Part shown: one piece after another, positions 1-64,000 of the stretch
Position numbering within the stretch: the first letter of the stretch is position 1
How the letters are laid out: the number at the start of each line of letters is the position of its first letter
IMG/VR virus record: IMGVR_UViG_3300020388_000009
Strand: one strand, 5' to 3'
Source: a virus
Lineage: Duplodnaviria > Caudoviricetes
Length of the DNA stretch: 64,000 bases
Position numbers and translations under genes: made by a program
Notes under the pieces: model-generated
What the model was told of the DNA's origin: nothing
Seen by the model: the letters and a program-made list of their open reading frames with translations, nothing else
Databases searched by the model: none

Positions 1-707
1 CCTCTGTTTATCATGGATAGATCTTTTGCGTCGGGTACTTGTCTTTTCTTTCTATCTAAACCTACGCCTGCGAAGCCATGAGTTGCTTCTGCAAATTCAA
101 TATCTTTAATATCAATATAATCTTCAGACCCATCTTTATCCATTACTGATAAATCATCTTTAAAGTCTTGGAATGCTGATGTTGCTTGATAGTATTGCCC
201 ATTGGCAAAAAACATTGTATCTTCATCACGAGTAATCATTTTCTTTAATTCATCTCCAGTGAACGGCCCAGATAGTCTAGTATCATTACTAGCTTCGTTA
301 ACTGATTCTACATGAATAGTTACTCCTCCACCCATATTAGGTTTAGCAACATATCCTGCTTTTTTAGCTCTTTTGATAATAGCTTCCTTTTCTCTATCCT
401 TCATCGGACCAGATACAATTGCTTTTCCTTTTCTACCATCACCAACATATTTGTATCTAGTGTGTCCTACAACTCTATCTACTTTACCTTCGTTTACTGA
501 TTCTTTTAAAGATTTACCTAACACCGACATGAACCGACTAACTAAATGGTCGCCATATTCTTCTTTAAAGAACGTTGCAATATCGCGAGCAAACTTATCA
601 TAAGCGTAATTGTCCGGAACACTTTTATATAGCGCCGGAACAATACTTTCATTCATCACATTATGAATCTCTTCGCGTATGATCTGATGTAGTCTAAATT
701 TCTTCAT
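1..707 (-). CDS. Partial putative internal head/virion protein (runs off window start)
   Basis: Not in ORF track. ATG at 707 gives MKKFRLHQIIREEIHNVMNES..., open to position 1, with repeated ESVNE motifs. N-terminus resembles that of the 709-1698 protein. Confidence 0.65.
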   Translation of the reverse strand, partial: MKKFRLHQIIREEIHNVMNESIVPALYKSVPDNYAYDKFARDIATFFKEEYGDHLVSRFMSVLGKSLKESVNEGKVDRVVGHTRYKYVGDGRKGKAIVSGPMKDREKEAIIKRAKKAGYVAKPNMGGGVTIHVESVNEASNDTRLSGPFTGDELKKMITRDEDTMFFANGQYYQATSAFQDFKDDLSVMDKDGSEDYIDIKDIEFAEATHGFAGVGLDRKKRQVPDAKDLSMINR

Positions 708-708
708 A

Positions 709-1698
709 TTAGTATCTTTTTATCTTACCAGTTTTAAATCCTTTAAGGTAACGTTTAAGTTCCATTGCATATTCTTTTTTCTTAGCACTGTAATATTGAC
801 CACTATAGCTATCTGCTTTTGCAGCCCCATCTTCATCATTCTCATACTGGATATAACGTCTATAATCTTCTAATGCATTGCTCATTGATTGAGTAACATC
901 TTTAAGCATAACTTCTTGGCCGCTTACGGTTGTCATGATATCACCATATCGGTCTTGCTTCAATGCACCACTAACTGCATCTGTTACAGCTTGGTTTGCA
1001 ATTTTAACTATATCTGCTACCATACGGTCTACTTGGTCTCTACCACCAACACGAGATCGTAAAATATCTTCGTAACGACTCAAATTAGCTTTCTTCCAAG
1101 CTTTATGATCTGTAAATTTATCTTTACCTAATTTCAATTGCGCTCTAGCAGATTTCAATGCAGTGGTTCCACCTCTATAAGATTCCAAATCAAACACATA
1201 TACCATATCGGCTATGTCTTTAAGTTTATTAACTTGCATGGTACCTCTAATAGCTTTACCTACCGGTTCACTTCGGCGACTCTTACCACCAACTGTAGCA
1301 TCGTCACCTCTACCGCTTTGATATGTTATTTTATTGTTGATAGTAGCTGCTAATACAGCTGGACCATAAATTTTGGCATCACGTGAATAACCATATCGAT
1401 CTGTACCAGCAAATGGATTCTCTACATCACCTTTAATATAATAAATAGCTAATCCTTTTTTAGCTAAAGGAGAACCCGGAGTTACTTTTTGAAATGCTCC
1501 TTTAGGTACTTTATCCCAAGCAATATCAAATGATTTGGACATGGCATTAAAGAAGTTAAACCAGCTATTACCTAAGCTTCGGTCTTTAGCTAACATTCGT
1601 GCGATTGGGTCTTGGAATGCTTCAGTTATAAGTGTTTCTTCGCGAAGGATGTTTACAAACTCTTCACGGATGATTTTATGTATATCAGATTTCTTCAT
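709..1698 (-). CDS. Putative internal head protein, 329 aa
   Basis: N-terminal MKKSDIHKIIREE...ILREETLITEA with (I/L)xE motifs; ATATTTAT motif upstream at 1724-1731. Confidence 0.55.
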   Translation of the reverse strand: MKKSDIHKIIREEFVNILREETLITEAFQDPIARMLAKDRSLGNSWFNFFNAMSKSFDIAWDKVPKGAFQKVTPGSPLAKKGLAIYYIKGDVENPFAGTDRYGYSRDAKIYGPAVLAATINNKITYQSGRGDDATVGGKSRRSEPVGKAIRGTMQVNKLKDIADMVYVFDLESYRGGTTALKSARAQLKLGKDKFTDHKAWKKANLSRYEDILRSRVGGRDQVDRMVADIVKIANQAVTDAVSGALKQDRYGDIMTTVSGQEVMLKDVTQSMSNALEDYRRYIQYENDEDGAAKADSYSGQYYSAKKKEYAMELKRYLKGFKTGKIKRY

Positions 1699-1820
1699 TG
1701 GAGAACCTTTTTAATTCTTTTAAATAAATATGCAGTGAGCGGAGTTAAAAGGTGGGTATAAGGTGATAGAGTGCGGCCTAAAAAAAAGTTGAGTGTGGCT
1801 TAAAAAAAGCTTCAAAAAGA

Positions 1821-1852
1821 TTAGGACGTTTGCGAATTATTCCTTATCTTTA
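1821..1852 (+). promoter_or_regulatory. Bacteroidota-type early promoter
   Basis: TTAG-N20-TATCTTTA, preceded by AAAAAAAGCTTCAAAAAGA; lies upstream of the only + strand gene cluster. Confidence 0.7.
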
Positions 1853-1878
1853 ATTATATTAATTAATTAGAGATAGAG

Positions 1879-2070
1879 ATGCTTAAAGAAGATTTAAAAA
1901 TAAACCAGTTAGTAAAATTGAAGCCAGAACACCGTACACCAAGATGTGAGAAAGGTGGAGAATGGGAAGTATACCGAGTGGTTAAGATTCATAGAATGAA
2001 TGTGATAGCCGTTAACTTAGGTACATGTATAGATAACAAATTACGAATTGCAAATTTAATACCAGCATAA
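1879..2070 (+). CDS. Small hypothetical protein (SH3-like)
   Basis: 63 aa ORF directly after the promoter; LKINQLVKLK...YRVVKI pattern. Confidence 0.6.
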   Translation: MLKEDLKINQLVKLKPEHRTPRCEKGGEWEVYRVVKIHRMNVIAVNLGTCIDNKLRIANLIPA

Positions 2071-2071
2071 T

Positions 2072-2167
2072 ATGAAACCAGTAAGAGAATTTGTTTGTGC
2101 AATGACGGGAGTTGTATGCCAGATAGTGTTAGTTAACGGAGTAGAAACTTGTATAGAAAAACAATAA
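2072..2167 (+). CDS. 31 aa Cys-containing peptide
   Basis: MKPVREFVCAMTGVVCQIVLVNGVETCIEKQ; fills the gap exactly between two + strand ORFs. Confidence 0.5.
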   Translation: MKPVREFVCAMTGVVCQIVLVNGVETCIEKQ

Positions 2168-2171
2168 AGAT

Positions 2172-2411
2172 ATGGAACATTTATTTGGAGACCCGGTAGG
2201 GGAAATAGAATCGATTATCGATAATATGAAGAACATAGTATACATTGAAGGAGTAGGTCGATGCCGCGTTATAACAGTTAACCGTACGAATGAGAACGGT
2301 GTAAATGAGCCTTATGATGTATATGAACCTATTGAAGAGAAGAGCGTTACTTGGGATGGGAAGCAGAAAGGTAACAATGCAATCAGTGTTACTTATACAG
2401 GGAGAATCTAA
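2172..2411 (+). CDS. Hypothetical protein
   Basis: 79 aa ORF, co-oriented with and tightly spaced to its neighbours. Confidence 0.6.
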   Translation: MEHLFGDPVGEIESIIDNMKNIVYIEGVGRCRVITVNRTNENGVNEPYDVYEPIEEKSVTWDGKQKGNNAISVTYTGRI

Positions 2412-2758
2412 AAGGTAAAGGTTATGGTAATAGCTCCTAAGCCAGAGCCTATTGCATCAGCCGCTATATCACCCCATTGCGGAGAGCCATGTTCTATATC
2501 ATATATCTCTTTGGATATACCCGCTACCATACCAACCCCGAAACCTACTAGGATGGCTTTACGCTTATCTGCTGTCCTATTATACACATAAGAAGTGGTT
2601 ACGGATGAGATCATGAAGCAGCCTGCCATATGCAGTTGTTTATCTGTAGATGCTAGGAATACTTTAAAGGAATTAGGATTAGGTGGATTTGGATTAGACA
2701 ATACGTTCTGCGCGGCAATATTCGAACTCCATAATATGCATACGAGCAACCAACGCAC
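2408..2758 (-). CDS. Membrane/exported protein, YfiM/VanZ-like
   Basis: Signal peptide ending NIAA-Q; DKQLH...KEIYD...DIAADAIG pattern; hydrophobic segments. Confidence 0.55.
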   Translation of the reverse strand: MRWLLVCILWSSNIAAQNVLSNPNPPNPNSFKVFLASTDKQLHMAGCFMISSVTTSYVYNRTADKRKAILVGFGVGMVAGISKEIYDIEHGSPQWGDIAADAIGSGLGAITITFTF

Positions 2759-2920
2759 AATTCTCCCCCTTTATTATATATATACAGATCACTTGCAGTG
2801 CTTACAGCAATCTCCCATGTTTGTTGAGCATTTCGTTGTGGCGGGCTAGCATGGACTTCAGTCCATTCCTTCAAACCAGGGGGCTATAGCAAAAAATCTT
2901 TGTTCACGATAAAAATATGG

Positions 2921-3145
2921 TAACCACCCCCTAAAAACCCCATATATACCGGTATGTTAAGGAAAACCGGTATATCCCCCTATATATGGTGGTTTTGGGG
3001 TGCTTTTGGTGGTTTAGGGGGGTTATAGGGCATCTTGGCTGCGGTATGCGGCTATATGGGTGGTTATGGTTATATATGGTTCGGTCTGGATGCTTATGGT
3101 TATATATAGTACTGCTCTTTATATAAGGTTCGCTCTCTATATATA
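2921..3145. repeat. Imperfect inverted repeat plus direct repeats in non-coding DNA
   Basis: ATATACCGG (2944-2952) pairs with CCGGTATAT (2967-2975). TAACCACCCCCTAAA (2921-2935) approximately pairs with TTTAGGGGGGTTA (3013-3025). TTATGGTTATATAT occurs at 3064 and 3094. Confidence 0.75.
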
Positions 3146-3211
3146 TGCTCCCAACCATCTGCATCTTCTACTTAGCGCTTCCGTACACATTGTTTGATTG
3201 AATAGTGCGAA

Positions 3212-3233
3212 AGGATAGGAACCACCCTATCCT
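3212..3233 (-). terminator. Hairpin, possible terminator
   Basis: Perfect 8-bp stem AGGATAGG-N6-CCTATCCT; U tract is weak. Confidence 0.4.
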
Positions 3234-3469
3234 CTCAGAGATATGAATACCGGATTAAGCAGCCGGCTCTGCGTATGTAAAGCTATATGATACGTCTATC
3301 ATTCGGTTGTCCGTCCATTCTTCGCGGTTCTTGCAAGTCCGGAGCACTACTTAACCTGGCTTCTTTCTTCCGATCATCCAGGCGAGGGTTCGGCTACAAC
3401 CTTTTAGCTTATTTCTTAATTGGGTTAATCACATTGTTACCCCACCAAATCTTTTTCATAGTCTTTATA

Positions 3470-3856
3470 TTATGCTGATACCATATCAGATGTAGTACGC
3501 TTCTTTGAATCAAACCATTCTTTGAACATGGCTGGATGAATGTTATTCTCTCTAGCCTGGATCTGCCAATAATAGCTAGCATTCATATATGCGGTTCTCT
3601 GCTTAAAGAAAGCGGCAAATACACTAACATCATAATAGCGATCCATCTTCTCCGACTTATACATTCCAACACCTTTTGGTTTACCGGCATAGTTTATATA
3701 AGAATAATATTCACCTATCATATACCATCTATTAGTATCTTCACACCATTCACAATATACCTTAACCTTACCAGGTACCATGAAATCTACTACGGCTTGC
3801 GCTTCTCTTACGGCTTTCTCTCTGGTCGCTTCAAACAAATAATTCTCTTTGGTCAT
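3470..3856 (-). CDS. Early hypothetical protein
   Basis: 128 aa ORF immediately downstream of the promoter at 3886-3917. Confidence 0.7.
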   Translation of the reverse strand: MTKENYLFEATREKAVREAQAVVDFMVPGKVKVYCEWCEDTNRWYMIGEYYSYINYAGKPKGVGMYKSEKMDRYYDVSVFAAFFKQRTAYMNASYYWQIQARENNIHPAMFKEWFDSKKRTTSDMVSA

Positions 3857-3885
3857 ATCTCTAACTTCTAATAATTAATAATACT

Positions 3886-3917
3886 TAAATATAAGAAGAA
3901 TATTTCAATCTACCAAA
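3886..3917 (-). promoter_or_regulatory. Bacteroidota-type early promoter
   Basis: TTTG-N20-TATATTTA on the minus strand with an A-tract upstream element. Confidence 0.75.
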
Positions 3918-4215
3918 GCTTTTTACAGCTTTTTTACAACTTTTTTCCGGGAAAGGTTATATAGAAAATACTTTGCCTTTCGGGATATATTTATATACAC
4001 TCCCAACCTATCCTCCTATATACTAGCTCTGCATCGATCCGCTAACAAACCCTATGCGTTATCCTGGATCTATATTATAGGACGAAAGGCATATGCGGTT
4101 CGTATACAAGGGTGGTATAGGATGAATGCTCTATTAATAGGATACTATGTACTAGGTGCAAATGGTCTCTTTGTTCGGTTTATTAGGGTGATTGAGCGTA
4201 GCGATACTCATCGAG

Positions 4216-4491
4216 TTAATCCAGCTTAATAAGTATAGCATCTATCAGATCCTTAATGCTATCCATATCTGCTTTGGTTACTGCATCTATGCGGTATAGC
4301 GAATCCATCTTTCTCTGCTCCAAGGGTGTAGGTGTCCATTCATATGCGTACTCGTGCATAGCGGTTGGTGGTATAGCCTCTTCTGGTATACTGCTCTTTC
4401 CTATAGCTATGCTTATGGTTAGGCTTACCACCATAGCTATCAATGCTATCATAGCTATTCGAGCTGATGTTTCATATTGTTGCTTTCTCAT
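4216..4491 (-). CDS. Single-pass membrane protein
   Basis: N-terminal hydrophobic helix IAMIALIAMVVSLTISIAIG. Confidence 0.6.
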   Translation of the reverse strand: MRKQQYETSARIAMIALIAMVVSLTISIAIGKSSIPEEAIPPTAMHEYAYEWTPTPLEQRKMDSLYRIDAVTKADMDSIKDLIDAILIKLD

Positions 4492-4511
4492 ATGCTTGCT
4501 TCTCTTATATA

Positions 4512-4904
4512 TTATTGTTCTTCTTTATTCCGTTTACCAATATTCAAATTAGGAAAGCATTTGGCTTGCCATTCTTCATTCAATGGTTCCTCCGTAGGAG
4601 TCGTTAATATGTCTGCTACTTCCGATATCGGTACATACCATTTACCATTCAAGTTAATCTTACGTTCCGATTGCCATAGCGTACGCATTGCAAGTGCCGT
4701 ATCCTCTGGTGGGGTTGCCCACTTCTTCTCATGTTCACTACGGAACGATGGTGGTAGTGGCTGTTCTTCCGGTGCATCCGTTACGCGTGGAGCTACTTCG
4801 TTTCGCAAAAGAAACTGGCTCGCATGCATTTCTTGCATTGTGCGCGCATCTTTATCACTTACTTCTCGCATACTTCTCCATGCTGCTGATTTCTCTTTAC
4901 TCAT
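4512..4904 (-). CDS. Hypothetical protein
   Basis: 130 aa ORF in a tightly packed minus-strand run. Confidence 0.55.
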   Translation of the reverse strand: MSKEKSAAWRSMREVSDKDARTMQEMHASQFLLRNEVAPRVTDAPEEQPLPPSFRSEHEKKWATPPEDTALAMRTLWQSERKINLNGKWYVPISEVADILTTPTEEPLNEEWQAKCFPNLNIGKRNKEEQ

Positions 4905-5076
4905 CTTCGACCTTTTCTAATTGTGTTTCATTAAATATATGTAACAACCCATACTCCGTCATTTCACCTACCACTCGCGTATTGCCGGCAAGTGTTTCAA
5001 ATACTCCTACTATGGTGCATGGAAATGCATAACCTTTCGGTTTAATGGCTTTATCGCCTACTTCGAATTTACTCAT
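4897..5076 (-). CDS. Small SH3-fold protein
   Basis: Probable start MSKFEVGDKAIKPKGYAFPCTIVGVF...GLLHIFNETQL. Confidence 0.6.
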   Translation of the reverse strand: MSKFEVGDKAIKPKGYAFPCTIVGVFETLAGNTRVVGEMTEYGLLHIFNETQLEKVEDE

Positions 5077-5191
5077 CTGTAACCTTTTTTTGTTTATGTT
5101 TGCTTTTGCGTGTATACTTTTTTCTGTTCCGTTCAATGGTAGGACGCGAGGCATCCCATATGTCTTGTTGTTCTATCTTAACTTTCTTCAT
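5069..5191 (-). CDS. 40 aa basic protein with an ArfA-like C-terminal motif
   Basis: Not in ORF track: MKKVKIEQQDIWDASRPTIERNRKKYTRKSKHKQKKVTDE. Confidence 0.55.
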   Translation of the reverse strand: MKKVKIEQQDIWDASRPTIERNRKKYTRKSKHKQKKVTDE

Positions 5192-5237
5192 AATCTCTTC
5201 ATGCGAGCTTTTCGCGAGCTCAAACCGGAGGCCACAC

Positions 5238-5720
5238 TTATAACCGCCTCACTCTCCATAACCGCCTCACGTAACTCAAATGGAACACACTAATCAATAC
5301 GGCCTGGATCGCTTCAAACCAGAACACTCCTCCTGGTATTACTAATAATATGTACCATGTCACTGATATATCTCCTAACCAATCAAACCTTTTATCCGTA
5401 CGCATTAGATACGTAGATGATAAGAAGAATATGATTGCCAATATATTATGCAGCATCCAATAGTCTACACAATCAAATAATGCTACACCTACCAATGCAT
5501 ATGCAGGTACACTCCATTTAATATCTCTATGCAACCACATTGCCCAGGCCATCATTGATGTTGCTAATGTGAAATATATTCCTCCAAACACATAGTAATT
5601 ACTATAGGCAGGAAGTATACCGTATACTAATGGCCATATTAGCACATATGCTATTGGATAAATACATGCTATAAATCTGAGCCTTAATTGGCTTTTGCTT
5701 GCTGTTGTAATTTTTTCCAT
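5238..5720 (-). CDS. Multi-pass membrane protein
   Basis: About 5-6 hydrophobic segments in 160 aa. Confidence 0.65.
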   Translation of the reverse strand: MEKITTASKSQLRLRFIACIYPIAYVLIWPLVYGILPAYSNYYVFGGIYFTLATSMMAWAMWLHRDIKWSVPAYALVGVALFDCVDYWMLHNILAIIFFLSSTYLMRTDKRFDWLGDISVTWYILLVIPGGVFWFEAIQAVLISVFHLSYVRRLWRVRRL

Positions 5721-5721
5721 G

Positions 5722-5997
5722 CTAATCCTCTACTCCATAACCTTCGTCATATGATTTTGGCGTATCACTAGTGTAATAATTATCATCTTGCATTCCGGAG
5801 TAGTTAATAAACCTCATATGGTCTCTTGTAACGTAATGTTCAGGCTGATTATCCCTTAATCGTATGAAGTTATCATATGATATTTGTATTTGCACTACAT
5901 CTAATGCATTAGCTGGTTCTCTTAACCAGTACTGAATAATTTCTCCTCGTTCAAGTAACTCTACATTAGTCTGCGTTACCCATACCATTACTTTCAT
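5722..5997 (-). CDS. Hypothetical protein
   Basis: 91 aa; ATGA overlap with the upstream gene. Confidence 0.6.
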   Translation of the reverse strand: MKVMVWVTQTNVELLERGEIIQYWLREPANALDVVQIQISYDNFIRLRDNQPEHYVTRDHMRFINYSGMQDDNYYTSDTPKSYDEGYGVED

Positions 5998-6215
5998 GAA
6001 AACTTCTCCTTAATTAATTTGCTTATCTTTTTTTCAATAGCATTACTTTGATTACATTTACGCCAATTTTTATATCCATTATCGGCAAATTCAACTGCAA
6101 TCTTTTTTGAATTATTACTGTACATAACTAGATACATTTCACTATCGTATATTACTTCACAACATACATAATGTGTTCTATGATCTTTGTATTCTTTTTT
6201 TTCTGTTATGATCAT
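5994..6215 (-). CDS. Hypothetical protein
   Basis: 73 aa; 4-bp overlaps on both sides. Confidence 0.55.
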   Translation of the reverse strand: MIITEKKEYKDHRTHYVCCEVIYDSEMYLVMYSNNSKKIAVEFADNGYKNWRKCNQSNAIEKKISKLIKEKFS

Positions 6216-6736
6216 TTCTTATCCTCCATATGCAAATACTTTAAGTAACGTTTATTCATATTATCATAGTACTTAGTCTTTGCTAATACTTTATGTGCTG
6301 TATTTAATGCCTCTCTAGTAGCTATATTAATTAAGAAGTAAGGAGCATGACTTCTAGCATTGAATCCGTTTATATCTAATTCATCATTAGGATTGAAACA
6401 AATACATTTCAAATGCGGATATCCATGTTCTTTCATTGTCTTATTAATATAATCTTGATAGCCTACTGTATCAAATTTTGATAATTGGTCATTAGATACC
6501 TGTACAAATAATGCGCTATCATATTCTGATTCATCATAGGCCTTCACCTTGTCTAGTAATGTATCTGCATTAGGATCAAACTTATCAATCATCAACTTAC
6601 CTTTATCTAATTCAGATCCAGCAAATGGACATGCTGGCATGCCTCCATATTCTTCTCTAGGCATTCTTATAAAATCAATGTACTTTAAAACCTTTTCTTT
6701 GAAATTTGTATAAGGGCATTTACTCATACTATTCAA
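6212..6736 (-). CDS. DUF1415-like protein
   Basis: MPACPFA motif, then FNPND and APYFLINI patterns. Confidence 0.45.
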   Translation of the reverse strand: MNSMSKCPYTNFKEKVLKYIDFIRMPREEYGGMPACPFAGSELDKGKLMIDKFDPNADTLLDKVKAYDESEYDSALFVQVSNDQLSKFDTVGYQDYINKTMKEHGYPHLKCICFNPNDELDINGFNARSHAPYFLINIATREALNTAHKVLAKTKYYDNMNKRYLKYLHMEDKK

Positions 6737-7247
6737 TAATAAATTTTAAAGTTTTTACTTCACTAACATGGCCATCTACAAATCTAGCTAGAGCTGAAAC
6801 GGTAACAGTATCGCCTTCCATACTTTGTACTGGAGCAAACATTGTATTAATCTCACCATCCATTGTACTATAACTTGCACCATTCACTGTCGGTACTTCA
6901 GCTCCATTGAACCAGGTAACATAACTAGTATCGTTATTCATATATAAATATCCGTTATCATTCAATGTCCAGTTCTGGTGAACGATATAACCTAATGTAT
7001 CACCTATCAACCAGTAATGAGAACTTGACCATTCAATCTTAGCCAACTCATATTCATTTTCTACTGCAGATACTTGACCTGATATACGATGTAATGTTTG
7101 CCAATCATATCCTAACTCCAAATGATAATAACCATTCTCATCAGCTGGTAGTTGAGCATCTAACTCGAACTCATGTCCTATAGGTATGATCTGCTCCTCA
7201 GAGCATGACGCTAATATGATACAACTTATAAACAACAACTTTTTCAT
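6729..7247 (-). CDS. Lipoprotein
   Basis: MKKLLFISCIILAS-C lipobox followed by an acidic SEEQ segment. Confidence 0.7.
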   Translation of the reverse strand: MKKLLFISCIILASCSEEQIIPIGHEFELDAQLPADENGYYHLELGYDWQTLHRISGQVSAVENEYELAKIEWSSSHYWLIGDTLGYIVHQNWTLNDNGYLYMNNDTSYVTWFNGAEVPTVNGASYSTMDGEINTMFAPVQSMEGDTVTVSALARFVDGHVSEVKTLKFIIE

Positions 7248-7272
7248 AACTTCAAGCTTTAATTAATATACT

Positions 7273-7304
7273 TAAATTTAAGAAAAATATATCAATTTAC
7301 CAAA
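7273..7304 (-). promoter_or_regulatory. Early promoter
   Basis: TTTG-N20-TAAATTTA. Confidence 0.7.
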
Positions 7305-7308
7305 TGAT

Positions 7309-7410
7309 CTACTGGTTATTTTTCTTATGCTCATACCTTATCGCTTCTACCATAACATAGGCTATTACAACCAATGGTACTGCTACTGCAAATATTATTT
7401 CCATATTCAT
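7309..7410 (-). CDS. 33 aa membrane peptide
   Basis: Not in ORF track: MNMEIIFAVAVPLVVIAYVMVEAIRYEHKKNNQ. Confidence 0.5.
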   Translation of the reverse strand: MNMEIIFAVAVPLVVIAYVMVEAIRYEHKKNNQ

Positions 7411-7412
7411 AA

Positions 7413-7622
7413 CTAACTCTTCTTATTATTTTTAGTATATTTAAGATGTAATCCAGATAACTGTGCCGTTTGTTTAGCACCGATCACATCTCCTTTCATT
7501 TTAAAATACTCATCTATACCATCAGCGGTACTGATTAAGTTTTGATAATACTCTTGTCGAAGGACTGCTTCCTTACGACGCTCTTCTCTACGAGCTGGAT
7601 TGTCTGGTTTCCATCTTGCCAT
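7413..7622 (-). CDS. Hypothetical protein
   Basis: 69 aa ORF in operon. Confidence 0.55.
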   Translation of the reverse strand: MARWKPDNPARREERRKEAVLRQEYYQNLISTADGIDEYFKMKGDVIGAKQTAQLSGLHLKYTKNNKKS

Positions 7623-7628
7623 AACTAC

Positions 7629-7895
7629 TTATTTTATATTACTTACTTGAATAAATTCTTTATCAACTTTAGATACTTTATGCTGTCCTGCAATACCTTT
7701 AAGGATTGTATACTTAGTCCGGATCTCTCCTAAACGTTTTGCTACCTCCGTACGGTCTTTGCAGTTATAAGATATCACATTGTGTATCTTTTGCTTTACT
7801 TCTTCAACCCATTTACCGCTAGCGTTCTTAATCTTTCTACCGGTTCTTACCTCTGCACGAGGCACATCTGTTACATGTACTGTAAGTCTATACAT
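7629..7895 (-). CDS. Hypothetical basic protein
   Basis: 88 aa ORF in operon. Confidence 0.55.
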   Translation of the reverse strand: MYRLTVHVTDVPRAEVRTGRKIKNASGKWVEEVKQKIHNVISYNCKDRTEVAKRLGEIRTKYTILKGIAGQHKVSKVDKEFIQVSNIK

Positions 7896-7914
7896 ACTCT
7901 TTATCTTTATTTAA

Positions 7915-8256
7915 TTAACTACTTATTCTGTCTTCTGATTCAAATAACATAACATCGAATATCATATCAAGCCATGGCCTAGGATATCTACAAGTCCCAC
8001 CACCACTATTTCCTTTGGCATGCCAATCCGAATTGTGTCCCGGAGGATGAATATATCTCTTTACTTGTACTCCATGACGCCTAGCTTCATTGTAAACATG
8101 TTTAGATACTTTCATTGTAGCCGGCTTTCCATCCAAGTACTCGTATAAGCTGAGATACTCTACTGTACCGGTCCACCATCCTTTATCACTATACACATCG
8201 TATATCATTTTAGGATTATCTGTATTTACTTTTTTACCTTCCTTAGTTACAAACAT
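7915..8256 (-). CDS. Hypothetical protein
   Basis: 113 aa, directly after the VWA gene. Confidence 0.6.
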   Translation of the reverse strand: MFVTKEGKKVNTDNPKMIYDVYSDKGWWTGTVEYLSLYEYLDGKPATMKVSKHVYNEARRHGVQVKRYIHPPGHNSDWHAKGNSGGGTCRYPRPWLDMIFDVMLFESEDRISS

Positions 8257-8257
8257 A

Positions 8258-10312
8258 TTATGCTACTTCTAAAAATTTACTATTCATTGTCTTAGCCACT
8301 TCCGCAATCTTCGAAGTATCAATAAATTGAGCTTCTTTACCATACATCTTCTGGAAGTTTTCTTTATCACTACCATATGGAGAACCGGAACAAATGAAGT
8401 ATGATATAACTTTGATACCTTCTCTAACCATTTTCTTCACTTGCGCTCTTGTATGATTATAAGCTCCTTCTCCATAGTAACCTTCAAAGTATGGACAACC
8501 ATCACTCATGTTTACAAAATATGCATCCTTACCACGGCTGGCATCTAATATATCTTTCATGATAGCATCAAAACATAATCCTTCTGGAGTACTACCTGAT
8601 ACGCATAACATTGGAAAACATGTTTTGATTTGCGTCATACCATGCTTTCTACTATCATATGCAACTAACATAACTGCCTTACCATATCCTCTAGTATCAC
8701 CAAATGATGATCCGGCTCTCAAGCTAATCACACAATCCATATTCTCAATCATATCACATGCCTTCGCAATTGCAATTGCGGTCGTCATTGCATTCTGGAA
8801 ATTACCTCCGCTCATGGATCCACTATTGTCAATTGATATATGAATGATACCAGGATTATAAGCAAATGATTCTATCTTTTCAAATATAGCTTCTGCACCA
8901 AAACCTGCATTGGCAATCATTCGTTTATCAATTCTACCAGATCGAAGACGATTGAACTTTGTATTACGCTCTTCAGATCTAACTTTAAGCTTCTTACCTA
9001 ACATGATACCTTTACGCATACCATCCTTAACGGCTTTGCTATTATCTTTCCAAGATGACCACATTCCACTTTCAACTGTTTCCATTAATCTTTTAGTAAG
9101 ATTCTTAATAACAGTTACACTAGCTGTCTTACGATAATATGTACCTGCATATCTTTCTTGTTCATACTCAACATCTTTAACTTCAACACCACTCTCTTCC
9201 ATGGCCTGGATCTGTTCTAACAACTTTCTACTAACACCTGTCTTCTTAACTTCTCCTTTCTGGAACTTCTTTTGCTTCTCAATAGCCTTTTCTAATTGAG
9301 ACTTTAAACGATCGCTTAACAAATCTAAGTCCTGAGGCATTTCATTGTTACCTTCTTCATCACCTTGGCCTTTCATAGCCTCATCTCCTTCTGCTATAGA
9401 TCCATCATCTTCTTGCATGCTACCGCCATCATCAAACTTCTCACCTTTCTTCTCACGCTTGTTTTTAGAAACAATATCTTCTGGAGATCCTTCACCATCT
9501 TCTGCTTTAGGTTCATTAACTTCTGGCTTCTTCATAGCCGGAATATGTTGCTCGCAACAATTAAATAAATCCCAAGCTAATTCTAAGGCGTCTTGAGTAC
9601 TTTTAAGACGACTAATATTCTTAAGATCGATTAACTTCCATATGAAAGCCATATTCATTACATCTAATCTACGATTTGGATTAGTTAAGTTAACAATACG
9701 GAACATATATGAATCCCAATCATATGAAGTATACTCATCAGACTTCAAACCTTTATCAATAACTTTAGCATTGAAATACTTATCATACAATGATGCATAA
9801 TAACCTTGGTAACCTGGAGCATTTTTATATACCCAAGCATCTATTCTACGATCCTCTATCACATTCAAAAGATCTTTTAAGATAGGCTTAACATAATCAC
9901 TTGCTTGCCATCTAGATTCGATGGTCTCATGCTTCTCAGCCAATGTCTCCATTACCTGGTCATGTCGTTGAATCCAATTATCTAATTGGTGCAACACTTC
10001 AAAATCAGTTAACTTAACATGCGATCCTTCATGTAATGCTAATCCTACAGCTGGATCAAAATCTTTATCCTTAAGGCTGGCTGATATAGTAACTACATCA
10101 CCATCCGTATAACTATCACCGGATTGGGTGTAACGAACTGGAATGTCTTTACCAGTTACAATTCTTACAAAGTTACCAATAGCTCTACGGTAACCTGCTA
10201 ACTTCATTGGATCTTTACCTTTAGGTTTAAAAGGTAACAAACCCGTTAGGATATCACGATCATCATCGTAAAAATCTTCTCCTAACCAATAACTCGAATT
10301 ATTATGCTTCAT
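8258..10312 (-). CDS. VWA-domain protein with N-terminal HExxH metallopeptidase-like domain (CobT-like)
   Basis: ALHEGSH and NVIEDRRID motifs; acidic linker; MIDAS motif IDNSGSM; MSDG. Confidence 0.8.
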   Translation of the reverse strand: MKHNNSSYWLGEDFYDDDRDILTGLLPFKPKGKDPMKLAGYRRAIGNFVRIVTGKDIPVRYTQSGDSYTDGDVVTISASLKDKDFDPAVGLALHEGSHVKLTDFEVLHQLDNWIQRHDQVMETLAEKHETIESRWQASDYVKPILKDLLNVIEDRRIDAWVYKNAPGYQGYYASLYDKYFNAKVIDKGLKSDEYTSYDWDSYMFRIVNLTNPNRRLDVMNMAFIWKLIDLKNISRLKSTQDALELAWDLFNCCEQHIPAMKKPEVNEPKAEDGEGSPEDIVSKNKREKKGEKFDDGGSMQEDDGSIAEGDEAMKGQGDEEGNNEMPQDLDLLSDRLKSQLEKAIEKQKKFQKGEVKKTGVSRKLLEQIQAMEESGVEVKDVEYEQERYAGTYYRKTASVTVIKNLTKRLMETVESGMWSSWKDNSKAVKDGMRKGIMLGKKLKVRSEERNTKFNRLRSGRIDKRMIANAGFGAEAIFEKIESFAYNPGIIHISIDNSGSMSGGNFQNAMTTAIAIAKACDMIENMDCVISLRAGSSFGDTRGYGKAVMLVAYDSRKHGMTQIKTCFPMLCVSGSTPEGLCFDAIMKDILDASRGKDAYFVNMSDGCPYFEGYYGEGAYNHTRAQVKKMVREGIKVISYFICSGSPYGSDKENFQKMYGKEAQFIDTSKIAEVAKTMNSKFLEVA

Positions 10313-10333
10313 ATCTAACTTTTTAATTATAAT

Positions 10334-10365
10334 TAAAAATAAGTAAAAAATCTCATTCTACCAAA
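10334..10365 (-). promoter_or_regulatory. Early promoter
   Basis: TTTG-N20-TATTTTTA with AAAAAAAGCTGCCAAAAGA upstream. Confidence 0.75.
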
Positions 10366-10475
10366 TCTTTTGGCAGCTTTTTTTAAAAAAGTTTACGGAG
10401 GACTTATATCTATTGCATGCGGTTTAATTAAAATCCGGTCATGAACGCCTCCCTAAACTCTACCAAAGAATATTA

Positions 10476-11645
10476 TTATGCCATTTCATCTACATCAACA
10501 CCTTCTGTATTGAATTGGTCTTCTGATTCGGTACTACCAACAAACTTTTGTACCACTTGCTTCATAAAGGTTCTTTCAGAATCAACGCCACCATCTTCAT
10601 CAAAGAATGGATAGATACAAACTTCGGCTGCTTCAGCTAATGTAAAACCATCTTCTAACAATCCGGCTAACTCTACACTGATACGAGTACTAATTGCATT
10701 TGATACTCTAGGTGCATCATTCTTAACTTCTGATCTGGTCATGGAAGCTATCTCTGCAATTGCATCTACCTGCTCTTGCGTTACACCTGGATGAAGATCC
10801 TTAAGCAATGCTGCCTCTTGGTCTTTATTCAATGTATCCATTTCAACAATAATGAAACGATCAACTAATGCTCTATCCATTGCTCTAGTCGCTGTATACT
10901 CATTACCAATATTAGCAGTGGCAACAAACGTTACACCTTCGGCCACATCAATGGTTGGTGCATCTTCATGTTCATCTAGTCTCAAATATCTTTGACCTTG
11001 ATCTAATACGGTCATCAATATATTCCAAGCTTCTGGATGCGCTCTAGATATCTCATCTAACAATATAATAGAATCCTTAGTCTGGATCGCTTTAACAAAT
11101 AACGATTCACTAAAGGTTGTACCTTCATCTTTCTTGAAATGCGTATTACCAATCAATGTACCTCTTGGATCTTGAGTAGCACCTAAATTGAAATAGAAAT
11201 GCGGACGATCCAAAGCCTCTACCAATTTCTTAGCGGCCATCGTCTTACCACAACCGGCGGCTCCAGTCATCATAATGTTCTTACCACGCATAGCTGATCG
11301 AATCAAATACTTCCATTTAAGGTCTGGCATTACCAATGTCTTAGGACGAAGGTCTACAGACTCATTATGGATAAAATTCAATACTGGATCAGCATTGATC
11401 ATTTCAGAAGCTTTAACTTCTGGTTCAGATGGAGTAGGATTCACATCTGAAAATTCACTTAATGGTTTTCTCATACATCGACCAGTTTCGGTATCATACT
11501 TAAGACATTGACCATTAGCTAATGCTAAATCAACCATGTCCTCTCTAACATAAATATCTGTTCTAACTGAATCTTCAACATCTCTTAACTCTGTAAATCC
11601 GTTAGAGTTTTTAACTGGCTTAAGGTAAACAAATTCTTTTTTCAT
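10476..11645 (-). CDS. MoxR/CbbQ/CobS-type AAA+ ATPase
   Basis: Walker A GAAGCGKT, Walker B LLDEISR, ATAN, ALVDRF; adjacent to the VWA gene. Confidence 0.85.
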   Translation of the reverse strand: MKKEFVYLKPVKNSNGFTELRDVEDSVRTDIYVREDMVDLALANGQCLKYDTETGRCMRKPLSEFSDVNPTPSEPEVKASEMINADPVLNFIHNESVDLRPKTLVMPDLKWKYLIRSAMRGKNIMMTGAAGCGKTMAAKKLVEALDRPHFYFNLGATQDPRGTLIGNTHFKKDEGTTFSESLFVKAIQTKDSIILLDEISRAHPEAWNILMTVLDQGQRYLRLDEHEDAPTIDVAEGVTFVATANIGNEYTATRAMDRALVDRFIIVEMDTLNKDQEAALLKDLHPGVTQEQVDAIAEIASMTRSEVKNDAPRVSNAISTRISVELAGLLEDGFTLAEAAEVCIYPFFDEDGGVDSERTFMKQVVQKFVGSTESEDQFNTEGVDVDEMA

Positions 11646-11682
11646 CTTTGGTATTTAATTAATAATCTTTTTATCTTCTATA

Positions 11683-11714
11683 TAAAAATAAGTAAAATAA
11701 GTCACGCTACCAAA
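11683..11714 (-). promoter_or_regulatory. Early promoter
   Basis: TTTG-N20-TATTTTTA with AAAAAAAGCTACCAAAAGA upstream. Confidence 0.75.
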
Positions 11715-11736
11715 TCTTTTGGTAGCTTTTTTTCAA

Positions 11737-12141
11737 CTATTTTACTTCCCAATATGGTACTAAATGAGGATCTGGTTGGTATCCTATTAACCCCATTGCC
11801 TGAGTCTTAACATATCCTTTATGGTGTAAATAATACATAGACTCATGTAATTGGAATCCAGGCATATTTACTATTGCTTTAATGGTTTCTTCTTTAATAT
11901 CATCTATAGAAAACCCTTCACCATATCTGTAACCAGCTATCTCATGGGCCATATCACGGAGGCCATCTTCATCCATTGGTATTGCCATATTTGCATATGT
12001 CTTCTGGAATGCTGCTAATATTTGATCTTTAAGGTGTTCTTCGGTACGTTCATTATGATCATACATTTCCTTTGACCAAGGCTTAGTAATCTCAATTCCG
12101 TAAATAAATGTTTTTGGTTTTTGGTTCTTAGCTTTAAGCAT
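11737..12141 (-). CDS. Early hypothetical protein
   Basis: 134 aa, downstream of the promoter at 12173-12204. Confidence 0.65.
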   Translation of the reverse strand: MLKAKNQKPKTFIYGIEITKPWSKEMYDHNERTEEHLKDQILAAFQKTYANMAIPMDEDGLRDMAHEIAGYRYGEGFSIDDIKEETIKAIVNMPGFQLHESMYYLHHKGYVKTQAMGLIGYQPDPHLVPYWEVK

Positions 12142-12172
12142 ATCTCTCTATCTTTTAATTAATTAATATAAT

Positions 12173-12204
12173 TAAAGATAAGGAATATATTTCAATTAAC
12201 CAAA
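12173..12204 (-). promoter_or_regulatory. Early promoter; 32 bp (12156-12187) identical in inverted orientation to 1838-1869
   Basis: TTTG-N20-TATCTTTA; shared block TATTCCTTATCTTTAATTATATTAATTAATTA. Confidence 0.75.
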
Positions 12205-12497
12205 TCTTTTCCTAGGAAAGTTTTAACTTTGTTTGTCAATGTTACTACTTTTTTACACATGTCATACTCTTCTGTAGCTTCGAAGTATTCGCGGACGCGG
12301 TCTAAATTGGTAAGCCATTCTTTTGATTCTATACGTAGTTCATAATCATCGTTAAGATGTGCAATGACTGGATCTGGTTCATATGTTAACATGGCCATTT
12401 CAATTGCTTCCATCGTGCTTATATTGATTGCATGCGCATGTTCATACATTTGTTCAATAAATTCTTGTTCTGATTCAAATTGTATATTTGGTACCAT
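12192..12497 (-). CDS. Protein with C-terminal UVR-like motif
   Basis: Probable start MVPNIQF; EYFEATEEYDMCKKV. Confidence 0.55.
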   Translation of the reverse strand: MVPNIQFESEQEFIEQMYEHAHAINISTMEAIEMAMLTYEPDPVIAHLNDDYELRIESKEWLTNLDRVREYFEATEEYDMCKKVVTLTNKVKTFLGKDLVN

Positions 12498-13018
12498 TAA
12501 TAATTGTTCCTCATTCGACCGCCTAATGGATTGCCTACCTCTTGGTAGTAACAATTGTAACATAGTAGTCTTAAGTTTTCTCTTTTATGATTAGTACGAT
12601 CCCCATCTATCCAATCTAGCAATAAAGGTACTGTATAATCATTTACACGTCTTTCACAGTATCCGCAAGAGTCGCATTGCTCTTCCATAACAGCATTTTT
12701 AAGTAGACGTGGTTTCAATTTACTGTAAGGATAGTTAGGATATTTACCGTCTAGTATATCTAGTAAACCATAATGGCCACGCATGCGTGGCTTATGAGCA
12801 CGTGATATTCCTTTACCAGCTTTATTCTTATGTAGTTCAAATAATGTTTTACCAGATTCTTCATCTTTATAAAGCTTTGCATACTTACGAAATGCTTCAT
12901 ATGATACTTTAAGGAAGCGAGCTGCCCCTGCACAGGATTGAGTGTTCTCCATTGCATACCGAATCTCAGATTCTGATATGTTCATTGGTGGCCGGCCTTC
13001 TCCTGCTTTGTAAGGCAT
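12497..13018 (-). CDS. HTH plus degenerate HNH/Zn-finger protein
   Basis: AARFLKVSYEAFRKYAK; CDSC...LDWIDGDRTN...ENLRLLCYNCY. Confidence 0.7.
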   Translation of the reverse strand: MPYKAGEGRPPMNISESEIRYAMENTQSCAGAARFLKVSYEAFRKYAKLYKDEESGKTLFELHKNKAGKGISRAHKPRMRGHYGLLDILDGKYPNYPYSKLKPRLLKNAVMEEQCDSCGYCERRVNDYTVPLLLDWIDGDRTNHKRENLRLLCYNCYYQEVGNPLGGRMRNNY

Positions 13019-13019
13019 A

Positions 13020-13325
13020 TTATCCTTTTAAAAGAGCTTTAGTATCTATCGATTGGTTTCGAGCAGATGCATTTTTTTGTCGTTGTCCATCAAACTCCTT
13101 CTTCTGTACTTCTGATAACGAATCGTACCAACTTGCGAATCGACCACCAGGAATAGTTAAAAATTCGTCCCATAGATTACGTGGTTCATAATTTGGTTTA
13201 AATTCATAATTTGCTAATACCATTCCTAACAATGTAGATGCCTTTGGTTGAACTGATACATTGTTAGTTGCCATCGATTCATACCATTCATCCATTATCT
13301 GTGCTACATAATCTTTCTTGTCCAT
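13020..13325 (-). CDS. Hypothetical protein
   Basis: 101 aa ORF in operon. Confidence 0.55.
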   Translation of the reverse strand: MDKKDYVAQIMDEWYESMATNNVSVQPKASTLLGMVLANYEFKPNYEPRNLWDEFLTIPGGRFASWYDSLSEVQKKEFDGQRQKNASARNQSIDTKALLKG

Positions 13326-13342
13326 AACTTATTCCTTTATTT

Positions 13343-13699
13343 TTATAAATATACTTCTGCGCCATTCTCATCATCTTCGAATACTGATACGTATACACAG
13401 TCAAATTCTAGTAAGATTTCTCTAGCTAACATTTCACATGACTTGGCTCCAAATTCATGAGTTCTTGAATCTGCGTTATAATATTGATTACCTAAATATT
13501 CTAGAATATCTCGTTTAAACATTATAAACTCTACATCGCGGTCATCATGATGCACACGTTTCTTTGCAGTGATATACCATTTATGTCGATGCATATTTGA
13601 TAAGAATCCTACTTCTGGAAATACTCCTTGAGCAGCTGGCCAATTATGTAGACCTTCTAACTCTAATTTTGCTATTACGTTTGTTTTAAATACACTCAT
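13343..13699 (-). CDS. QueD-like T-fold protein, candidate CDG decarboxylase (DpdL-like)
   Basis: LEGLHNW...FLSNMHRHKW...DRDVEF...SCEMLA...VSVFEDDENGA; distinct from the canonical QueD at 59973. Confidence 0.6.
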   Translation of the reverse strand: MSVFKTNVIAKLELEGLHNWPAAQGVFPEVGFLSNMHRHKWYITAKKRVHHDDRDVEFIMFKRDILEYLGNQYYNADSRTHEFGAKSCEMLAREILLEFDCVYVSVFEDDENGAEVYL

Positions 13700-13703
13700 A
13701 CTA

Positions 13704-13735
13704 TCAATATATAAAATTTATTTCATGAATCCAAA
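13704..13735 (-). promoter_or_regulatory. Early promoter for the DpdL-like gene
   Basis: TTTG-N20-TATATTGA. Confidence 0.6.
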
Positions 13736-14274
13736 TGATTTTTAACTTTATTCCAATATGCAACTGTTGCTGGTTTGTAGATACCTTTTGGTCCACCATT
13801 CCAACATCTTGCAATTTCTTCAGGTGTTACTAAATTATAGTAATCTCGATAAATGTTAAACATTTCTATAGATCTTTGTCTACACCATCGGTCTTTGTAT
13901 TCATATCTTTTTTCGGAACCTTGACGTTTAAGGATCCTATTAACATCTCGTACCATTGTGCGTCGTATTTGTAAAGCCCCAACAGCATCTTCTTCAACAC
14001 AGTAAGCATCGTCATTTCCTCCACTTTCTATTTGTATTAATGCATTAATAATTCTATCATCTGGTTCTTGGTTAAAATGATATCTAGGACGTTCTAAATC
14101 ATTTATGATTGATTTTAAACTATCCATTTGATATTGATAATATATCTTATCTCGTATAATTTGATTTTCTAAATCAAGTATTTGATCTTCATAACTTATT
14201 AATCCTAATGCTGCTGGGCATGCTAATAATATTGTGATCATACAAATTTTAATCTCGCAAGGTAACTTTTTCAT
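13723..14274 (-). CDS. Lysozyme-fold muramidase (i-type/destabilase-like) with N-terminal hydrophobic anchor
   Basis: LIQIESGG, AVGALQI, ARCWNGGP. Confidence 0.75.
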   Translation of the reverse strand: MKKLPCEIKICMITILLACPAALGLISYEDQILDLENQIIRDKIYYQYQMDSLKSIINDLERPRYHFNQEPDDRIINALIQIESGGNDDAYCVEEDAVGALQIRRTMVRDVNRILKRQGSEKRYEYKDRWCRQRSIEMFNIYRDYYNLVTPEEIARCWNGGPKGIYKPATVAYWNKVKNHLDS

Positions 14275-14546
14275 TTTGTTCTAATATCTACGTTTAAACC
14301 TAATTTTTGTAACTGAGCATATTTAATGTACACATCATTTCCAAATCCAGAATAAAGTTCTGCTTCGCCGGCGTTATGTGTTATCATAGCCATCTGCTCT
14401 GCTAGTAATGAATTACAGTCTGGTAATACAGATTGCAGCGCATACATTACATTATCAAATGAATTGAAATCATCGTCTATTAAATACAAATATAATCGCT
14501 TTCTACGCTTCCTGCGTGTACTCCCAAATGATCCTGATGTCTCCAT
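14271..14546 (-). CDS. clpS: Clp protease adaptor ClpS-like
   Basis: LYLIDDDFNSFDNVMYAL...AEQMAMITHNAGEA. Confidence 0.75.
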   Translation of the reverse strand: METSGSFGSTRRKRRKRLYLYLIDDDFNSFDNVMYALQSVLPDCNSLLAEQMAMITHNAGEAELYSGFGNDVYIKYAQLQKLGLNVDIRTK

Positions 14547-14572
14547 ATGTTGTTGATGTAACCCAATCCATG

Positions 14573-14785
14573 TTAATGCTCCTGATGTTCTATTTTAACT
14601 ATACCATATTCCTGATATTCGTTGATGAGCTCTTTTGTAACCTTTGTCCGATCCGCTATACCATACGCTTCTTTTGCTGCAATATTAACTCCTGCATCAT
14701 CTTGTACATATACTATATACGAGTTTTGAGCCCCATCCTGGAAATCGTAAGTATCTGTAATCTTACTCACTATCTTCCATGACAT
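14573..14785 (-). CDS. Hypothetical protein
   Basis: Probable start MSWKIVSK. Confidence 0.5.
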   Translation of the reverse strand: MSWKIVSKITDTYDFQDGAQNSYIVYVQDDAGVNIAAKEAYGIADRTKVTKELINEYQEYGIVKIEHQEH

Positions 14786-14978
14786 GGATGAGCCTTTGTA
14801 ATTTAGCACATTTTTCATATTCTTCTTTCTTTTCAAAATACGTTATCATATGATTCATAAAAGCAATTTTTTTAGATGTATCAAATGTCTGAGGCCATAT
14901 ATTAATGCTAGTAATAACATCATAGACTTCGTCGATTGTAAGATCTAAATAGTTTTCTGTCATTGTCATTGTTTCCAT
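14763..14978 (-). CDS. Small protein with UVR-like motif
   Basis: YFEKKEEYEKCAKLQ. Confidence 0.6.
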   Translation of the reverse strand: METMTMTENYLDLTIDEVYDVITSINIWPQTFDTSKKIAFMNHMITYFEKKEEYEKCAKLQRLIHVMEDSE

Positions 14979-14994
14979 ATTTGCTTATTTTATC

Positions 14995-15026
14995 TTAATA
15001 TAAGAAATATATGTCACGTTACCAAA
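14995..15026 (-). promoter_or_regulatory. Early promoter
   Basis: TTTG-N20-TATATTAA. Confidence 0.7.
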
Positions 15027-15042
15027 TGTTTAATATGATTTG

Positions 15043-15474
15043 TTACCACTTTCTACAAGACCAATATCCTGCAGTTGTACGATCTTTTTTCTGGTCACAC
15101 TTATGTCGTGCTCTAAATGATTTTCTGGCACCTGGATTATCTTTTTTGATAACCATACCTTTCTGGCCAAAGTTAACTTTTTTAACGTTACCTGTCTTAG
15201 GATCTTTAACATATACCTTAAACTTTTTAACATCGCCTTGCATAGGTTTACCTAACTTAACTTTACGTCCTTGGTACTCTGCTTCTTGGAATATTACAGG
15301 TTCATCATGTTCTAATATTTCTAATCCTAATGCTTCATTTCTAAATAACACAGTCTCTGATACTTTAACACATTTGTCTTTACCATCTTCGGTACCTGCA
15401 TATCGGTATCCTTTCCAACATGCTTTACCATCAGCGCCTTTTACTTTTTCACCTAATATATCTTTTAGTTTCAT
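15043..15474 (-). CDS. Conserved phage basic protein (DUF6321-like) with MKLKDILxE leader
   Basis: ACWKGY...C; KKFKVYVK...KKVNFG...ARKSFRARHKC...AGYWSCRKW. Confidence 0.7.
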   Translation of the reverse strand: MKLKDILGEKVKGADGKACWKGYRYAGTEDGKDKCVKVSETVLFRNEALGLEILEHDEPVIFQEAEYQGRKVKLGKPMQGDVKKFKVYVKDPKTGNVKKVNFGQKGMVIKKDNPGARKSFRARHKCDQKKDRTTAGYWSCRKW

Positions 15475-15692
15475 TTTTTAGCTCCTGCAAATTTTTCTAG
15501 GCCAGCTATACCAAAACATCCTAACACTACAAGTGTGAATGAATCATATATGAATTCATTGATAATTAGATCTTTACCTACGTACCCGGTAACTAAGTCT
15601 AACACGGCGAATACTACCATTACTAGGAATGCAATAAAACCTACCACATTCTTTTCATTCCAATCGTTATTGTCTTTAAATATATTCCACAT
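15471..15692 (-). CDS. Two-TM small membrane protein (holin-like)
   Basis: Two hydrophobic helices and a basic C-terminus. Confidence 0.55.
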   Translation of the reverse strand: MWNIFKDNNDWNEKNVVGFIAFLVMVVFAVLDLVTGYVGKDLIINEFIYDSFTLVVLGCFGIAGLEKFAGAKK

Positions 15693-15883
15693 TACTTAGA
15701 CTCCTCTGCTTCCATAGCCGTTTTTATAAGTGGCCACATCTTACTGAATACTTTCTCTGCATCACGTTTCTCCTTACCGGAAAGCATTTTTATTAATTTG
15801 TTTAACTGTATAAATGTTTGGTTTCCTTGAGCTGTTATAGGATGTCCATATCTATCTTCTTTAAGAATATCTTTTAATTTCAT
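15692..15883 (-). CDS. Small protein with MKLKDILKE leader
   Basis: Same N-terminal heptapeptide as 15043-15474. Confidence 0.6.
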   Translation of the reverse strand: MKLKDILKEDRYGHPITAQGNQTFIQLNKLIKMLSGKEKRDAEKVFSKMWPLIKTAMEAEESK

Positions 15884-16074
15884 AGTCCCATACCTCTTCG
15901 GTTATACTTTGTTCTTTGATCCTTATCCACATACTCAACAGCATCATACGCGCCACAATGAGGACATCTAAGTTTATCTAATCTAGATGCTTCATTTATT
16001 TTCCATTCTTCTCCACATCCTTTATCAGAACATTTGTAAATGTATGTATGTCGTATGAATACTTTATGTGCCAT
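15880..16074 (-). CDS. Zn-ribbon protein
   Basis: CSDKGC...CPHCG. Confidence 0.65.
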   Translation of the reverse strand: MAHKVFIRHTYIYKCSDKGCGEEWKINEASRLDKLRCPHCGAYDAVEYVDKDQRTKYNRRGMGL

Positions 16075-16364
16075 TATCTTTGCATCTTTTTTCGATATAT
16101 CTTATACAATCTAACTTCTACTTCTAACGCACTTACAATATCATCTAATAAATCATACCCACCTGATTGCATTGATGCTTCAACCCATTGTCTCAAATCA
16201 TTTTTCATATCATCTGAGTCAGACCATTTCTGGTCAATGTTTGATTGTAATCGCATAGTTGAATAATCTTCACCTAGGTTAGATTGGTCTACTTCTCTCG
16301 AAGCTTGGGCATATTGAGCCTCTTTAAATTCTCGAGTCCATTTATGTGAATCAAATTGTGCCAT
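16074..16364 (-). CDS. Hypothetical late protein
   Basis: 96 aa; TATTTATA motif at 16380-16387 upstream. Confidence 0.6.
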   Translation of the reverse strand: MAQFDSHKWTREFKEAQYAQASREVDQSNLGEDYSTMRLQSNIDQKWSDSDDMKNDLRQWVEASMQSGGYDLLDDIVSALEVEVRLYKIYRKKMQR

Positions 16365-16387
16365 TTCATTTTCCTTTTATATAAATA

Positions 16388-16729
16388 TTAGAATGCTTCC
16401 ATAACAATCTCGTCAATTGCATCTTGAACTTCTTTTCTTGTAGCTTCCATAGTCATCATAATATTGGCCTGGAATCGCTTAGCTTCCTCATTGTTATTGA
16501 AGATAACTAATGTAGGCACGACTACTATTTTATATTCACTAGCCCATCTTGAATCCGCAGTTATATCCACTCTTTGAGTTTCACAATCCGTTAGTTTGCT
16601 TAGCCATGTGACATCATTTGTTTTATTGAAACTAGCGTTAAATTCTACTACTACCATACCTTCTGGAAAGTCTTGGCTCAATGCAAACGTGGACACGAAT
16701 AGCAATATTATTAGTAATAACTTTTTCAT
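16388..16729 (-). CDS. Exported thioredoxin-fold protein lacking CxxC
   Basis: Signal peptide ...FALS-Q; VVVEFNASFN replaces WCxxC; YKIVVVPTLVIF cis-Pro loop retained. Confidence 0.7.
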   Translation of the reverse strand: MKKLLLIILLFVSTFALSQDFPEGMVVVEFNASFNKTNDVTWLSKLTDCETQRVDITADSRWASEYKIVVVPTLVIFNNNEEAKRFQANIMMTMEATRKEVQDAIDEIVMEAF

Positions 16730-16737
16730 AATGATTC

Positions 16738-17022
16738 CTATTTTAAATTATCAATTTTATCTTCCATTCGAATCATCTGCTCTTTGATCTCCTTCACATC
16801 CTCTTGGGTGGTCATGATAGTTTGTCGTATCAATTGATCTTTCATATCATATTCCATACGAGTAATTTCTGGAGCAGATGGTAATGGAAGGGCTTTGGCT
16901 TCTTCAATATCTGCCTGTAATGCAAACCACATACCAACTACAGTTGCAATACCTACTGCAATACCTGCTAACGTCTTTATACTTATTTGAAACGACGTAT
17001 CTTCATTTAATTCTTTAGCCAT
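16738..17022 (-). CDS. Single-TM coiled-coil protein
   Basis: TLAGIAVGIATVVGMWFAL followed by a heptad-rich tail. Confidence 0.65.
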   Translation of the reverse strand: MAKELNEDTSFQISIKTLAGIAVGIATVVGMWFALQADIEEAKALPLPSAPEITRMEYDMKDQLIRQTIMTTQEDVKEIKEQMIRMEDKIDNLK

Positions 17023-17031
17023 GATTATCTC

Positions 17032-18069
17032 CTAAAATATTACGTAATTGACACCTACGCTAAAGTTGTGCCAATCCCTGTTCCAGTATTTATTATATCT
17101 TCCTTCTACAAATACTCCTAAACTCTTATTAAATCTATACCCAAATATAAGTCCTGCGGAATAATCTAACCATTGACCATTATTATATTTATGATATGAA
17201 TATTCGCTATCTGTATCAATATGATAAGGCATTACGTTACCCCATGAATGAAACCAGAAGTCTTTTGTAAAATGATAATAATCAAAACCTAACACAGCAG
17301 AATACTCTACTGTATTAGATAATGCATTTCTTTGATCTTCAACGTAATCGTTAATCACTTCTGGTACAACAACTTCTTCCCATACTTCTTGACTATTAGC
17401 AACCACATTACCATCCGGATCTAAATAAGTCCCATCTAATGTTATATTGTATCCCTCTTGAAGTGCCAGATATGTATAATGTAAACTTCCATTGGCCAAC
17501 ACCCAGTCTACCAGGGGGTCAAATCCATATGGTTCAGCAAGTCTTTGCACCGCCCCTATATTGAACGATAACTTACCTAATTCGCCTATTTGAAACCTGA
17601 ATCTTTCAGAGGCTTCAAAGTATTTTATATCGGCAAATCCATCTTCCAAGTACTCAACCTTACTCACCCATTTATCTGCAACATACCTTACAAAGTGATG
17701 CTGATTGATATAATCTATACCTAATCGTCTCACAAAATCAGTTTCAAACAAATATTCAAAACCATCTACCCGGCCTAATGTTGCTGCATCTGAATAAGAT
17801 CTTTCTGTACCATTATAGAATGTATTCGCTCTATTCTCATATCCAAATCGTTTTATCTTTCTGATACCAATTGATATACTGTAATCGAAAGGTGTTTCAA
17901 TAACTTGCTCTTCTAATGTTCCAGACGTAACTGACCATACTTGAGCATCTCCTAATGATGTACCACCATTAACTGCTGCATAAAATGTTGAATATTTAAA
18001 TATATTCTTAACGCCTTGCGCATTACTTAGTAACGGTAAACATAAAAATAATACTAATAACTTTCTCAT
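17032..18069 (-). CDS. Predicted outer-membrane beta-barrel protein
   Basis: Signal peptide ...LSNA-Q; aromatic-rich amphipathic strands; terminal beta-signal FSVGVNYVIF. Confidence 0.7.
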   Translation of the reverse strand: MRKLLVLFLCLPLLSNAQGVKNIFKYSTFYAAVNGGTSLGDAQVWSVTSGTLEEQVIETPFDYSISIGIRKIKRFGYENRANTFYNGTERSYSDAATLGRVDGFEYLFETDFVRRLGIDYINQHHFVRYVADKWVSKVEYLEDGFADIKYFEASERFRFQIGELGKLSFNIGAVQRLAEPYGFDPLVDWVLANGSLHYTYLALQEGYNITLDGTYLDPDGNVVANSQEVWEEVVVPEVINDYVEDQRNALSNTVEYSAVLGFDYYHFTKDFWFHSWGNVMPYHIDTDSEYSYHKYNNGQWLDYSAGLIFGYRFNKSLGVFVEGRYNKYWNRDWHNFSVGVNYVIF

Positions 18070-21011
18070 TGCTTAATTACCTTTTTATTGATTGATTTGC
18101 CATCATATGTTATAACAAAATTATATAAACCTGATGCCAATTGAGATACATCTAATTGATTTATTTTTGATTTTAATTGATCTTCTTTAACTCGTATTAC
18201 AAGTTTACCAGTTATATCATATACATCTATACTTGCTTGAACATTTGTTGCAATGGTAATCATATCATTAGTTGGATTAGGATATATAATAATATCAGCT
18301 TGTTCTAACAATTCATCAATATCTAATCCATTTTGCTCTTGGCAATAATCATATAAGCCTTCACATTTGATATCCCATTCGAGATCACAACAAGAAGGAT
18401 CGACATTTATTACCCATGCATAACAAGAATCATTTAACCAATATGGATCACCTGGTCCCATCCCTGCTCCACCACAACCTGCATCATATAGACAGCTACC
18501 ATTATCTTGATTTGCTATAGGATCATAGTTATAAGCTTCACTATCCATACAACCTTCTAATACATCGACACAAGAAAAGTCTTCTGTGTTTGCTTCTGAA
18601 TCATAATTTAATGCCGATGGATCAGTACAACCTAAAACAACATCAACGCATGAAAAGTCTTCTGTGTTAGCTAAAGGATCAAAATTAAATGCTGAAGGAT
18701 CTGTACAGCCATATAATACTGGAATGCAAGATTCGTTATCTGTATTAGCTACTGGGTCATAATTAAATGCTGTTGTGTCAGTACAACCAAATATATAAGG
18801 AATGCAGTTATCACTTGGCATATTAGCTAATTCATTATAATTCCACATTGTTGGATCCATACAACCATAAACTTCAGGTATACATGATTCATCATCGACA
18901 TTTGCATCTACATTATAATTAAATGCCATTGGATTTGTACAACCATAAATAGGATAAATACAATTATCATTATTTACATTTGCTGTAGGATCAAAATTTA
19001 AAGCCAATTCATCTATACATCCAAAATATAAACATGATTCATTATCATTTAAGTTAGCTAATGGCTGGTAATTCCATGCTTCTTCATCCGTACAGCCTAT
19101 AATCCATGGTTGACAAGAACCATCATCAGTGTTAGCTGGGTTCATATAATTATACCCATAAAGAGAAGGATCGGTACATCCATACACTACTGGTTCACAT
19201 GCTATAATATCTGGGTCATATGTGTTAGCTTCAGGATCATAATTAAACATTACAATGTCTGGATTAGATAAATTAGTAGGGTAAATACATCCATATACTA
19301 TAGGCTCGCAAATATCACCACAATAAGGCATTGCTGAATAAACGTTCCAAAATGGTGGTTGGAATGGCTGTAATGCACCCGCTCCATTGCCTTCAAAAGG
19401 ATTAACCCCTCCTGACAATAATTCAACTCCATCATCTCTTACAATTGTAAAAGAATTATGCATTGTTTGAAATAAAACTTCTTGAATTGGTTGCTGAGGA
19501 GCTTGTACTTGAAAATAATATACTTCAACAGACTTATCAGATTCTAATACTATGTCCCATGATTGTTCTTCTATGCCAGGCCCCAATGTATATATCCATT
19601 CTTGTTCTCCGTGGAATACAGCTAAATAAGAATCGCCCCAACCGTCAGATGCATCATCTTCAATTGTAATAGTGTAATTGCAAGGAGATATAAGTTCTAA
19701 TGAATTAGCATTGGGATCATAATTAAATTGACTATCATCAGTACATCCATATATTTTTTCTGTTTGGCAATCTTCCAGAACATTGACATTAGCTGCTAAA
19801 TCATATTCTAAGAAGTTATTATCCATACAACCATAGATAGGTGGTATTTCACAATAAGGTAACCAAATAGGACCTGAATAAGTAGCACTACCAAATCCTG
19901 CTTCTGGTAAAGTCCATACTGTGTCTAATCCATCACCACATGGTTCTGTATCTGCTAATATTACGAAATTACCATCTGTTCCACCATTATACAAAGATCC
20001 TTGCATTCCATCACCGTAGTCATCACTTAATATAAGTTCAACACCTGAAGTAGGAACACATAGTTCATATGGTATAGTTGTATTAGCTTGCGAATAATCA
20101 TATTCTCCTCCTACAACATTGGCTACTGGTTGACCGTTACTAATATCTGTAAGTATCCATCCTGTTTCTCCTGGAAATTGATCCAATGTAATTTGAAGTA
20201 TCATTTTTGCTTCACCATCAGAACATACTCCGTTAACACAAGAACCATTATCAGCTTCTGCTAAAGGATTATAATTAGGCGATCCCGGATCAGTACATCC
20301 AAATATAGGAAATTCACATGTAAAGTTTTCTACATTAGCTTCCGGATCGAAGTTTAATGCTGTATCATTTGTACAACCTTCTACAACTGGTAGGCATGAA
20401 CCATCGTCTGTATTGGCAGTATCATTAAAATTAAAAGCAGAAGAGTCTGTACAACCTAAAATTTCTGCATTAGGATCGGGACAATCACCTTCATCCCAAT
20501 TAAATTCTTCACAATCAAAATAAACAGGATTTCCTAGATAAGAATAAATTCCATTGTCACAATAACCATCACCAATCCAACTAGTAATATTAGTTACATC
20601 AGAACCATTACAATCAAGTAAAGGATATTGACAAGAATCATTATCAACATTTGCATTTTCATTATAATTTAATGCTAAACTATCTGTACAACCTTCTATG
20701 TCTACAGAACTACAGTCTCCCAATAAAAATGAACCTGCACCACCTTGTAAATCTCCTATGGCCCAAGAAATTTCTCCTGGGTAAGATCCGCCACCTACTT
20801 CAATATTATTACATTCATTTAAATTAACACATATTGTATCAACTGCTTCTGCTCCGCTTGCAAGTGTTATGGAATTATAACCTACTGTTAAAGTGTTACC
20901 GTTCCATCCATCGCCATATGAATCGTACATATTAACTACTAAATTGCTACAGTCTTGACCATAGATAGTAGTTGTAAATAATAATATAAATAATAAAAAT
21001 AATTTTCTCAT
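18066..21011 (-). CDS. 981 aa Cys/Asp-rich repeat protein with T9SS type A C-terminal sorting domain
   Basis: Signal peptide ...TIYG-Q; about 16 GCTD-x-A-x-NY-x-P-x-AN-xx-DGSC repeats; CTD IYPNPT...VYDITGKLV...LASGLY...KKVIKQ. Confidence 0.85.
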   Translation of the reverse strand: MRKLFLLFILLFTTTIYGQDCSNLVVNMYDSYGDGWNGNTLTVGYNSITLASGAEAVDTICVNLNECNNIEVGGGSYPGEISWAIGDLQGGAGSFLLGDCSSVDIEGCTDSLALNYNENANVDNDSCQYPLLDCNGSDVTNITSWIGDGYCDNGIYSYLGNPVYFDCEEFNWDEGDCPDPNAEILGCTDSSAFNFNDTANTDDGSCLPVVEGCTNDTALNFDPEANVENFTCEFPIFGCTDPGSPNYNPLAEADNGSCVNGVCSDGEAKMILQITLDQFPGETGWILTDISNGQPVANVVGGEYDYSQANTTIPYELCVPTSGVELILSDDYGDGMQGSLYNGGTDGNFVILADTEPCGDGLDTVWTLPEAGFGSATYSGPIWLPYCEIPPIYGCMDNNFLEYDLAANVNVLEDCQTEKIYGCTDDSQFNYDPNANSLELISPCNYTITIEDDASDGWGDSYLAVFHGEQEWIYTLGPGIEEQSWDIVLESDKSVEVYYFQVQAPQQPIQEVLFQTMHNSFTIVRDDGVELLSGGVNPFEGNGAGALQPFQPPFWNVYSAMPYCGDICEPIVYGCIYPTNLSNPDIVMFNYDPEANTYDPDIIACEPVVYGCTDPSLYGYNYMNPANTDDGSCQPWIIGCTDEEAWNYQPLANLNDNESCLYFGCIDELALNFDPTANVNNDNCIYPIYGCTNPMAFNYNVDANVDDESCIPEVYGCMDPTMWNYNELANMPSDNCIPYIFGCTDTTAFNYDPVANTDNESCIPVLYGCTDPSAFNFDPLANTEDFSCVDVVLGCTDPSALNYDSEANTEDFSCVDVLEGCMDSEAYNYDPIANQDNGSCLYDAGCGGAGMGPGDPYWLNDSCYAWVINVDPSCCDLEWDIKCEGLYDYCQEQNGLDIDELLEQADIIIYPNPTNDMITIATNVQASIDVYDITGKLVIRVKEDQLKSKINQLDVSQLASGLYNFVITYDGKSINKKVIKQ

Positions 21012-21295
21012 AATTCTATTCCAAAATTAAATAACATTAATCGGAATCGTTTGCAGCCATTACGGTCGCATGGACAATAGTATGACTCGAATAATGTAAA
21101 TGTTCCTATTCGTATTGTTACATCATACCGCTCTTTCTTGTTACCATACTTCCAAGAATTAATAAAGTTCCAACTTCTTTTTTGAATAGATTTTTTGGCC
21201 TTTGCGGCAGTAACTGCTTTTTTATACTTACGCTTCTTTGCTACTTTCTTCACTTCTGATGCACTCTTTCTTACTTTTTTCTCTGCTGTTGCCAT
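21008..21295 (-). CDS. Lys/Ala-rich basic protein
   Basis: KKVAKKRKYKKAVTAAKAKK N-terminus; ATGA overlap with the T9SS cargo gene. Confidence 0.6.
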   Translation of the reverse strand: MATAEKKVRKSASEVKKVAKKRKYKKAVTAAKAKKSIQKRSWNFINSWKYGNKKERYDVTIRIGTFTLFESYYCPCDRNGCKRFRLMLFNFGIEL

Positions 21296-21300
21296 AACTT

Positions 21301-21690
21301 TTATCCTTTAAATATTTGTTTTTTACCACCAAAGTACTCATATGCATGGCCTTCGGCTTTTAATGTTTCATTTATATTATATTGTTTACCGGTTTCATCC
21401 TGTATAAAGATCTCTCCAAGTACTCTACCATACTTACCTACGCCATGAGACTTTAATCTAAAGTAACCTGATTTAGAACTAACCTTTTCTAATAGCTCTT
21501 TGTTACGTTCTTTGGCCGCCAAACCTTTGGCCTTCTCATCCAAATCTCTTGTTCTGCTTTCCCACGTGTCAATTCCCATATACCGGATTCGTTTCTTAAC
21601 CCATATATCAAAACCAACATCAATAAGTGCATCGATAGTATCGCCGTCAACAACTCTTTCAAGTTTTGCTCTGTAAATATATTTGTCCAT
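21301..21690 (-). CDS. Thermonuclease (SNase-like)
   Basis: RVVDGDTID, RIRYMGIDTWE, GKYGRVLG. Confidence 0.85.
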   Translation of the reverse strand: MDKYIYRAKLERVVDGDTIDALIDVGFDIWVKKRIRYMGIDTWESRTRDLDEKAKGLAAKERNKELLEKVSSKSGYFRLKSHGVGKYGRVLGEIFIQDETGKQYNINETLKAEGHAYEYFGGKKQIFKG

Positions 21691-21704
21691 AACTAATTCC
21701 TTGT

Positions 21705-22076
21705 TTATTTATCATCAGGTTCATAATGATATTTTAATACTGCCTTTTTAACAGACTTACCTTTTGATGTACCATCTGCTAATAACTCTGATGGTACTAT
21801 GTTGTCTGGAGTTCCATACCAATACTGTATTTCATATCCTTTACCATCTGTCCATTTAACAATTAACCCGCGTTCATCTTGTGCATCTGCTTTAAGAACT
21901 ATTTCTTTTTTTGCTGGCAATACCATATCAATAGATTTCTTGCCACCTTTTTCAGAGTCACCTGTTTCTGGATCAAATATCTTTTTAGGAATTTCTTCAA
22001 ACCCAGAACCTTTAAGTAAGTCCTTTAATTTAGGTATTTTGTATTTCAATGAATTTTTATTTAAATTTTCAGCCAT
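21705..22076 (-). CDS. Hypothetical late protein
   Basis: 123 aa; KLKDLL near the N-terminus. Confidence 0.6.
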   Translation of the reverse strand: MAENLNKNSLKYKIPKLKDLLKGSGFEEIPKKIFDPETGDSEKGGKKSIDMVLPAKKEIVLKADAQDERGLIVKWTDGKGYEIQYWYGTPDNIVPSELLADGTSKGKSVKKAVLKYHYEPDDK

Positions 22077-23202
22077 TATATTTCTCCAATTGATCTAATG
22101 TTTTTGTTAACCCCATTCCAGGTTTAAATGTTGAGCCAGAATTGCCTACTGTGTATACTGCGGCCTTTCCCATTCCATTTGGTAAGTCTATTATCTTTTT
22201 AATAACACCTATAGAACCAAAATGTTCACAATTTGGATTGATATTTTTTACAATATCTCCGGTACCGAATGTATATTCTTGTATTGATTCTTCAACACCT
22301 ATAGGTCGTTGTACACCTCTATCATTATGGTTCTTATCTAACCAAATTTGTAATTCTCTGTTCATTGAAAAATCATTTCCAAGCTCTTTACTACTTGCCT
22401 GACTCATTATGAATTTCTCAATATCTTTTAGAAAATTATCTTCTACTGTATCATCTACTATGTCTTGGATATCATCATCTACATCTAACTGTCCAATGAA
22501 TCCACCATCTTTGGAGTTTGCATCAGGCTGGCTCATAGCTTTCTTAAGAAAGTCTAAACCATCTTTGGCAGTAAATATCCATTCTGCTGCAGTTCCGACC
22601 AAAGGTGCTAACGTTACCGCCTTTTTACCAACTGCCTTTGCTCCTTGTTTAATAGCAGCATTTCTTTTATCTTTCTTTATATTTTTAATACGAGTCTGTA
22701 AATCACCGTAAGTTTGAAGGTCACCCCAACCCCTTCCTTCTATCTCTTCTTCATCTTCACGGATGACACTATCATCGATTGGTAAAGCCTGTAATTCTTT
22801 TTTTTTGTCTTTAAGTGCCTTGGTTTCTAAATCATTTGCTTTTAATTTAGCTTTAAGAACATCTCTACTTATTTCAGACATTTGAATAGACTCTTCCTTC
22901 TTTGGTTCTTCTTCCTCTGGTTCTTCTTTTGCAGACTCTTCTTCACCGCCATCTGCTCCCATGGCTTTGTTGTATGTATCTAAATCTACCACATTGCCTC
23001 CTACAGATAATTGTAGTATCATACGATAATCAAATCGATGCATTTGACCATCTTCGTCCATTCCAAAACCTATTAAAGGATCTTGTATATCATCTGTACT
23101 GGTTATGGTAAGATATCTACCATTTACATATACTTTAATTGGAATTCGTGTTAATACAAATTGGCCTATAACCACATTACTAAATGCTTTGATTGGTTCC
23201 AT
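22069..23202 (-). CDS. Modular acidic protein, putative internal head protein
   Basis: Modules separated by VIRE/SIQE-type linkers; C-terminal SH3-like module; TATTTATA at 23225-23232. Confidence 0.55.
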   Translation of the reverse strand: MEPIKAFSNVVIGQFVLTRIPIKVYVNGRYLTITSTDDIQDPLIGFGMDEDGQMHRFDYRMILQLSVGGNVVDLDTYNKAMGADGGEEESAKEEPEEEEPKKEESIQMSEISRDVLKAKLKANDLETKALKDKKKELQALPIDDSVIREDEEEIEGRGWGDLQTYGDLQTRIKNIKKDKRNAAIKQGAKAVGKKAVTLAPLVGTAAEWIFTAKDGLDFLKKAMSQPDANSKDGGFIGQLDVDDDIQDIVDDTVEDNFLKDIEKFIMSQASSKELGNDFSMNRELQIWLDKNHNDRGVQRPIGVEESIQEYTFGTGDIVKNINPNCEHFGSIGVIKKIIDLPNGMGKAAVYTVGNSGSTFKPGMGLTKTLDQLEKYNG

Positions 23203-23244
23203 ACGTTAACCTTTTTCGATTTAATATAAATATGCAGTTGTAAC

Positions 23245-23592
23245 TTATTTCCAGAGAATTTGAATAAGAACTAATGCCGTTGCTAATAATAAAGATACCA
23301 TTGTTTTATGATTTATTCCTTCACCCATAATAGCTGAAGTACAAATACCAAAAACAAATACACCGGTTGCAAATCCTATGAACCGACCTGGCCATAATGA
23401 ACCATCAAAATAAGTAACAATAAGTTCTGTGGCTTTGATAAACATGACAGAAATTGGGGTACTAAATAGTAAGGCCATTAAGAACGGGTGATCTTTTGCC
23501 CACTTCCAAAAGAATTGGCCATTTGTCTGGAACCAGATCATAACTTGACCTACAGTAAATAAAGCAATTGCATACAAAAAATGTTTCATCAT
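23245..23592 (-). CDS. Small four-TM membrane protein (SMR/DMT-like topology)
   Basis: Four hydrophobic helices in 115 aa; own promoter at 23602-23633. Confidence 0.6.
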   Translation of the reverse strand: MMKHFLYAIALFTVGQVMIWFQTNGQFFWKWAKDHPFLMALLFSTPISVMFIKATELIVTYFDGSLWPGRFIGFATGVFVFGICTSAIMGEGINHKTMVSLLLATALVLIQILWK

Positions 23593-23601
23593 ATTTTTAT
23601 T

Positions 23602-23633
23602 TTAATATAATGAAACATTTTCAATTATCCTAA
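23602..23633 (-). promoter_or_regulatory. Early promoter
   Basis: TTAG-N20-TATATTAA. Confidence 0.55.
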
Positions 23634-23640
23634 TAATTTA

Positions 23641-24258
23641 TTAAGGTCTTTGGAATACAAATAAACTAGCTGATATACTACCATCCATTATAAATCCGGA
23701 TGTCCAAGCTGATGAGCTAAATATCTGAGATCCGCTTAATGTATATAAGTCTCCGGATTGGCCTTGGCTGATACCGTTAAGGGGAGATGATCTATGTGGT
23801 ATGCCGGCTAAGTTCGTCGCGCCTCCAACTACTAATCCATGGGTTGATATACCTGATGCTGTTACACCACCGGAGGCTGATATAGCAGAGGTTCCAATAT
23901 TACCGACTGTTAATGTGTCACCGACTGTTAAATTATCCTCTATAAATGCATCATCTGTTGAATATAAATGCTCTGCTCTCACCGTCATCGAAGATGTTAT
24001 ATGACCAGAAACATATGTATGTCCTCCAACAATAAAAGGTTTTAAAAGTTGAACTGTATCACCAAGAACAATATAAGTAGTGGTACCTGTCGTGTTTTGT
24101 ATATATTCAGTTCCTACTGCTTGCGTTCCATATACTCTTTGAGCAGTCACATTACCAGCTAATGTGATAGATCCGGTTAGGTCCAATGAACCTGATACTC
24201 CAATTGTTCCACCCACGCCGGCTAATGGAGTTAAATTGTTTACATTAAGATTACTCAT
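23641..24258 (-). CDS. Putative virion fibre/structural protein
   Basis: G/S/T-rich beta-strand sequence (VSGSLDLTGS, ISASG); TATTTATA at 24286-24293. Confidence 0.55.
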   Translation of the reverse strand: MSNLNVNNLTPLAGVGGTIGVSGSLDLTGSITLAGNVTAQRVYGTQAVGTEYIQNTTGTTTYIVLGDTVQLLKPFIVGGHTYVSGHITSSMTVRAEHLYSTDDAFIEDNLTVGDTLTVGNIGTSAISASGGVTASGISTHGLVVGGATNLAGIPHRSSPLNGISQGQSGDLYTLSGSQIFSSSAWTSGFIMDGSISASLFVFQRP

Positions 24259-24333
24259 ATCGGTATTCCCGTTTTTCTATTTTATTATAAATATACATTT
24301 GTATCATTTAAACTACGTTTGTTTTTACTTTTT

Positions 24334-26028
24334 TTATGGCTCATCTGTCCATGGACCATTCATGTTTATAATACTCCAACTAGCTTCATTTTGACATGTT
24401 ACATGTAAACGAGCATTACTCTGCATTGATTGTGATACTAGTTGGATACCTTTTCCATTTGTCCCAATATCTCCCGCAGAATTAAATATAAATTTTCCAC
24501 TATCATTTGGAGTTACAAGTATAGTAGGTGCAAATGTTGTATGATTAGCATGTGCATATCGCTGTTTACTTCTAATATCAAATGACATTCCTACTGATGC
24601 AGAAGGTAATTCTAATCTTATTATCCCAGCTGGATTATCTAAATATCGACCATTAGCGGTTGGTAAACCATACCATGGATGACTAGGAGATAATGAAGGA
24701 GCAAACTCTACACCATATAATGGATTTGATCCACTACAAACAAGTACTTGTCTTCCCATTCCATGAGCTGCATTTGATAATGTTAATGATGCAGTTATTG
24801 GTATATCATTATCCCAACCAACTGAAATTTGATCAACAACTAATTCACCAGATCCAGAAGGACCAGAAATTTCTACAGTTGCCCCAGATGATGACTCTGA
24901 TGATGATAAGTCTCCTACAAAGGTAGTAACCGAACTAATTGATGCTGATGGATCTGCGGATTCATTTCCTTCAAATACGTTTGATCCGTTAGTAAATACA
25001 CTATCACCTGACTGAGTCAATTCTGAATTAATGACTGTGCTATCACCTGATAATGTTGTATCTCCAGTTACAGCTATATCTGTTACTGTACCACCTGTAA
25101 ATTGTTGATTAGAATTAATTATTGTTACATTGGAACCGTTTGGTATTGTATAATTAATACCTTCATTAATTGTTATGGATAAATTTTCATCGGTGACATT
25201 TAAAGTGGTTACGCCGGCGCCAGCAATAGTATTTGTTGATATTATCTGAGTGAATGCTACACCACCTGTTCCTACCGTGGTATCAGGTCCTACAACAACT
25301 TCTTCTTCAAGTATTTCAACTCCTGTATCTCCTACATCTCCACCTGTAAATGTTTGATCTGTATTTATTATTGTTACATCGGCGCCTACCGATATCGTAT
25401 AATTAATTCCGGATGCAATTGTATAACTAGGATTCTCATCTGATACATTAATGATAGTTGTTGTATTTGGTTGTATGGTAATGTCTTGAGATGTTTCTGC
25501 GGTATTACCAGTACCACCTACTGTACCTAATGCTCCGTATATTAAACTTGTACCAGGTGCAACACTCAATGCATTATCTGCTGTTATTATTCCGGTTGTT
25601 ATTAGTCCATTATCAAGTATGAATCCATAGTTATCTTGATCAAACCCAGTGAATCCGTTTAAGAATGCTGACGTTTGAGTCACTCCATTAGTCTGCGTTG
25701 ATATTGATCCAGTTAATTGCAGATCAATAGTTGCCTTAGGGCCTATAGATACTAAAAATGGATCGATATGAAGAGCTTCGTAATTGTCTCTAACAAATAC
25801 ATCTAAAGTTTCGCCTTTTTTCAGCGTACCGTATTTGGTCCTTTGCCGGCCGGCGGTTCTGTTCATGTCAATAAAGGTGGAAGAACTTTCAAATGCTCGT
25901 ATACGTTTAACAGGAATACCAGTATCTGATTTTCTTCTTAATTCAAAGTCTTTTGATGCAGTTACATCTCCTTTCTTAAACTCTACTCCGTCAAATGAAA
26001 GTTTATCACCAGTTATTTCAATTGCCAT
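24334..26028 (-). CDS. Putative virion fibre/structural protein with internal duplication
   Basis: T/G/S-rich; two copies of NV(S/T)DEN.S.TI..GINYTI..G..VTIIN..Q.FTGG; TATTTATA at 26045-26052. Confidence 0.55.
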   Translation of the reverse strand: MAIEITGDKLSFDGVEFKKGDVTASKDFELRRKSDTGIPVKRIRAFESSSTFIDMNRTAGRQRTKYGTLKKGETLDVFVRDNYEALHIDPFLVSIGPKATIDLQLTGSISTQTNGVTQTSAFLNGFTGFDQDNYGFILDNGLITTGIITADNALSVAPGTSLIYGALGTVGGTGNTAETSQDITIQPNTTTIINVSDENPSYTIASGINYTISVGADVTIINTDQTFTGGDVGDTGVEILEEEVVVGPDTTVGTGGVAFTQIISTNTIAGAGVTTLNVTDENLSITINEGINYTIPNGSNVTIINSNQQFTGGTVTDIAVTGDTTLSGDSTVINSELTQSGDSVFTNGSNVFEGNESADPSASISSVTTFVGDLSSSESSSGATVEISGPSGSGELVVDQISVGWDNDIPITASLTLSNAAHGMGRQVLVCSGSNPLYGVEFAPSLSPSHPWYGLPTANGRYLDNPAGIIRLELPSASVGMSFDIRSKQRYAHANHTTFAPTILVTPNDSGKFIFNSAGDIGTNGKGIQLVSQSMQSNARLHVTCQNEASWSIINMNGPWTDEP

Positions 26029-26053
26029 GACTCATATCCTTTGTTATAAATAT

Positions 26054-26890
26054 CTACGGAACAATTAAAGTTCCATTAGTATTATCAATATTTCCTTCAT
26101 TAATTATAATTCCTTGCGATGCATTAATTGTACCATTATTTGTTATAACTGCATTGACTGTCACAACACCTTGTATTATCAAAGTTACGCCGGCGTTTAT
26201 AGTTAACGGTATGTTAACATCGACGCTGTTAGGCCATGTCACAGACTCAGATATTTCTGATATCCCATCTGCGTGATTAATTACACCATCACTCCATGGA
26301 TATTGTATACCAGCTGATCCTAAACTATTTTGCACAGAATGTAAATTAGCATAATAATTAGTACGATCTGTTTGTCGTTGTTCGGCTAATTTATATAAAC
26401 GCACTTTTTCAGACATTGGTAAATCGATTACATCTGGGTGAGTTGAAAATGACTTCCATGTTAATTTCCAGGTACTAGGTGCATTTATCGGAGCACCTTC
26501 ATTAATACCTCTTTTCTTTTTAACTTTTGGCTTTTGTTTTGATTGGGCTATATATCGTTCTGCATCCGCGATCTTTCCTTCTGCAATAAGTTTTTTACTA
26601 AGTTCTGCTTTTGCTAATTCATCGGCTTTCCAAGCTTCGAACTCTTCGATACGTCTTTGATTTTTTTCGTCTTGTATACGTTTTTGGTTTAAATATTCTT
26701 GCTCTTGTCGAGCTGCTTCTTCTTCCAATACTCGTTGTACATGTGCTTGTTTAGCGTTTTGTTCGTGGTCAAACTCTTCCCATTCACGTTTAATACGATC
26801 TTGTTCTACCTGTTCAGCTAACATTTGTTGCTTAGCTTCCCATGCTTCTTGTTTCTTTTTTACTTTATCTTTAAATGGACGTGGAATCAT
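26054..26890 (-). CDS. Coiled-coil protein with beta-helix-like C-terminus
   Basis: E/Q/K-rich N-terminal half; LTINAGVTLII...ITNNGTIN C-terminus. Confidence 0.55.
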   Translation of the reverse strand: MIPRPFKDKVKKKQEAWEAKQQMLAEQVEQDRIKREWEEFDHEQNAKQAHVQRVLEEEAARQEQEYLNQKRIQDEKNQRRIEEFEAWKADELAKAELSKKLIAEGKIADAERYIAQSKQKPKVKKKRGINEGAPINAPSTWKLTWKSFSTHPDVIDLPMSEKVRLYKLAEQRQTDRTNYYANLHSVQNSLGSAGIQYPWSDGVINHADGISEISESVTWPNSVDVNIPLTINAGVTLIIQGVVTVNAVITNNGTINASQGIIINEGNIDNTNGTLIVP

Positions 26891-27347
26891 AGTCTGTATA
26901 TGTTATAGTTACTTCTTCTCCATTTTCTAGAGCTTCGGCTATGGGTACATATATTCTTTTATATGCTTGAACTGACTTACCGATGAAGCCATTTTTTATT
27001 AATTGGTTATTTTCTTGAGAATCACCTACAATTAAACAACCACTAGTATGTTCATCTGTATTACCTGTATGAATTAAAATGTATTCAAATCCTGGTACAT
27101 CTTGAACATGTAACATTCCTTTATGGAAGTCGCCATATTTTTTAGTATATCTAGCATTAAAACCACCTACTTTTCTTAATTGAATTTGATATGTACCGGC
27201 AGGTACACGTGTTTCATGCATTACTTTTTCATTACGATATTCGTCTTCTAGACAATAACATAAAAATTTTCTTCCTGTTGTAATGTCAAATACTAAACCT
27301 GATGATGAATCGGATTCTGAACTAATCCTTAAAACTTCTAATTTCAT
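26871..27347 (-). CDS. DUF5675-type (L,D-transpeptidase-like) putative peptidoglycan enzyme
   Basis: FLCYCLED, RVPAGTY, ILIHTGNTDEHTSGCLIVG. Confidence 0.7.
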   Translation of the reverse strand: MKLEVLRISSESDSSSGLVFDITTGRKFLCYCLEDEYRNEKVMHETRVPAGTYQIQLRKVGGFNARYTKKYGDFHKGMLHVQDVPGFEYILIHTGNTDEHTSGCLIVGDSQENNQLIKNGFIGKSVQAYKRIYVPIAEALENGEEVTITYTDYDSTSI

Positions 27348-27376
27348 AAGTAAACTCCATTTGTTATAAATATAAG

Positions 27377-27499
27377 TTACTTACGCTTATCTGTTGTTTT
27401 AGATTCTTGATCTTTTAATTTTCGTTTTTTACGAATCTTCTGTGTTGGTTGATGTGTTTCCACATACTTGTCCAAATCATTCAAATTAATTTTTGACAT
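27377..27499 (-). CDS. 40 aa basic peptide
   Basis: Not in ORF track: MSKINLNDLDKYVETHQPTQKIRKKRKLKDQESKTTDKRK. Confidence 0.5.
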   Translation of the reverse strand: MSKINLNDLDKYVETHQPTQKIRKKRKLKDQESKTTDKRK

Positions 27500-27500
27500 A

Positions 27501-27749
27501 TTATTCCTGTACTCTTACTTTAAGTGATTTAATTTTATCTAGGAATTCCTCGATAGAATAACTTTTACCACGCTCACATTTTATTACAAGCTCTTCAGTA
27601 ATTGAATGTTGTTGATCAACTGCATTCATTAAAACATTTAATCCTCTGTTTGCCCAGAATACGCCAAAACCATTATCATCTCCTAATTGATTGATATCAT
27701 TGATAGTATCGGCTTCTGTATTACCGGGGTATAAAATATAGTATCGCAT
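27501..27749 (-). CDS. Hypothetical protein
   Basis: 82 aa; TATTTATA at 27754-27761. Confidence 0.6.
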   Translation of the reverse strand: MRYYILYPGNTEADTINDINQLGDDNGFGVFWANRGLNVLMNAVDQQHSITEELVIKCERGKSYSIEEFLDKIKSLKVRVQE

Positions 27750-27769
27750 TTGTTATAAATATGTATTAA

Positions 27770-28687
27770 TTAAGAATTTCCATTTGCAGTTATATGTTGT
27801 AGCTTTGCATCAGTTGATGCAGGATCTTGATCAAACCATTTTTCTGTTTTAGTTTTTTTAACTACTGCACGTCCTTCTAATTTATTCCAATCCTGTTCTG
27901 GCCGTACATTTAAATTGGTTGACCATGCTCCTTCAATAGTTGGAACTTTAACTCCTAGCTCATCGGCCATACTTATAAATGCATTTATATCTTTAGGAAA
28001 ACATGAACCTCCAAAACCTAATTTTCCATCAGGCCCAGGGACATTTAAATGAGAATCGCCAATACGTTGATCTGCTGTAAAGCCGGCTAGAGCTTGTTTC
28101 CAATTGGCTCCTACTGCATCGCTTACTTGTTTCATTTCATTCATGATTGAAACTTTACTAGCAAAAAATACATTATTCATATATTTTATCAATTCCGCGG
28201 TTATAGTATCTGTCTCTATAATGTAACAATGTTCAAATCGTTCGCGAAATAACTTTGCTACACGCTTAGTTAATCGTTTTGCACCACCTAAGATTATACG
28301 AGATTGTGTTAAGAAATCTAATTTTGCTGTACGTTCAGTCAAGAATTCCGGATTAAAGATTATGTTGAGTTTTGGAAATTGTTTTATAAAATTATTAACA
28401 GATCCCGGTACCATTGTAGATTTTAAAATGATAACGTTATTACGATTTTTATTTTTATAAGATATTTCCTTTAAAGCCTTTTCTACTATATCTAAACTTA
28501 TAGATCCATCTTCTTGCATAGGAGTTGGTACTGCTACAAATATACAATCACATTCTAATACTTCTTCAATCGTATTAAGATTACGCTTAGGATCTTTATC
28601 ATGAATTCGAATCTCATGAGTAGGAGAAAATCCGAATGCAACAGAATTACCTACAAATCCATTACCTATAATTCCAATTTTATTCAT
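27770..28687 (-). CDS. UDP-glucose/GDP-mannose dehydrogenase family (short form)
   Basis: GNGFVG, ILKST, NPEFL, GFGGSCFPKD. Confidence 0.85.
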   Translation of the reverse strand: MNKIGIIGNGFVGNSVAFGFSPTHEIRIHDKDPKRNLNTIEEVLECDCIFVAVPTPMQEDGSISLDIVEKALKEISYKNKNRNNVIILKSTMVPGSVNNFIKQFPKLNIIFNPEFLTERTAKLDFLTQSRIILGGAKRLTKRVAKLFRERFEHCYIIETDTITAELIKYMNNVFFASKVSIMNEMKQVSDAVGANWKQALAGFTADQRIGDSHLNVPGPDGKLGFGGSCFPKDINAFISMADELGVKVPTIEGAWSTNLNVRPEQDWNKLEGRAVVKKTKTEKWFDQDPASTDAKLQHITANGNS

Positions 28688-28694
28688 TTGCTTC

Positions 28695-29555
28695 CTAATT
28701 ATTTTTTAAAAATTCTTCTATATACTCATTTAAGAGTTCTTTTGGCTCATATCCAACTTCTTGAGTTTTTGATATATCCGCTTTTGTAGTCCATGCTTCA
28801 CCTAATCGAGCTGGAATATAAGTTGTTTTACATTTAAACATATCTGCTAGTTCATTTATTGAATGGTTCCTGCTAGTTCCTAAATTATAAATTTCACCTT
28901 TATATTCACCTTTGCTAAGACAAATCATACCATTAGATATATCAAACACATGCGTAAAGTCTCTTCGTTGATCACCAGTTCCGGTAATTGTCAATGGTTC
29001 ATTAGCATTATACTGTCTTTCAAATATACCAATAACTGTTGCATATGTTCCTTCCCATGGTTGTCTAGGACCGTATACATTGAAAAATCTAGTAGATACT
29101 GTAGACATGTTATAAATATCTGAATACATTTTTAATATTTCTTCACCTGACCATTTAGTAAATGCATATGGATTAAGGTGAGGGCCAGCTTCGGCAGAAC
29201 TACTAGCTGCATATATTATTTTTGCTCCACACCGTTTTGCTAATTCACATACTTGTACAGTTCCTAATGTATTTGCTTTAAAATATGATACTGGATCTAG
29301 AAAACTAGGCTGTATTCTAGACAATCCAGCGAGGTGGAATATCAAATCAAAATTTAGATTTTGATATTTAATTTTATCTAGATTATTAATATCATCAATA
29401 ATATACTCAACTCCTTCTTCTTGATAATCACGATTACTCGAATTTGAACATAAATTATCAATTACTGTAATATTGTAATTACCTTCTTTCTTAAGAATTT
29501 TTACTAGATTAGATCCTACAAATCCTAATCCGCCGGTGACTAACACGTTTTGCAT
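28695..29555 (-). CDS. NAD-dependent NDP-sugar epimerase/dehydratase
   Basis: TGGLGFVG, YAFTK, RFFNVYGP, RDFTHV. Confidence 0.9.
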   Translation of the reverse strand: MQNVLVTGGLGFVGSNLVKILKKEGNYNITVIDNLCSNSSNRDYQEEGVEYIIDDINNLDKIKYQNLNFDLIFHLAGLSRIQPSFLDPVSYFKANTLGTVQVCELAKRCGAKIIYAASSSAEAGPHLNPYAFTKWSGEEILKMYSDIYNMSTVSTRFFNVYGPRQPWEGTYATVIGIFERQYNANEPLTITGTGDQRRDFTHVFDISNGMICLSKGEYKGEIYNLGTSRNHSINELADMFKCKTTYIPARLGEAWTTKADISKTQEVGYEPKELLNEYIEEFLKNN

Positions 29556-29566
29556 TTTATTTCCTT

Positions 29567-30790
29567 TTAATTGTTATGTATTAAATTATTTTCATATGTT
29601 TCTAAACTATGAATTGTTACTTGTAAATTTTCTATTTCAAAATGAGTTGGTTCAATTAATATTGCTTCCCATAGTTGTTCATCATTGGCAAGTATTTCTG
29701 ATAATGTTTGTATAATTCTAAAATCGTTATTGCTGAATCGATTACCATCTATTTCAACTAAGATATCATTCTGTTTTTCATTATCAAAAGGTTTTATTTT
29801 ATCTAACAGATCATAATGGGTATTTATTTGTTCTCGCTTTATATATGAATTATAATCACAATCAACATATATTGTACTACACCATGGTTCTAGCGTCTCT
29901 AACAACTGATCATTACAATTCTTAATTATGAATCCTATATCATACTTAGGAGGAACAATAGGTTTCATTAACGCATCATGTTTACAAAAATGTCCCCATT
30001 TACGAATAAACTCTCTAGTTGATTTTTGATTTTGTTTTAACCATTCATCCGTTTCTCTGTTCTTCATAAACACTTCTCCATCCGGATTTCTTTTAGCGCC
30101 ATCCGCAAATCGGCTACCTCTACATGTCATATGATATACACAACCTTCCCATGTTTGAATAAATTTAATTCCATTTAATTGAAACCGGTTAAATATATCT
30201 GTATCTTCTTTTGATTGTGGAGCAAATATAGGATCGTGGCCGCCTATCTTTTGAAAGTCCTTTTTCCAAAATGCCCATGGGGCAAATATACCTTCCGTTG
30301 TTTTATTTACTCGATCAGCTTTTGTGTCACGCATATACCGAAGTAATTTATCTTCATCAAATTCTTCAGGCTCTATACCAAAATCAACAAGTATCTTTTC
30401 AGGACCGTCCGGATGTAAAGGCGGTTCGATTCTAGTTAAAGATACAATAATATTTTCTTTAAGATGCCATTCAATTGAATCAATAGCTCCTGGACATAAA
30501 TACATATCTGCATGATATATCATACATATGTCATGTGAAGCAACTTCATTAACTAATCTATCATATAAAATGGTATGTCCTAATCTAGTCGGTCCTTCAT
30601 TTCGTATCGCCTTAAAATTAGAATCTGTTTGCATCATTTCTTGACACCAATCCCATGTACCATCATTTGAAAAATCATCTGCTACACATATTTCTACTGT
30701 ATGATTGCCTTGGTTTTTTCTTATAGAATCGTAAGACCATTTAAGATACTTAAGATTATTTCTACCTGGTTGTATTAAACTAATTTTCAT
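29567..30790 (-). CDS. Glycosyltransferase family 2
   Basis: ADDFSNDGT, HADM, EDTD. Confidence 0.8.
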   Translation of the reverse strand: MKISLIQPGRNNLKYLKWSYDSIRKNQGNHTVEICVADDFSNDGTWDWCQEMMQTDSNFKAIRNEGPTRLGHTILYDRLVNEVASHDICMIYHADMYLCPGAIDSIEWHLKENIIVSLTRIEPPLHPDGPEKILVDFGIEPEEFDEDKLLRYMRDTKADRVNKTTEGIFAPWAFWKKDFQKIGGHDPIFAPQSKEDTDIFNRFQLNGIKFIQTWEGCVYHMTCRGSRFADGAKRNPDGEVFMKNRETDEWLKQNQKSTREFIRKWGHFCKHDALMKPIVPPKYDIGFIIKNCNDQLLETLEPWCSTIYVDCDYNSYIKREQINTHYDLLDKIKPFDNEKQNDILVEIDGNRFSNNDFRIIQTLSEILANDEQLWEAILIEPTHFEIENLQVTIHSLETYENNLIHNN

Positions 30791-31665
30791 TGTAACCTTG
30801 TTTTTACGTTTGTACCATGTATCGGCTTAACAAATGTAGATTCATCATCTTCTGGTAATCTCCCCCATTTCTCAATAAATTTTCTTGTACTTTCTTGTTC
30901 AATACGTGCTAAGCGGTCCGGACGTTTATTGATATTATCATCAGGAAATCTAGATGCTCTTGACGAAAAATGCCATTGTACTGATTTAGTAATCATTTTA
31001 AATTCATATCCTTCTAATTGCATTCGTATAAATAAATCTTTGTCTTCCCAATATGCTGGTGCAAATAATGGATCATTTCCTCCTATCCATTCATAATCAG
31101 CTTTACGACAAAAGAATCCGGCACCGCCTGCCTTTCTTACAATTGAATCGTTTTCAGCTGAAAATTGAGTTGCCCATTCATCAAAATACTTACTATTAAA
31201 ATTATGATGGAATTCTCCAAATTCATCTATTGGTACAAATACTGTACCAGGTCTATACCATGGATCATTTGGAAATATTTTTGGTTGTATTCTAAATGAC
31301 GATGCTATAAGTCTAACTCCTGGTTCTATATCATCGTATAATTTTAACAACTCAATGTCTTGGTTAGGTGCTATCCACATATCAGCATGAATTATATTTA
31401 CAAATTCAGTATTTGATTGATGTACACAAATATCCATACCTCCGCCAATTCCGCGTGGCACTTTATTCGATTCTATTATAGGTGTAAGATTTAATTTAGC
31501 TTTATTTTCTTCTAACCATTCATTAGTACCATCTGTACAATTCTCGGCATGTACGATTATAGGCATATCATTGTAATATGCATTCTGCCTTACTGAGTCA
31601 ATTGCCAATCTAAGATAAGATAGATTATTAAATGATGATATACATGTTGTTATTTTATGTTTCAT
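30787..31665 (-). CDS. Glycosyltransferase family 2
   Basis: ENCTDGT, HADM, WEDKDL; promoter-like TTAG-N20-TATATTGA at 31669-31700. Confidence 0.8.
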   Translation of the reverse strand: MKHKITTCISSFNNLSYLRLAIDSVRQNAYYNDMPIIVHAENCTDGTNEWLEENKAKLNLTPIIESNKVPRGIGGGMDICVHQSNTEFVNIIHADMWIAPNQDIELLKLYDDIEPGVRLIASSFRIQPKIFPNDPWYRPGTVFVPIDEFGEFHHNFNSKYFDEWATQFSAENDSIVRKAGGAGFFCRKADYEWIGGNDPLFAPAYWEDKDLFIRMQLEGYEFKMITKSVQWHFSSRASRFPDDNINKRPDRLARIEQESTRKFIEKWGRLPEDDESTFVKPIHGTNVKTRLQ

Positions 31666-31696
31666 ACTTCAATATAACTAATTTTTTACAGACTTC

Positions 31697-32683
31697 CTAA
31701 TTTTTAGTTAATTTTATCACATTATTTAATAATTTTAAATCATTATCGACCATTTTCTGTACTAGCATATTAAATGATGTTTTAGGAGACCAATCCATTT
31801 GTGTCTTAGCCTTTGTATAATCACCTCTTAAAACATCTACTTCTGCAGGTCTCATAAATCTAGGATCTTGTTTAATATATGGTGCCCAATTATCAATACC
31901 TATATATTTAAAAGCAACATCTAAAAATTCTCTAATAGAATGAGTTTCTCCCGTTGCTACCACATAATCATCAGCTACATCCTGTTGTAACATTAACCAC
32001 ATTACTTCTACATAATCAGGTGCATAGCCCCAATCGCGTTTAGCTTCTAAATTACCTAATGTAATATGATCTACCAATCCTAATTTAATGCGCGCCACAC
32101 CATCAGAAATTTTTCTGGTTACAAATTCAATACCTCTACGTTCAGATTCATGATTAAATAAAATACCCGAGCATGCAAACATGTTATATGATTCTCTGTA
32201 ATTTTTAGTTATCCAATGGCCATATAATTTAGCTACACCGTATGGACTCCTAGGATAGAATGGCGTTGATTCTTTAGCTGGATTTTCTACCATACGACCA
32301 AACATTTCTGATGAACTTGCTTGGTAAAATCTAATCTTAGGATTGTATTCACGTATTGCTTCTAATATTCGCAGTACACCTATCCCTGTTACTTCGCTAG
32401 TATGTTCTGGTGTATTCCAACTTTCGCCTACAAATGATTGAGCTGCTAAATTATATACTTCATCGGGATCACATTCTTTTAAACATCTTAACAATGAATT
32501 CTGGTCTGTCAAATCACCATTTAATATTGTTATATCATCTTTCAAATGTTTAGTATTCACATCATTTACATTTGATGAACGACGTTCCATTCCGTATACT
32601 TTATATCCTTTAGTTAATAATAAATCTGCTAGATGGCTTCCATCCATTCCATTAATACCTGTTATAAATGCTGTTTTTGTCAT
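31697..32683 (-). CDS. gmd: GDP-mannose 4,6-dehydratase
   Basis: TGINGMDGSHL, NLAAQS, QASSSE, PRSPYGVAK, LFNHES, RDWG. Confidence 0.95.
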   Translation of the reverse strand: MTKTAFITGINGMDGSHLADLLLTKGYKVYGMERRSSNVNDVNTKHLKDDITILNGDLTDQNSLLRCLKECDPDEVYNLAAQSFVGESWNTPEHTSEVTGIGVLRILEAIREYNPKIRFYQASSSEMFGRMVENPAKESTPFYPRSPYGVAKLYGHWITKNYRESYNMFACSGILFNHESERRGIEFVTRKISDGVARIKLGLVDHITLGNLEAKRDWGYAPDYVEVMWLMLQQDVADDYVVATGETHSIREFLDVAFKYIGIDNWAPYIKQDPRFMRPAEVDVLRGDYTKAKTQMDWSPKTSFNMLVQKMVDNDLKLLNNVIKLTKN

Positions 32684-33663
32684 ATTGTATAGTCCTTATA
32701 TTCGTAAAATTTACCTTTATTTTGTATTAAACATGATATGTTATGTTGTGATAATTGTTTAAACTTTTTAAAATTATTATTTTTGTCTGGTGTGAATGAA
32801 TGCGGATTGGTTTCATTTGCTATATATAATCTTTTCCTAGGATGGCGCCTCGCATGAACATGTAATATATTTTTACAAATAAATTGCTTGAATTGATCAC
32901 CGAGTAATTTTTGCGCCATGATAGCCAAACCTTCATCATCATTATATATTAAACATGGCGGAATATTAATTCCTGACTTGATTAAATCAGCTGATAATAC
33001 TAAACATGCTCCGCTAATTTTTGGATATGGTATATAGCTAATCTCAAATGATGATTTAGCTTCAGAATTAATTTTATTCATCTTTTCTATAGACATTACC
33101 GACTTTGCTTGATTTGGGTTTAAATGACTATCAGGTCCATCTTTAAACTCATGATCTATAAATTTAGGATGTACTAACGGATCCCAAGAATTATCCCACA
33201 TCTTACGATCTGCAAAGCTTAAAATATATCGATGTATATTCTGCGTATCTGTATAATTAGCTAATGTTTCAATTACTTCAAATGCTTCTTTTGGAAATAA
33301 GCTATCTGTTTCTCCCCACATCACATAATCTACATGTTTACAGTAATTGTAATTTAAATCACGACGATAATCAGCATGGTAATAAACTCCATCTATAGTA
33401 TCATGATATTTAATATTCGTATTGTATTTATGTAATCGAGCTACTTGTGTTTTAAACTTTGAAATTAATTCTGATTTAGATATTTGTTCTACATCAATTT
33501 TTTCTATATGTTCAGATGTATTAAAACAAATATCAAGAATAACATTTTCATGATTATCAACGTCGGACATTAGATTTAAAATACCATCCACATATGTTTT
33601 GAAAATTTCAATTTCAAAATACATGACATGTACTCCAATTACATATTGTTTATTCAACTGCAT
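32680..33663 (-). CDS. Putative GT-A glycosyltransferase
   Basis: WGETDS (DxD-like) and island context; probable start MQLNKQY. Confidence 0.5.
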   Translation of the reverse strand: MQLNKQYVIGVHVMYFEIEIFKTYVDGILNLMSDVDNHENVILDICFNTSEHIEKIDVEQISKSELISKFKTQVARLHKYNTNIKYHDTIDGVYYHADYRRDLNYNYCKHVDYVMWGETDSLFPKEAFEVIETLANYTDTQNIHRYILSFADRKMWDNSWDPLVHPKFIDHEFKDGPDSHLNPNQAKSVMSIEKMNKINSEAKSSFEISYIPYPKISGACLVLSADLIKSGINIPPCLIYNDDEGLAIMAQKLLGDQFKQFICKNILHVHARRHPRKRLYIANETNPHSFTPDKNNNFKKFKQLSQHNISCLIQNKGKFYEYKDYTI

Positions 33664-34397
33664 AATGCTCTCCATGTTTTTTCCATAAAATAATCTCTTT
33701 TTTCGTCCGGCATGCCGTTAAATTGGTAAATACCTTTGAAACACTTAGCAAATGTCAAATCATCGTCTAATATTTCAAATCGTGGCAAATCTACTGCACA
33801 AAATTCATACGGCAGATATGTTAACGACTCATCTGAAGCATGAGTGAGATGATTAATAATTGGCTGATCTGTTCCTACTCCATATGTTGTCTGCATATAT
33901 TGTATTTGGTCTTTATGTTCCAAATAAAAATCTAAATATCCTTTCCATATATGTTTTTGATTTTTATTAGTTATCTGAAATCCTCCACAGAAGTATTTGA
34001 AAATATCAAATGTCTTTCCATTAAACATATGTGTTGAATAATTTTCCATACTACGGCAAATCCAGTCCATGCTCCCGAAAGCTCTTGCAACTGTATATTT
34101 ATCATCAGTCATATCAAAGAAATTTGGTGTATCCGGATGAATTATACAATCAGCATCTGTTATTAATACTTGATCATATTCAATGCCACTATGATCTAAA
34201 ATATCCATAGCATAATACCGTTGCCATGTTATTTTCATTTCATCTGAAGAACATGCTAACTTATCCATGACAACCAACTCGGCATTATTTTTTTTACACC
34301 ATTGTTTCCAACTATCAATGCCATAACGATAACATTGACTTCTAGTTTCTTCGCCCGGAATTGTTACCGCGGCCATAAATACTACATTTTTACTCAT
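33654..34397 (-). CDS. GT-A glycosyltransferase (GT8/GT34-like)
   Basis: SWKQWC, TDADC, GTDQPIIN. Confidence 0.7.
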   Translation of the reverse strand: MSKNVVFMAAVTIPGEETRSQCYRYGIDSWKQWCKKNNAELVVMDKLACSSDEMKITWQRYYAMDILDHSGIEYDQVLITDADCIIHPDTPNFFDMTDDKYTVARAFGSMDWICRSMENYSTHMFNGKTFDIFKYFCGGFQITNKNQKHIWKGYLDFYLEHKDQIQYMQTTYGVGTDQPIINHLTHASDESLTYLPYEFCAVDLPRFEILDDDLTFAKCFKGIYQFNGMPDEKRDYFMEKTWRALCS

Positions 34398-35175
34398 AAT
34401 TATGTTTTATTAAATCCCATGTCTGTTTCATTAAGGGATATCGTTGAGTTCTATCAAATCCACTAAATTTCCAAATATATCCATACTTTATAAAAAATGG
34501 AGTGGTATTAGTTTTCAATTGCCAGTTATACGAAAACCAATCAAATCGGTTTAAATGATTTAACATAAAAGCCGGAGATAATCCTAAATGAATATCAATA
34601 TCATGGATTTGTAATAAAAAGTTATATATTGGTTGATCAGTACCTCTTTTAATCGTATCCTGACATTCCATTATTGTATTAAAATTATCATCATGGTATT
34701 TTTCTAATATATCTAGGAAAGGTTTATGTGATTTATCAAATACTTGGAATCCGCAATCTATATATTTAGTTATATCAAAATCAAAATTATCGAAAACAGT
34801 TTTATATCCTTGTACACACTCATAGACCCATTTTAAATTTTCTAATGACCTATATATAGTAACCTTATCATTAGGACATTCTTTAAAGAAGTTAGGCGCA
34901 TCCCATTTAATCATAGTACTACCATCTACTACACATATTTTATCAAAATTAATATTCGCAGTTTCTAGACAAGGAAATACATCAAACCAACGAGTCCAAG
35001 TAGTTCCATTTTTTTCACTGAGAGGGGTATTATATTCGTAAAATATAATATCATTTTTCTTGCACCAATATTCCCAACATTTTTTCGAATATTGGAAATA
35101 TTCAAAACCTCCATGTTTTTTATTAAGCAAGGCATTGGAACTTTTAACTCCGACCCAAAATAATACATTTTTCAT
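34390..35175 (-). CDS. GT-A glycosyltransferase, paralog of 33654-34397
   Basis: CWEYWCKKN, PNFF, GTDQPIYN. Confidence 0.7.
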   Translation of the reverse strand: MKNVLFWVGVKSSNALLNKKHGGFEYFQYSKKCWEYWCKKNDIIFYEYNTPLSEKNGTTWTRWFDVFPCLETANINFDKICVVDGSTMIKWDAPNFFKECPNDKVTIYRSLENLKWVYECVQGYKTVFDNFDFDITKYIDCGFQVFDKSHKPFLDILEKYHDDNFNTIMECQDTIKRGTDQPIYNFLLQIHDIDIHLGLSPAFMLNHLNRFDWFSYNWQLKTNTTPFFIKYGYIWKFSGFDRTQRYPLMKQTWDLIKHNYE

Positions 35176-35178
35176 ATT

Positions 35179-36030
35179 CTACCTTCCTAAATATTTTGTT
35201 ACTACCTTGACCCAATTATAATAATAATCATCAGCTCTAACTGCTCCGCGGCCACCATGATGTATAAATGGCTTACCATTAATAAATCCTTCATCGCCAT
35301 GGCTTATATTTAATGCATGTTGTGCTTTTAAAGATCGGTCTTCTGTGCTATTTTTACAAATATAAAATGGTTGGTTAGTTTCGCGTGCCCATAACGAGAT
35401 CAAACCATATGTATCTTTATAATGACAATTAGGATATAGATCACCCTCTTCTTTAAAATAGTTATTTTCTATAGTAGACCGTTCCATCAATCCAAATTGA
35501 GGTGTAAGTGCTTGATCTATATCATGTCTCCATCGATATGATACAAATACATTTTCTTTAAGCAATGGCAATAATTCATCTACCCATGTATTTAAAAATA
35601 CACAATCATGTTCAACATGACATATATATTTGCCATTACCTTGTTTAACTCCAATTGTCATACCTGTTGATTGTAACCAACTATTAAAGCCTAATTCTCT
35701 TCTATCATATTTTGAGTAGCCATCCCAACCATAATTATCAATAAAATATTGTTGAGAATATTTTCCATGCATACCATCTGTTCTTGCAGGAACTATAGAT
35801 CCATCATCGTCATTAACTTGATTAACTCCTTTTATAACTTTCACATGTGGTTCATCTTTAAACATGTCATGCAACTTTATTAGGTCAGGACTATCATCTG
35901 AGTTATTACCATTATTGACAACATAATATGTATAAGGATACTTAACATACTTTTTAATGCTCTCATGGATTAGCTTTACATAATCTAATCGTTTATAAGT
36001 AACGGTTACAAAATCTATACTATCAATCAT
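35179..36030 (-). CDS. Glycosyltransferase family 2-like
   Basis: FVTVTYKR, VVNNG, HVEHDCVF. Confidence 0.6.
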   Translation of the reverse strand: MIDSIDFVTVTYKRLDYVKLIHESIKKYVKYPYTYYVVNNGNNSDDSPDLIKLHDMFKDEPHVKVIKGVNQVNDDDGSIVPARTDGMHGKYSQQYFIDNYGWDGYSKYDRRELGFNSWLQSTGMTIGVKQGNGKYICHVEHDCVFLNTWVDELLPLLKENVFVSYRWRHDIDQALTPQFGLMERSTIENNYFKEEGDLYPNCHYKDTYGLISLWARETNQPFYICKNSTEDRSLKAQHALNISHGDEGFINGKPFIHHGGRGAVRADDYYYNWVKVVTKYLGR

Positions 36031-36637
36031 TTTCATAAATTTTATCTCCCATGGGGTCAGATTGTTTCCATGTAGCAAATACATTTTCACCTTCCACTGG
36101 TATATCTGCTTTACGACCTTCTAAATTTAATGAAATAGGGATTTCCCACGTCTCTGCTTGAGAATAATCCCATATATCACCATGTGATACTCTCCTAGGC
36201 GTCCATGGATGTACTGCTGTCAATCCAACCTTTTCTAATAATTTAGTTAACGATCTTTTATCATAAATTAAATAATGACATTCATATTCATATGATTGGC
36301 CGCCCATGACTAGACCTAATATATTTTCTATACGTTTTCCACATTTCTGATACACCTCAATTGCCTTTTCAAAATCTGGCGTTGCTATACGTAACATACC
36401 TCCTGGTTTCAGAACTCGAACCCATTCCTTTAATACTTGTTCTATTTCATCACGCTTCACATGTTCTATTACGTGTGATGCATAAACTATATCAAATGTA
36501 TTATCTGGAAAATTTAATATATCTATTCCGGAAATATGGTCTACTCCAGGCATATCTCTTCCATCTAAATTCTCCCATGGAGATGGAAATATAGTACTAC
36601 CACATCCAATATTTAAATATCTCACTTCTTTTGTCAT
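36023..36637 (-). CDS. SAM-dependent methyltransferase (type 11)
   Basis: LNIGCG, FDIVYASHVIEH, RVLKPGG. Confidence 0.85.
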   Translation of the reverse strand: MTKEVRYLNIGCGSTIFPSPWENLDGRDMPGVDHISGIDILNFPDNTFDIVYASHVIEHVKRDEIEQVLKEWVRVLKPGGMLRIATPDFEKAIEVYQKCGKRIENILGLVMGGQSYEYECHYLIYDKRSLTKLLEKVGLTAVHPWTPRRVSHGDIWDYSQAETWEIPISLNLEGRKADIPVEGENVFATWKQSDPMGDKIYEND

Positions 36638-37785
36638 TTAAAATCCTTAATTGTTTTAATAATATACGATACATCTTCATCACTTAATGATTGATGTAAT
36701 GGAATACATAATGTATGATTAGCCGCATATTCTGTACCTGGTAGTTTATTACCAGATGTCTGAAAATATTTTACCCAATGCAATGGATAATATCTAAATG
36801 TAGTATATATACCATTTTTTCGTAAATATTTAGCTAATCTATCTCTATGTTCTGTCTGTATATGATACATATAATATGAACTGGTTACACTACGTGGCAA
36901 ATTATTTGGCACATCTAACCAATCTATATCTTTAAACATTTCTGTATATATATCATGTATTAATTTACGACGGTCTAATTGCGAATCAATTTTTTTTAAT
37001 TGTTCAATGCCTATCGCTGCTTGTATATCATTTGTAATACATCTTCTTCCTGGCACTGATATATCATATTCCCACCATTTCTGATCTACACTGTTAGAAA
37101 ATCCACTATTTGTTTTTAAACCTAAATATGTGGCATGTGTCAATCGTTGTATATCTTTTTTATCATTACAATAAATCATACCGCCATCACCCATTACTAA
37201 TTGTTTCATAGAATCAAATGACCATAAACCAATATCACCAAATGTACCAGTTGATTTACCGTAAACTTTACTAAATGGGCTATTAGCATTATCCTCTATT
37301 AATTTGATATTACGTTGACTACAAAGGTTTGTTATACGTTCGATATCACATGGTACGCCGGCGAAATGTAACACTATAACAGCTTTTGTTTTATCAGTAA
37401 TTTTACTTTCGATATGATCAAGCTCTACATTCAATGTCCTAGAGTTTACATCACAAAATACCGGCGTTGCATTTTTTGCAACAATTGCATTAGCTGCTCC
37501 TATAAAACTAACAGATGGTAATATTACTTCATCACCTTCATTTACATATAAGTCTATTGATTGGAATAATCCTTCTGTGCAACTTGATATTGTTAACAAA
37601 TTCTCTGGCGATGCAGGTGTACATGCAACGCCATGATAACAATTAGTTATTAATTTTCTGGCAAAGTCTTCTTTAAACTGATCTGTTTTAGGGCCTTTGC
37701 CTAACCAATTTGAATCAAATACTTCTTTTATCGCATTTAATTCTTCATTGCCTAAAGATGGTTGATATATATTAATTGGTTTCAT
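36634..37785 (-). CDS. DegT/DnrJ/EryC1/StrS sugar aminotransferase
   Basis: SSCTEGL, GDEVI, IEDNA, SFDSMKQLVMGDGG; promoter-like element at 37793-37823. Confidence 0.9.
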   Translation of the reverse strand: MKPINIYQPSLGNEELNAIKEVFDSNWLGKGPKTDQFKEDFARKLITNCYHGVACTPASPENLLTISSCTEGLFQSIDLYVNEGDEVILPSVSFIGAANAIVAKNATPVFCDVNSRTLNVELDHIESKITDKTKAVIVLHFAGVPCDIERITNLCSQRNIKLIEDNANSPFSKVYGKSTGTFGDIGLWSFDSMKQLVMGDGGMIYCNDKKDIQRLTHATYLGLKTNSGFSNSVDQKWWEYDISVPGRRCITNDIQAAIGIEQLKKIDSQLDRRKLIHDIYTEMFKDIDWLDVPNNLPRSVTSSYYMYHIQTEHRDRLAKYLRKNGIYTTFRYYPLHWVKYFQTSGNKLPGTEYAANHTLCIPLHQSLSDEDVSYIIKTIKDFK

Positions 37786-37824
37786 ATTATACTTAATATA
37801 ACAAATTATTTTTAATTATCAAAA

Positions 37825-38049
37825 TTAATCTTCTGAAAAAACTTCTATACATAATACTTTCTCATCATTAATGAATAGCCACCGGCCATCTCTTAATTTA
37901 AATTTAGTAAACTGACCTTGTTTTATTGAATCAGATTGTATGCCAGTAAACGTACGTTTAGTGCCGTCTACAAAATGAATAATTTGTGTTACAAATGTTC
38001 CTACATCATTTACTGTGGATTGTAGATCTTTTATTTTATTTGGGCTCAT
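37825..38049 (-). CDS. Hypothetical protein
   Basis: 74 aa ORF with ATGA overlap. Confidence 0.55.
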   Translation of the reverse strand: MSPNKIKDLQSTVNDVGTFVTQIIHFVDGTKRTFTGIQSDSIKQGQFTKFKLRDGRWLFINDEKVLCIEVFSED

Positions 38050-38711
38050 ATTGTTTTATTGTTTTTTTGTTCAGATTGTAACCTGTTAATTATTTTATTA
38101 CACATCAATGATATCGTTTTATTATATTCATAATCTGGAGTACCATATAACACTTGGTCTATCATATCAGATAACGCGTCATTACTATTTTCTGTGTTAG
38201 TAAAATCTATGTCATTAATTTTATGTATTCTATTATCTGATACGTTGTATGTAAACTTTATATCTTCGTAAGGATATTTCCAATACGGCCATAGTAAATA
38301 TAAGTCGTGATATAGCAAATCATATAACGTGTTATCACTTATCTTATTCCATCTAACGGTTATAGGTTTAGTTAAATTCTTGATATGCTTTTTTTCTGTT
38401 CTATAATTAAATACATCATCTACATATAATTTAACGCCATATTCATCTGCTAAATCAAATAATTCTTTTGATTGTTCATATGTAAGAGTCAATGGCTTTT
38501 CACAGAATACATTTTTTCTATGCATGATACATTGCTTGACTATATCATAATGTGTATTATTAGGCGTGGCAACAAATGCCCAATCAATAGAATCTAATTT
38601 AGATATATACTCATCTTTACTAGTACATATAAATACTATATTACATATAGATTTTAATTTACGTTCAAGTATCTTACCCCAATATCCATGACCTAATAAA
38701 CCTACTCGCAT
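38046..38711 (-). CDS. Gfo/Idh/MocA oxidoreductase
   Basis: GHGYWG, ATPNNTH, VFCEKP, DLLYHD. Confidence 0.85.
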   Translation of the reverse strand: MRVGLLGHGYWGKILERKLKSICNIVFICTSKDEYISKLDSIDWAFVATPNNTHYDIVKQCIMHRKNVFCEKPLTLTYEQSKELFDLADEYGVKLYVDDVFNYRTEKKHIKNLTKPITVRWNKISDNTLYDLLYHDLYLLWPYWKYPYEDIKFTYNVSDNRIHKINDIDFTNTENSNDALSDMIDQVLYGTPDYEYNKTISLMCNKIINRLQSEQKNNKTI

Positions 38712-39679
38712 ACCATCCTCTTTATCTCTTGTCCTAATTTATGACATGTTGAAACTTTACCAGATAATACATTTATGACTTTTGGATGTTCTTTATATGT
38801 AAATATTTCTGATAACCTTTCATCGTTATTATTTATTGGCAACGCTCTTTCTGTTCTCCAATAACCTAACCGTTCTACATTTTTTAGAAATGGTAAATAC
38901 TTTTCTGACTCTGAATAAATTGTATCAATATCTAATTTTCCATTTTTCATTAATGAATGTTTAACACTGTATAATAAAAATTCGTTTGGATTATTTCCTT
39001 TTGGCATTACACTACAAAATGGCCCATCCATGATAGTTACTCCAAATGGTTTTGATTTCATTTTAAAATATGGAATAACTACATCTTGTAATTTTAATTT
39101 TAATTCAGGTACTCCTAACAATTTATTAACTTTATTTATACTTGCATATGTCGTATTTATTAAATAATCACAATCATCTATATTACCATCAAATTTAGTA
39201 TTAAATTTTATATCAATATCTTTAACAAATTCTTTTACTAATGATTTTAAAATATCATAATCAAATATACATTCGTCCGTATTAATAGATAAATCAATTA
39301 AATTGTTATTAACTAATGAATTATCTGGTATATCATATGTATAATCTATTTGAACATTATTACAGAAGTTAATATATTGATCCCGAGATATATGACTATC
39401 ATTCTTAGCTATCATATAATAGTTTGGGAAATGAGATACTATAGCTTCTTTATAGTTAGTAAGGAATGATACTAATCCATCTAAACTTTGTTCAGCAGTT
39501 TCCTTACTTCTAGGATAGTGATATCCCAGATGGAGCCTATTATGATTACATTTTGAAGCTCGTTGCATAATATCCGAGTCTTGTTCGATTATTACTACAT
39601 TATGGCCGGCTCGTTGTAATTCATATCCGATAACACATCCAAATAATCCAGCTCCTATTATTTTTATTTTTTTACTCAT
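38702..39679 (-). CDS. FAD-dependent oxidoreductase
   Basis: IIGAGLFG, ASKCNHNRLHLGYHYPRS, MDGPF, SGK; probable start MSKKIK. Confidence 0.8.
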   Translation of the reverse strand: MSKKIKIIGAGLFGCVIGYELQRAGHNVVIIEQDSDIMQRASKCNHNRLHLGYHYPRSKETAEQSLDGLVSFLTNYKEAIVSHFPNYYMIAKNDSHISRDQYINFCNNVQIDYTYDIPDNSLVNNNLIDLSINTDECIFDYDILKSLVKEFVKDIDIKFNTKFDGNIDDCDYLINTTYASINKVNKLLGVPELKLKLQDVVIPYFKMKSKPFGVTIMDGPFCSVMPKGNNPNEFLLYSVKHSLMKNGKLDIDTIYSESEKYLPFLKNVERLGYWRTERALPINNNDERLSEIFTYKEHPKVINVLSGKVSTCHKLGQEIKRMVCE

Positions 39680-40697
39680 TTGATATTGAATCCATATTAC
39701 TAAAAATATTGTACCAGTACATGCATAATTTATGATAATCATATTCTAATGTATATGTACTCCTCATATTATCATTAATATAAGAAAAATTATTATAATT
39801 TACTAATACTTTCTCTAATTGTTCAATTAAATTTGAACAATCGTAATTAAATGGAATATATGTCTCATTTTCCTTCCATACATTTGAACCAAAATCGAAT
39901 CGGGACATATCTTCTTTGCAAATGATAGTACCTAACTGCATAGCTTCTCCATCACCCTGACGTATTTCTCCCATACCAAAAGGTGAGATACATATTTTTG
40001 AATTATATAAAGTTTGTATATATTCATTAAATGGTAATTGTCCAGTAACTATACGATACTTATCTGATATTTTATCTAACTCTGTAAATATATCTTTTCT
40101 ATGTGATATATACATTTCATCATTACGTACTAAATGATCATAACTTACATCTCCATCTGCTCTAAAAATAGCACAAACGTCTATTGGTTTTTCTTTACTA
40201 GGCTCATATAAATTTCTATGACTTGGAACATTACTCATCATGTTCCATCCAGTCAGTTTAATTCGATCCCATTTATCAACTGGAATATCATATGATAAAT
40301 CTAAATCAGAGTTATTCCCAAAGTACCATTTATTAAATGCTTTAGGTATTTTATAATCATTTTTATTTCTATGTAGTTGATTTTTAAATAAGTATATAGC
40401 ATTGCTCTGATCAAATACTTCATATGCGCCCATTAGCGAATGAGAATCGGATCCATCAAATAAAAAGTAATCACCGGTAATTTTTGATAAGTTTTCTAAT
40501 CCTTTATCAATGCTATCTTGTAATGAAACTCGTTTATCAATAAAATCTGACATTCCGATAAATAAATAATCATAATCATCGGATTCGGTGATATCAATAC
40601 TATAATCACGTAACATGTCTTTAACAAATAATAACGGGCGAAATGTTGGTTCATTTCTACCTACAAATGGATTTTGAATCTTTATTTTAAGACTCAT
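39672..40697 (-). CDS. GT-B-like glycosyltransferase
   Basis: SKICISPFGMGE...ETYIP; paralog of the next gene. Confidence 0.6.
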   Translation of the reverse strand: MSLKIKIQNPFVGRNEPTFRPLLFVKDMLRDYSIDITESDDYDYLFIGMSDFIDKRVSLQDSIDKGLENLSKITGDYFLFDGSDSHSLMGAYEVFDQSNAIYLFKNQLHRNKNDYKIPKAFNKWYFGNNSDLDLSYDIPVDKWDRIKLTGWNMMSNVPSHRNLYEPSKEKPIDVCAIFRADGDVSYDHLVRNDEMYISHRKDIFTELDKISDKYRIVTGQLPFNEYIQTLYNSKICISPFGMGEIRQGDGEAMQLGTIICKEDMSRFDFGSNVWKENETYIPFNYDCSNLIEQLEKVLVNYNNFSYINDNMRSTYTLEYDYHKLCMYWYNIFSNMDSISNE

Positions 40698-41703
40698 TTT
40701 CAACTCCATTTAAGTTCGCGAACATGTTATACCAATACATGCATACATTTTCATATGAGTACATCTCTACTAATTTTTTTCTAGCATTTTCTAAAATATG
40801 TAAATAATCGTTATAATTTCCTAATACCTTTTCAATTGTTTCATTTAAATCTGACCAATCAGGTTTTACTGGAATATACGTTTCCCATGGTTTATAAAAA
40901 TCTGGTTTTGTTATTACTTTACTCATATCTGGCTTTATTAATAATGAACCGTGTTGAATGATTTCTAAATCACGGTAACAAACTTCGCATTGACCATATG
41001 GTGATATTCCTATTTTAGATCGACTCATTATGTCAGTCGTTACCTGTGGATGTAACTTTTCAGCTACTATTTTATATTTATTTGATATTTTATTTAACTC
41101 ATTCCATGCACCTAATCTATGATTAGTATATAATGCACCACTCTCAACAGCGTCAAACTCCCATGCTTCACCTGGATGATAAGTTTGCCATACAGCGCAG
41201 ATATCTAAATCTTTTTCTTTGATAGGCCGCAACTGTTGCATTTGTGGCCAATTATGACATACCGTATATCCTAATAAATTAATACGGGCATATTCTTCAT
41301 CGGATATATCATAACCTTTATCTAATTTAGATCCATTTCCAAAAAACCATTTACCAGCCGCAGTCGGTTCTTTATAATCTTGTTGTGATAGCATAGATTT
41401 TTTAAGCAACGATATCGCATTCGATTCTTTAAGAACTTCATAGGCACCTACTATATCAGTCGCGCCGCCGCCATGGACTAGAAAATAATCTCCAGATTTA
41501 TTAGCTAATGCATTTATCCCTAACTCTATACTCTCTTCTAATGGTTTCCTTTTAAACATCCATTGATTCATATCAATTAATTCATAATCATAATCATTAG
41601 AATTAGTTAATTGTATACTGTATTGAGGTAACATGTTTTGTGCAATTAGTAATGCACCAAAACATTTAATGTTTTTTGGGTCTGATAATTTTACTTTAAT
41701 CAT
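40687..41703 (-). CDS. GT-B-like glycosyltransferase
   Basis: SKIGISPYGQCEVCYRDLE...LLIKPDMS...ETYIPVKPDWSDL. Confidence 0.6.
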   Translation of the reverse strand: MIKVKLSDPKNIKCFGALLIAQNMLPQYSIQLTNSNDYDYELIDMNQWMFKRKPLEESIELGINALANKSGDYFLVHGGGATDIVGAYEVLKESNAISLLKKSMLSQQDYKEPTAAGKWFFGNGSKLDKGYDISDEEYARINLLGYTVCHNWPQMQQLRPIKEKDLDICAVWQTYHPGEAWEFDAVESGALYTNHRLGAWNELNKISNKYKIVAEKLHPQVTTDIMSRSKIGISPYGQCEVCYRDLEIIQHGSLLIKPDMSKVITKPDFYKPWETYIPVKPDWSDLNETIEKVLGNYNDYLHILENARKKLVEMYSYENVCMYWYNMFANLNGVENES

Positions 41704-41716
41704 TAACTATACTTTT

Positions 41717-42349
41717 TTATATTGTATCATAAAATTTATTCTGCTCTTCTTGCCTTCCTATATCCTTTGCATGGTATAACGCATATTTTTCCTCGGCTGG
41801 TAAGTTAGCAAATTTAGTATATCCTTTCAATTGTTCATGTACGGGCTTTATCCAATATATATGTTCTGAATTTTTATATAATCGCATTTGCCAGTCCGGA
41901 AAGTTTACCCAATTGTTCTCATCTACGCGCCAGCCCCATTTTTGTATATGAGAATCTGTGATGCCTGCTACTGTATTCACTCTTGGTATCCAATAAGCCT
42001 CTGTATCTGGATTAGCTTCTAAAATAAATGGGAGTGCTTCAATGAGGTATTCGTTTGGTAGTTCATCTGCATCAATTTGAAATATCCAATCTCCTTTACA
42101 ATTTGAATTCAATTTATTTTTATATTGAGCAAAGTTTTTATTTAATGCATATGAATAATGATGATAACCGGCGTATTGAACCTTGCTTTCATGACTTTCT
42201 AATACATCATAAACTTCTACTGTAGTTTTACCGTTATCTGTCTGTACTACAATTTCATCCTGTTCTCGTTTATGTTTTATCAGAAATTGTAATAATTTAT
42301 CTAACTCTTTATGTTCATTCCAAGCAGTAATTGCATAACTAATCTTCAT
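41717..42349 (-). CDS. Glycosyltransferase family 2
   Basis: ISYAITAWNE, WIFQIDADE, PDWQMRL, VHE. Confidence 0.8.
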   Translation of the reverse strand: MKISYAITAWNEHKELDKLLQFLIKHKREQDEIVVQTDNGKTTVEVYDVLESHESKVQYAGYHHYSYALNKNFAQYKNKLNSNCKGDWIFQIDADELPNEYLIEALPFILEANPDTEAYWIPRVNTVAGITDSHIQKWGWRVDENNWVNFPDWQMRLYKNSEHIYWIKPVHEQLKGYTKFANLPAEEKYALYHAKDIGRQEEQNKFYDTI

Positions 42350-42818
42350 TATTTACCTCCAATACTATCGAATACAGTTCATCTAATGCGGCTTTAAAGT
42401 TATACTTGCCATATGTCTTAGCATTATCAACATCTAGCCTTGAAGGAAAATATTCACCAGGTTTATTTGGTATTGGATATTTTAATTGTTCTTCTTCATT
42501 CATGTCAATAACAGATGCTATTTTCCATACAAGTTCATTATCCTTAGGCTCGCAGTATATCATACCACCGGGTAAATTTATAAAAGTAGGATACCATACA
42601 CATCCCAATTCTATATCAACATGTTTCATTTCACTCATATACTCGGTAATAGTTGATTCAAATTTTGTAATATGATCAGAATTAATTTTTAGATAATCAT
42701 TAGTTGTATATCCAGATTCCATGCATATACGCGATTCAATATTTGTATTTTCATCAGCCTCTATTAATACACATTTATTACCTGTGATAGGTGATATTTC
42801 ATCGTAATTTAAATTCAT
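42339..42818 (-). CDS. Hypothetical protein
   Basis: 159 aa, overlapping both neighbours. Confidence 0.6.
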   Translation of the reverse strand: MNLNYDEISPITGNKCVLIEADENTNIESRICMESGYTTNDYLKINSDHITKFESTITEYMSEMKHVDIELGCVWYPTFINLPGGMIYCEPKDNELVWKIASVIDMNEEEQLKYPIPNKPGEYFPSRLDVDNAKTYGKYNFKAALDELYSIVLEVNNED

Positions 42819-44137
42819 GCTTCTACCTTTTTAAGTTTTGGTAAATTTATTTTTGGTGACCCTACCTTTTTAAGTTTTGGTAAATTTAAAGACATTTGTT
42901 GAGGTACTGTCTGTAATCCGGTATCTACAATCTCGCAAAATTTTTCTGACATTAAATCTAGATTAAAATTAGTTTTTACATGATGAGATTGTTTTCTAGC
43001 TTTAGTTAAATATTGCTTGTAATCAGATACACAGTCTTGTAATACACGAACTGCATAACCATAATCAACAGTAAACCACGTCGAATCTTTCAATATAAAA
43101 TTATCTATAACAGAATTATGTACTGGAGTTTGTTCACCTGGTAATAATGTACAATAATCTTTATGTAAAAAATCTAAATGACCTGACCAATTACTAGCAA
43201 TAATTGGCTTACCAGTAATACCAAATTCTAATAAAGGTCGACCAAATCCTTCACCTTTAGTAAATGAAATCATTGCATTAATCTTTGGATGATTGTATAA
43301 TGAATTCATTTCTTCATCGGTTAAGTCTCCATGCAGTAAATAAATGTTTGGAGCTTTATTACCATATGGCTCCATAATCTGCTGAACTTTTTTCATTATC
43401 TCATCACGATCAATAATTGAAAATGTTGCATGCGATGTTTTTAAAATTAATGCTGGTCTATTTTTAGGCATTTTATTTTTAAATGACTCACAGAACGTTT
43501 TGATCATCATTCCAACATCTTTTCGATCCTGCCCCATAGCACCTTTTAACCAATGCCCGGTATATAAAAAACAAAAGTCATCTTTAATATCCTTTAATTC
43601 GGATAACACTGTATCATGAATTTTAGTTGTTTTCTTGTATACGTTTAAATCTAATCCTTCAAATAAAACTTGAATAGGCTTATTTAATCGTAATTCACCA
43701 GTTTTTTGCTTTGTTTTTTCATCAATTGCATCATATACAGTGTTTACAAATCCATCTTTAGAATGTTCAGATGTTACAATATTCATATCCATACGGTTAC
43801 ATCCTTCAATCCATTCATGTGCTACTCTGTTTGTTTCTATACCAGCTGTTATGCCTATGTTATATTTTCCAAGAGCTTGAAATTCATTTGGTACAGAAAT
43901 TTGTATAAATACATCTGGCTTCCTATTAATATTTTGTGTTGCAATTCTATCAATTATTGCTTTATGATTAGGATCTTCTACAAGTAATGCATTAGTGGGA
44001 CATGATCCCCATGGCAATGATACAATTTGAATATCATATTTATTTGCTTTAATTAAAGCTGTTACTAAATCTCTTGTATGGTTTCCATAACCTGACCGAG
44101 TTGAAACTGGTCCTTGTACTACTATAAATGGTTTCAT
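42815..44137 (-). CDS. GT-B (GT4-like) glycosyltransferase
   Basis: RSGYG, DRKD, GEGFGRPLLE; probable start MKPFIVV. Confidence 0.8.
   Translation of the reverse strand: MKPFIVVQGPVSTRSGYGNHTRDLVTALIKANKYDIQIVSLPWGSCPTNALLVEDPNHKAIIDRIATQNINRKPDVFIQISVPNEFQALGKYNIGITAGIETNRVAHEWIEGCNRMDMNIVTSEHSKDGFVNTVYDAIDEKTKQKTGELRLNKPIQVLFEGLDLNVYKKTTKIHDTVLSELKDIKDDFCFLYTGHWLKGAMGQDRKDVGMMIKTFCESFKNKMPKNRPALILKTSHATFSIIDRDEIMKKVQQIMEPYGNKAPNIYLLHGDLTDEEMNSLYNHPKINAMISFTKGEGFGRPLLEFGITGKPIIASNWSGHLDFLHKDYCTLLPGEQTPVHNSVIDNFILKDSTWFTVDYGYAVRVLQDCVSDYKQYLTKARKQSHHVKTNFNLDLMSEKFCEIVDTGLQTVPQQMSLNLPKLKKVGSPKINLPKLKKVEA
42823..42888. repeat. 27-bp direct repeat encoding NLPKLKKV twice
   Basis: CTACCTTTTTAAGTTTTGGTAAATTTA at 42823 and 42862. 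Confidence 0.9.
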
Positions 44138-45594
44138 TATACTACAACTCCTGGATTTTCTATTTTCTTTTCTTGTTCTATTTTGTACATGGTAAATCGC
44201 TTTCTTGGCGTCCATTTTTCTAAACATGTATTAATACAATTGGCCATTAATTTACTCATACCAGTCGCTGACATGTTTGATTCATCTCCGCAAACCCAAT
44301 CATGACCTACTCGACCATTAGACTCACGGTCTGCTTTTTCCATATCATACCAATAATACATTGCATCTGCAACATCGCGGAAATCAACTCTATCATCAAA
44401 TATATAAGGAGTCATAGGCGATCCTTGTAATGACCGATTAGTCGGGAATACTGGCTTTACCCACTCAGCATGCACTTTATATGTTCCGTCATGATTAGAA
44501 GGAAAATGAGTATCAAATTCAATCCAATCACCTGTTGCATTTTCAAATCTACAACCATCTTGCAATCCACCGGTTACATTATTAATAATCGGAGTGCCGG
44601 CATGTAATGATTCACACCAAGATATCCCAAAACCTTCATTGGATGCAATATTAACAGTTACATCGGCCATGTTATAATAATAATTTAAGACACGAGTATC
44701 CACTGCCTTATCGCTAAAGATTATTTTATAGTCTGGGCATAATGCTTTCTTAACTGCAAATAAATCAGTACCATTATCATCTCTTATCTGAGTATGCATG
44801 AACAATGCACATTTACTAGACTTTTCTTTTGGTAATTTATCACAAAATTCTTTATAAGCGATAATTAAATCACCTGGCTGTTTTCTTCTAATATTTCTAT
44901 TGTTCCAGAAAAATATAAAATCAACATCATTAGTCTTTTTAAATTCATTTGAAAATTTTTCAAATTCATTATATTCTTTATGTAATGATGTAATTGGAAA
45001 AAATTTGTTAACATTTACTCCATGTGGTACCCATTGTACAGCCCAGTCTGGTTTTGGGAATTTTTGTAATACATTTTTTACAATATTATTTGTTTGTCTG
45101 GAAATGTTCATTAACAGATCACATGATTCATAAAAAGGTTCATTCCAATGTGGATATGGAAGATCATCCCAAATATTGTAATACATGATTGGAACATGTT
45201 GCCGAATTTGATGTTCTATTTGATATAACCAGCCCCAAAACCTAGGATCGGTAAAATGTAGAATAGCATCAGGCTTCTCTATGTTCATTATCTGTTGCAA
45301 TATATTTGCATTACCATAACCATCACATGGATATATTTTTAAGTACGCATCATCAACGCCAATTTCTTTACGAACGTCATTAGATAAATCTAAAACTTTA
45401 CCAGATTCTGGATGTTTAATTGCCGCGCCAAGTTGACACCAATCATATTGGTCTAATGTGCCCATTACAAATTCACGAGACATTGTACCAATTCCGGAAT
45501 GCATTCGTAAATCATCTGATAATAATAATATTTTTTTCTTTTTTTGTTTGTTAGGATCTATCTTCCTAAGCTTAGGTAACTTTATTGGTTCCAT
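44137..45594 (-). CDS. GT-B (GT4-like) glycosyltransferase
   Basis: HSGIG, VPHGV, NRNIRRKQ, NEGFGISWCES; TATTTATA at 45617-45624. Confidence 0.8.
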   Translation of the reverse strand: MEPIKLPKLRKIDPNKQKKKKILLLSDDLRMHSGIGTMSREFVMGTLDQYDWCQLGAAIKHPESGKVLDLSNDVRKEIGVDDAYLKIYPCDGYGNANILQQIMNIEKPDAILHFTDPRFWGWLYQIEHQIRQHVPIMYYNIWDDLPYPHWNEPFYESCDLLMNISRQTNNIVKNVLQKFPKPDWAVQWVPHGVNVNKFFPITSLHKEYNEFEKFSNEFKKTNDVDFIFFWNNRNIRRKQPGDLIIAYKEFCDKLPKEKSSKCALFMHTQIRDDNGTDLFAVKKALCPDYKIIFSDKAVDTRVLNYYYNMADVTVNIASNEGFGISWCESLHAGTPIINNVTGGLQDGCRFENATGDWIEFDTHFPSNHDGTYKVHAEWVKPVFPTNRSLQGSPMTPYIFDDRVDFRDVADAMYYWYDMEKADRESNGRVGHDWVCGDESNMSATGMSKLMANCINTCLEKWTPRKRFTMYKIEQEKKIENPGVVV

Positions 45595-45653
45595 TAAATT
45601 CTCCGAATAACTTTATTATAAATATACAAAAAGCGTTCTTAACCACCTTTTTA

Positions 45654-45872
45654 TTATTGCTTTTTTAAGTTAATTATCCCATATACGTTTATTGCAATTA
45701 TCACTAAACTTAATACTAAATGGCTAAAATTAGTAATGTAGAAGTCATATGTAATCCAACCAATATCACCAACTATCCATGTTATCATAGCATAATGAAA
45801 TTTACCTTTGGCATTAAGACCAAATCCTATTAACACTAACGCTGTACTTATCCAACCTAAAATTTCTATCAT
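45654..45872 (-). CDS. Small three-TM membrane protein
   Basis: ILGWISTALVLIG...INVYGI. Confidence 0.6.
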   Translation of the reverse strand: MIEILGWISTALVLIGFGLNAKGKFHYAMITWIVGDIGWITYDFYITNFSHLVLSLVIIAINVYGIINLKKQ

Positions 45873-46270
45873 ACAATAATTGTTACTGGTTTATTTAATT
45901 TTTTAGCTTTTTTAATTGCACTCATCGATCCATTAGATGATTCTTGTTCACTAATAAATGCTATCATGACATCACAATCTCGCGCAATCAACATGTTGCG
46001 ATGATGAAATTGTGATACATGATATGGTTTACCGTAATAATCATCTGACATAGCAGAGTATAAATTTTTAGTAGTATGTGCTGGATTAAATTCTTTATAT
46101 CGAATTCCAAATTCTAATGCATACTTTCTTGCAAATTTATCTGCTCCGTATTTAGCACCACCAGATATTATTATTAAATCTGAGCCAAACTTTTGTTTTA
46201 ATTGAAATAAAGTATCCTTTATACGACGTATATTTGCATAATCTCTACTTCCAATTAACGCAACTTTCAT
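45869..46270 (-). CDS. SLOG/DUF2493 (YspA-like) protein
   Basis: IGSRDY, ISGGAKYGAD, RNMLI, SNGS. Confidence 0.75.
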   Translation of the reverse strand: MKVALIGSRDYANIRRIKDTLFQLKQKFGSDLIIISGGAKYGADKFARKYALEFGIRYKEFNPAHTTKNLYSAMSDDYYGKPYHVSQFHHRNMLIARDCDVMIAFISEQESSNGSMSAIKKAKKLNKPVTIIV

Positions 46271-46524
46271 TATTTTTTAGGGGTAGGCTGCGGTACTTCT
46301 ACTTCTGACGTTGCTGGAGTTGCTGGTTGCATCATATTTTGCAACGTTGTTAAATAACCATCTGCATCGGATATTTGTTTTAACAACTTATCACATTCCG
46401 CTACAATATCTGGATGTTCACCAATACCAGCTGGGTTTGTTAAATAATTTTGTAAATTGGCAGCTGCTTCTAATTTACTAGCCATGTACTTTGCGTTTAA
46501 CGCTTGAACAATTTGTTGTGTCAT
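46270..46524 (-). CDS. Conserved phage hypothetical protein
   Basis: YLTNPAGIGEHPDI motif. Confidence 0.65.
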   Translation of the reverse strand: MTQQIVQALNAKYMASKLEAAANLQNYLTNPAGIGEHPDIVAECDKLLKQISDADGYLTTLQNMMQPATPATSEVEVPQPTPKK

Positions 46525-46526
46525 TT

Positions 46527-47462
46527 TTAACCTTTTATTCTATTTGACATTGGACATAGATCTTCACGATCTTTGAATTCGCAATATTTGCAATTCTTCT
46601 TATTTTTACCTGCCATTGCAGGATACTCTTTATTTAAATTATAATTGCCTTCACTATCAAAACTAGATTCTACAAAACCTTTTATAGAACGAGCTAATTT
46701 ATTTCTAGTTGGTTTACCACTTGCTGGCATAAATTCTGTTATACGTTTTTGAGGAAACATTGCACCGTCAATCAATTTACGTTTAAGAATCATATACTTG
46801 ATATCAATATTTTCTACATCATATCCATATTGTTCAGCAAAATATTTTTTATACAATACTAATTGAGATGTCTTTGTCTTATCAGCTTTCTGATATTTAT
46901 TCCATCCCATTGTACTAGTTTTAAGATCGATGATAGTTATTTTACCATCTCGTTTATCGCGAATAACAATATCTAGATAACCTAACATCATTATGTTATC
47001 ATTATCTTCATCAACTGGATGATAAATTTTAACTTCAATGCCTATCAATTCTTCATTCTTACGACTAAAATATGCTCCACGTTTTTTCTTGAACCAATCA
47101 ATAATTGCGACGCCGTCGTCATAAAATTCGTTCATTTCAAATTTATCAGAAAAATGATCATCCATCTTTGAAACAGCTTCTTTATAAAGATCCACCATTT
47201 GTTGTTTCAACATACCGTTAAGATCTAATGCATCTGCTTCTTTTACCGACTTTTCATACATTACAGTTAAATAATGTTGTAATGTTTCATGCATAGCTGT
47301 ACCAAATATGGTATGTATACTTTGACTAAATGTACGTAAACCTTTGGCATATGCCAATTCCCAATGCTTAGGACATGTTTCATACATAGCGTATTGTGAA
47401 TATGATATTCTACGCTCTCCAGGTATCGGCTCTCTCGCTCCGTATTTTAAAAATTTATTCAT
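46527..47462 (-). CDS. PD-(D/E)XK nuclease (RecB/Cas4-like)
   Basis: ISYSQ...CP, FGTAMH, GYLD, IIDLKT, QLVLY, CKYCEF...C; promoter at 47467-47498. Confidence 0.85.
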   Translation of the reverse strand: MNKFLKYGAREPIPGERRISYSQYAMYETCPKHWELAYAKGLRTFSQSIHTIFGTAMHETLQHYLTVMYEKSVKEADALDLNGMLKQQMVDLYKEAVSKMDDHFSDKFEMNEFYDDGVAIIDWFKKKRGAYFSRKNEELIGIEVKIYHPVDEDNDNIMMLGYLDIVIRDKRDGKITIIDLKTSTMGWNKYQKADKTKTSQLVLYKKYFAEQYGYDVENIDIKYMILKRKLIDGAMFPQKRITEFMPASGKPTRNKLARSIKGFVESSFDSEGNYNLNKEYPAMAGKNKKNCKYCEFKDREDLCPMSNRIKG

Positions 47463-47498
47463 ATACTAAATATAAGAAATATTTTTCAAAGTACCAAA

Positions 47499-47894
47499 TT
47501 ATTTACCCCAAATCTTTTTGGAAACTATTTGTGCTATCACTCCGTATATAGATAAATCTTGAAATGTATCTGTCTCGGCTTCTCCTACTTCGTCGCGATG
47601 TCCTAGCACAATTAACTGTTTCAGTCGTTGAACTTTATCATTAACTCTAAACCATAACCCTGTCAATGATAATTTAACATCATCATTAGTTTCTAAATTT
47701 GTACCTACAGATATATTACCAGGTCCATAATTTTTTTGTTTTTTGCAAAATAATACATATTGCTCATTCTGTATACGTTTAAATTCTGTACACGTCTTTG
47801 GATATTGGAGTTCACAATACTTAACTGCATCGGGTGTTTCAATTTCAATCGATTCTTTAAAATCTACACGAGGTCTATCTTTAATTGTTTTCAT
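47499..47894 (-). CDS. DUF1599 / nucleotide-modification-associated domain protein
   Basis: KKQKNYG, FRVNDKVQRL, DTFQDLSIYGVI. Confidence 0.7.
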   Translation of the reverse strand: MKTIKDRPRVDFKESIEIETPDAVKYCELQYPKTCTEFKRIQNEQYVLFCKKQKNYGPGNISVGTNLETNDDVKLSLTGLWFRVNDKVQRLKQLIVLGHRDEVGEAETDTFQDLSIYGVIAQIVSKKIWGK

Positions 47895-48337
47895 TTCAAT
47901 AACTTTTTTATTTCTTTATCAGTATGACCATATGTTTTAAGTAACTTAATTAAGTTATCACGACCGGATACAGTAGGCAATAATATACCGATAAATTCTT
48001 CAGCATCTGTTTTACCACATTGCAGGCAATTTGCTAAAAATTTAACTAACTCAGGATTATATTTGTCCACTTTTTTTCCTTTTATGTATTTAGCAAACAT
48101 ACGTTGTTTAGGTAGTATGTCATGATATAATTGATATACATGTTTCTTACTTAATGGACCTATTGTATATTGCTGAAACATATCTACAATTTCTATTAAG
48201 TCTGGATGCATGGATAGCCACCTATTAATTAAATATGGAGAAAACGATTTACGATCTAATTCAGACAACGTACTCCATGGAGTTTTCTTATTAGTTATAT
48301 TAGCTAAATGATCAAATATAGTAGCTGGTTTCTTCAT
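47891..48337 (-). CDS. Clamp loader small subunit (gp62-like)
   Basis: IFDHLANIT..K, FSPYLINRWLS, KYIK; replication context. Confidence 0.65.
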   Translation of the reverse strand: MKKPATIFDHLANITNKKTPWSTLSELDRKSFSPYLINRWLSMHPDLIEIVDMFQQYTIGPLSKKHVYQLYHDILPKQRMFAKYIKGKKVDKYNPELVKFLANCLQCGKTDAEEFIGILLPTVSGRDNLIKLLKTYGHTDKEIKKLLK

Positions 48338-49984
<1,647 letters not shown>

Positions 49985-50021
49985 TTATTTAAATATAAGA
50001 AAAATATTTCATTGTACCAAA

Positions 50022-50261
50022 TTATTCTTCTTTATTGTTTGTAGATATTTTTGTGTATCGGATTCCTAATTCTTTTATCTCGTAATGAAATCCTTGATTG
50101 CTATTCATATTAAGTATGTTTACCATTTCCTCTGCCGATTCTAATCTATCAAATTCTAATGGATGGTCTTCATTATCCATCATTAAAACAGGGAGAGCTT
50201 TATTTGAATTACCATCAGGATTTCGATGATATTTAATTAGTATGAATATCCGGTCTTTCAT
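50022..50261 (-). CDS. Hypothetical protein
   Basis: 79 aa ORF. Confidence 0.55.
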   Translation of the reverse strand: MKDRIFILIKYHRNPDGNSNKALPVLMMDNEDHPLEFDRLESAEEMVNILNMNSNQGFHYEIKELGIRYTKISTNNKEE

Positions 50262-51190
50262 TATTTTAACTCATTTAACATTTTTACAATTGTAGACATG
50301 ACATGTAATTCCTTATCAACTGCAAATGAATCCTGGTATTGGGATTCTGCTAATATTAAAATAATACTTGCAATATGCCCAGTTGCATAATTGTCTATTT
50401 CATCAAACAAATATTTATGTAAAGCTGTAAAATCTTTGACTTTACTATCTGCAATTAATTTTCTAATGTCTTTAAATGCAGTCTTCTTATCACTTCCAGA
50501 TTTTAAAATATCTAACAACTTGGTCATATAATTTGCTTGTATAACACTAGTTGCATCTATCTTTAATTCATTATCTATTACTTGTCTCTGACAGCTATTT
50601 AATACCCGTCTTATATCCGGATAGCCGGCGTTTATAATAGTAACAAGGTCTTTGTTATCATATTTAACTTGTAATTCGTTAAGGATTTCAACTATACGTT
50701 TAGCGACTTCTTTTTTATTAGGCGGCGTTATACCAAAGACCTGACAACGTGATTGTATAGGGTCTATAATCTTTTCAACGTAATTACATGTTAAAATGAA
50801 TCTTGTAGTCTTAGAAAATGTTTCCATTAAATTACGTAATGCAGCCTGACCATTAGGAGTCATGTAATCTGCTTCATCTAATATAACAATCTTCCATTTT
50901 TTAAATCCAATAGTACTAGCATAATTCTTTATCTTAGTACGTACTGTTTCCACATTGTTTTCATCTGATGCATTAATATACATGATATCAGCATCTAACC
51001 CATTTGCTATAATCTTTGCAAGAGTGGTCTTACCAGTTCCTGCCTGACCATAAAATAATAGATGTGGTACATCACCATTTTCCAAATATAACTTAACTTT
51101 ATCTATGATATGTTCATTACCCACATATCCTTCTAACGTACCAGGTCGAAACTTTTCAACCCATAATGTATTTTCTTGATTTCCAAACAT
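50261..51190 (-). CDS. Clamp loader large subunit (gp44/RFC-like)
   Basis: LWVEKFRP, GQAGTGKT, NASD, ILDEAD, IQSRC. Confidence 0.92.
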   Translation of the reverse strand: MFGNQENTLWVEKFRPGTLEGYVGNEHIIDKVKLYLENGDVPHLLFYGQAGTGKTTLAKIIANGLDADIMYINASDENNVETVRTKIKNYASTIGFKKWKIVILDEADYMTPNGQAALRNLMETFSKTTRFILTCNYVEKIIDPIQSRCQVFGITPPNKKEVAKRIVEILNELQVKYDNKDLVTIINAGYPDIRRVLNSCQRQVIDNELKIDATSVIQANYMTKLLDILKSGSDKKTAFKDIRKLIADSKVKDFTALHKYLFDEIDNYATGHIASIILILAESQYQDSFAVDKELHVMSTIVKMLNELK

Positions 51191-51196
51191 ACTTAT

Positions 51197-51634
51197 TTAA
51201 TTACCTGTTGAACCATAACCACCTTCTCCTCTAGAACTATCAGCTAAATTATCAGCTTCTTCTAATTCTATATTTGGATATGGCATTATAACTAATTGAC
51301 CGACTCTATCACCATCTTGATATCGTTTAACATTCGCGAAATAACTATCGCTATCAAATTTATACCTGAAAGTTATTTCTCCTCTATATCCAGAATCAAC
51401 AACTCCTACACAATTTGCTAAACTCACATCTTTTTTTGATACGGATGATCTTGGAAATAATAATCCTACATGACCTTCCGGAACTTCAAATGCTAGACCG
51501 GTATGGTATTCTATAAAATTATGCTCTGTATTTATTTTATGAGCAATTGCAGTTATATCCATTCCAGCGTCTCCTGGTTTAGCATAACTAGGAGTAATTG
51601 CTGTATCAACTAATTTTTTAAATTTTACTTTCAT
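51197..51634 (-). CDS. dut: dUTPase
   Basis: AGMD, PRSS, GVVDSGYRGE, RGEGGYGSTG. Confidence 0.95.
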   Translation of the reverse strand: MKVKFKKLVDTAITPSYAKPGDAGMDITAIAHKINTEHNFIEYHTGLAFEVPEGHVGLLFPRSSVSKKDVSLANCVGVVDSGYRGEITFRYKFDSDSYFANVKRYQDGDRVGQLVIMPYPNIELEEADNLADSSRGEGGYGSTGN

Positions 51635-51635
51635 G

Positions 51636-52352
51636 TTATGCAGCTTGTAATTGTACTAAATAATATGTAGATGAATATGCACTTCCTTTAAAGGTTACTC
51701 TGGCTAAACCTGCTTGAGATACTTCGATATAACCTTCTTCTGCATCTTTATTTGCAGATAAAATTTCTTTAAACAAATTAGCAGAAAAACATGTTGCACT
51801 TAACTCTTCAGATTTATCAGGTGTTACTGCCCATGTAATTCTATTGGTATTCAAAGTAGAATAATTTAAAATCATTTTAGTTCCTGCCTCTCCACTTTCA
51901 ACTGCAAAGTTTTCGGTTTCTGGCAATGCATTTTTTGATTTGATAAATTTATCTGCAAAATCTTTAGTTAATTTAATTTTAACACCAAAATCAGGAAGAC
52001 CTTTCATTTGAGGAACTTGTCTAATCACAGACATGTCTGCTAACATAAACGTTACCTTTGTTGATATATCTGATATGTTAATTGAAAATGCGGCATCGTC
52101 TGCTCTATTAACTTTGATATCAATTTTATCATCTAAAGCCGTTAACAGTTTTGTTAATTGAGATGTATTATATACACCCAATCTAACGTCTTCAATATCA
52201 AAATCTTGCATTGTAACTCTACCTACAACGTTTTGATCATCTGTAATAAATTCACATGACAATACATCATCTTTAACATCTAAACCTACCGAATTAGCAT
52301 TCCCTGCTAAATGATATTTTTCAATAAAATTAGTTAGTTTTCTCTTTTCCAT
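51636..52352 (-). CDS. Sliding clamp (gp45/PCNA-like)
   Basis: 238 aa from MEKRKL; GVYNTSQL..LL, C-terminal STYYLV; lies between polB and the clamp loader. Confidence 0.7.
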   Translation of the reverse strand: MEKRKLTNFIEKYHLAGNANSVGLDVKDDVLSCEFITDDQNVVGRVTMQDFDIEDVRLGVYNTSQLTKLLTALDDKIDIKVNRADDAAFSINISDISTKVTFMLADMSVIRQVPQMKGLPDFGVKIKLTKDFADKFIKSKNALPETENFAVESGEAGTKMILNYSTLNTNRITWAVTPDKSEELSATCFSANLFKEILSANKDAEEGYIEVSQAGLARVTFKGSAYSSTYYLVQLQAA

Positions 52353-52362
52353 TTGTTCTCTT

Positions 52363-53547
52363 TTATTCGAAGAATTGATTAAATACTTCATTATTTACTA
52401 AATCTCTTGTACTACCACCAAACCTATCATATAATTGTCTATTTTTATTATAGATATGAATAGCTTTATCTGGATCTTTAAACATTTCTTCCATACTCAT
52501 TAATATTGAATAGAAATCTCTAGGGACCACTGTTTGTAACAATTCGTTATGACATTTCACAATTTCTTCTACTTGTTTAACAGTATCATTAAATACAAAT
52601 AAATTGTTCAACGTCATCTTCATTGTAACATCACCTTTATAATTAGACACATCTCCAAAAGTAAATCCTTCTGATACTGGATGTCCTAATGGGTTAGGAA
52701 CTAAATCATCTGCGTTATAAGGTAGATTTTCTCCTTTAGGAAAATATAAATCCGTAAAGGTCATTTTACTTAATTGAGGAGAATGAAGATAAGTTCCATA
52801 TACAGGATATAAACCTGGTGATGATGAATCTGTTGATATCTGTATACGACCTCCATGATATTTGTTTACCATTTTCTGGAAGAAACTTAACATAAAGAAA
52901 TCGGATATCTTAGATATACCTAATACATGAATAAATTGGTTACGAGCTTTTTCAAATTCTCTATTTTTAATCATAGGAACTAATGCAGACATAAACATTG
53001 TAACACGCTTTTGAGCACCACCAATACACCATCCATTAAATTCAAAGTCTTTCATTTTCTGATACCATGCTTCATATTCTTCAACATTATTACCTTGAAT
53101 AACATTTAAGAACTTACATTTACCAGTTTGGTTATCTGCAAAGTATTTGAAATTATCATAGCTAATATCCATACATTCGTAAAACTTTCCATCATACTTT
53201 GCACGTGGTGGAATATCTAAATTTACTCCTAAATCACAATTGGCTTCTAACCAATCAAATATAGTTTTCTTGAATGATGGATCCCATTTAATGGCACCGG
53301 TAGCTAACTGGAATCCTCCAGAATCTCCTAATACTAATACATCATCTTCTAATCCATATCTATCTCTAGCATCCATCCATTTGTAATGATGTCCTGCCGT
53401 AATTAGGAAATATGGGTGTCTCCATGGTTCTGGAAACTCTTTATCATAAAATCTACATGTAAGTCCAGGCTTAACTTCTTTGTTCTTCTTGAAGTCTCCT
53501 GCACATCCTCCTGCAGATAATGATGGGTAATAAATTAAATCTTTCAT
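52363..53547 (-). CDS. dpdA: TGT-fold deazaguanine DNA transglycosylase (DpdA-like)
   Basis: GDSGGFQ, NLDIPP, NVIQG, IGG, HVLG, TDSSS; clustered with folE/queE/queD. Confidence 0.75.
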   Translation of the reverse strand: MKDLIYYPSLSAGGCAGDFKKNKEVKPGLTCRFYDKEFPEPWRHPYFLITAGHHYKWMDARDRYGLEDDVLVLGDSGGFQLATGAIKWDPSFKKTIFDWLEANCDLGVNLDIPPRAKYDGKFYECMDISYDNFKYFADNQTGKCKFLNVIQGNNVEEYEAWYQKMKDFEFNGWCIGGAQKRVTMFMSALVPMIKNREFEKARNQFIHVLGISKISDFFMLSFFQKMVNKYHGGRIQISTDSSSPGLYPVYGTYLHSPQLSKMTFTDLYFPKGENLPYNADDLVPNPLGHPVSEGFTFGDVSNYKGDVTMKMTLNNLFVFNDTVKQVEEIVKCHNELLQTVVPRDFYSILMSMEEMFKDPDKAIHIYNKNRQLYDRFGGSTRDLVNNEVFNQFFE

Positions 53548-54767
53548 TAAAATAATTCCAATTGAGGTGTTCGTTCTTTTATTTTATTATCAACGTCTTG
53601 ATATAATAATTCTTCGCAATATTCTTTTTCATGCCATACATTGATCTCTTTATCATAGTCACGCGCTATAATATATCCTTCCATTTTTCTACCTAGGTCA
53701 GATGTTTCACTGATATCAAAATGTCTTCTAGGATTAGCAATTGCCGTTTCCAATGTATCTACTGCTGATTGTAAATCAAATGGTTTATACAATCTATCTT
53801 GATCGATAAATTCTGGGAAACTTCTAAAATCTGGGAACACTATATCAGCACCAAACATAGTCGATTCAATTACTGTCCATGATACATAATCTTGTAGTGA
53901 TGAATTAAACTGCACTCTACAAGTTGACAATTCTATATAATATTCTTCTTTAGTTAATCCAGATAACAATTTGAATCTAGGCTGTTCTTTTGCCATTTCA
54001 TTTAACGCATCCATAACACCGGGTAACATACTTCTAAATGATTTACCAGATGTAGTAACATGCCATTCATAATCTGGATTTTCATTTAGAAATTCTTCAG
54101 CTACACGCATCATGAAGAAAGGATTCTTTTCTTTATCTAATCGAGATGAATATACAATTACATTTTTCTTTTCTACTTCATCGCCATTAGCTGTATACCA
54201 ATCCTTTAGTACGCCACATGCTTGTTTTAAATGTATTGGCAATGATACAACATGTATAGGAGCTTCAAATCCTGCTTCACGAAGTTGTTCTTTATGAACC
54301 GTACTTCCAACAAATATACCAGTTAATCGTTTATCTAATCCTAATTCATAAGGTCGCATCCAATCACGCATTGGATAAGTGAAATCATATTCATCAACTG
54401 ATTGTGCATGACACATTGTATATACTTTTATATCTTTATAGCCATACAGGTCTAATGCATACCATATGGCTTCGACTCCTGGTGTCCAATAGTCTTGCAA
54501 GAATATTATATCACCGTCTTGTACTTTATCGTTATACAGTAGATTTAAGAAGTTTTGGCATTGAGATAAACTGTATTTACCTCTACCAATTGCATCTAAT
54601 ACCGCGCCAACTTTGATTTCACAATCTGGGTCAAAGTCTCCTTCAATATCTACAAAGTTAAGATCAGGATATTCTGCAAATGTTTTTGGCATCCATTCTT
54701 TACATAACTGATATGTATATCTAGCCTTTAAAGGTTCAAGGCCAAAATAAAATAAATTTCTTTTCAT
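53547..54767 (-). CDS. GT-B glycosyltransferase translationally coupled to dpdA
   Basis: SSRLDKEKNP, LQDYVSWTVIES, FRSFPE; TAATG overlap with dpdA. Confidence 0.75.
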   Translation of the reverse strand: MKRNLFYFGLEPLKARYTYQLCKEWMPKTFAEYPDLNFVDIEGDFDPDCEIKVGAVLDAIGRGKYSLSQCQNFLNLLYNDKVQDGDIIFLQDYWTPGVEAIWYALDLYGYKDIKVYTMCHAQSVDEYDFTYPMRDWMRPYELGLDKRLTGIFVGSTVHKEQLREAGFEAPIHVVSLPIHLKQACGVLKDWYTANGDEVEKKNVIVYSSRLDKEKNPFFMMRVAEEFLNENPDYEWHVTTSGKSFRSMLPGVMDALNEMAKEQPRFKLLSGLTKEEYYIELSTCRVQFNSSLQDYVSWTVIESTMFGADIVFPDFRSFPEFIDQDRLYKPFDLQSAVDTLETAIANPRRHFDISETSDLGRKMEGYIIARDYDKEINVWHEKEYCEELLYQDVDNKIKERTPQLELF

Positions 54768-54768
54768 A

Positions 54769-55188
54769 TTACTCTTCTGTTCTATCAAATTTATAATCAT
54801 CTGGATTAATTTCCATCATATTGCATTTTGTAATCTGATGCACTCTATACCATCCAGCATCAATTGATAATGTATCTGTATTCTTTAATTTGGCAACAAA
54901 TTCATCTTGTATTCTATATATAACATGTGCTCTATTAAAGATAGACATTGGAATCTTAGCCATAGTTTTTGAATTGGCTTCAACAGTTACATATTGCCGC
55001 GTCTCTAAAATATTATGAATATCATCCCAATTACCATGGGTACAACACATTTCAATATATTCAATTGTAAAATATACATGAGGATATTCTTTATAATTTT
55101 TAGGTAATTGACCTCTAACAAAAACCGTTTCGATATCAGACAATCTGCCTTCTACCTCTTTACCATACCAGTAACTTTTTCCGTACAT
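54769..55188 (-). CDS. Hypothetical protein heading the GT-dpdA operon
   Basis: GKEVEG...TVFVRG...HVYF; first gene after the promoter at 55206-55237. Confidence 0.65.
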   Translation of the reverse strand: MYGKSYWYGKEVEGRLSDIETVFVRGQLPKNYKEYPHVYFTIEYIEMCCTHGNWDDIHNILETRQYVTVEANSKTMAKIPMSIFNRAHVIYRIQDEFVAKLKNTDTLSIDAGWYRVHQITKCNMMEINPDDYKFDRTEE

Positions 55189-55205
55189 ATCTTTTTTATT
55201 TTTAT

Positions 55206-55237
55206 TTAATATAAGAAATCTTTTTTAGATAACCAAA
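55206..55237 (-). promoter_or_regulatory. Early promoter for orf-GT-dpdA-clamp-dut-clamp loader
   Basis: TTTG-N20-TATATTAA. Confidence 0.7.
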
Positions 55238-57715
55238 TTAAAATGAGAAAAACTTTCCTAAATTATTATTTTCTGGAATCAATCCCCAATTCATAGCACT
55301 ATAAAAATCATTTAACTTATTTGCAAACGCCGATTTAAATACTTTGTCATAATCTATATGACCTTGTACAAAATCTGCCAATGGTTTAGGATCATCATAA
55401 CCTTTTAATGCCATTGTATCTAATCCCATAGGATTGTTTTTAAGATATGTCCACTTAATTTTTTCTCCATTTATAATACCACGTATAGTTTTAACTTTAT
55501 GATGTTTCAACATATCATTATAATTTAATGCAGACTTCACATGGACCGGAGTTCCTTTCATACGTACTGCAAATGGTTTATCGCCCTTACGTATATACTT
55601 TTTAATATTTTTAACTCCTATAGGAAACATAACATCTATCAATTCCAACGTCTTCATATGTTCTTTAAAGTCTAATATTTTTTGATCTAATGCAGGCTTA
55701 TCAATATCATTCAACATATCTTCTAATACCTCAGCCATAAACTTTCTAAATGAAGGCGGAAATGATGATCGCACCACATCTAAGCCTTTGACATCTAGTT
55801 TTGATACTGTATGGCCTTCAACATTAATTATCCATTGAGCGTATCGTTTTTTGGCTATCCATAGACCTGCCTTTGCAACATTCTCTTTCTTGATATCAAA
55901 ACGATGTTTATCAACATTATGAAATTTCTTACCATATATATCATATGATTTATTCATAAAGCTTTGAACCTCATCTGCAATTTCAATAGTTTTATCAGAC
56001 ATCCATTTTTCATCAGTAATATCATAACCCGGATACCGTTTTTCTATTAATGGTAATGATGAAAAGAATACAGAATCTGTATCAATGTATATATTATAAT
56101 CTTTCTTTTTGCCTAACTCTTTAAAATAAAACTGGTTGCCTATATCAGCTGTGAACTTAATTAATTGCTGCCCAGTACTTGTAATTGCAATTGCATTATC
56201 TGGATCGAAGAATCGGAAACTAGGGTTACCTAATACTCCATAGAATGAATTCAAAAGAATTTTAGTTACCAACTGCATTCTATCAAAATATTCTGCCTTA
56301 GCATCATCTCCTTCCTTTTCATACTTCTTACGAAGATTTTTATATTCAACACGTTCATTGAACCATTTATCTAGTATAGATGGTAAAAATCCTTTTATCT
56401 GCGTATCATATACAACTCCATTAGCTGCTACAGAATATTTATTTGATTCCAAATAATTTCTTAGATCTTGAGATGTTTCCCAACCATTCCAGCCATCCGA
56501 ATAATGAGTACCAGTATTCTTAACGTAACCTTTAGGATCAAATTTTTCTAACTTAGTTACTTTGGTTTCTGGTGATATGTTAAGTGTCATGATGATACTA
56601 GGATATAGTGATGTTAAATCAAGGTCATATACCCATTTATAACGACCTGCATTTGGTGGTTTAACATATGCCCCTAATAAATTTAATTCTTCATTAGATC
56701 TAGGAGGACGGCTAGGTGATACAATATTCATACGTTTCATATATGTCAATGCCGCACCATCTAAGTATCTAGTTGGAAATAAGAAGTCTTCGTAAGGAAC
56801 ATGCCCTTTATGACATATACCACGAGCCAAATCAATCAGCTTCATTTTTTGATCAATTTCCCAAACCAAATCCACATCATTCATGTTATAATCAATGTAA
56901 CCTTGAATATCATTACGCATAAGATCATCTAAAGTACCTTCATACTTCATTTTACCTTTACCTAATTCTTTTTGAGATATAGCTTCTAATGAATAACTAG
57001 ATTCTTGAGAATATGTAAAGTTCTTATACAATGCCATATAATCTAAACATGATACTCCAGATATACGGTATCTATTTCTATGCTTTAGCCAAATAACGTC
57101 TTTGATAGGAGATAATGATCTTGCTTGTTCTTCACCTAATATCTGAACCATACGATTATAAAGATAAGGAATATCAAAGAAATCAATGTTCCATCCAGTT
57201 ATAATAGTAGGTTGTATTTCATAATATTTGTATAAGAATTTTTGTAATAAAGTATGTTCATTGCTACATGATACTACTTCATACCCAGGCTTAGATACAT
57301 TTTCAACTACCTGATCTTTATCCAATATCCATACATACCTTTGGTCACCAGCTTCATCATATATTGCAATTGAAGTTACTTCATTCTGAGCCTCTTCTGG
57401 AGTTGGAAATCCATTTGCAATATCTACCTCAATATCAATGAACAATGTTCTATGACCTACTGATGATTCATCTGAATCTGTATACGTATCAATTAAAGTG
57501 CGCATTTCCGGATTGATATCAGCCTCATATAATCCAGTTTCTTCGCGATCCGGATTATCAACGCGTTGCACAGTTTGCCCATCTAACGCAACCATATTTC
57601 CATATGTAGCTTTACGATATGCATATGGTTTATAATTAATAGTGAAATGACCTTTCTTATCATCCCAAATATGTACCTTATTAGTACGTTTATGATATGC
57701 TACTGCTTGATACAT
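55238..57715 (-). CDS. polB: Family B DNA polymerase (gp43-like)
   Basis: DIEV, GWNIDFFD, DLTSLYPSII, KILLNSFYG, YIDTDS, KKRY. Confidence 0.95.
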   Translation of the reverse strand: MYQAVAYHKRTNKVHIWDDKKGHFTINYKPYAYRKATYGNMVALDGQTVQRVDNPDREETGLYEADINPEMRTLIDTYTDSDESSVGHRTLFIDIEVDIANGFPTPEEAQNEVTSIAIYDEAGDQRYVWILDKDQVVENVSKPGYEVVSCSNEHTLLQKFLYKYYEIQPTIITGWNIDFFDIPYLYNRMVQILGEEQARSLSPIKDVIWLKHRNRYRISGVSCLDYMALYKNFTYSQESSYSLEAISQKELGKGKMKYEGTLDDLMRNDIQGYIDYNMNDVDLVWEIDQKMKLIDLARGICHKGHVPYEDFLFPTRYLDGAALTYMKRMNIVSPSRPPRSNEELNLLGAYVKPPNAGRYKWVYDLDLTSLYPSIIMTLNISPETKVTKLEKFDPKGYVKNTGTHYSDGWNGWETSQDLRNYLESNKYSVAANGVVYDTQIKGFLPSILDKWFNERVEYKNLRKKYEKEGDDAKAEYFDRMQLVTKILLNSFYGVLGNPSFRFFDPDNAIAITSTGQQLIKFTADIGNQFYFKELGKKKDYNIYIDTDSVFFSSLPLIEKRYPGYDITDEKWMSDKTIEIADEVQSFMNKSYDIYGKKFHNVDKHRFDIKKENVAKAGLWIAKKRYAQWIINVEGHTVSKLDVKGLDVVRSSFPPSFRKFMAEVLEDMLNDIDKPALDQKILDFKEHMKTLELIDVMFPIGVKNIKKYIRKGDKPFAVRMKGTPVHVKSALNYNDMLKHHKVKTIRGIINGEKIKWTYLKNNPMGLDTMALKGYDDPKPLADFVQGHIDYDKVFKSAFANKLNDFYSAMNWGLIPENNNLGKFFSF

Positions 57716-58221
57716 TAATTAATCTTATATATATTTCTATAATTTCTTTTCAACGAATTATCATCTAATCCGTACCCTACTACCCATTCTTTATCAATTT
57801 CAAAACAAAAATGATCTACTGGTGGGCTATCTTCTTTACGTTTGAGTAATGTAACTACCTTTACCTCATCAGGTGTCATATCATCGACACGTCTTAATAT
57901 TTCTGCCATAGTTGCGCCGGTATCTACAATGTCATCGATAATATAAACACGTTTACCTTTACAATGAATTTCTAAATCTTTAGTGATATTAACTCCTCCA
58001 GAATTATCTTGACCTTCATATGATTTAGCTCGAATAAAATCCATTTGCACATCAATACCCATATCTTTCATTAGGTCTGCAAAAAATGCATAACCGCCAT
58101 TTAGTACACATATCATTACAGGTGGATATGAATTTCCAGAAGCTTTATGTTCTTCCGATATTGCATGTGCTAAAGCACGAACACGACGTTCTATTTTATA
58201 TTCTGGTATTAGAATTTCCAT
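57715..58221 (-). CDS. hpt: Hypoxanthine/guanine phosphoribosyltransferase
   Basis: VLNGG, IIDDIVDTGAT, VVGYGLD. Confidence 0.9.
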   Translation of the reverse strand: MEILIPEYKIERRVRALAHAISEEHKASGNSYPPVMICVLNGGYAFFADLMKDMGIDVQMDFIRAKSYEGQDNSGGVNITKDLEIHCKGKRVYIIDDIVDTGATMAEILRRVDDMTPDEVKVVTLLKRKEDSPPVDHFCFEIDKEWVVGYGLDDNSLKRNYRNIYKIN

Positions 58222-58880
58222 TAATATCCTTTTATAAATTCATAATACTCTGCTCTTGTAGAAGGATCATTTTTAAATGCACCAGTTAACTTACTAGTCT
58301 TCATACTTGCACCGCCATGTTTAACACCTCTACATTGTACACAATTATGAGATGCATCAATCATTACTGCTACACCTGCATTATCTTCGATAATAGTATT
58401 CACTGCATGATGAATTGCAACTGTCAATTGTTCTTGTATAGCACCTCTTCTACCAAAATGTTCTACCAATCTATTTAATTTAGATAAACCAATCACATGA
58501 CTATCTTTACCAGGAATATATGCAACATGTACTATACCCATAATAGTTTGATGATGATGAGAACACATCGAAGTTAATGGAATGCCACCTTCAAATACCA
58601 TACCATCATATCCATCACTTGGAAATGTTGTTATTGCAGGAGGAGCTTCATATCTTCCTGCCCATAAATCATTTACATATGCTTTTGCAACTCTATAAGG
58701 AGTTTTATCTGAATTAGGATCTTCTCTCCAATTCACTTTCAATGCATCTAAAAATTGTCCAAATGCTAATTCAGCATCGGCAATCATTGCTTGTTTTTCA
58801 CTCTCTGTTAAAGGACGTCCTTCAGCTGCTCCATTTGCATATCCGGCCTTTACTAGTTCTATATTTATCGAGTTTTTCAT
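58221..58880 (-). CDS. folE: GTP cyclohydrolase I
   Basis: TPYRVAK, SMCSHH, GLSKLNR, IQEQLT, HNCVQCRG. Confidence 0.95.
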   Translation of the reverse strand: MKNSINIELVKAGYANGAAEGRPLTESEKQAMIADAELAFGQFLDALKVNWREDPNSDKTPYRVAKAYVNDLWAGRYEAPPAITTFPSDGYDGMVFEGGIPLTSMCSHHHQTIMGIVHVAYIPGKDSHVIGLSKLNRLVEHFGRRGAIQEQLTVAIHHAVNTIIEDNAGVAVMIDASHNCVQCRGVKHGGASMKTSKLTGAFKNDPSTRAEYYEFIKGY

Positions 58881-58881
58881 T

Positions 58882-59184
58882 CTAAACCTTTTCTGTTGAT
58901 ACCATTACTATTTCTGATTCTCTGAGAAGTACATATGTATCTTCTTCTAATTTAATCTGATTATGCTGTTTAGCAGATTGATTAGTTACCATAACCGTAT
59001 CACCTACTTTTACCGTTACTGGAATACGATCACCCGTCTGCGTAAATAATCCAGGTCCGGCAGCAACTACATCTGCTTGAACATGATTTGTAGTATTACT
59101 AGTTAAAATAATACCACCTTTGGTCGTTTCTTGACCTTCATGAGTTTTTAGGAGTACAAAATCTCCCATTGGTTTCATTTTCAT
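58882..59184 (-). CDS. groES: Co-chaperonin GroES
   Basis: KPMGDFVL, TKGGIIL, VVAAGPG, VKVGD, LLRESEI. Confidence 0.9.
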   Translation of the reverse strand: MKMKPMGDFVLLKTHEGQETTKGGIILTSNTTNHVQADVVAAGPGLFTQTGDRIPVTVKVGDTVMVTNQSAKQHNQIKLEEDTYVLLRESEIVMVSTEKV

Positions 59185-59195
59185 ATAACTTTCCT

Positions 59196-59969
59196 TTAAA
59201 CTGCTCGTTCTGTATCAAATGCAATGATATGATCTCTACCTGTCATGTTATAACCATGTTCGGCACATAATTCAAACACCATTGGATACATTTTAATTAA
59301 TTGTTCTCGCGTATCACCCGCCGGCATAATATATGTTTTATTTTTAGGTATTCCTAATTCAACTCTATATGATTCTATTTCATGTAAATTTTCTTGAGTA
59401 CCATCCCATACTGGTTTATAATGGTAATCTGAATGAAAACTAATCATTTGGTTAATGGCATCCGTATTCATTCGTCGTTTATTGTGAATATCGATAAATC
59501 GTTGGTCAACAACCGTACCACCAGGAGTAACAGCCCCAATAACAGGAACGGAATTACTAAACTTAGGACTAAGGCTAATAAGATCAATAGGATAATCGGT
59601 TTCAACAAAATGTGATCCTTCAGTTTCAATAGTAATAATAATACCTCTTTCATGTGCAAAATGTGTTAATTCATTTACCAATGCAGGCTGCATTGTAGGA
59701 GATCCGCCGGTTAGCATCATTTCTTTTATATGTGGATTCTCATCATATATTTTAATTATATCATTAAAAGAATATTTACCTTTTTCTGGATGTATTGAAG
59801 AATACCAGGAATCACACCAACCTCCTTCTCCAAAATAACATCTATGAGTACAACCTGTAGTTCTGATTGCTATCGTTGGTCTACCAAATCTACTACCTTC
59901 TGATTGTACACATCTATATAATTCGTTGATAGGGAGTACCTTATCATAATTTTTTATTCGTTTATTCAT
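59196..59969 (-). CDS. queE: 7-carboxy-7-deazaguanine synthase (radical SAM)
   Basis: VQSEG, GCTHRC...WCDS, LTGGSP, IETEG, LSPK. Confidence 0.85.
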   Translation of the reverse strand: MNKRIKNYDKVLPINELYRCVQSEGSRFGRPTIAIRTTGCTHRCYFGEGGWCDSWYSSIHPEKGKYSFNDIIKIYDENPHIKEMMLTGGSPTMQPALVNELTHFAHERGIIITIETEGSHFVETDYPIDLISLSPKFSNSVPVIGAVTPGGTVVDQRFIDIHNKRRMNTDAINQMISFHSDYHYKPVWDGTQENLHEIESYRVELGIPKNKTYIMPAGDTREQLIKMYPMVFELCAEHGYNMTGRDHIIAFDTERAV

Positions 59970-59972
59970 AAC

Positions 59973-60461
59973 TTATTCCATGTATATTGATGAATTTCTA
60001 TCAGCTTCCCAACATTCTACTTTTACTACCTTTACTCTACCACCACCTGTTAATGCCATTCGTTCGTTAAATTTATCGTAAACTAATTTAGCACAAGATT
60101 CAGCTCCCATTTTATCCATAACTCGTAAAGATAATGTACCTAATTCTTCCATCATTTGAAACGATTCTAGTTGAGGATCATCTTTCTCTATTAAACATGT
60201 ATGATCCCACATATAGTTCATCCAATCTTTTAATCCATTACCAGGAGTTGGCTCTGCATCTGTTGATTTGAATCCACCATAATCCATAATCCAATTCATT
60301 TCATCTAATTGGTTTTCTTCTAGCGGCTCATGTGATTCAAACCATACTTTAAATTTTAAAGCATATCCATGTAATAATTCGCAATGTGAATGAGCAGCTT
60401 TATGTTGTCGCAATGCTACCGAATAATTATCGAATACTTTAGTTGATTGATACTTTCCCAT
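59973..60461 (-). CDS. queD: 6-carboxytetrahydropterin synthase
   Basis: SHCELLHGY, DYGG, WDH, GAE, ECWE; probable start MGKYQSTK. Confidence 0.85.
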   Translation of the reverse strand: MGKYQSTKVFDNYSVALRQHKAAHSHCELLHGYALKFKVWFESHEPLEENQLDEMNWIMDYGGFKSTDAEPTPGNGLKDWMNYMWDHTCLIEKDDPQLESFQMMEELGTLSLRVMDKMGAESCAKLVYDKFNERMALTGGGRVKVVKVECWEADRNSSIYME

Positions 60462-60462
60462 A

Positions 60463-60759
60463 CTATTCCTTTGAATATGTCCATGCCATCCAATACTTTT
60501 TACCATGTAATAGATGAGATGCTGTTTTAGCAATATGACCTGCAAAATCAGCCATATAATTTAATAATTCCGCTTCACTTGTAAACATAGTAAAGTTATC
60601 TGCATATGGATAATAATCTGCAAATGTAATACCGCTAAACTTTACCGATCGATCATTAACTGTTTCAAATGCCATTGTTCGTAAATACTCTTGATCGTAG
60701 TGAGCCAATTTACGAAAATCAAACGTCATTTCAACGTCTTTAAATTTAAAATTTTCCAT
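60463..60759 (-). CDS. Hypothetical protein
   Basis: 98 aa ORF in the queD operon. Confidence 0.6.
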   Translation of the reverse strand: MENFKFKDVEMTFDFRKLAHYDQEYLRTMAFETVNDRSVKFSGITFADYYPYADNFTMFTSEAELLNYMADFAGHIAKTASHLLHGKKYWMAWTYSKE

Positions 60760-60763
60760 GTAA

Positions 60764-60946
60764 CTAATTGTTTTTTAAATATTCTTCTTTTGCAACTAAC
60801 TCGCCGGCAGCATGGTCATATACCATTCCATCAATAATTGATAATTCATTTAATGTTAAATCAATTTGATAATTACATTCGGTATCTGTAATTAAACCAT
60901 TTGCATAACCGTTAATTAATTCTAGTACTTGATTTTCTTTTGACAT
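60764..60946 (-). CDS. Hypothetical protein
   Basis: 60 aa; first gene after the promoter. Confidence 0.55.
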   Translation of the reverse strand: MSKENQVLELINGYANGLITDTECNYQIDLTLNELSIIDGMVYDHAAGELVAKEEYLKNN

Positions 60947-60969
60947 ATCTCTTACTTTTATAATTTATA

Positions 60970-61001
60970 TAAATATAAGAAATATATTTGACTCTACCAA
61001 A
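60970..61001 (-). promoter_or_regulatory. Early promoter for queD-queE-groES-folE-hpt-polB
   Basis: TTTG-N20-TATATTTA with AAAAAGCTATAAAAAGA upstream. Confidence 0.75.
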
Positions 61002-61055
61002 TCTTTTTATAGCTTTTTCCAGATAAATTCTCTATAATACAAGTCTCGAATCCAA

Positions 61056-62912
61056 TCATGTGATTTCACAACTCCCTCCAGCACATGCCAATTCACCTTT
61101 CAAATCAGTTTCATCTTCTGTTTCAATTATTTCTGTTAAATCTATAGATGTTAATGATCCCATGAGACGCTCATATTCTTCTTTGGTGATATCTTCAAAT
61201 GGTGCCTGAGTATATGTTCCTCCATTATATGGTAATACTGATAATCCATTATATGATTCTTTATTGTCCCACATCCATTCTCCGGCTGCATCCCATTCAT
61301 GATCTCGTAACGATATTGTAGCTGATACATTATGAGTATTATTACCAGATCTATGGCCAGGTTTGATCCATTCCTGTGCTACCTTTTTAACTCTTTCTAG
61401 TAATTGGAACGGGGATTCAGTTCTCATAATAGCACCATCTGGAGATTTTTGTGGTACAGAAATAACTGCGGTATCATGAGGTCTAAAGTATTCATCCTCT
61501 ACCAATTCTGGGTGATGTTCCATTAAATGTTTATAAATAGATTCATTTTTACCAACTCGTATTCTTCTGATATAATAATCGTTATGCCATGCATGAATAC
61601 CTGATGATGTTCCTAATGTTAACGAAGTTGTTCCAGCCGGTTTAACGGTAGTTGTTCTAGCCGATTTGTTTATTCCAATTAACTCAGCCACTCTTGCATT
61701 TTCTGTTTTTACAATTTTAGCGGCGGATTTCATATCATATCCTAATACTGTACCAGAACCTATACCAGTCATTGATACGCCAATCAATGCATCTTTTTCG
61801 GTTGTTCTTTGCCATACTGGTCTTAAATAATGAAAATCTGTATATCCGGCTTGGAGTGTTCCAATAAACGACGCTACTTTTACTCGAGCTTCAAAATCTT
61901 CTTGCGATTCAATATTGGATACATTTACTTCACATAAGTTACAAAATTGATATGGTCTTAATGCAATTTCACAACATGGGTTAGTTCCCCAATCTTTGTC
62001 ATTTGATAGATATATTCCAGGTTCACCTGCACCAGATAATTCAACACGTTTCCATAAATCTGTAAAGAACTCTTTGGTAATTTTATGACGCATTAAAACT
62101 GCGGAATTATTAGCTCTACCTCTTTGAGGATTCAATTCCCACCAATTACCTGACTTACATGCAATCATTTCTTCGTCATGAGCACTAAACAAGCTAATCA
62201 GAGCCGCTCTACGAATTCCGCCGGCTAATACAGCATCTGCTATATGACATACCACATCATGTGTTTCCAATGTTGATAATTTATCACCATCTGCTTTTTC
62301 TTTCAATAATCCTTCTATCTTAACTAAACATTCTTTAAGAGGTTGAGGTCCTGGAGCTTTACCACCCGAAGTTACCAATCTCGCACCTTTAGGTCGTATA
62401 TCAGAATAATCAAATTTTAAATGAGAACCGCCTGTAAAATAATTTTTCATTAATGCCTTTACTGCATCAGCCCAACCTTCAATTGAATCTGCGATTAGAA
62501 ATCTTCGAGTTCTTTTATAATTAGGTTTTCTAATTTCAGGTAATTCATCTACATGGTGTTTTTGAACCGAATATCCTACGCCTGTACCTCCTAATAACAG
62601 AAACATTGCTTCAGAAAATGCTCTCCAATCATCGATAGGAACATATGCACAATTGTAAACTCTATTTGGAGATATTTCAATAGGCTTACCTGCAAATTGC
62701 ATTGACCTCATCGATGGTAATACCTTTTTATCATATACCATTTCATACGCATCATTAATTTCTTTAGCCAATTTTGGATATTTTTTAAGATGCATTGATT
62801 TATTTCTTGTAACTAGTTCTTCCCAGGTTTCTCGTCGTTCTAGTTCTGGTATATACTTTGCATATTTCATATACACTGTAATATCTGATAAAATTTGATT
62901 TGATATTTCCAT
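61056..62912 (-). CDS. nrdJ: Class II (B12-dependent) ribonucleotide reductase
   Basis: YNCAY, GTGVG, RRAA, TNPCCEI, VKPAGT, C-terminal CAGGSCEIT. Confidence 0.9.
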   Translation of the reverse strand: MEISNQILSDITVYMKYAKYIPELERRETWEELVTRNKSMHLKKYPKLAKEINDAYEMVYDKKVLPSMRSMQFAGKPIEISPNRVYNCAYVPIDDWRAFSEAMFLLLGGTGVGYSVQKHHVDELPEIRKPNYKRTRRFLIADSIEGWADAVKALMKNYFTGGSHLKFDYSDIRPKGARLVTSGGKAPGPQPLKECLVKIEGLLKEKADGDKLSTLETHDVVCHIADAVLAGGIRRAALISLFSAHDEEMIACKSGNWWELNPQRGRANNSAVLMRHKITKEFFTDLWKRVELSGAGEPGIYLSNDKDWGTNPCCEIALRPYQFCNLCEVNVSNIESQEDFEARVKVASFIGTLQAGYTDFHYLRPVWQRTTEKDALIGVSMTGIGSGTVLGYDMKSAAKIVKTENARVAELIGINKSARTTTVKPAGTTSLTLGTSSGIHAWHNDYYIRRIRVGKNESIYKHLMEHHPELVEDEYFRPHDTAVISVPQKSPDGAIMRTESPFQLLERVKKVAQEWIKPGHRSGNNTHNVSATISLRDHEWDAAGEWMWDNKESYNGLSVLPYNGGTYTQAPFEDITKEEYERLMGSLTSIDLTEIIETEDETDLKGELACAGGSCEIT

Positions 62913-62941
62913 TTTTTCCTTAAAATTATTTAGTTTAGCGT

Positions 62942-62965
62942 AAAAATGTAGTCTTTACGGACTAC
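62942..62965 (-). terminator. Terminator-like hairpin in the nrdJ leader
   Basis: GTAGTC-CGTAAA-GACTAC-ATTTTT on the minus strand. Confidence 0.45.
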
Positions 62966-63041
62966 TTATTCTACGATTTCTCTTATAAATATACCAGTCA
63001 GCTCAATTGCGTACCGGTTTTTGACTACTTTTTTTAAACTT

Positions 63042-64000
63042 TTATTCAAAACCTGAATTTTGAGTTTCTTGGTATTTTCTAGCTAGCATTTGCCTAGCTA
63101 ATTCATTACCATTATCCATTTGCTTTTGAGTATCTTTACCTTGTATTGACGTATCTGTATATATGTCAAATTGTCCATTTGATGTATTCATTTTACTTGG
63201 TAATGTTATTCCATCCGGACCAAAACGATTTTTAATAACATGCCAGCGACCAGTTCCTGCCAATTTATCTTGTACTTTTCTTGATAATGATAATATGAAA
63301 TCTGCAACCATTACTTTACCATATGATTCAGAAACTTTACTAGCATCAATAACATCTTCTTCTAATGCAGATCTATTTGCTTGAGATGCAGTCCAGACTG
63401 GTATTTCATATTCTCCGGCCATTCCTCGTAAATCTTCATAAATACCTTCAAGTTCATGACGTTTTTCTTGACCATGGCCTCGTAAAAGATCTGCATAATC
63501 AACAATTATAACATCTGGCTTTTTATCTTGCATTATACATTTTTCAATATGAGATCGTATACCCATTACAGATACAGATTTTGTAGGATAATGTTTAATA
63601 ATTAATTCACCATTAATTTTAGTCAATTGTTCTTTAACTTCATCCATATAATGTTTTAGGTTCTGCTGAGCTATTCCTGTTATAACAGAATCATACCGCA
63701 ATCCTACATATGCTTCATTTAACTCTAATGTATAATGCAATACAGTTTTACCTTTCTTCACTGCATTTGCTCCAATATTCATTAATGCCCAGGACTTACC
63801 AATACCTGCCGGTGCAACCATAACTCCTAACTCACCTTTACCTAATCCACCATCTGTTAATTCGTTAATTACCTCCCATGGTGTTTCTTGTACATGTCTT
63901 ACTGCCTCACTATAACGTTCTTCAATATTAGTCATATATTCATGGCCAATATCTTTATCTCCACCTGATTTTAATGCATCATCAACAGCTGCCTTTATTT
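63042..64000 (-). CDS. Replicative helicase (DnaB/gp41-like), 5' partial
   Basis: APAGIGKS, TLEL, IVDYAD, TASQ, KNRFG; the frame stays open beyond 63935 to the window end. Confidence 0.92.
   Translation of the reverse strand, partial: IKAAVDDALKSGGDKDIGHEYMTNIEERYSEAVRHVQETPWEVINELTDGGLGKGELGVMVAPAGIGKSWALMNIGANAVKKGKTVLHYTLELNEAYVGLRYDSVITGIAQQNLKHYMDEVKEQLTKINGELIIKHYPTKSVSVMGIRSHIEKCIMQDKKPDVIIVDYADLLRGHGQEKRHELEGIYEDLRGMAGEYEIPVWTASQANRSALEEDVIDASKVSESYGKVMVADFILSLSRKVQDKLAGTGRWHVIKNRFGPDGITLPSKMNTSNGQFDIYTDTSIQGKDTQKQMDNGNELARQMLARKYQETQNSGFE

What the first reader, a model, noticed from the sequence alone, without database searches (positions are those of the whole stretch)
16388..21295. 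Phage-encoded T9SS surface-display operon: Cys-rich cargo, OM barrel, membrane anchor and CxxC-less thioredoxin
Seen: overlapping or tightly spaced genes encode (i) a 981 aa protein with a signal peptide, about 16 GCTD disulfide repeats and a type A T9SS CTD, (ii) a 345 aa signal-peptide protein ending in a beta-signal (VNYVIF), (iii) a single-TM coiled coil and (iv) an exported Trx fold. They sit among phage late genes. Established: the type A CTD routes proteins through the Bacteroidota type IX secretion system to the cell surface. Inference: the phage uses the host T9SS to place an adhesin-like protein on infected cells, with its own barrel partner and folding helper. Possible roles are superinfection exclusion, grazer evasion or aggregation with new hosts. 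I know of no described phage system like this.
Basis: partly seen in the sequence, partly recalled or inferred. Interest (0 to 1): 0.9.

Follow-up and report, generated by a model that had tools for sequence, protein, structure and literature searches.

The report
Phage T9SS cargo beside envelope trio
An uncultured marine phage of flavobacteria carries a cysteine-rich protein tagged for its host's type IX secretion system, but the barrel, membrane anchor and inactive thioredoxin next to it form a separate three-gene set that many phages keep beside their lysis genes without any such cargo.

Summary
Five tightly packed minus-strand genes (16388-21295) encode:
- a small basic protein;
- a 981-aa Sec-signal protein with 16 two-Cys repeats and a genuine type A T9SS sorting domain (PF18962 55 bits, TIGR04183 47 bits);
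- a 14-strand outer-membrane barrel;
- a single-TM protein;
- an exported thioredoxin fold without CxxC.

- Barrel, TM protein and Trx form a conserved trio. About 160 loci of two other phage lineages (a podovirus group and a large-phage group) have it with no cargo.
- In three lineages the trio sits beside holin and endolysin genes.
- Cargo relatives in marine Flavobacteriales genomes never have the trio next to them.
- The barrel shows no profile similarity to PorV or PorP/SprF.

My best reading is that the trio is an undescribed envelope-spanning module of the lysis cassette, possibly spanin-like. The cargo is a T9SS-secreted add-on. In this barrel subfamily the cargo is always present, and the four genes can be exchanged as one block, so a subfamily-specific partnership is not excluded.

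Phage T9SS cargo was reported before (Bellas 2020; de Jonge 2019). This scan has also noted the same module on other DNA.

The parts
21008..21295 (-). 95-aa Lys-rich small protein (K95), overlaps the cargo start by 4 nt; function unknown
   Evidence: ORF and translation; no family hit
18066..21011 (-). 981-aa Cys-rich T9SS cargo (P0001)
   Evidence: The family has more than 4170 members, nearly all with PF18962
20958..21011 (-). Cargo signal peptide (aa 1-18), Gln at +1
   Evidence: Read from the sequence. 62 of 64 cargo homologues show a hydrophobic leader followed by x-[SAG]-Q
18492..20693 (-). Region holding the 16 two-Cys 'GCTD' repeats (aa 107-840), interrupted by three non-repeat 'D.YGDGW'-type domains
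   Evidence: Regex and Cys-position list
18069..18287 (-). Type A T9SS C-terminal sorting domain (aa 909-981)
   Evidence: PF18962 55.3 bits, TIGR04183 46.7 bits; YPNP, G.Y and K..VIKQ motifs visible
17032..18069 (-). 345-aa exported 14-strand outer-membrane beta-barrel with a roughly 65-aa helical insert (aa 185-249); family without Pfam/NCBIfam/PHROG model
16738..17022 (-). 94-aa N-in single-TM protein with a conserved periplasmic helical tail (LP.P..R.EYD.KD..IR.TI)
   Evidence: alignment A3, 24 sequences from three lineages
16388..16729 (-). 113-aa exported thioredoxin fold without CxxC (cis-Pro-Thr kept)
15471..15692 (-). 73-aa two-TM holin-like protein (H2TM). In relatives it lies directly upstream of the cargo or barrel, or downstream of the Trx
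   Evidence: no family hit
13723..14274 (-). 183-aa membrane-anchored or lipobox protein with weak lytic-transglycosylase/lysozyme similarity; candidate endolysin of this phage
   Evidence: NCBIfam EmtA E 3.3e-5 (far below its cut-off); PDB EmtA and lysozyme E 2e-4 to 6e-3
23225..23233 (-). Promoter-like motif ATATTTATA 30 nt before the 377-aa gene; the nearest such motif upstream of the block
16379..16388 (-). Next ATATTTATA motif, directly after the Trx stop and 23 nt before the next gene; a plausible end of the unit

Best explanation
Two things lie side by side here.

(1) The cargo. The 981-aa protein is a phage-encoded substrate of the host's type IX secretion system. It would be exported by Sec, oxidised in the periplasm into a stalk of small disulfide-stapled repeats, and passed through the T9SS by its type A CTD. 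It would end up on the surface of, or be released from, an infected marine Flavobacteriales cell. It is the fast-evolving part: 44-73% identity and 720-1388 aa among relatives.

(2) The trio. The barrel, the single-TM protein and the redox-dead thioredoxin are a separate, older three-protein envelope module, with one protein each in the outer membrane, the periplasm and the inner membrane. It belongs to the phage lysis cassette. I infer that it bridges the envelope and helps breach or destabilise the outer membrane after holin and endolysin have acted, a job done by spanins in phages of Proteobacteria.

The cargo gene occupies the slot between the two-TM holin-like gene and the barrel. In this barrel subfamily it is always kept there.

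Shown: the domain identities, the independence of the trio from the cargo, and its position beside lysis genes. Inferred: T9SS-dependent export, physical contact among the trio, and the lysis role.
For: Cargo and host:
- CTD hits are above curated cut-offs, and the CTD sits at the extreme C-terminus in all 64 cargo homologues next to a barrel.
- Leaders follow the Bacteroidetes Q-rule. Gln after the leader is invariant in A1 and A4, and 62 of 64 cargos show it. The rule is described in PMC5837995.
- Cellular cargo relatives lie mostly in marine Flavobacteriales, Cryomorphaceae and Saprospiraceae MAGs. Five genomes of that order, two of them holding cargo relatives, have PorV and PorP/SprF.

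Trio independent of the cargo:
- Podovirus clade: TM-Trx-barrel with 0 of 81 loci having a CTD gene. Large-phage clade: barrel-TM-Trx with 0 of 79.
- 57 cellular cargo loci have no barrel or TM protein nearby.

Lysis context:
- L001 has a Peptidase_M15_3 endolysin and a GTA_holin_3TM after the Trx.
- L176 has a PG_binding_1+Amidase_2 endolysin and a Phage_holin_4_1 directly after the Trx.
- L082 has a GTA_holin_3TM three genes after the barrel.
- A lysis-type gene lies within 8 genes in 70/72, 54/81 and 61/79 loci of the three groups.
- L327 reads H2TM-cargo-barrel-TM-Trx-endolysin.

Folds and topology:
- Barrel: AF2 pLDDT 78 with 14 strands; best structural matches are CymA (Z 11.2) and OmpG (Z 10.7).
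- Trx fold without CxxC.
- Conserved TM topology.
Against: - No experiment exists, and no cultured phage carries the trio.
- The lysis role rests on gene neighbourhood alone.
- In this window itself the recognised M15 endolysin and 3TM holin of the relatives are absent. Only a holin-like two-TM gene and a weak transglycosylase-like gene lie 0.7-2.7 kb downstream.
- The periplasmic tail of the TM protein (about 57 aa) is short for a spanin.
- No known spanin uses a beta-barrel.
- In the short-barrel subfamily the cargo is never missing and stays next to the barrel even where TM-Trx have moved (L074, L077, L080). The four genes replace a cargo-less trio as one block in an otherwise similar backbone. 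This is also what a cargo-barrel partnership would predict.
Confidence: 0.45

Rival explanations
1. The barrel is the outer-membrane partner or anchor of the T9SS cargo, like SprF for SprB or PorV/PorQ for type A cargo. The TM protein and Trx help to fold or hand over the Cys-rich protein. The four genes would then be one surface-display system.
For: - Cargo and barrel overlap by 4 nt.
- The cargo is directly upstream of the barrel in 69 of 72 close loci; the other three are cut by a contig end. It is adjacent in 4 of 6 loci of the distant clade and within four genes in a fifth (L075), even where TM-Trx have moved.
- L327 shows the four genes swapped in as one block: barrel 61% identical to the window's but 32% to L176's, while the flanks are 78-90% identical to L176's.
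- In L171, L173 and L198 the same slot holds five signal-peptide proteins, including a 245-aa CTD protein.
Against: - Homologous trios exist without cargo in about 160 loci, and cellular cargo relatives exist without a trio.
- No Pfam PorP_SprF or PorV hit in 28 barrel homologues.
- hhalign against PorP/SprF and PorV aligns the signal peptide only (13% and 9.5%), while the control gives 97.6%.
- The Trx lacks CxxC in all 24 members, so it cannot form disulfides.
- Block transfer can be explained by recombination in the conserved flanks.
Confidence: 0.2
2. The trio is an envelope-remodelling system that does not take part in lysis. It could mediate superinfection exclusion or receptor masking, or act as a lysis-timing sensor comparable to T4 Imm/Sp or RI. 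The cargo would be an additional surface shield.
For: - All parts are envelope-targeted.
- Small single-TM and periplasmic proteins next to holins are typical of T4 lysis-inhibition and exclusion genes. This rests on established knowledge and was not tested here.
- The cargo is hypervariable, as expected for a protein in an arms race.
Against: Exclusion genes are usually sporadic and fast-evolving. Here the barrel, TM protein and Trx are 69-88% identical across 73 loci, and the trio is kept in three phage morphotype lineages, as expected of a core function.
Confidence: 0.2
3. The barrel is an auxiliary porin that improves nutrient uptake during infection, and the neighbouring genes are unrelated.
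For: Structure searches give porin-like barrels (NanC, OmpG, CymA). BFVD lists other phage-encoded porin-like proteins.
Against: The barrel is strictly linked to the TM and Trx genes in three lineages and sits beside lysis genes. It was found in only 2 of 401 Flavobacteriales genomes: one match is a phage contig and the other a single stand-alone copy in cell-like context. It is therefore not a common host porin picked up as an auxiliary gene.
Confidence: 0.05

Closest known systems
Phage-encoded T9SS CTD proteins: 'Cryophage' variable genes (Bellas et al. 2020, PMC7468147) and crAss-like BACON/T9SS sorting-domain ORFs (de Jonge et al. 2019, PMC6949934)
   Same: A phage gene carries a type A T9SS sorting domain. 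The gene is highly variable between phage variants. The phage is presumed to use the Bacteroidota host's secretion system.
   Different: Here the cargo is a Cys-rich repeat protein with no recognisable enzyme domain. It is found in an abundant marine T4-like lineage. It always sits in a fixed slot of the lysis cassette directly before a phage barrel gene.
Two-component spanins (lambda Rz/Rz1 type; Kongari et al. 2018, PMC6139136)
   Same: There is an inner-membrane N-in single-TM protein with a helical periplasmic tail plus an outer-membrane partner. Both are encoded beside holin and endolysin genes.
   Different: The outer-membrane part is a 14-strand barrel, not a small lipoprotein. A third, periplasmic Trx-fold protein is present. 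There is no embedded or overlapping gene architecture. The periplasmic tail is short. No functional data exist.
T9SS cargo with an adjacent outer-membrane barrel (SprB/SprF of Flavobacterium johnsoniae; PorV as CTD shuttle, PDB 6h3i and 8gl6)
   Same: The cargo gene is followed directly by, and is translationally coupled to, an outer-membrane barrel gene.
   Different: From my own knowledge, SprF-type partners serve type B CTDs, whereas this CTD is type A. The phage barrel shows no profile similarity to PorP/SprF or PorV. PorV ranks only at Z 7.5 against 11.2 for generic barrels.
Redox-inactive thioredoxin folds
   Same: The Trx fold keeps its cis-Pro loop but has lost both active-site cysteines.
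   Different: It is exported to the periplasm, encoded by a phage, and strictly linked to a membrane anchor and a barrel. I found no described counterpart.

Membership tests
T9SS type A CTD cargo (TIGR04183 / PF18962) | C-terminal sorting domain matching the family model above its curated cut-off, at the extreme C-terminus | tested here: met
   PF18962 55.3 bits (cut-off 27), residues 909-979 of 981; TIGR04183 46.7 bits (cut-off 23)
T9SS type A CTD cargo (TIGR04183 / PF18962) | N-terminal Sec signal peptide | tested here: met
   Basic n-region, hydrophobic core and ..YG|Q cleavage-type motif read; 62 of 64 homologues have the same layout. No SignalP run was available
T9SS type A CTD cargo (TIGR04183 / PF18962) | Export depends on the T9SS of the host | not testable with these tools
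   The host is uncultured. Only indirect support: cellular relatives lie in Flavobacteriales genomes, and sampled genomes of that order have PorV and PorP/SprF
PorP/SprF outer-membrane barrel (PF11751) | Sequence or profile similarity to the family | tested here: not met
   No PF11751 hit at E<=1 in 28 barrel homologues. hhalign of A2 against 11 PorP/SprF proteins gives probability 13%, signal peptide only
PorV (NF033710) | Sequence or profile similarity to the family | tested here: not met
   hhalign gives 9.5%, signal peptide only. Positive control PorP/SprF vs PorV gives 97.6% over 278 columns
PorV (NF033710) | FadL-like 14-strand fold specifically resembling PorV | tested here: inconclusive
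   PorV chain 6h3i_F scores Z 7.5; generic 14-strand barrels CymA and OmpG score Z 11.2 and 10.7
Outer-membrane beta-barrel protein (general) | Signal peptide, even number of long antiparallel strands, C-terminal aromatic beta-signal | tested here: met
   AF2 model with pLDDT 78 and 14 strands; Foldseek and VIA return outer-membrane barrels only; the protein ends in ..NYVIF
Thioredoxin (PF00085) as a thiol-disulfide oxidoreductase | Thioredoxin fold | tested here: met
   20 of 24 members hit PF00085 (best E 1.1e-7). The profile hits solved thioredoxins at E 7e-14 to 1e-6. P0004 itself scores 23.2 bits, just under the 23.5 cut-off
Thioredoxin (PF00085) as a thiol-disulfide oxidoreductase | CxxC active site | tested here: not met
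   0 of 24 members have it; WCGPC is replaced by F/W-N-K-x-N
Two-component spanin | i-spanin: N-in single TM plus periplasmic coiled coil | tested here: inconclusive
   One TM and a conserved helical-looking tail of about 57 aa. No coiled-coil program was run and there is no family hit
Two-component spanin | o-spanin: small outer-membrane lipoprotein with a lipobox Cys | tested here: not met
   The outer-membrane component is a 345-aa barrel with an SPase I-type leader. Neither the barrel nor the Trx has a lipobox
Two-component spanin | Encoded in the lysis cassette | tested here: met
   Holin and/or endolysin lie next to the trio in L001, L082, L176 and L327; counts are. In this window the link is only weak

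The most novel reading that the evidence does not exclude
Marine Bacteroidota phages breach the outer membrane with a new kind of lysis device instead of lipoprotein spanins. It would consist of an inner-membrane anchor, a redox-dead periplasmic thioredoxin and a 14-strand outer-membrane barrel. One subfamily would have coupled this device to a hypervariable T9SS-displayed surface protein, for example to sense or block further phage adsorption before lysis.
Probability: 0.3. Interest if true: 0.8.

Novelty: new variant of a known kind. Interest (0 to 1): 0.6.

Why it matters
How phages of Bacteroidota get through the outer membrane at lysis is poorly understood. [quoted passage not shown]

The trio is abundant. 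The barrel search gave 3584 relatives, many of them from Tara and JGI ocean metagenomes. It is strongly conserved and sits beside lysis genes in three phage lineages, so it is a concrete candidate for the missing function.

The cargo adds a well-sampled case of a phage using the host's T9SS. It has thousands of natural variants, which could be used to study what a phage gains by decorating an infected cell.

Tried and rejected
- Complex prediction of barrel + TM tail + Trx: no verdict (score 0.01). It is not used as evidence either way.
- First AF2 model from a shallow alignment: pLDDT 44.7, discarded. It was redone with 28 diverse homologues.
- tblastn of the cargo, four barrel variants and the TM protein against 50,697 GenBank phage records: no match. 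No cultured phage is therefore available.
- No whole genome is held for this window.
- Sigma-70 promoter and terminator scans: not above shuffled expectation.
- The total count of TATAAATA is at chance. Only the strand and intergenic bias of ATATTTATA is notable.
- Atlas look-ups for the cargo N-domain and the TM protein: unnamed clusters only, or weak leads (DUF7365, DUF2730).
- My first crude Q-rule regex undercounted and was replaced.
- Pfam, NCBIfam and PHROGs gave nothing for the barrel, the TM protein, K95, or the 377-, 123-, 205- and 564-aa neighbours.
- Literature searches for a barrel- or Trx-containing lysis module found nothing.
- I considered a virion role for the barrel and rejected it because of the Sec leader, the Q-rule cleavage motif and the barrel fold.


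Full report
**What is in the window.** All genes in the 64 kb lie on the minus strand. The window belongs to a large uncultured phage.
- It encodes a T4-type family B DNA polymerase (phrog_262, E 4e-195), clamp loader, GroEL, class II RNR, a DnaB-like helicase and CobS/CobT-like proteins. A polysaccharide gene island spans roughly 27.7-45.6 kb.
- The closest cultured polymerase is only 43% identical.
- No whole genome is held for this window.

**The observation.** The block 16388-21295 holds five tightly packed ORFs.
- The 981-aa protein has a Sec-type leader, 52 cysteines and 16 Cys pairs. Twelve of the pairs fit a strict GCTD..A.NY..AN..D..C pattern.
- Its C-terminal domain scores 55.3 bits on PF18962 and 46.7 bits on TIGR04183, both well above the curated cut-offs.
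- The 345-aa protein has a leader and ends in VNYVIF. With an alignment of 28 diverse homologues, AlphaFold2 gives a 14-strand barrel (pLDDT 78) with a helical insert.
- Foldseek and VIA-align return only outer-membrane barrels. CymA (Z 11.2) and OmpG (Z 10.7) are the best, and PorV scores Z 7.5.
- The 94-aa protein has one TM segment and a conserved periplasmic tail.
- The 113-aa protein is a thioredoxin fold. 20 of 24 relatives hit PF00085, and the family profile hits solved thioredoxins at E 7e-14. None of the 24 has CxxC.
No structural gene was recognised near the block in this window.

**Host.**
- The residue after each leader is Gln. It is invariant in the barrel and Trx alignments and present in 62 of 64 cargos by a simple rule. 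This 'Q-rule' is described as specific to Bacteroidetes (PMC5837995).
- Cellular relatives of the cargo are proteins of about 1000-3268 aa, most of them ending in the CTD. They lie mostly in marine Flavobacteriales, Cryomorphaceae and Saprospiraceae genomes, with some in Marinimicrobia.
- Five Flavobacteriales genomes, two of them holding cargo relatives, all have PorV and PorP/SprF.
- A marine flavobacterial host with a T9SS is the most likely.

**Synteny in close relatives.**
- The barrel has 3584 relatives in the big protein collection.
- 80 IMG/VR loci were fetched with it. In 72 loci with a full barrel, the TM protein and Trx follow in all 72. A CTD cargo precedes the barrel in 69; the other three are cut by a contig end.
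- Barrel, TM protein and Trx are 69-88% identical to the window's. The cargo is 44-73% identical and 720-1114 aa long.
- In a more distant clade (L074, L077, L080) the order is TM-Trx-(x)-cargo-barrel.

**The trio is independent of the cargo.** A profile search of 1.8 billion representatives found 392 relatives. None of 28 diverse members has a Pfam family.
- The 28%-identical homologue P0163 lies in a roughly 45-kb podovirus with a P22-type portal and SU10-type capsid. The order there is TM-Trx-barrel, and a GTA_holin_3TM follows three genes later.
- 0 of 81 loci of that clade have a CTD gene nearby. The TM gene is present in 69 of 83. Thirteen of the 14 without it start within about 600 nt upstream of the barrel gene; in the last (L112) a 409-aa single-TM ORF sits where the TM gene should be.
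- A third clade of large phages (contigs up to 167 kb) has barrel-TM-Trx, again with 0 of 79 loci having an adjacent CTD.
- Conversely, none of the 57 cellular cargo loci has a barrel or TM protein.
- hhalign of the barrel family against PorP/SprF and against PorV aligns only the signal peptide (13% and 9.5%). The control PorP/SprF vs PorV gives 97.6%.

**The lysis context.**
- L001 (barrel 86% identical): the Trx is followed by a Peptidase_M15_3 endolysin and a GTA_holin_3TM.
- L176: the Trx is followed directly by a PG_binding_1+Amidase_2 endolysin and a Phage_holin_4_1.
- A two-TM holin-like protein (window 15471-15692) lies directly beside the module in many loci.
- A lysis-type gene lies within eight genes of the barrel in 70/72, 54/81 and 61/79 loci of the three groups.
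- In this window the M15 endolysin and 3TM holin are absent. The two-TM gene lies 0.7 kb downstream, and a weak transglycosylase-like 183-aa gene lies 2.1 kb downstream.

Only 2 of 401 sampled Flavobacteriales genomes hold the barrel.
- One match (G190:C32, L327) is a phage contig reading H2TM-cargo-barrel-TM-Trx-endolysin.
- Its flanks match the cargo-less L176: RNR 90%, H2TM 78%, endolysin 78%.
- Its barrel, TM protein and Trx match the window type (61, 73 and 49%) rather than L176 (32, 51 and 29%).
- The four genes were therefore exchanged as one cassette into the same slot.
- The short-barrel subfamily (345-360 aa) is never seen without cargo. Recombination in the conserved flanks can explain the co-transfer, but a subfamily-specific partnership between cargo and barrel remains possible.

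**Mechanism I think most likely (confidence 0.45).**
- The cargo is exported by Sec and oxidised in the periplasm. It is then carried through the host T9SS to the surface or the medium.
- The trio forms an envelope-spanning set in the lysis cassette and acts on the outer membrane after holin and endolysin have acted.
- Export, contacts among the trio and the lysis role are all inferences. The complex prediction gave no verdict.

**Rivals.**
- A dedicated display system for this subfamily: 0.2.
- Superinfection exclusion or lysis-timing control: 0.2.
- A nutrient porin: 0.05.

**Prior knowledge.**
- Phage-encoded T9SS CTD proteins were reported for 'Cryophage' (PMC7468147) and for crAss-like contigs (PMC6949934).
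- I found no paper describing a barrel/Trx/TM module in lysis cassettes.
- After reaching this reading, I saw that this scan had noted the same module on other DNA. Two follow-up reports drew similar conclusions.

**Transcription unit.** A motif ATATTTATA lies 12-35 nt before ten gene starts in the window, including 23202 and 16364. The block may thus be the distal part of a unit running from about 23232 to 16388. That unit would also contain a 377-aa and a 123-aa unknown, an endonuclease (phrog_452) and K95. This is a lead, not a shown promoter.

Noticed in passing
window 1730, 13351, 16387, 23232, 24293, 26052, 27372, 27761, 45624, 60975 (minus strand): The motif ATATTTATA (ATATTTATT at 1730) lies in intergenic DNA 12-35 nt before gene starts; an eleventh copy at 62991 lies 79 nt before a start. 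The overall count of the core is at chance, but its strand and position are strongly biased. It is a candidate phage promoter.
   Followed up: partly
window 27770-45594: A long run of sugar-nucleotide and glycosyltransferase genes (UDP-glucose dehydrogenase, NAD-dependent epimerase/dehydratase, GT2 and GT-B types) sits inside a phage genome.
   Followed up: no
L171, L173, L198 (about 1300-7000): In these large phages the slot between the two-TM gene and the barrel holds five signal-peptide proteins in a row, one of them a 245-aa protein with a T9SS CTD. The slot seems to collect exported-protein genes.
   Followed up: no
L167:8206-8778 and about a dozen other clade-3 loci: A 136-242-aa ORF (183-193 aa in most loci) is inserted between the barrel and the TM gene in some large phages. 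The one I read, in L167, has a lipobox (..FFGC). It has no family hit.
   Followed up: no
L326 (G003:C35:9379-10593): A stand-alone 404-aa barrel homologue (E 5e-108) lies on an 11.5-kb contig of a Cryomorphaceae MAG, about 7 kb from prs/rplY/pth-like genes, with no TM or Trx gene. It was the only match among 17 genomes of that family. It may be a captured phage gene or a binning artefact.
   Followed up: partly
L001:21-3356, L003:405-4802: Large proteins without a signal peptide or CTD (1111 aa with 39 Cys; 1465 aa with 90 Cys), encoded near fibre-like genes, match the cargo. For the L001 protein the match falls in the 'GCTD' repeat regions.
   Followed up: partly
window 21008-21295 and L082:9092-9217: The small basic protein before the cargo shares a short S-W-K-[YW]-G..K..Y....IR stretch with the 41-aa ORF that follows the barrel in the podovirus clade. 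It may be a further recurrent neighbour.
   Followed up: no
window 8258-11645: CobT-like (684 aa) and CobS/AAA-like (389 aa) genes lie about 5 kb downstream of the block, as in many large marine phages.
   Followed up: no
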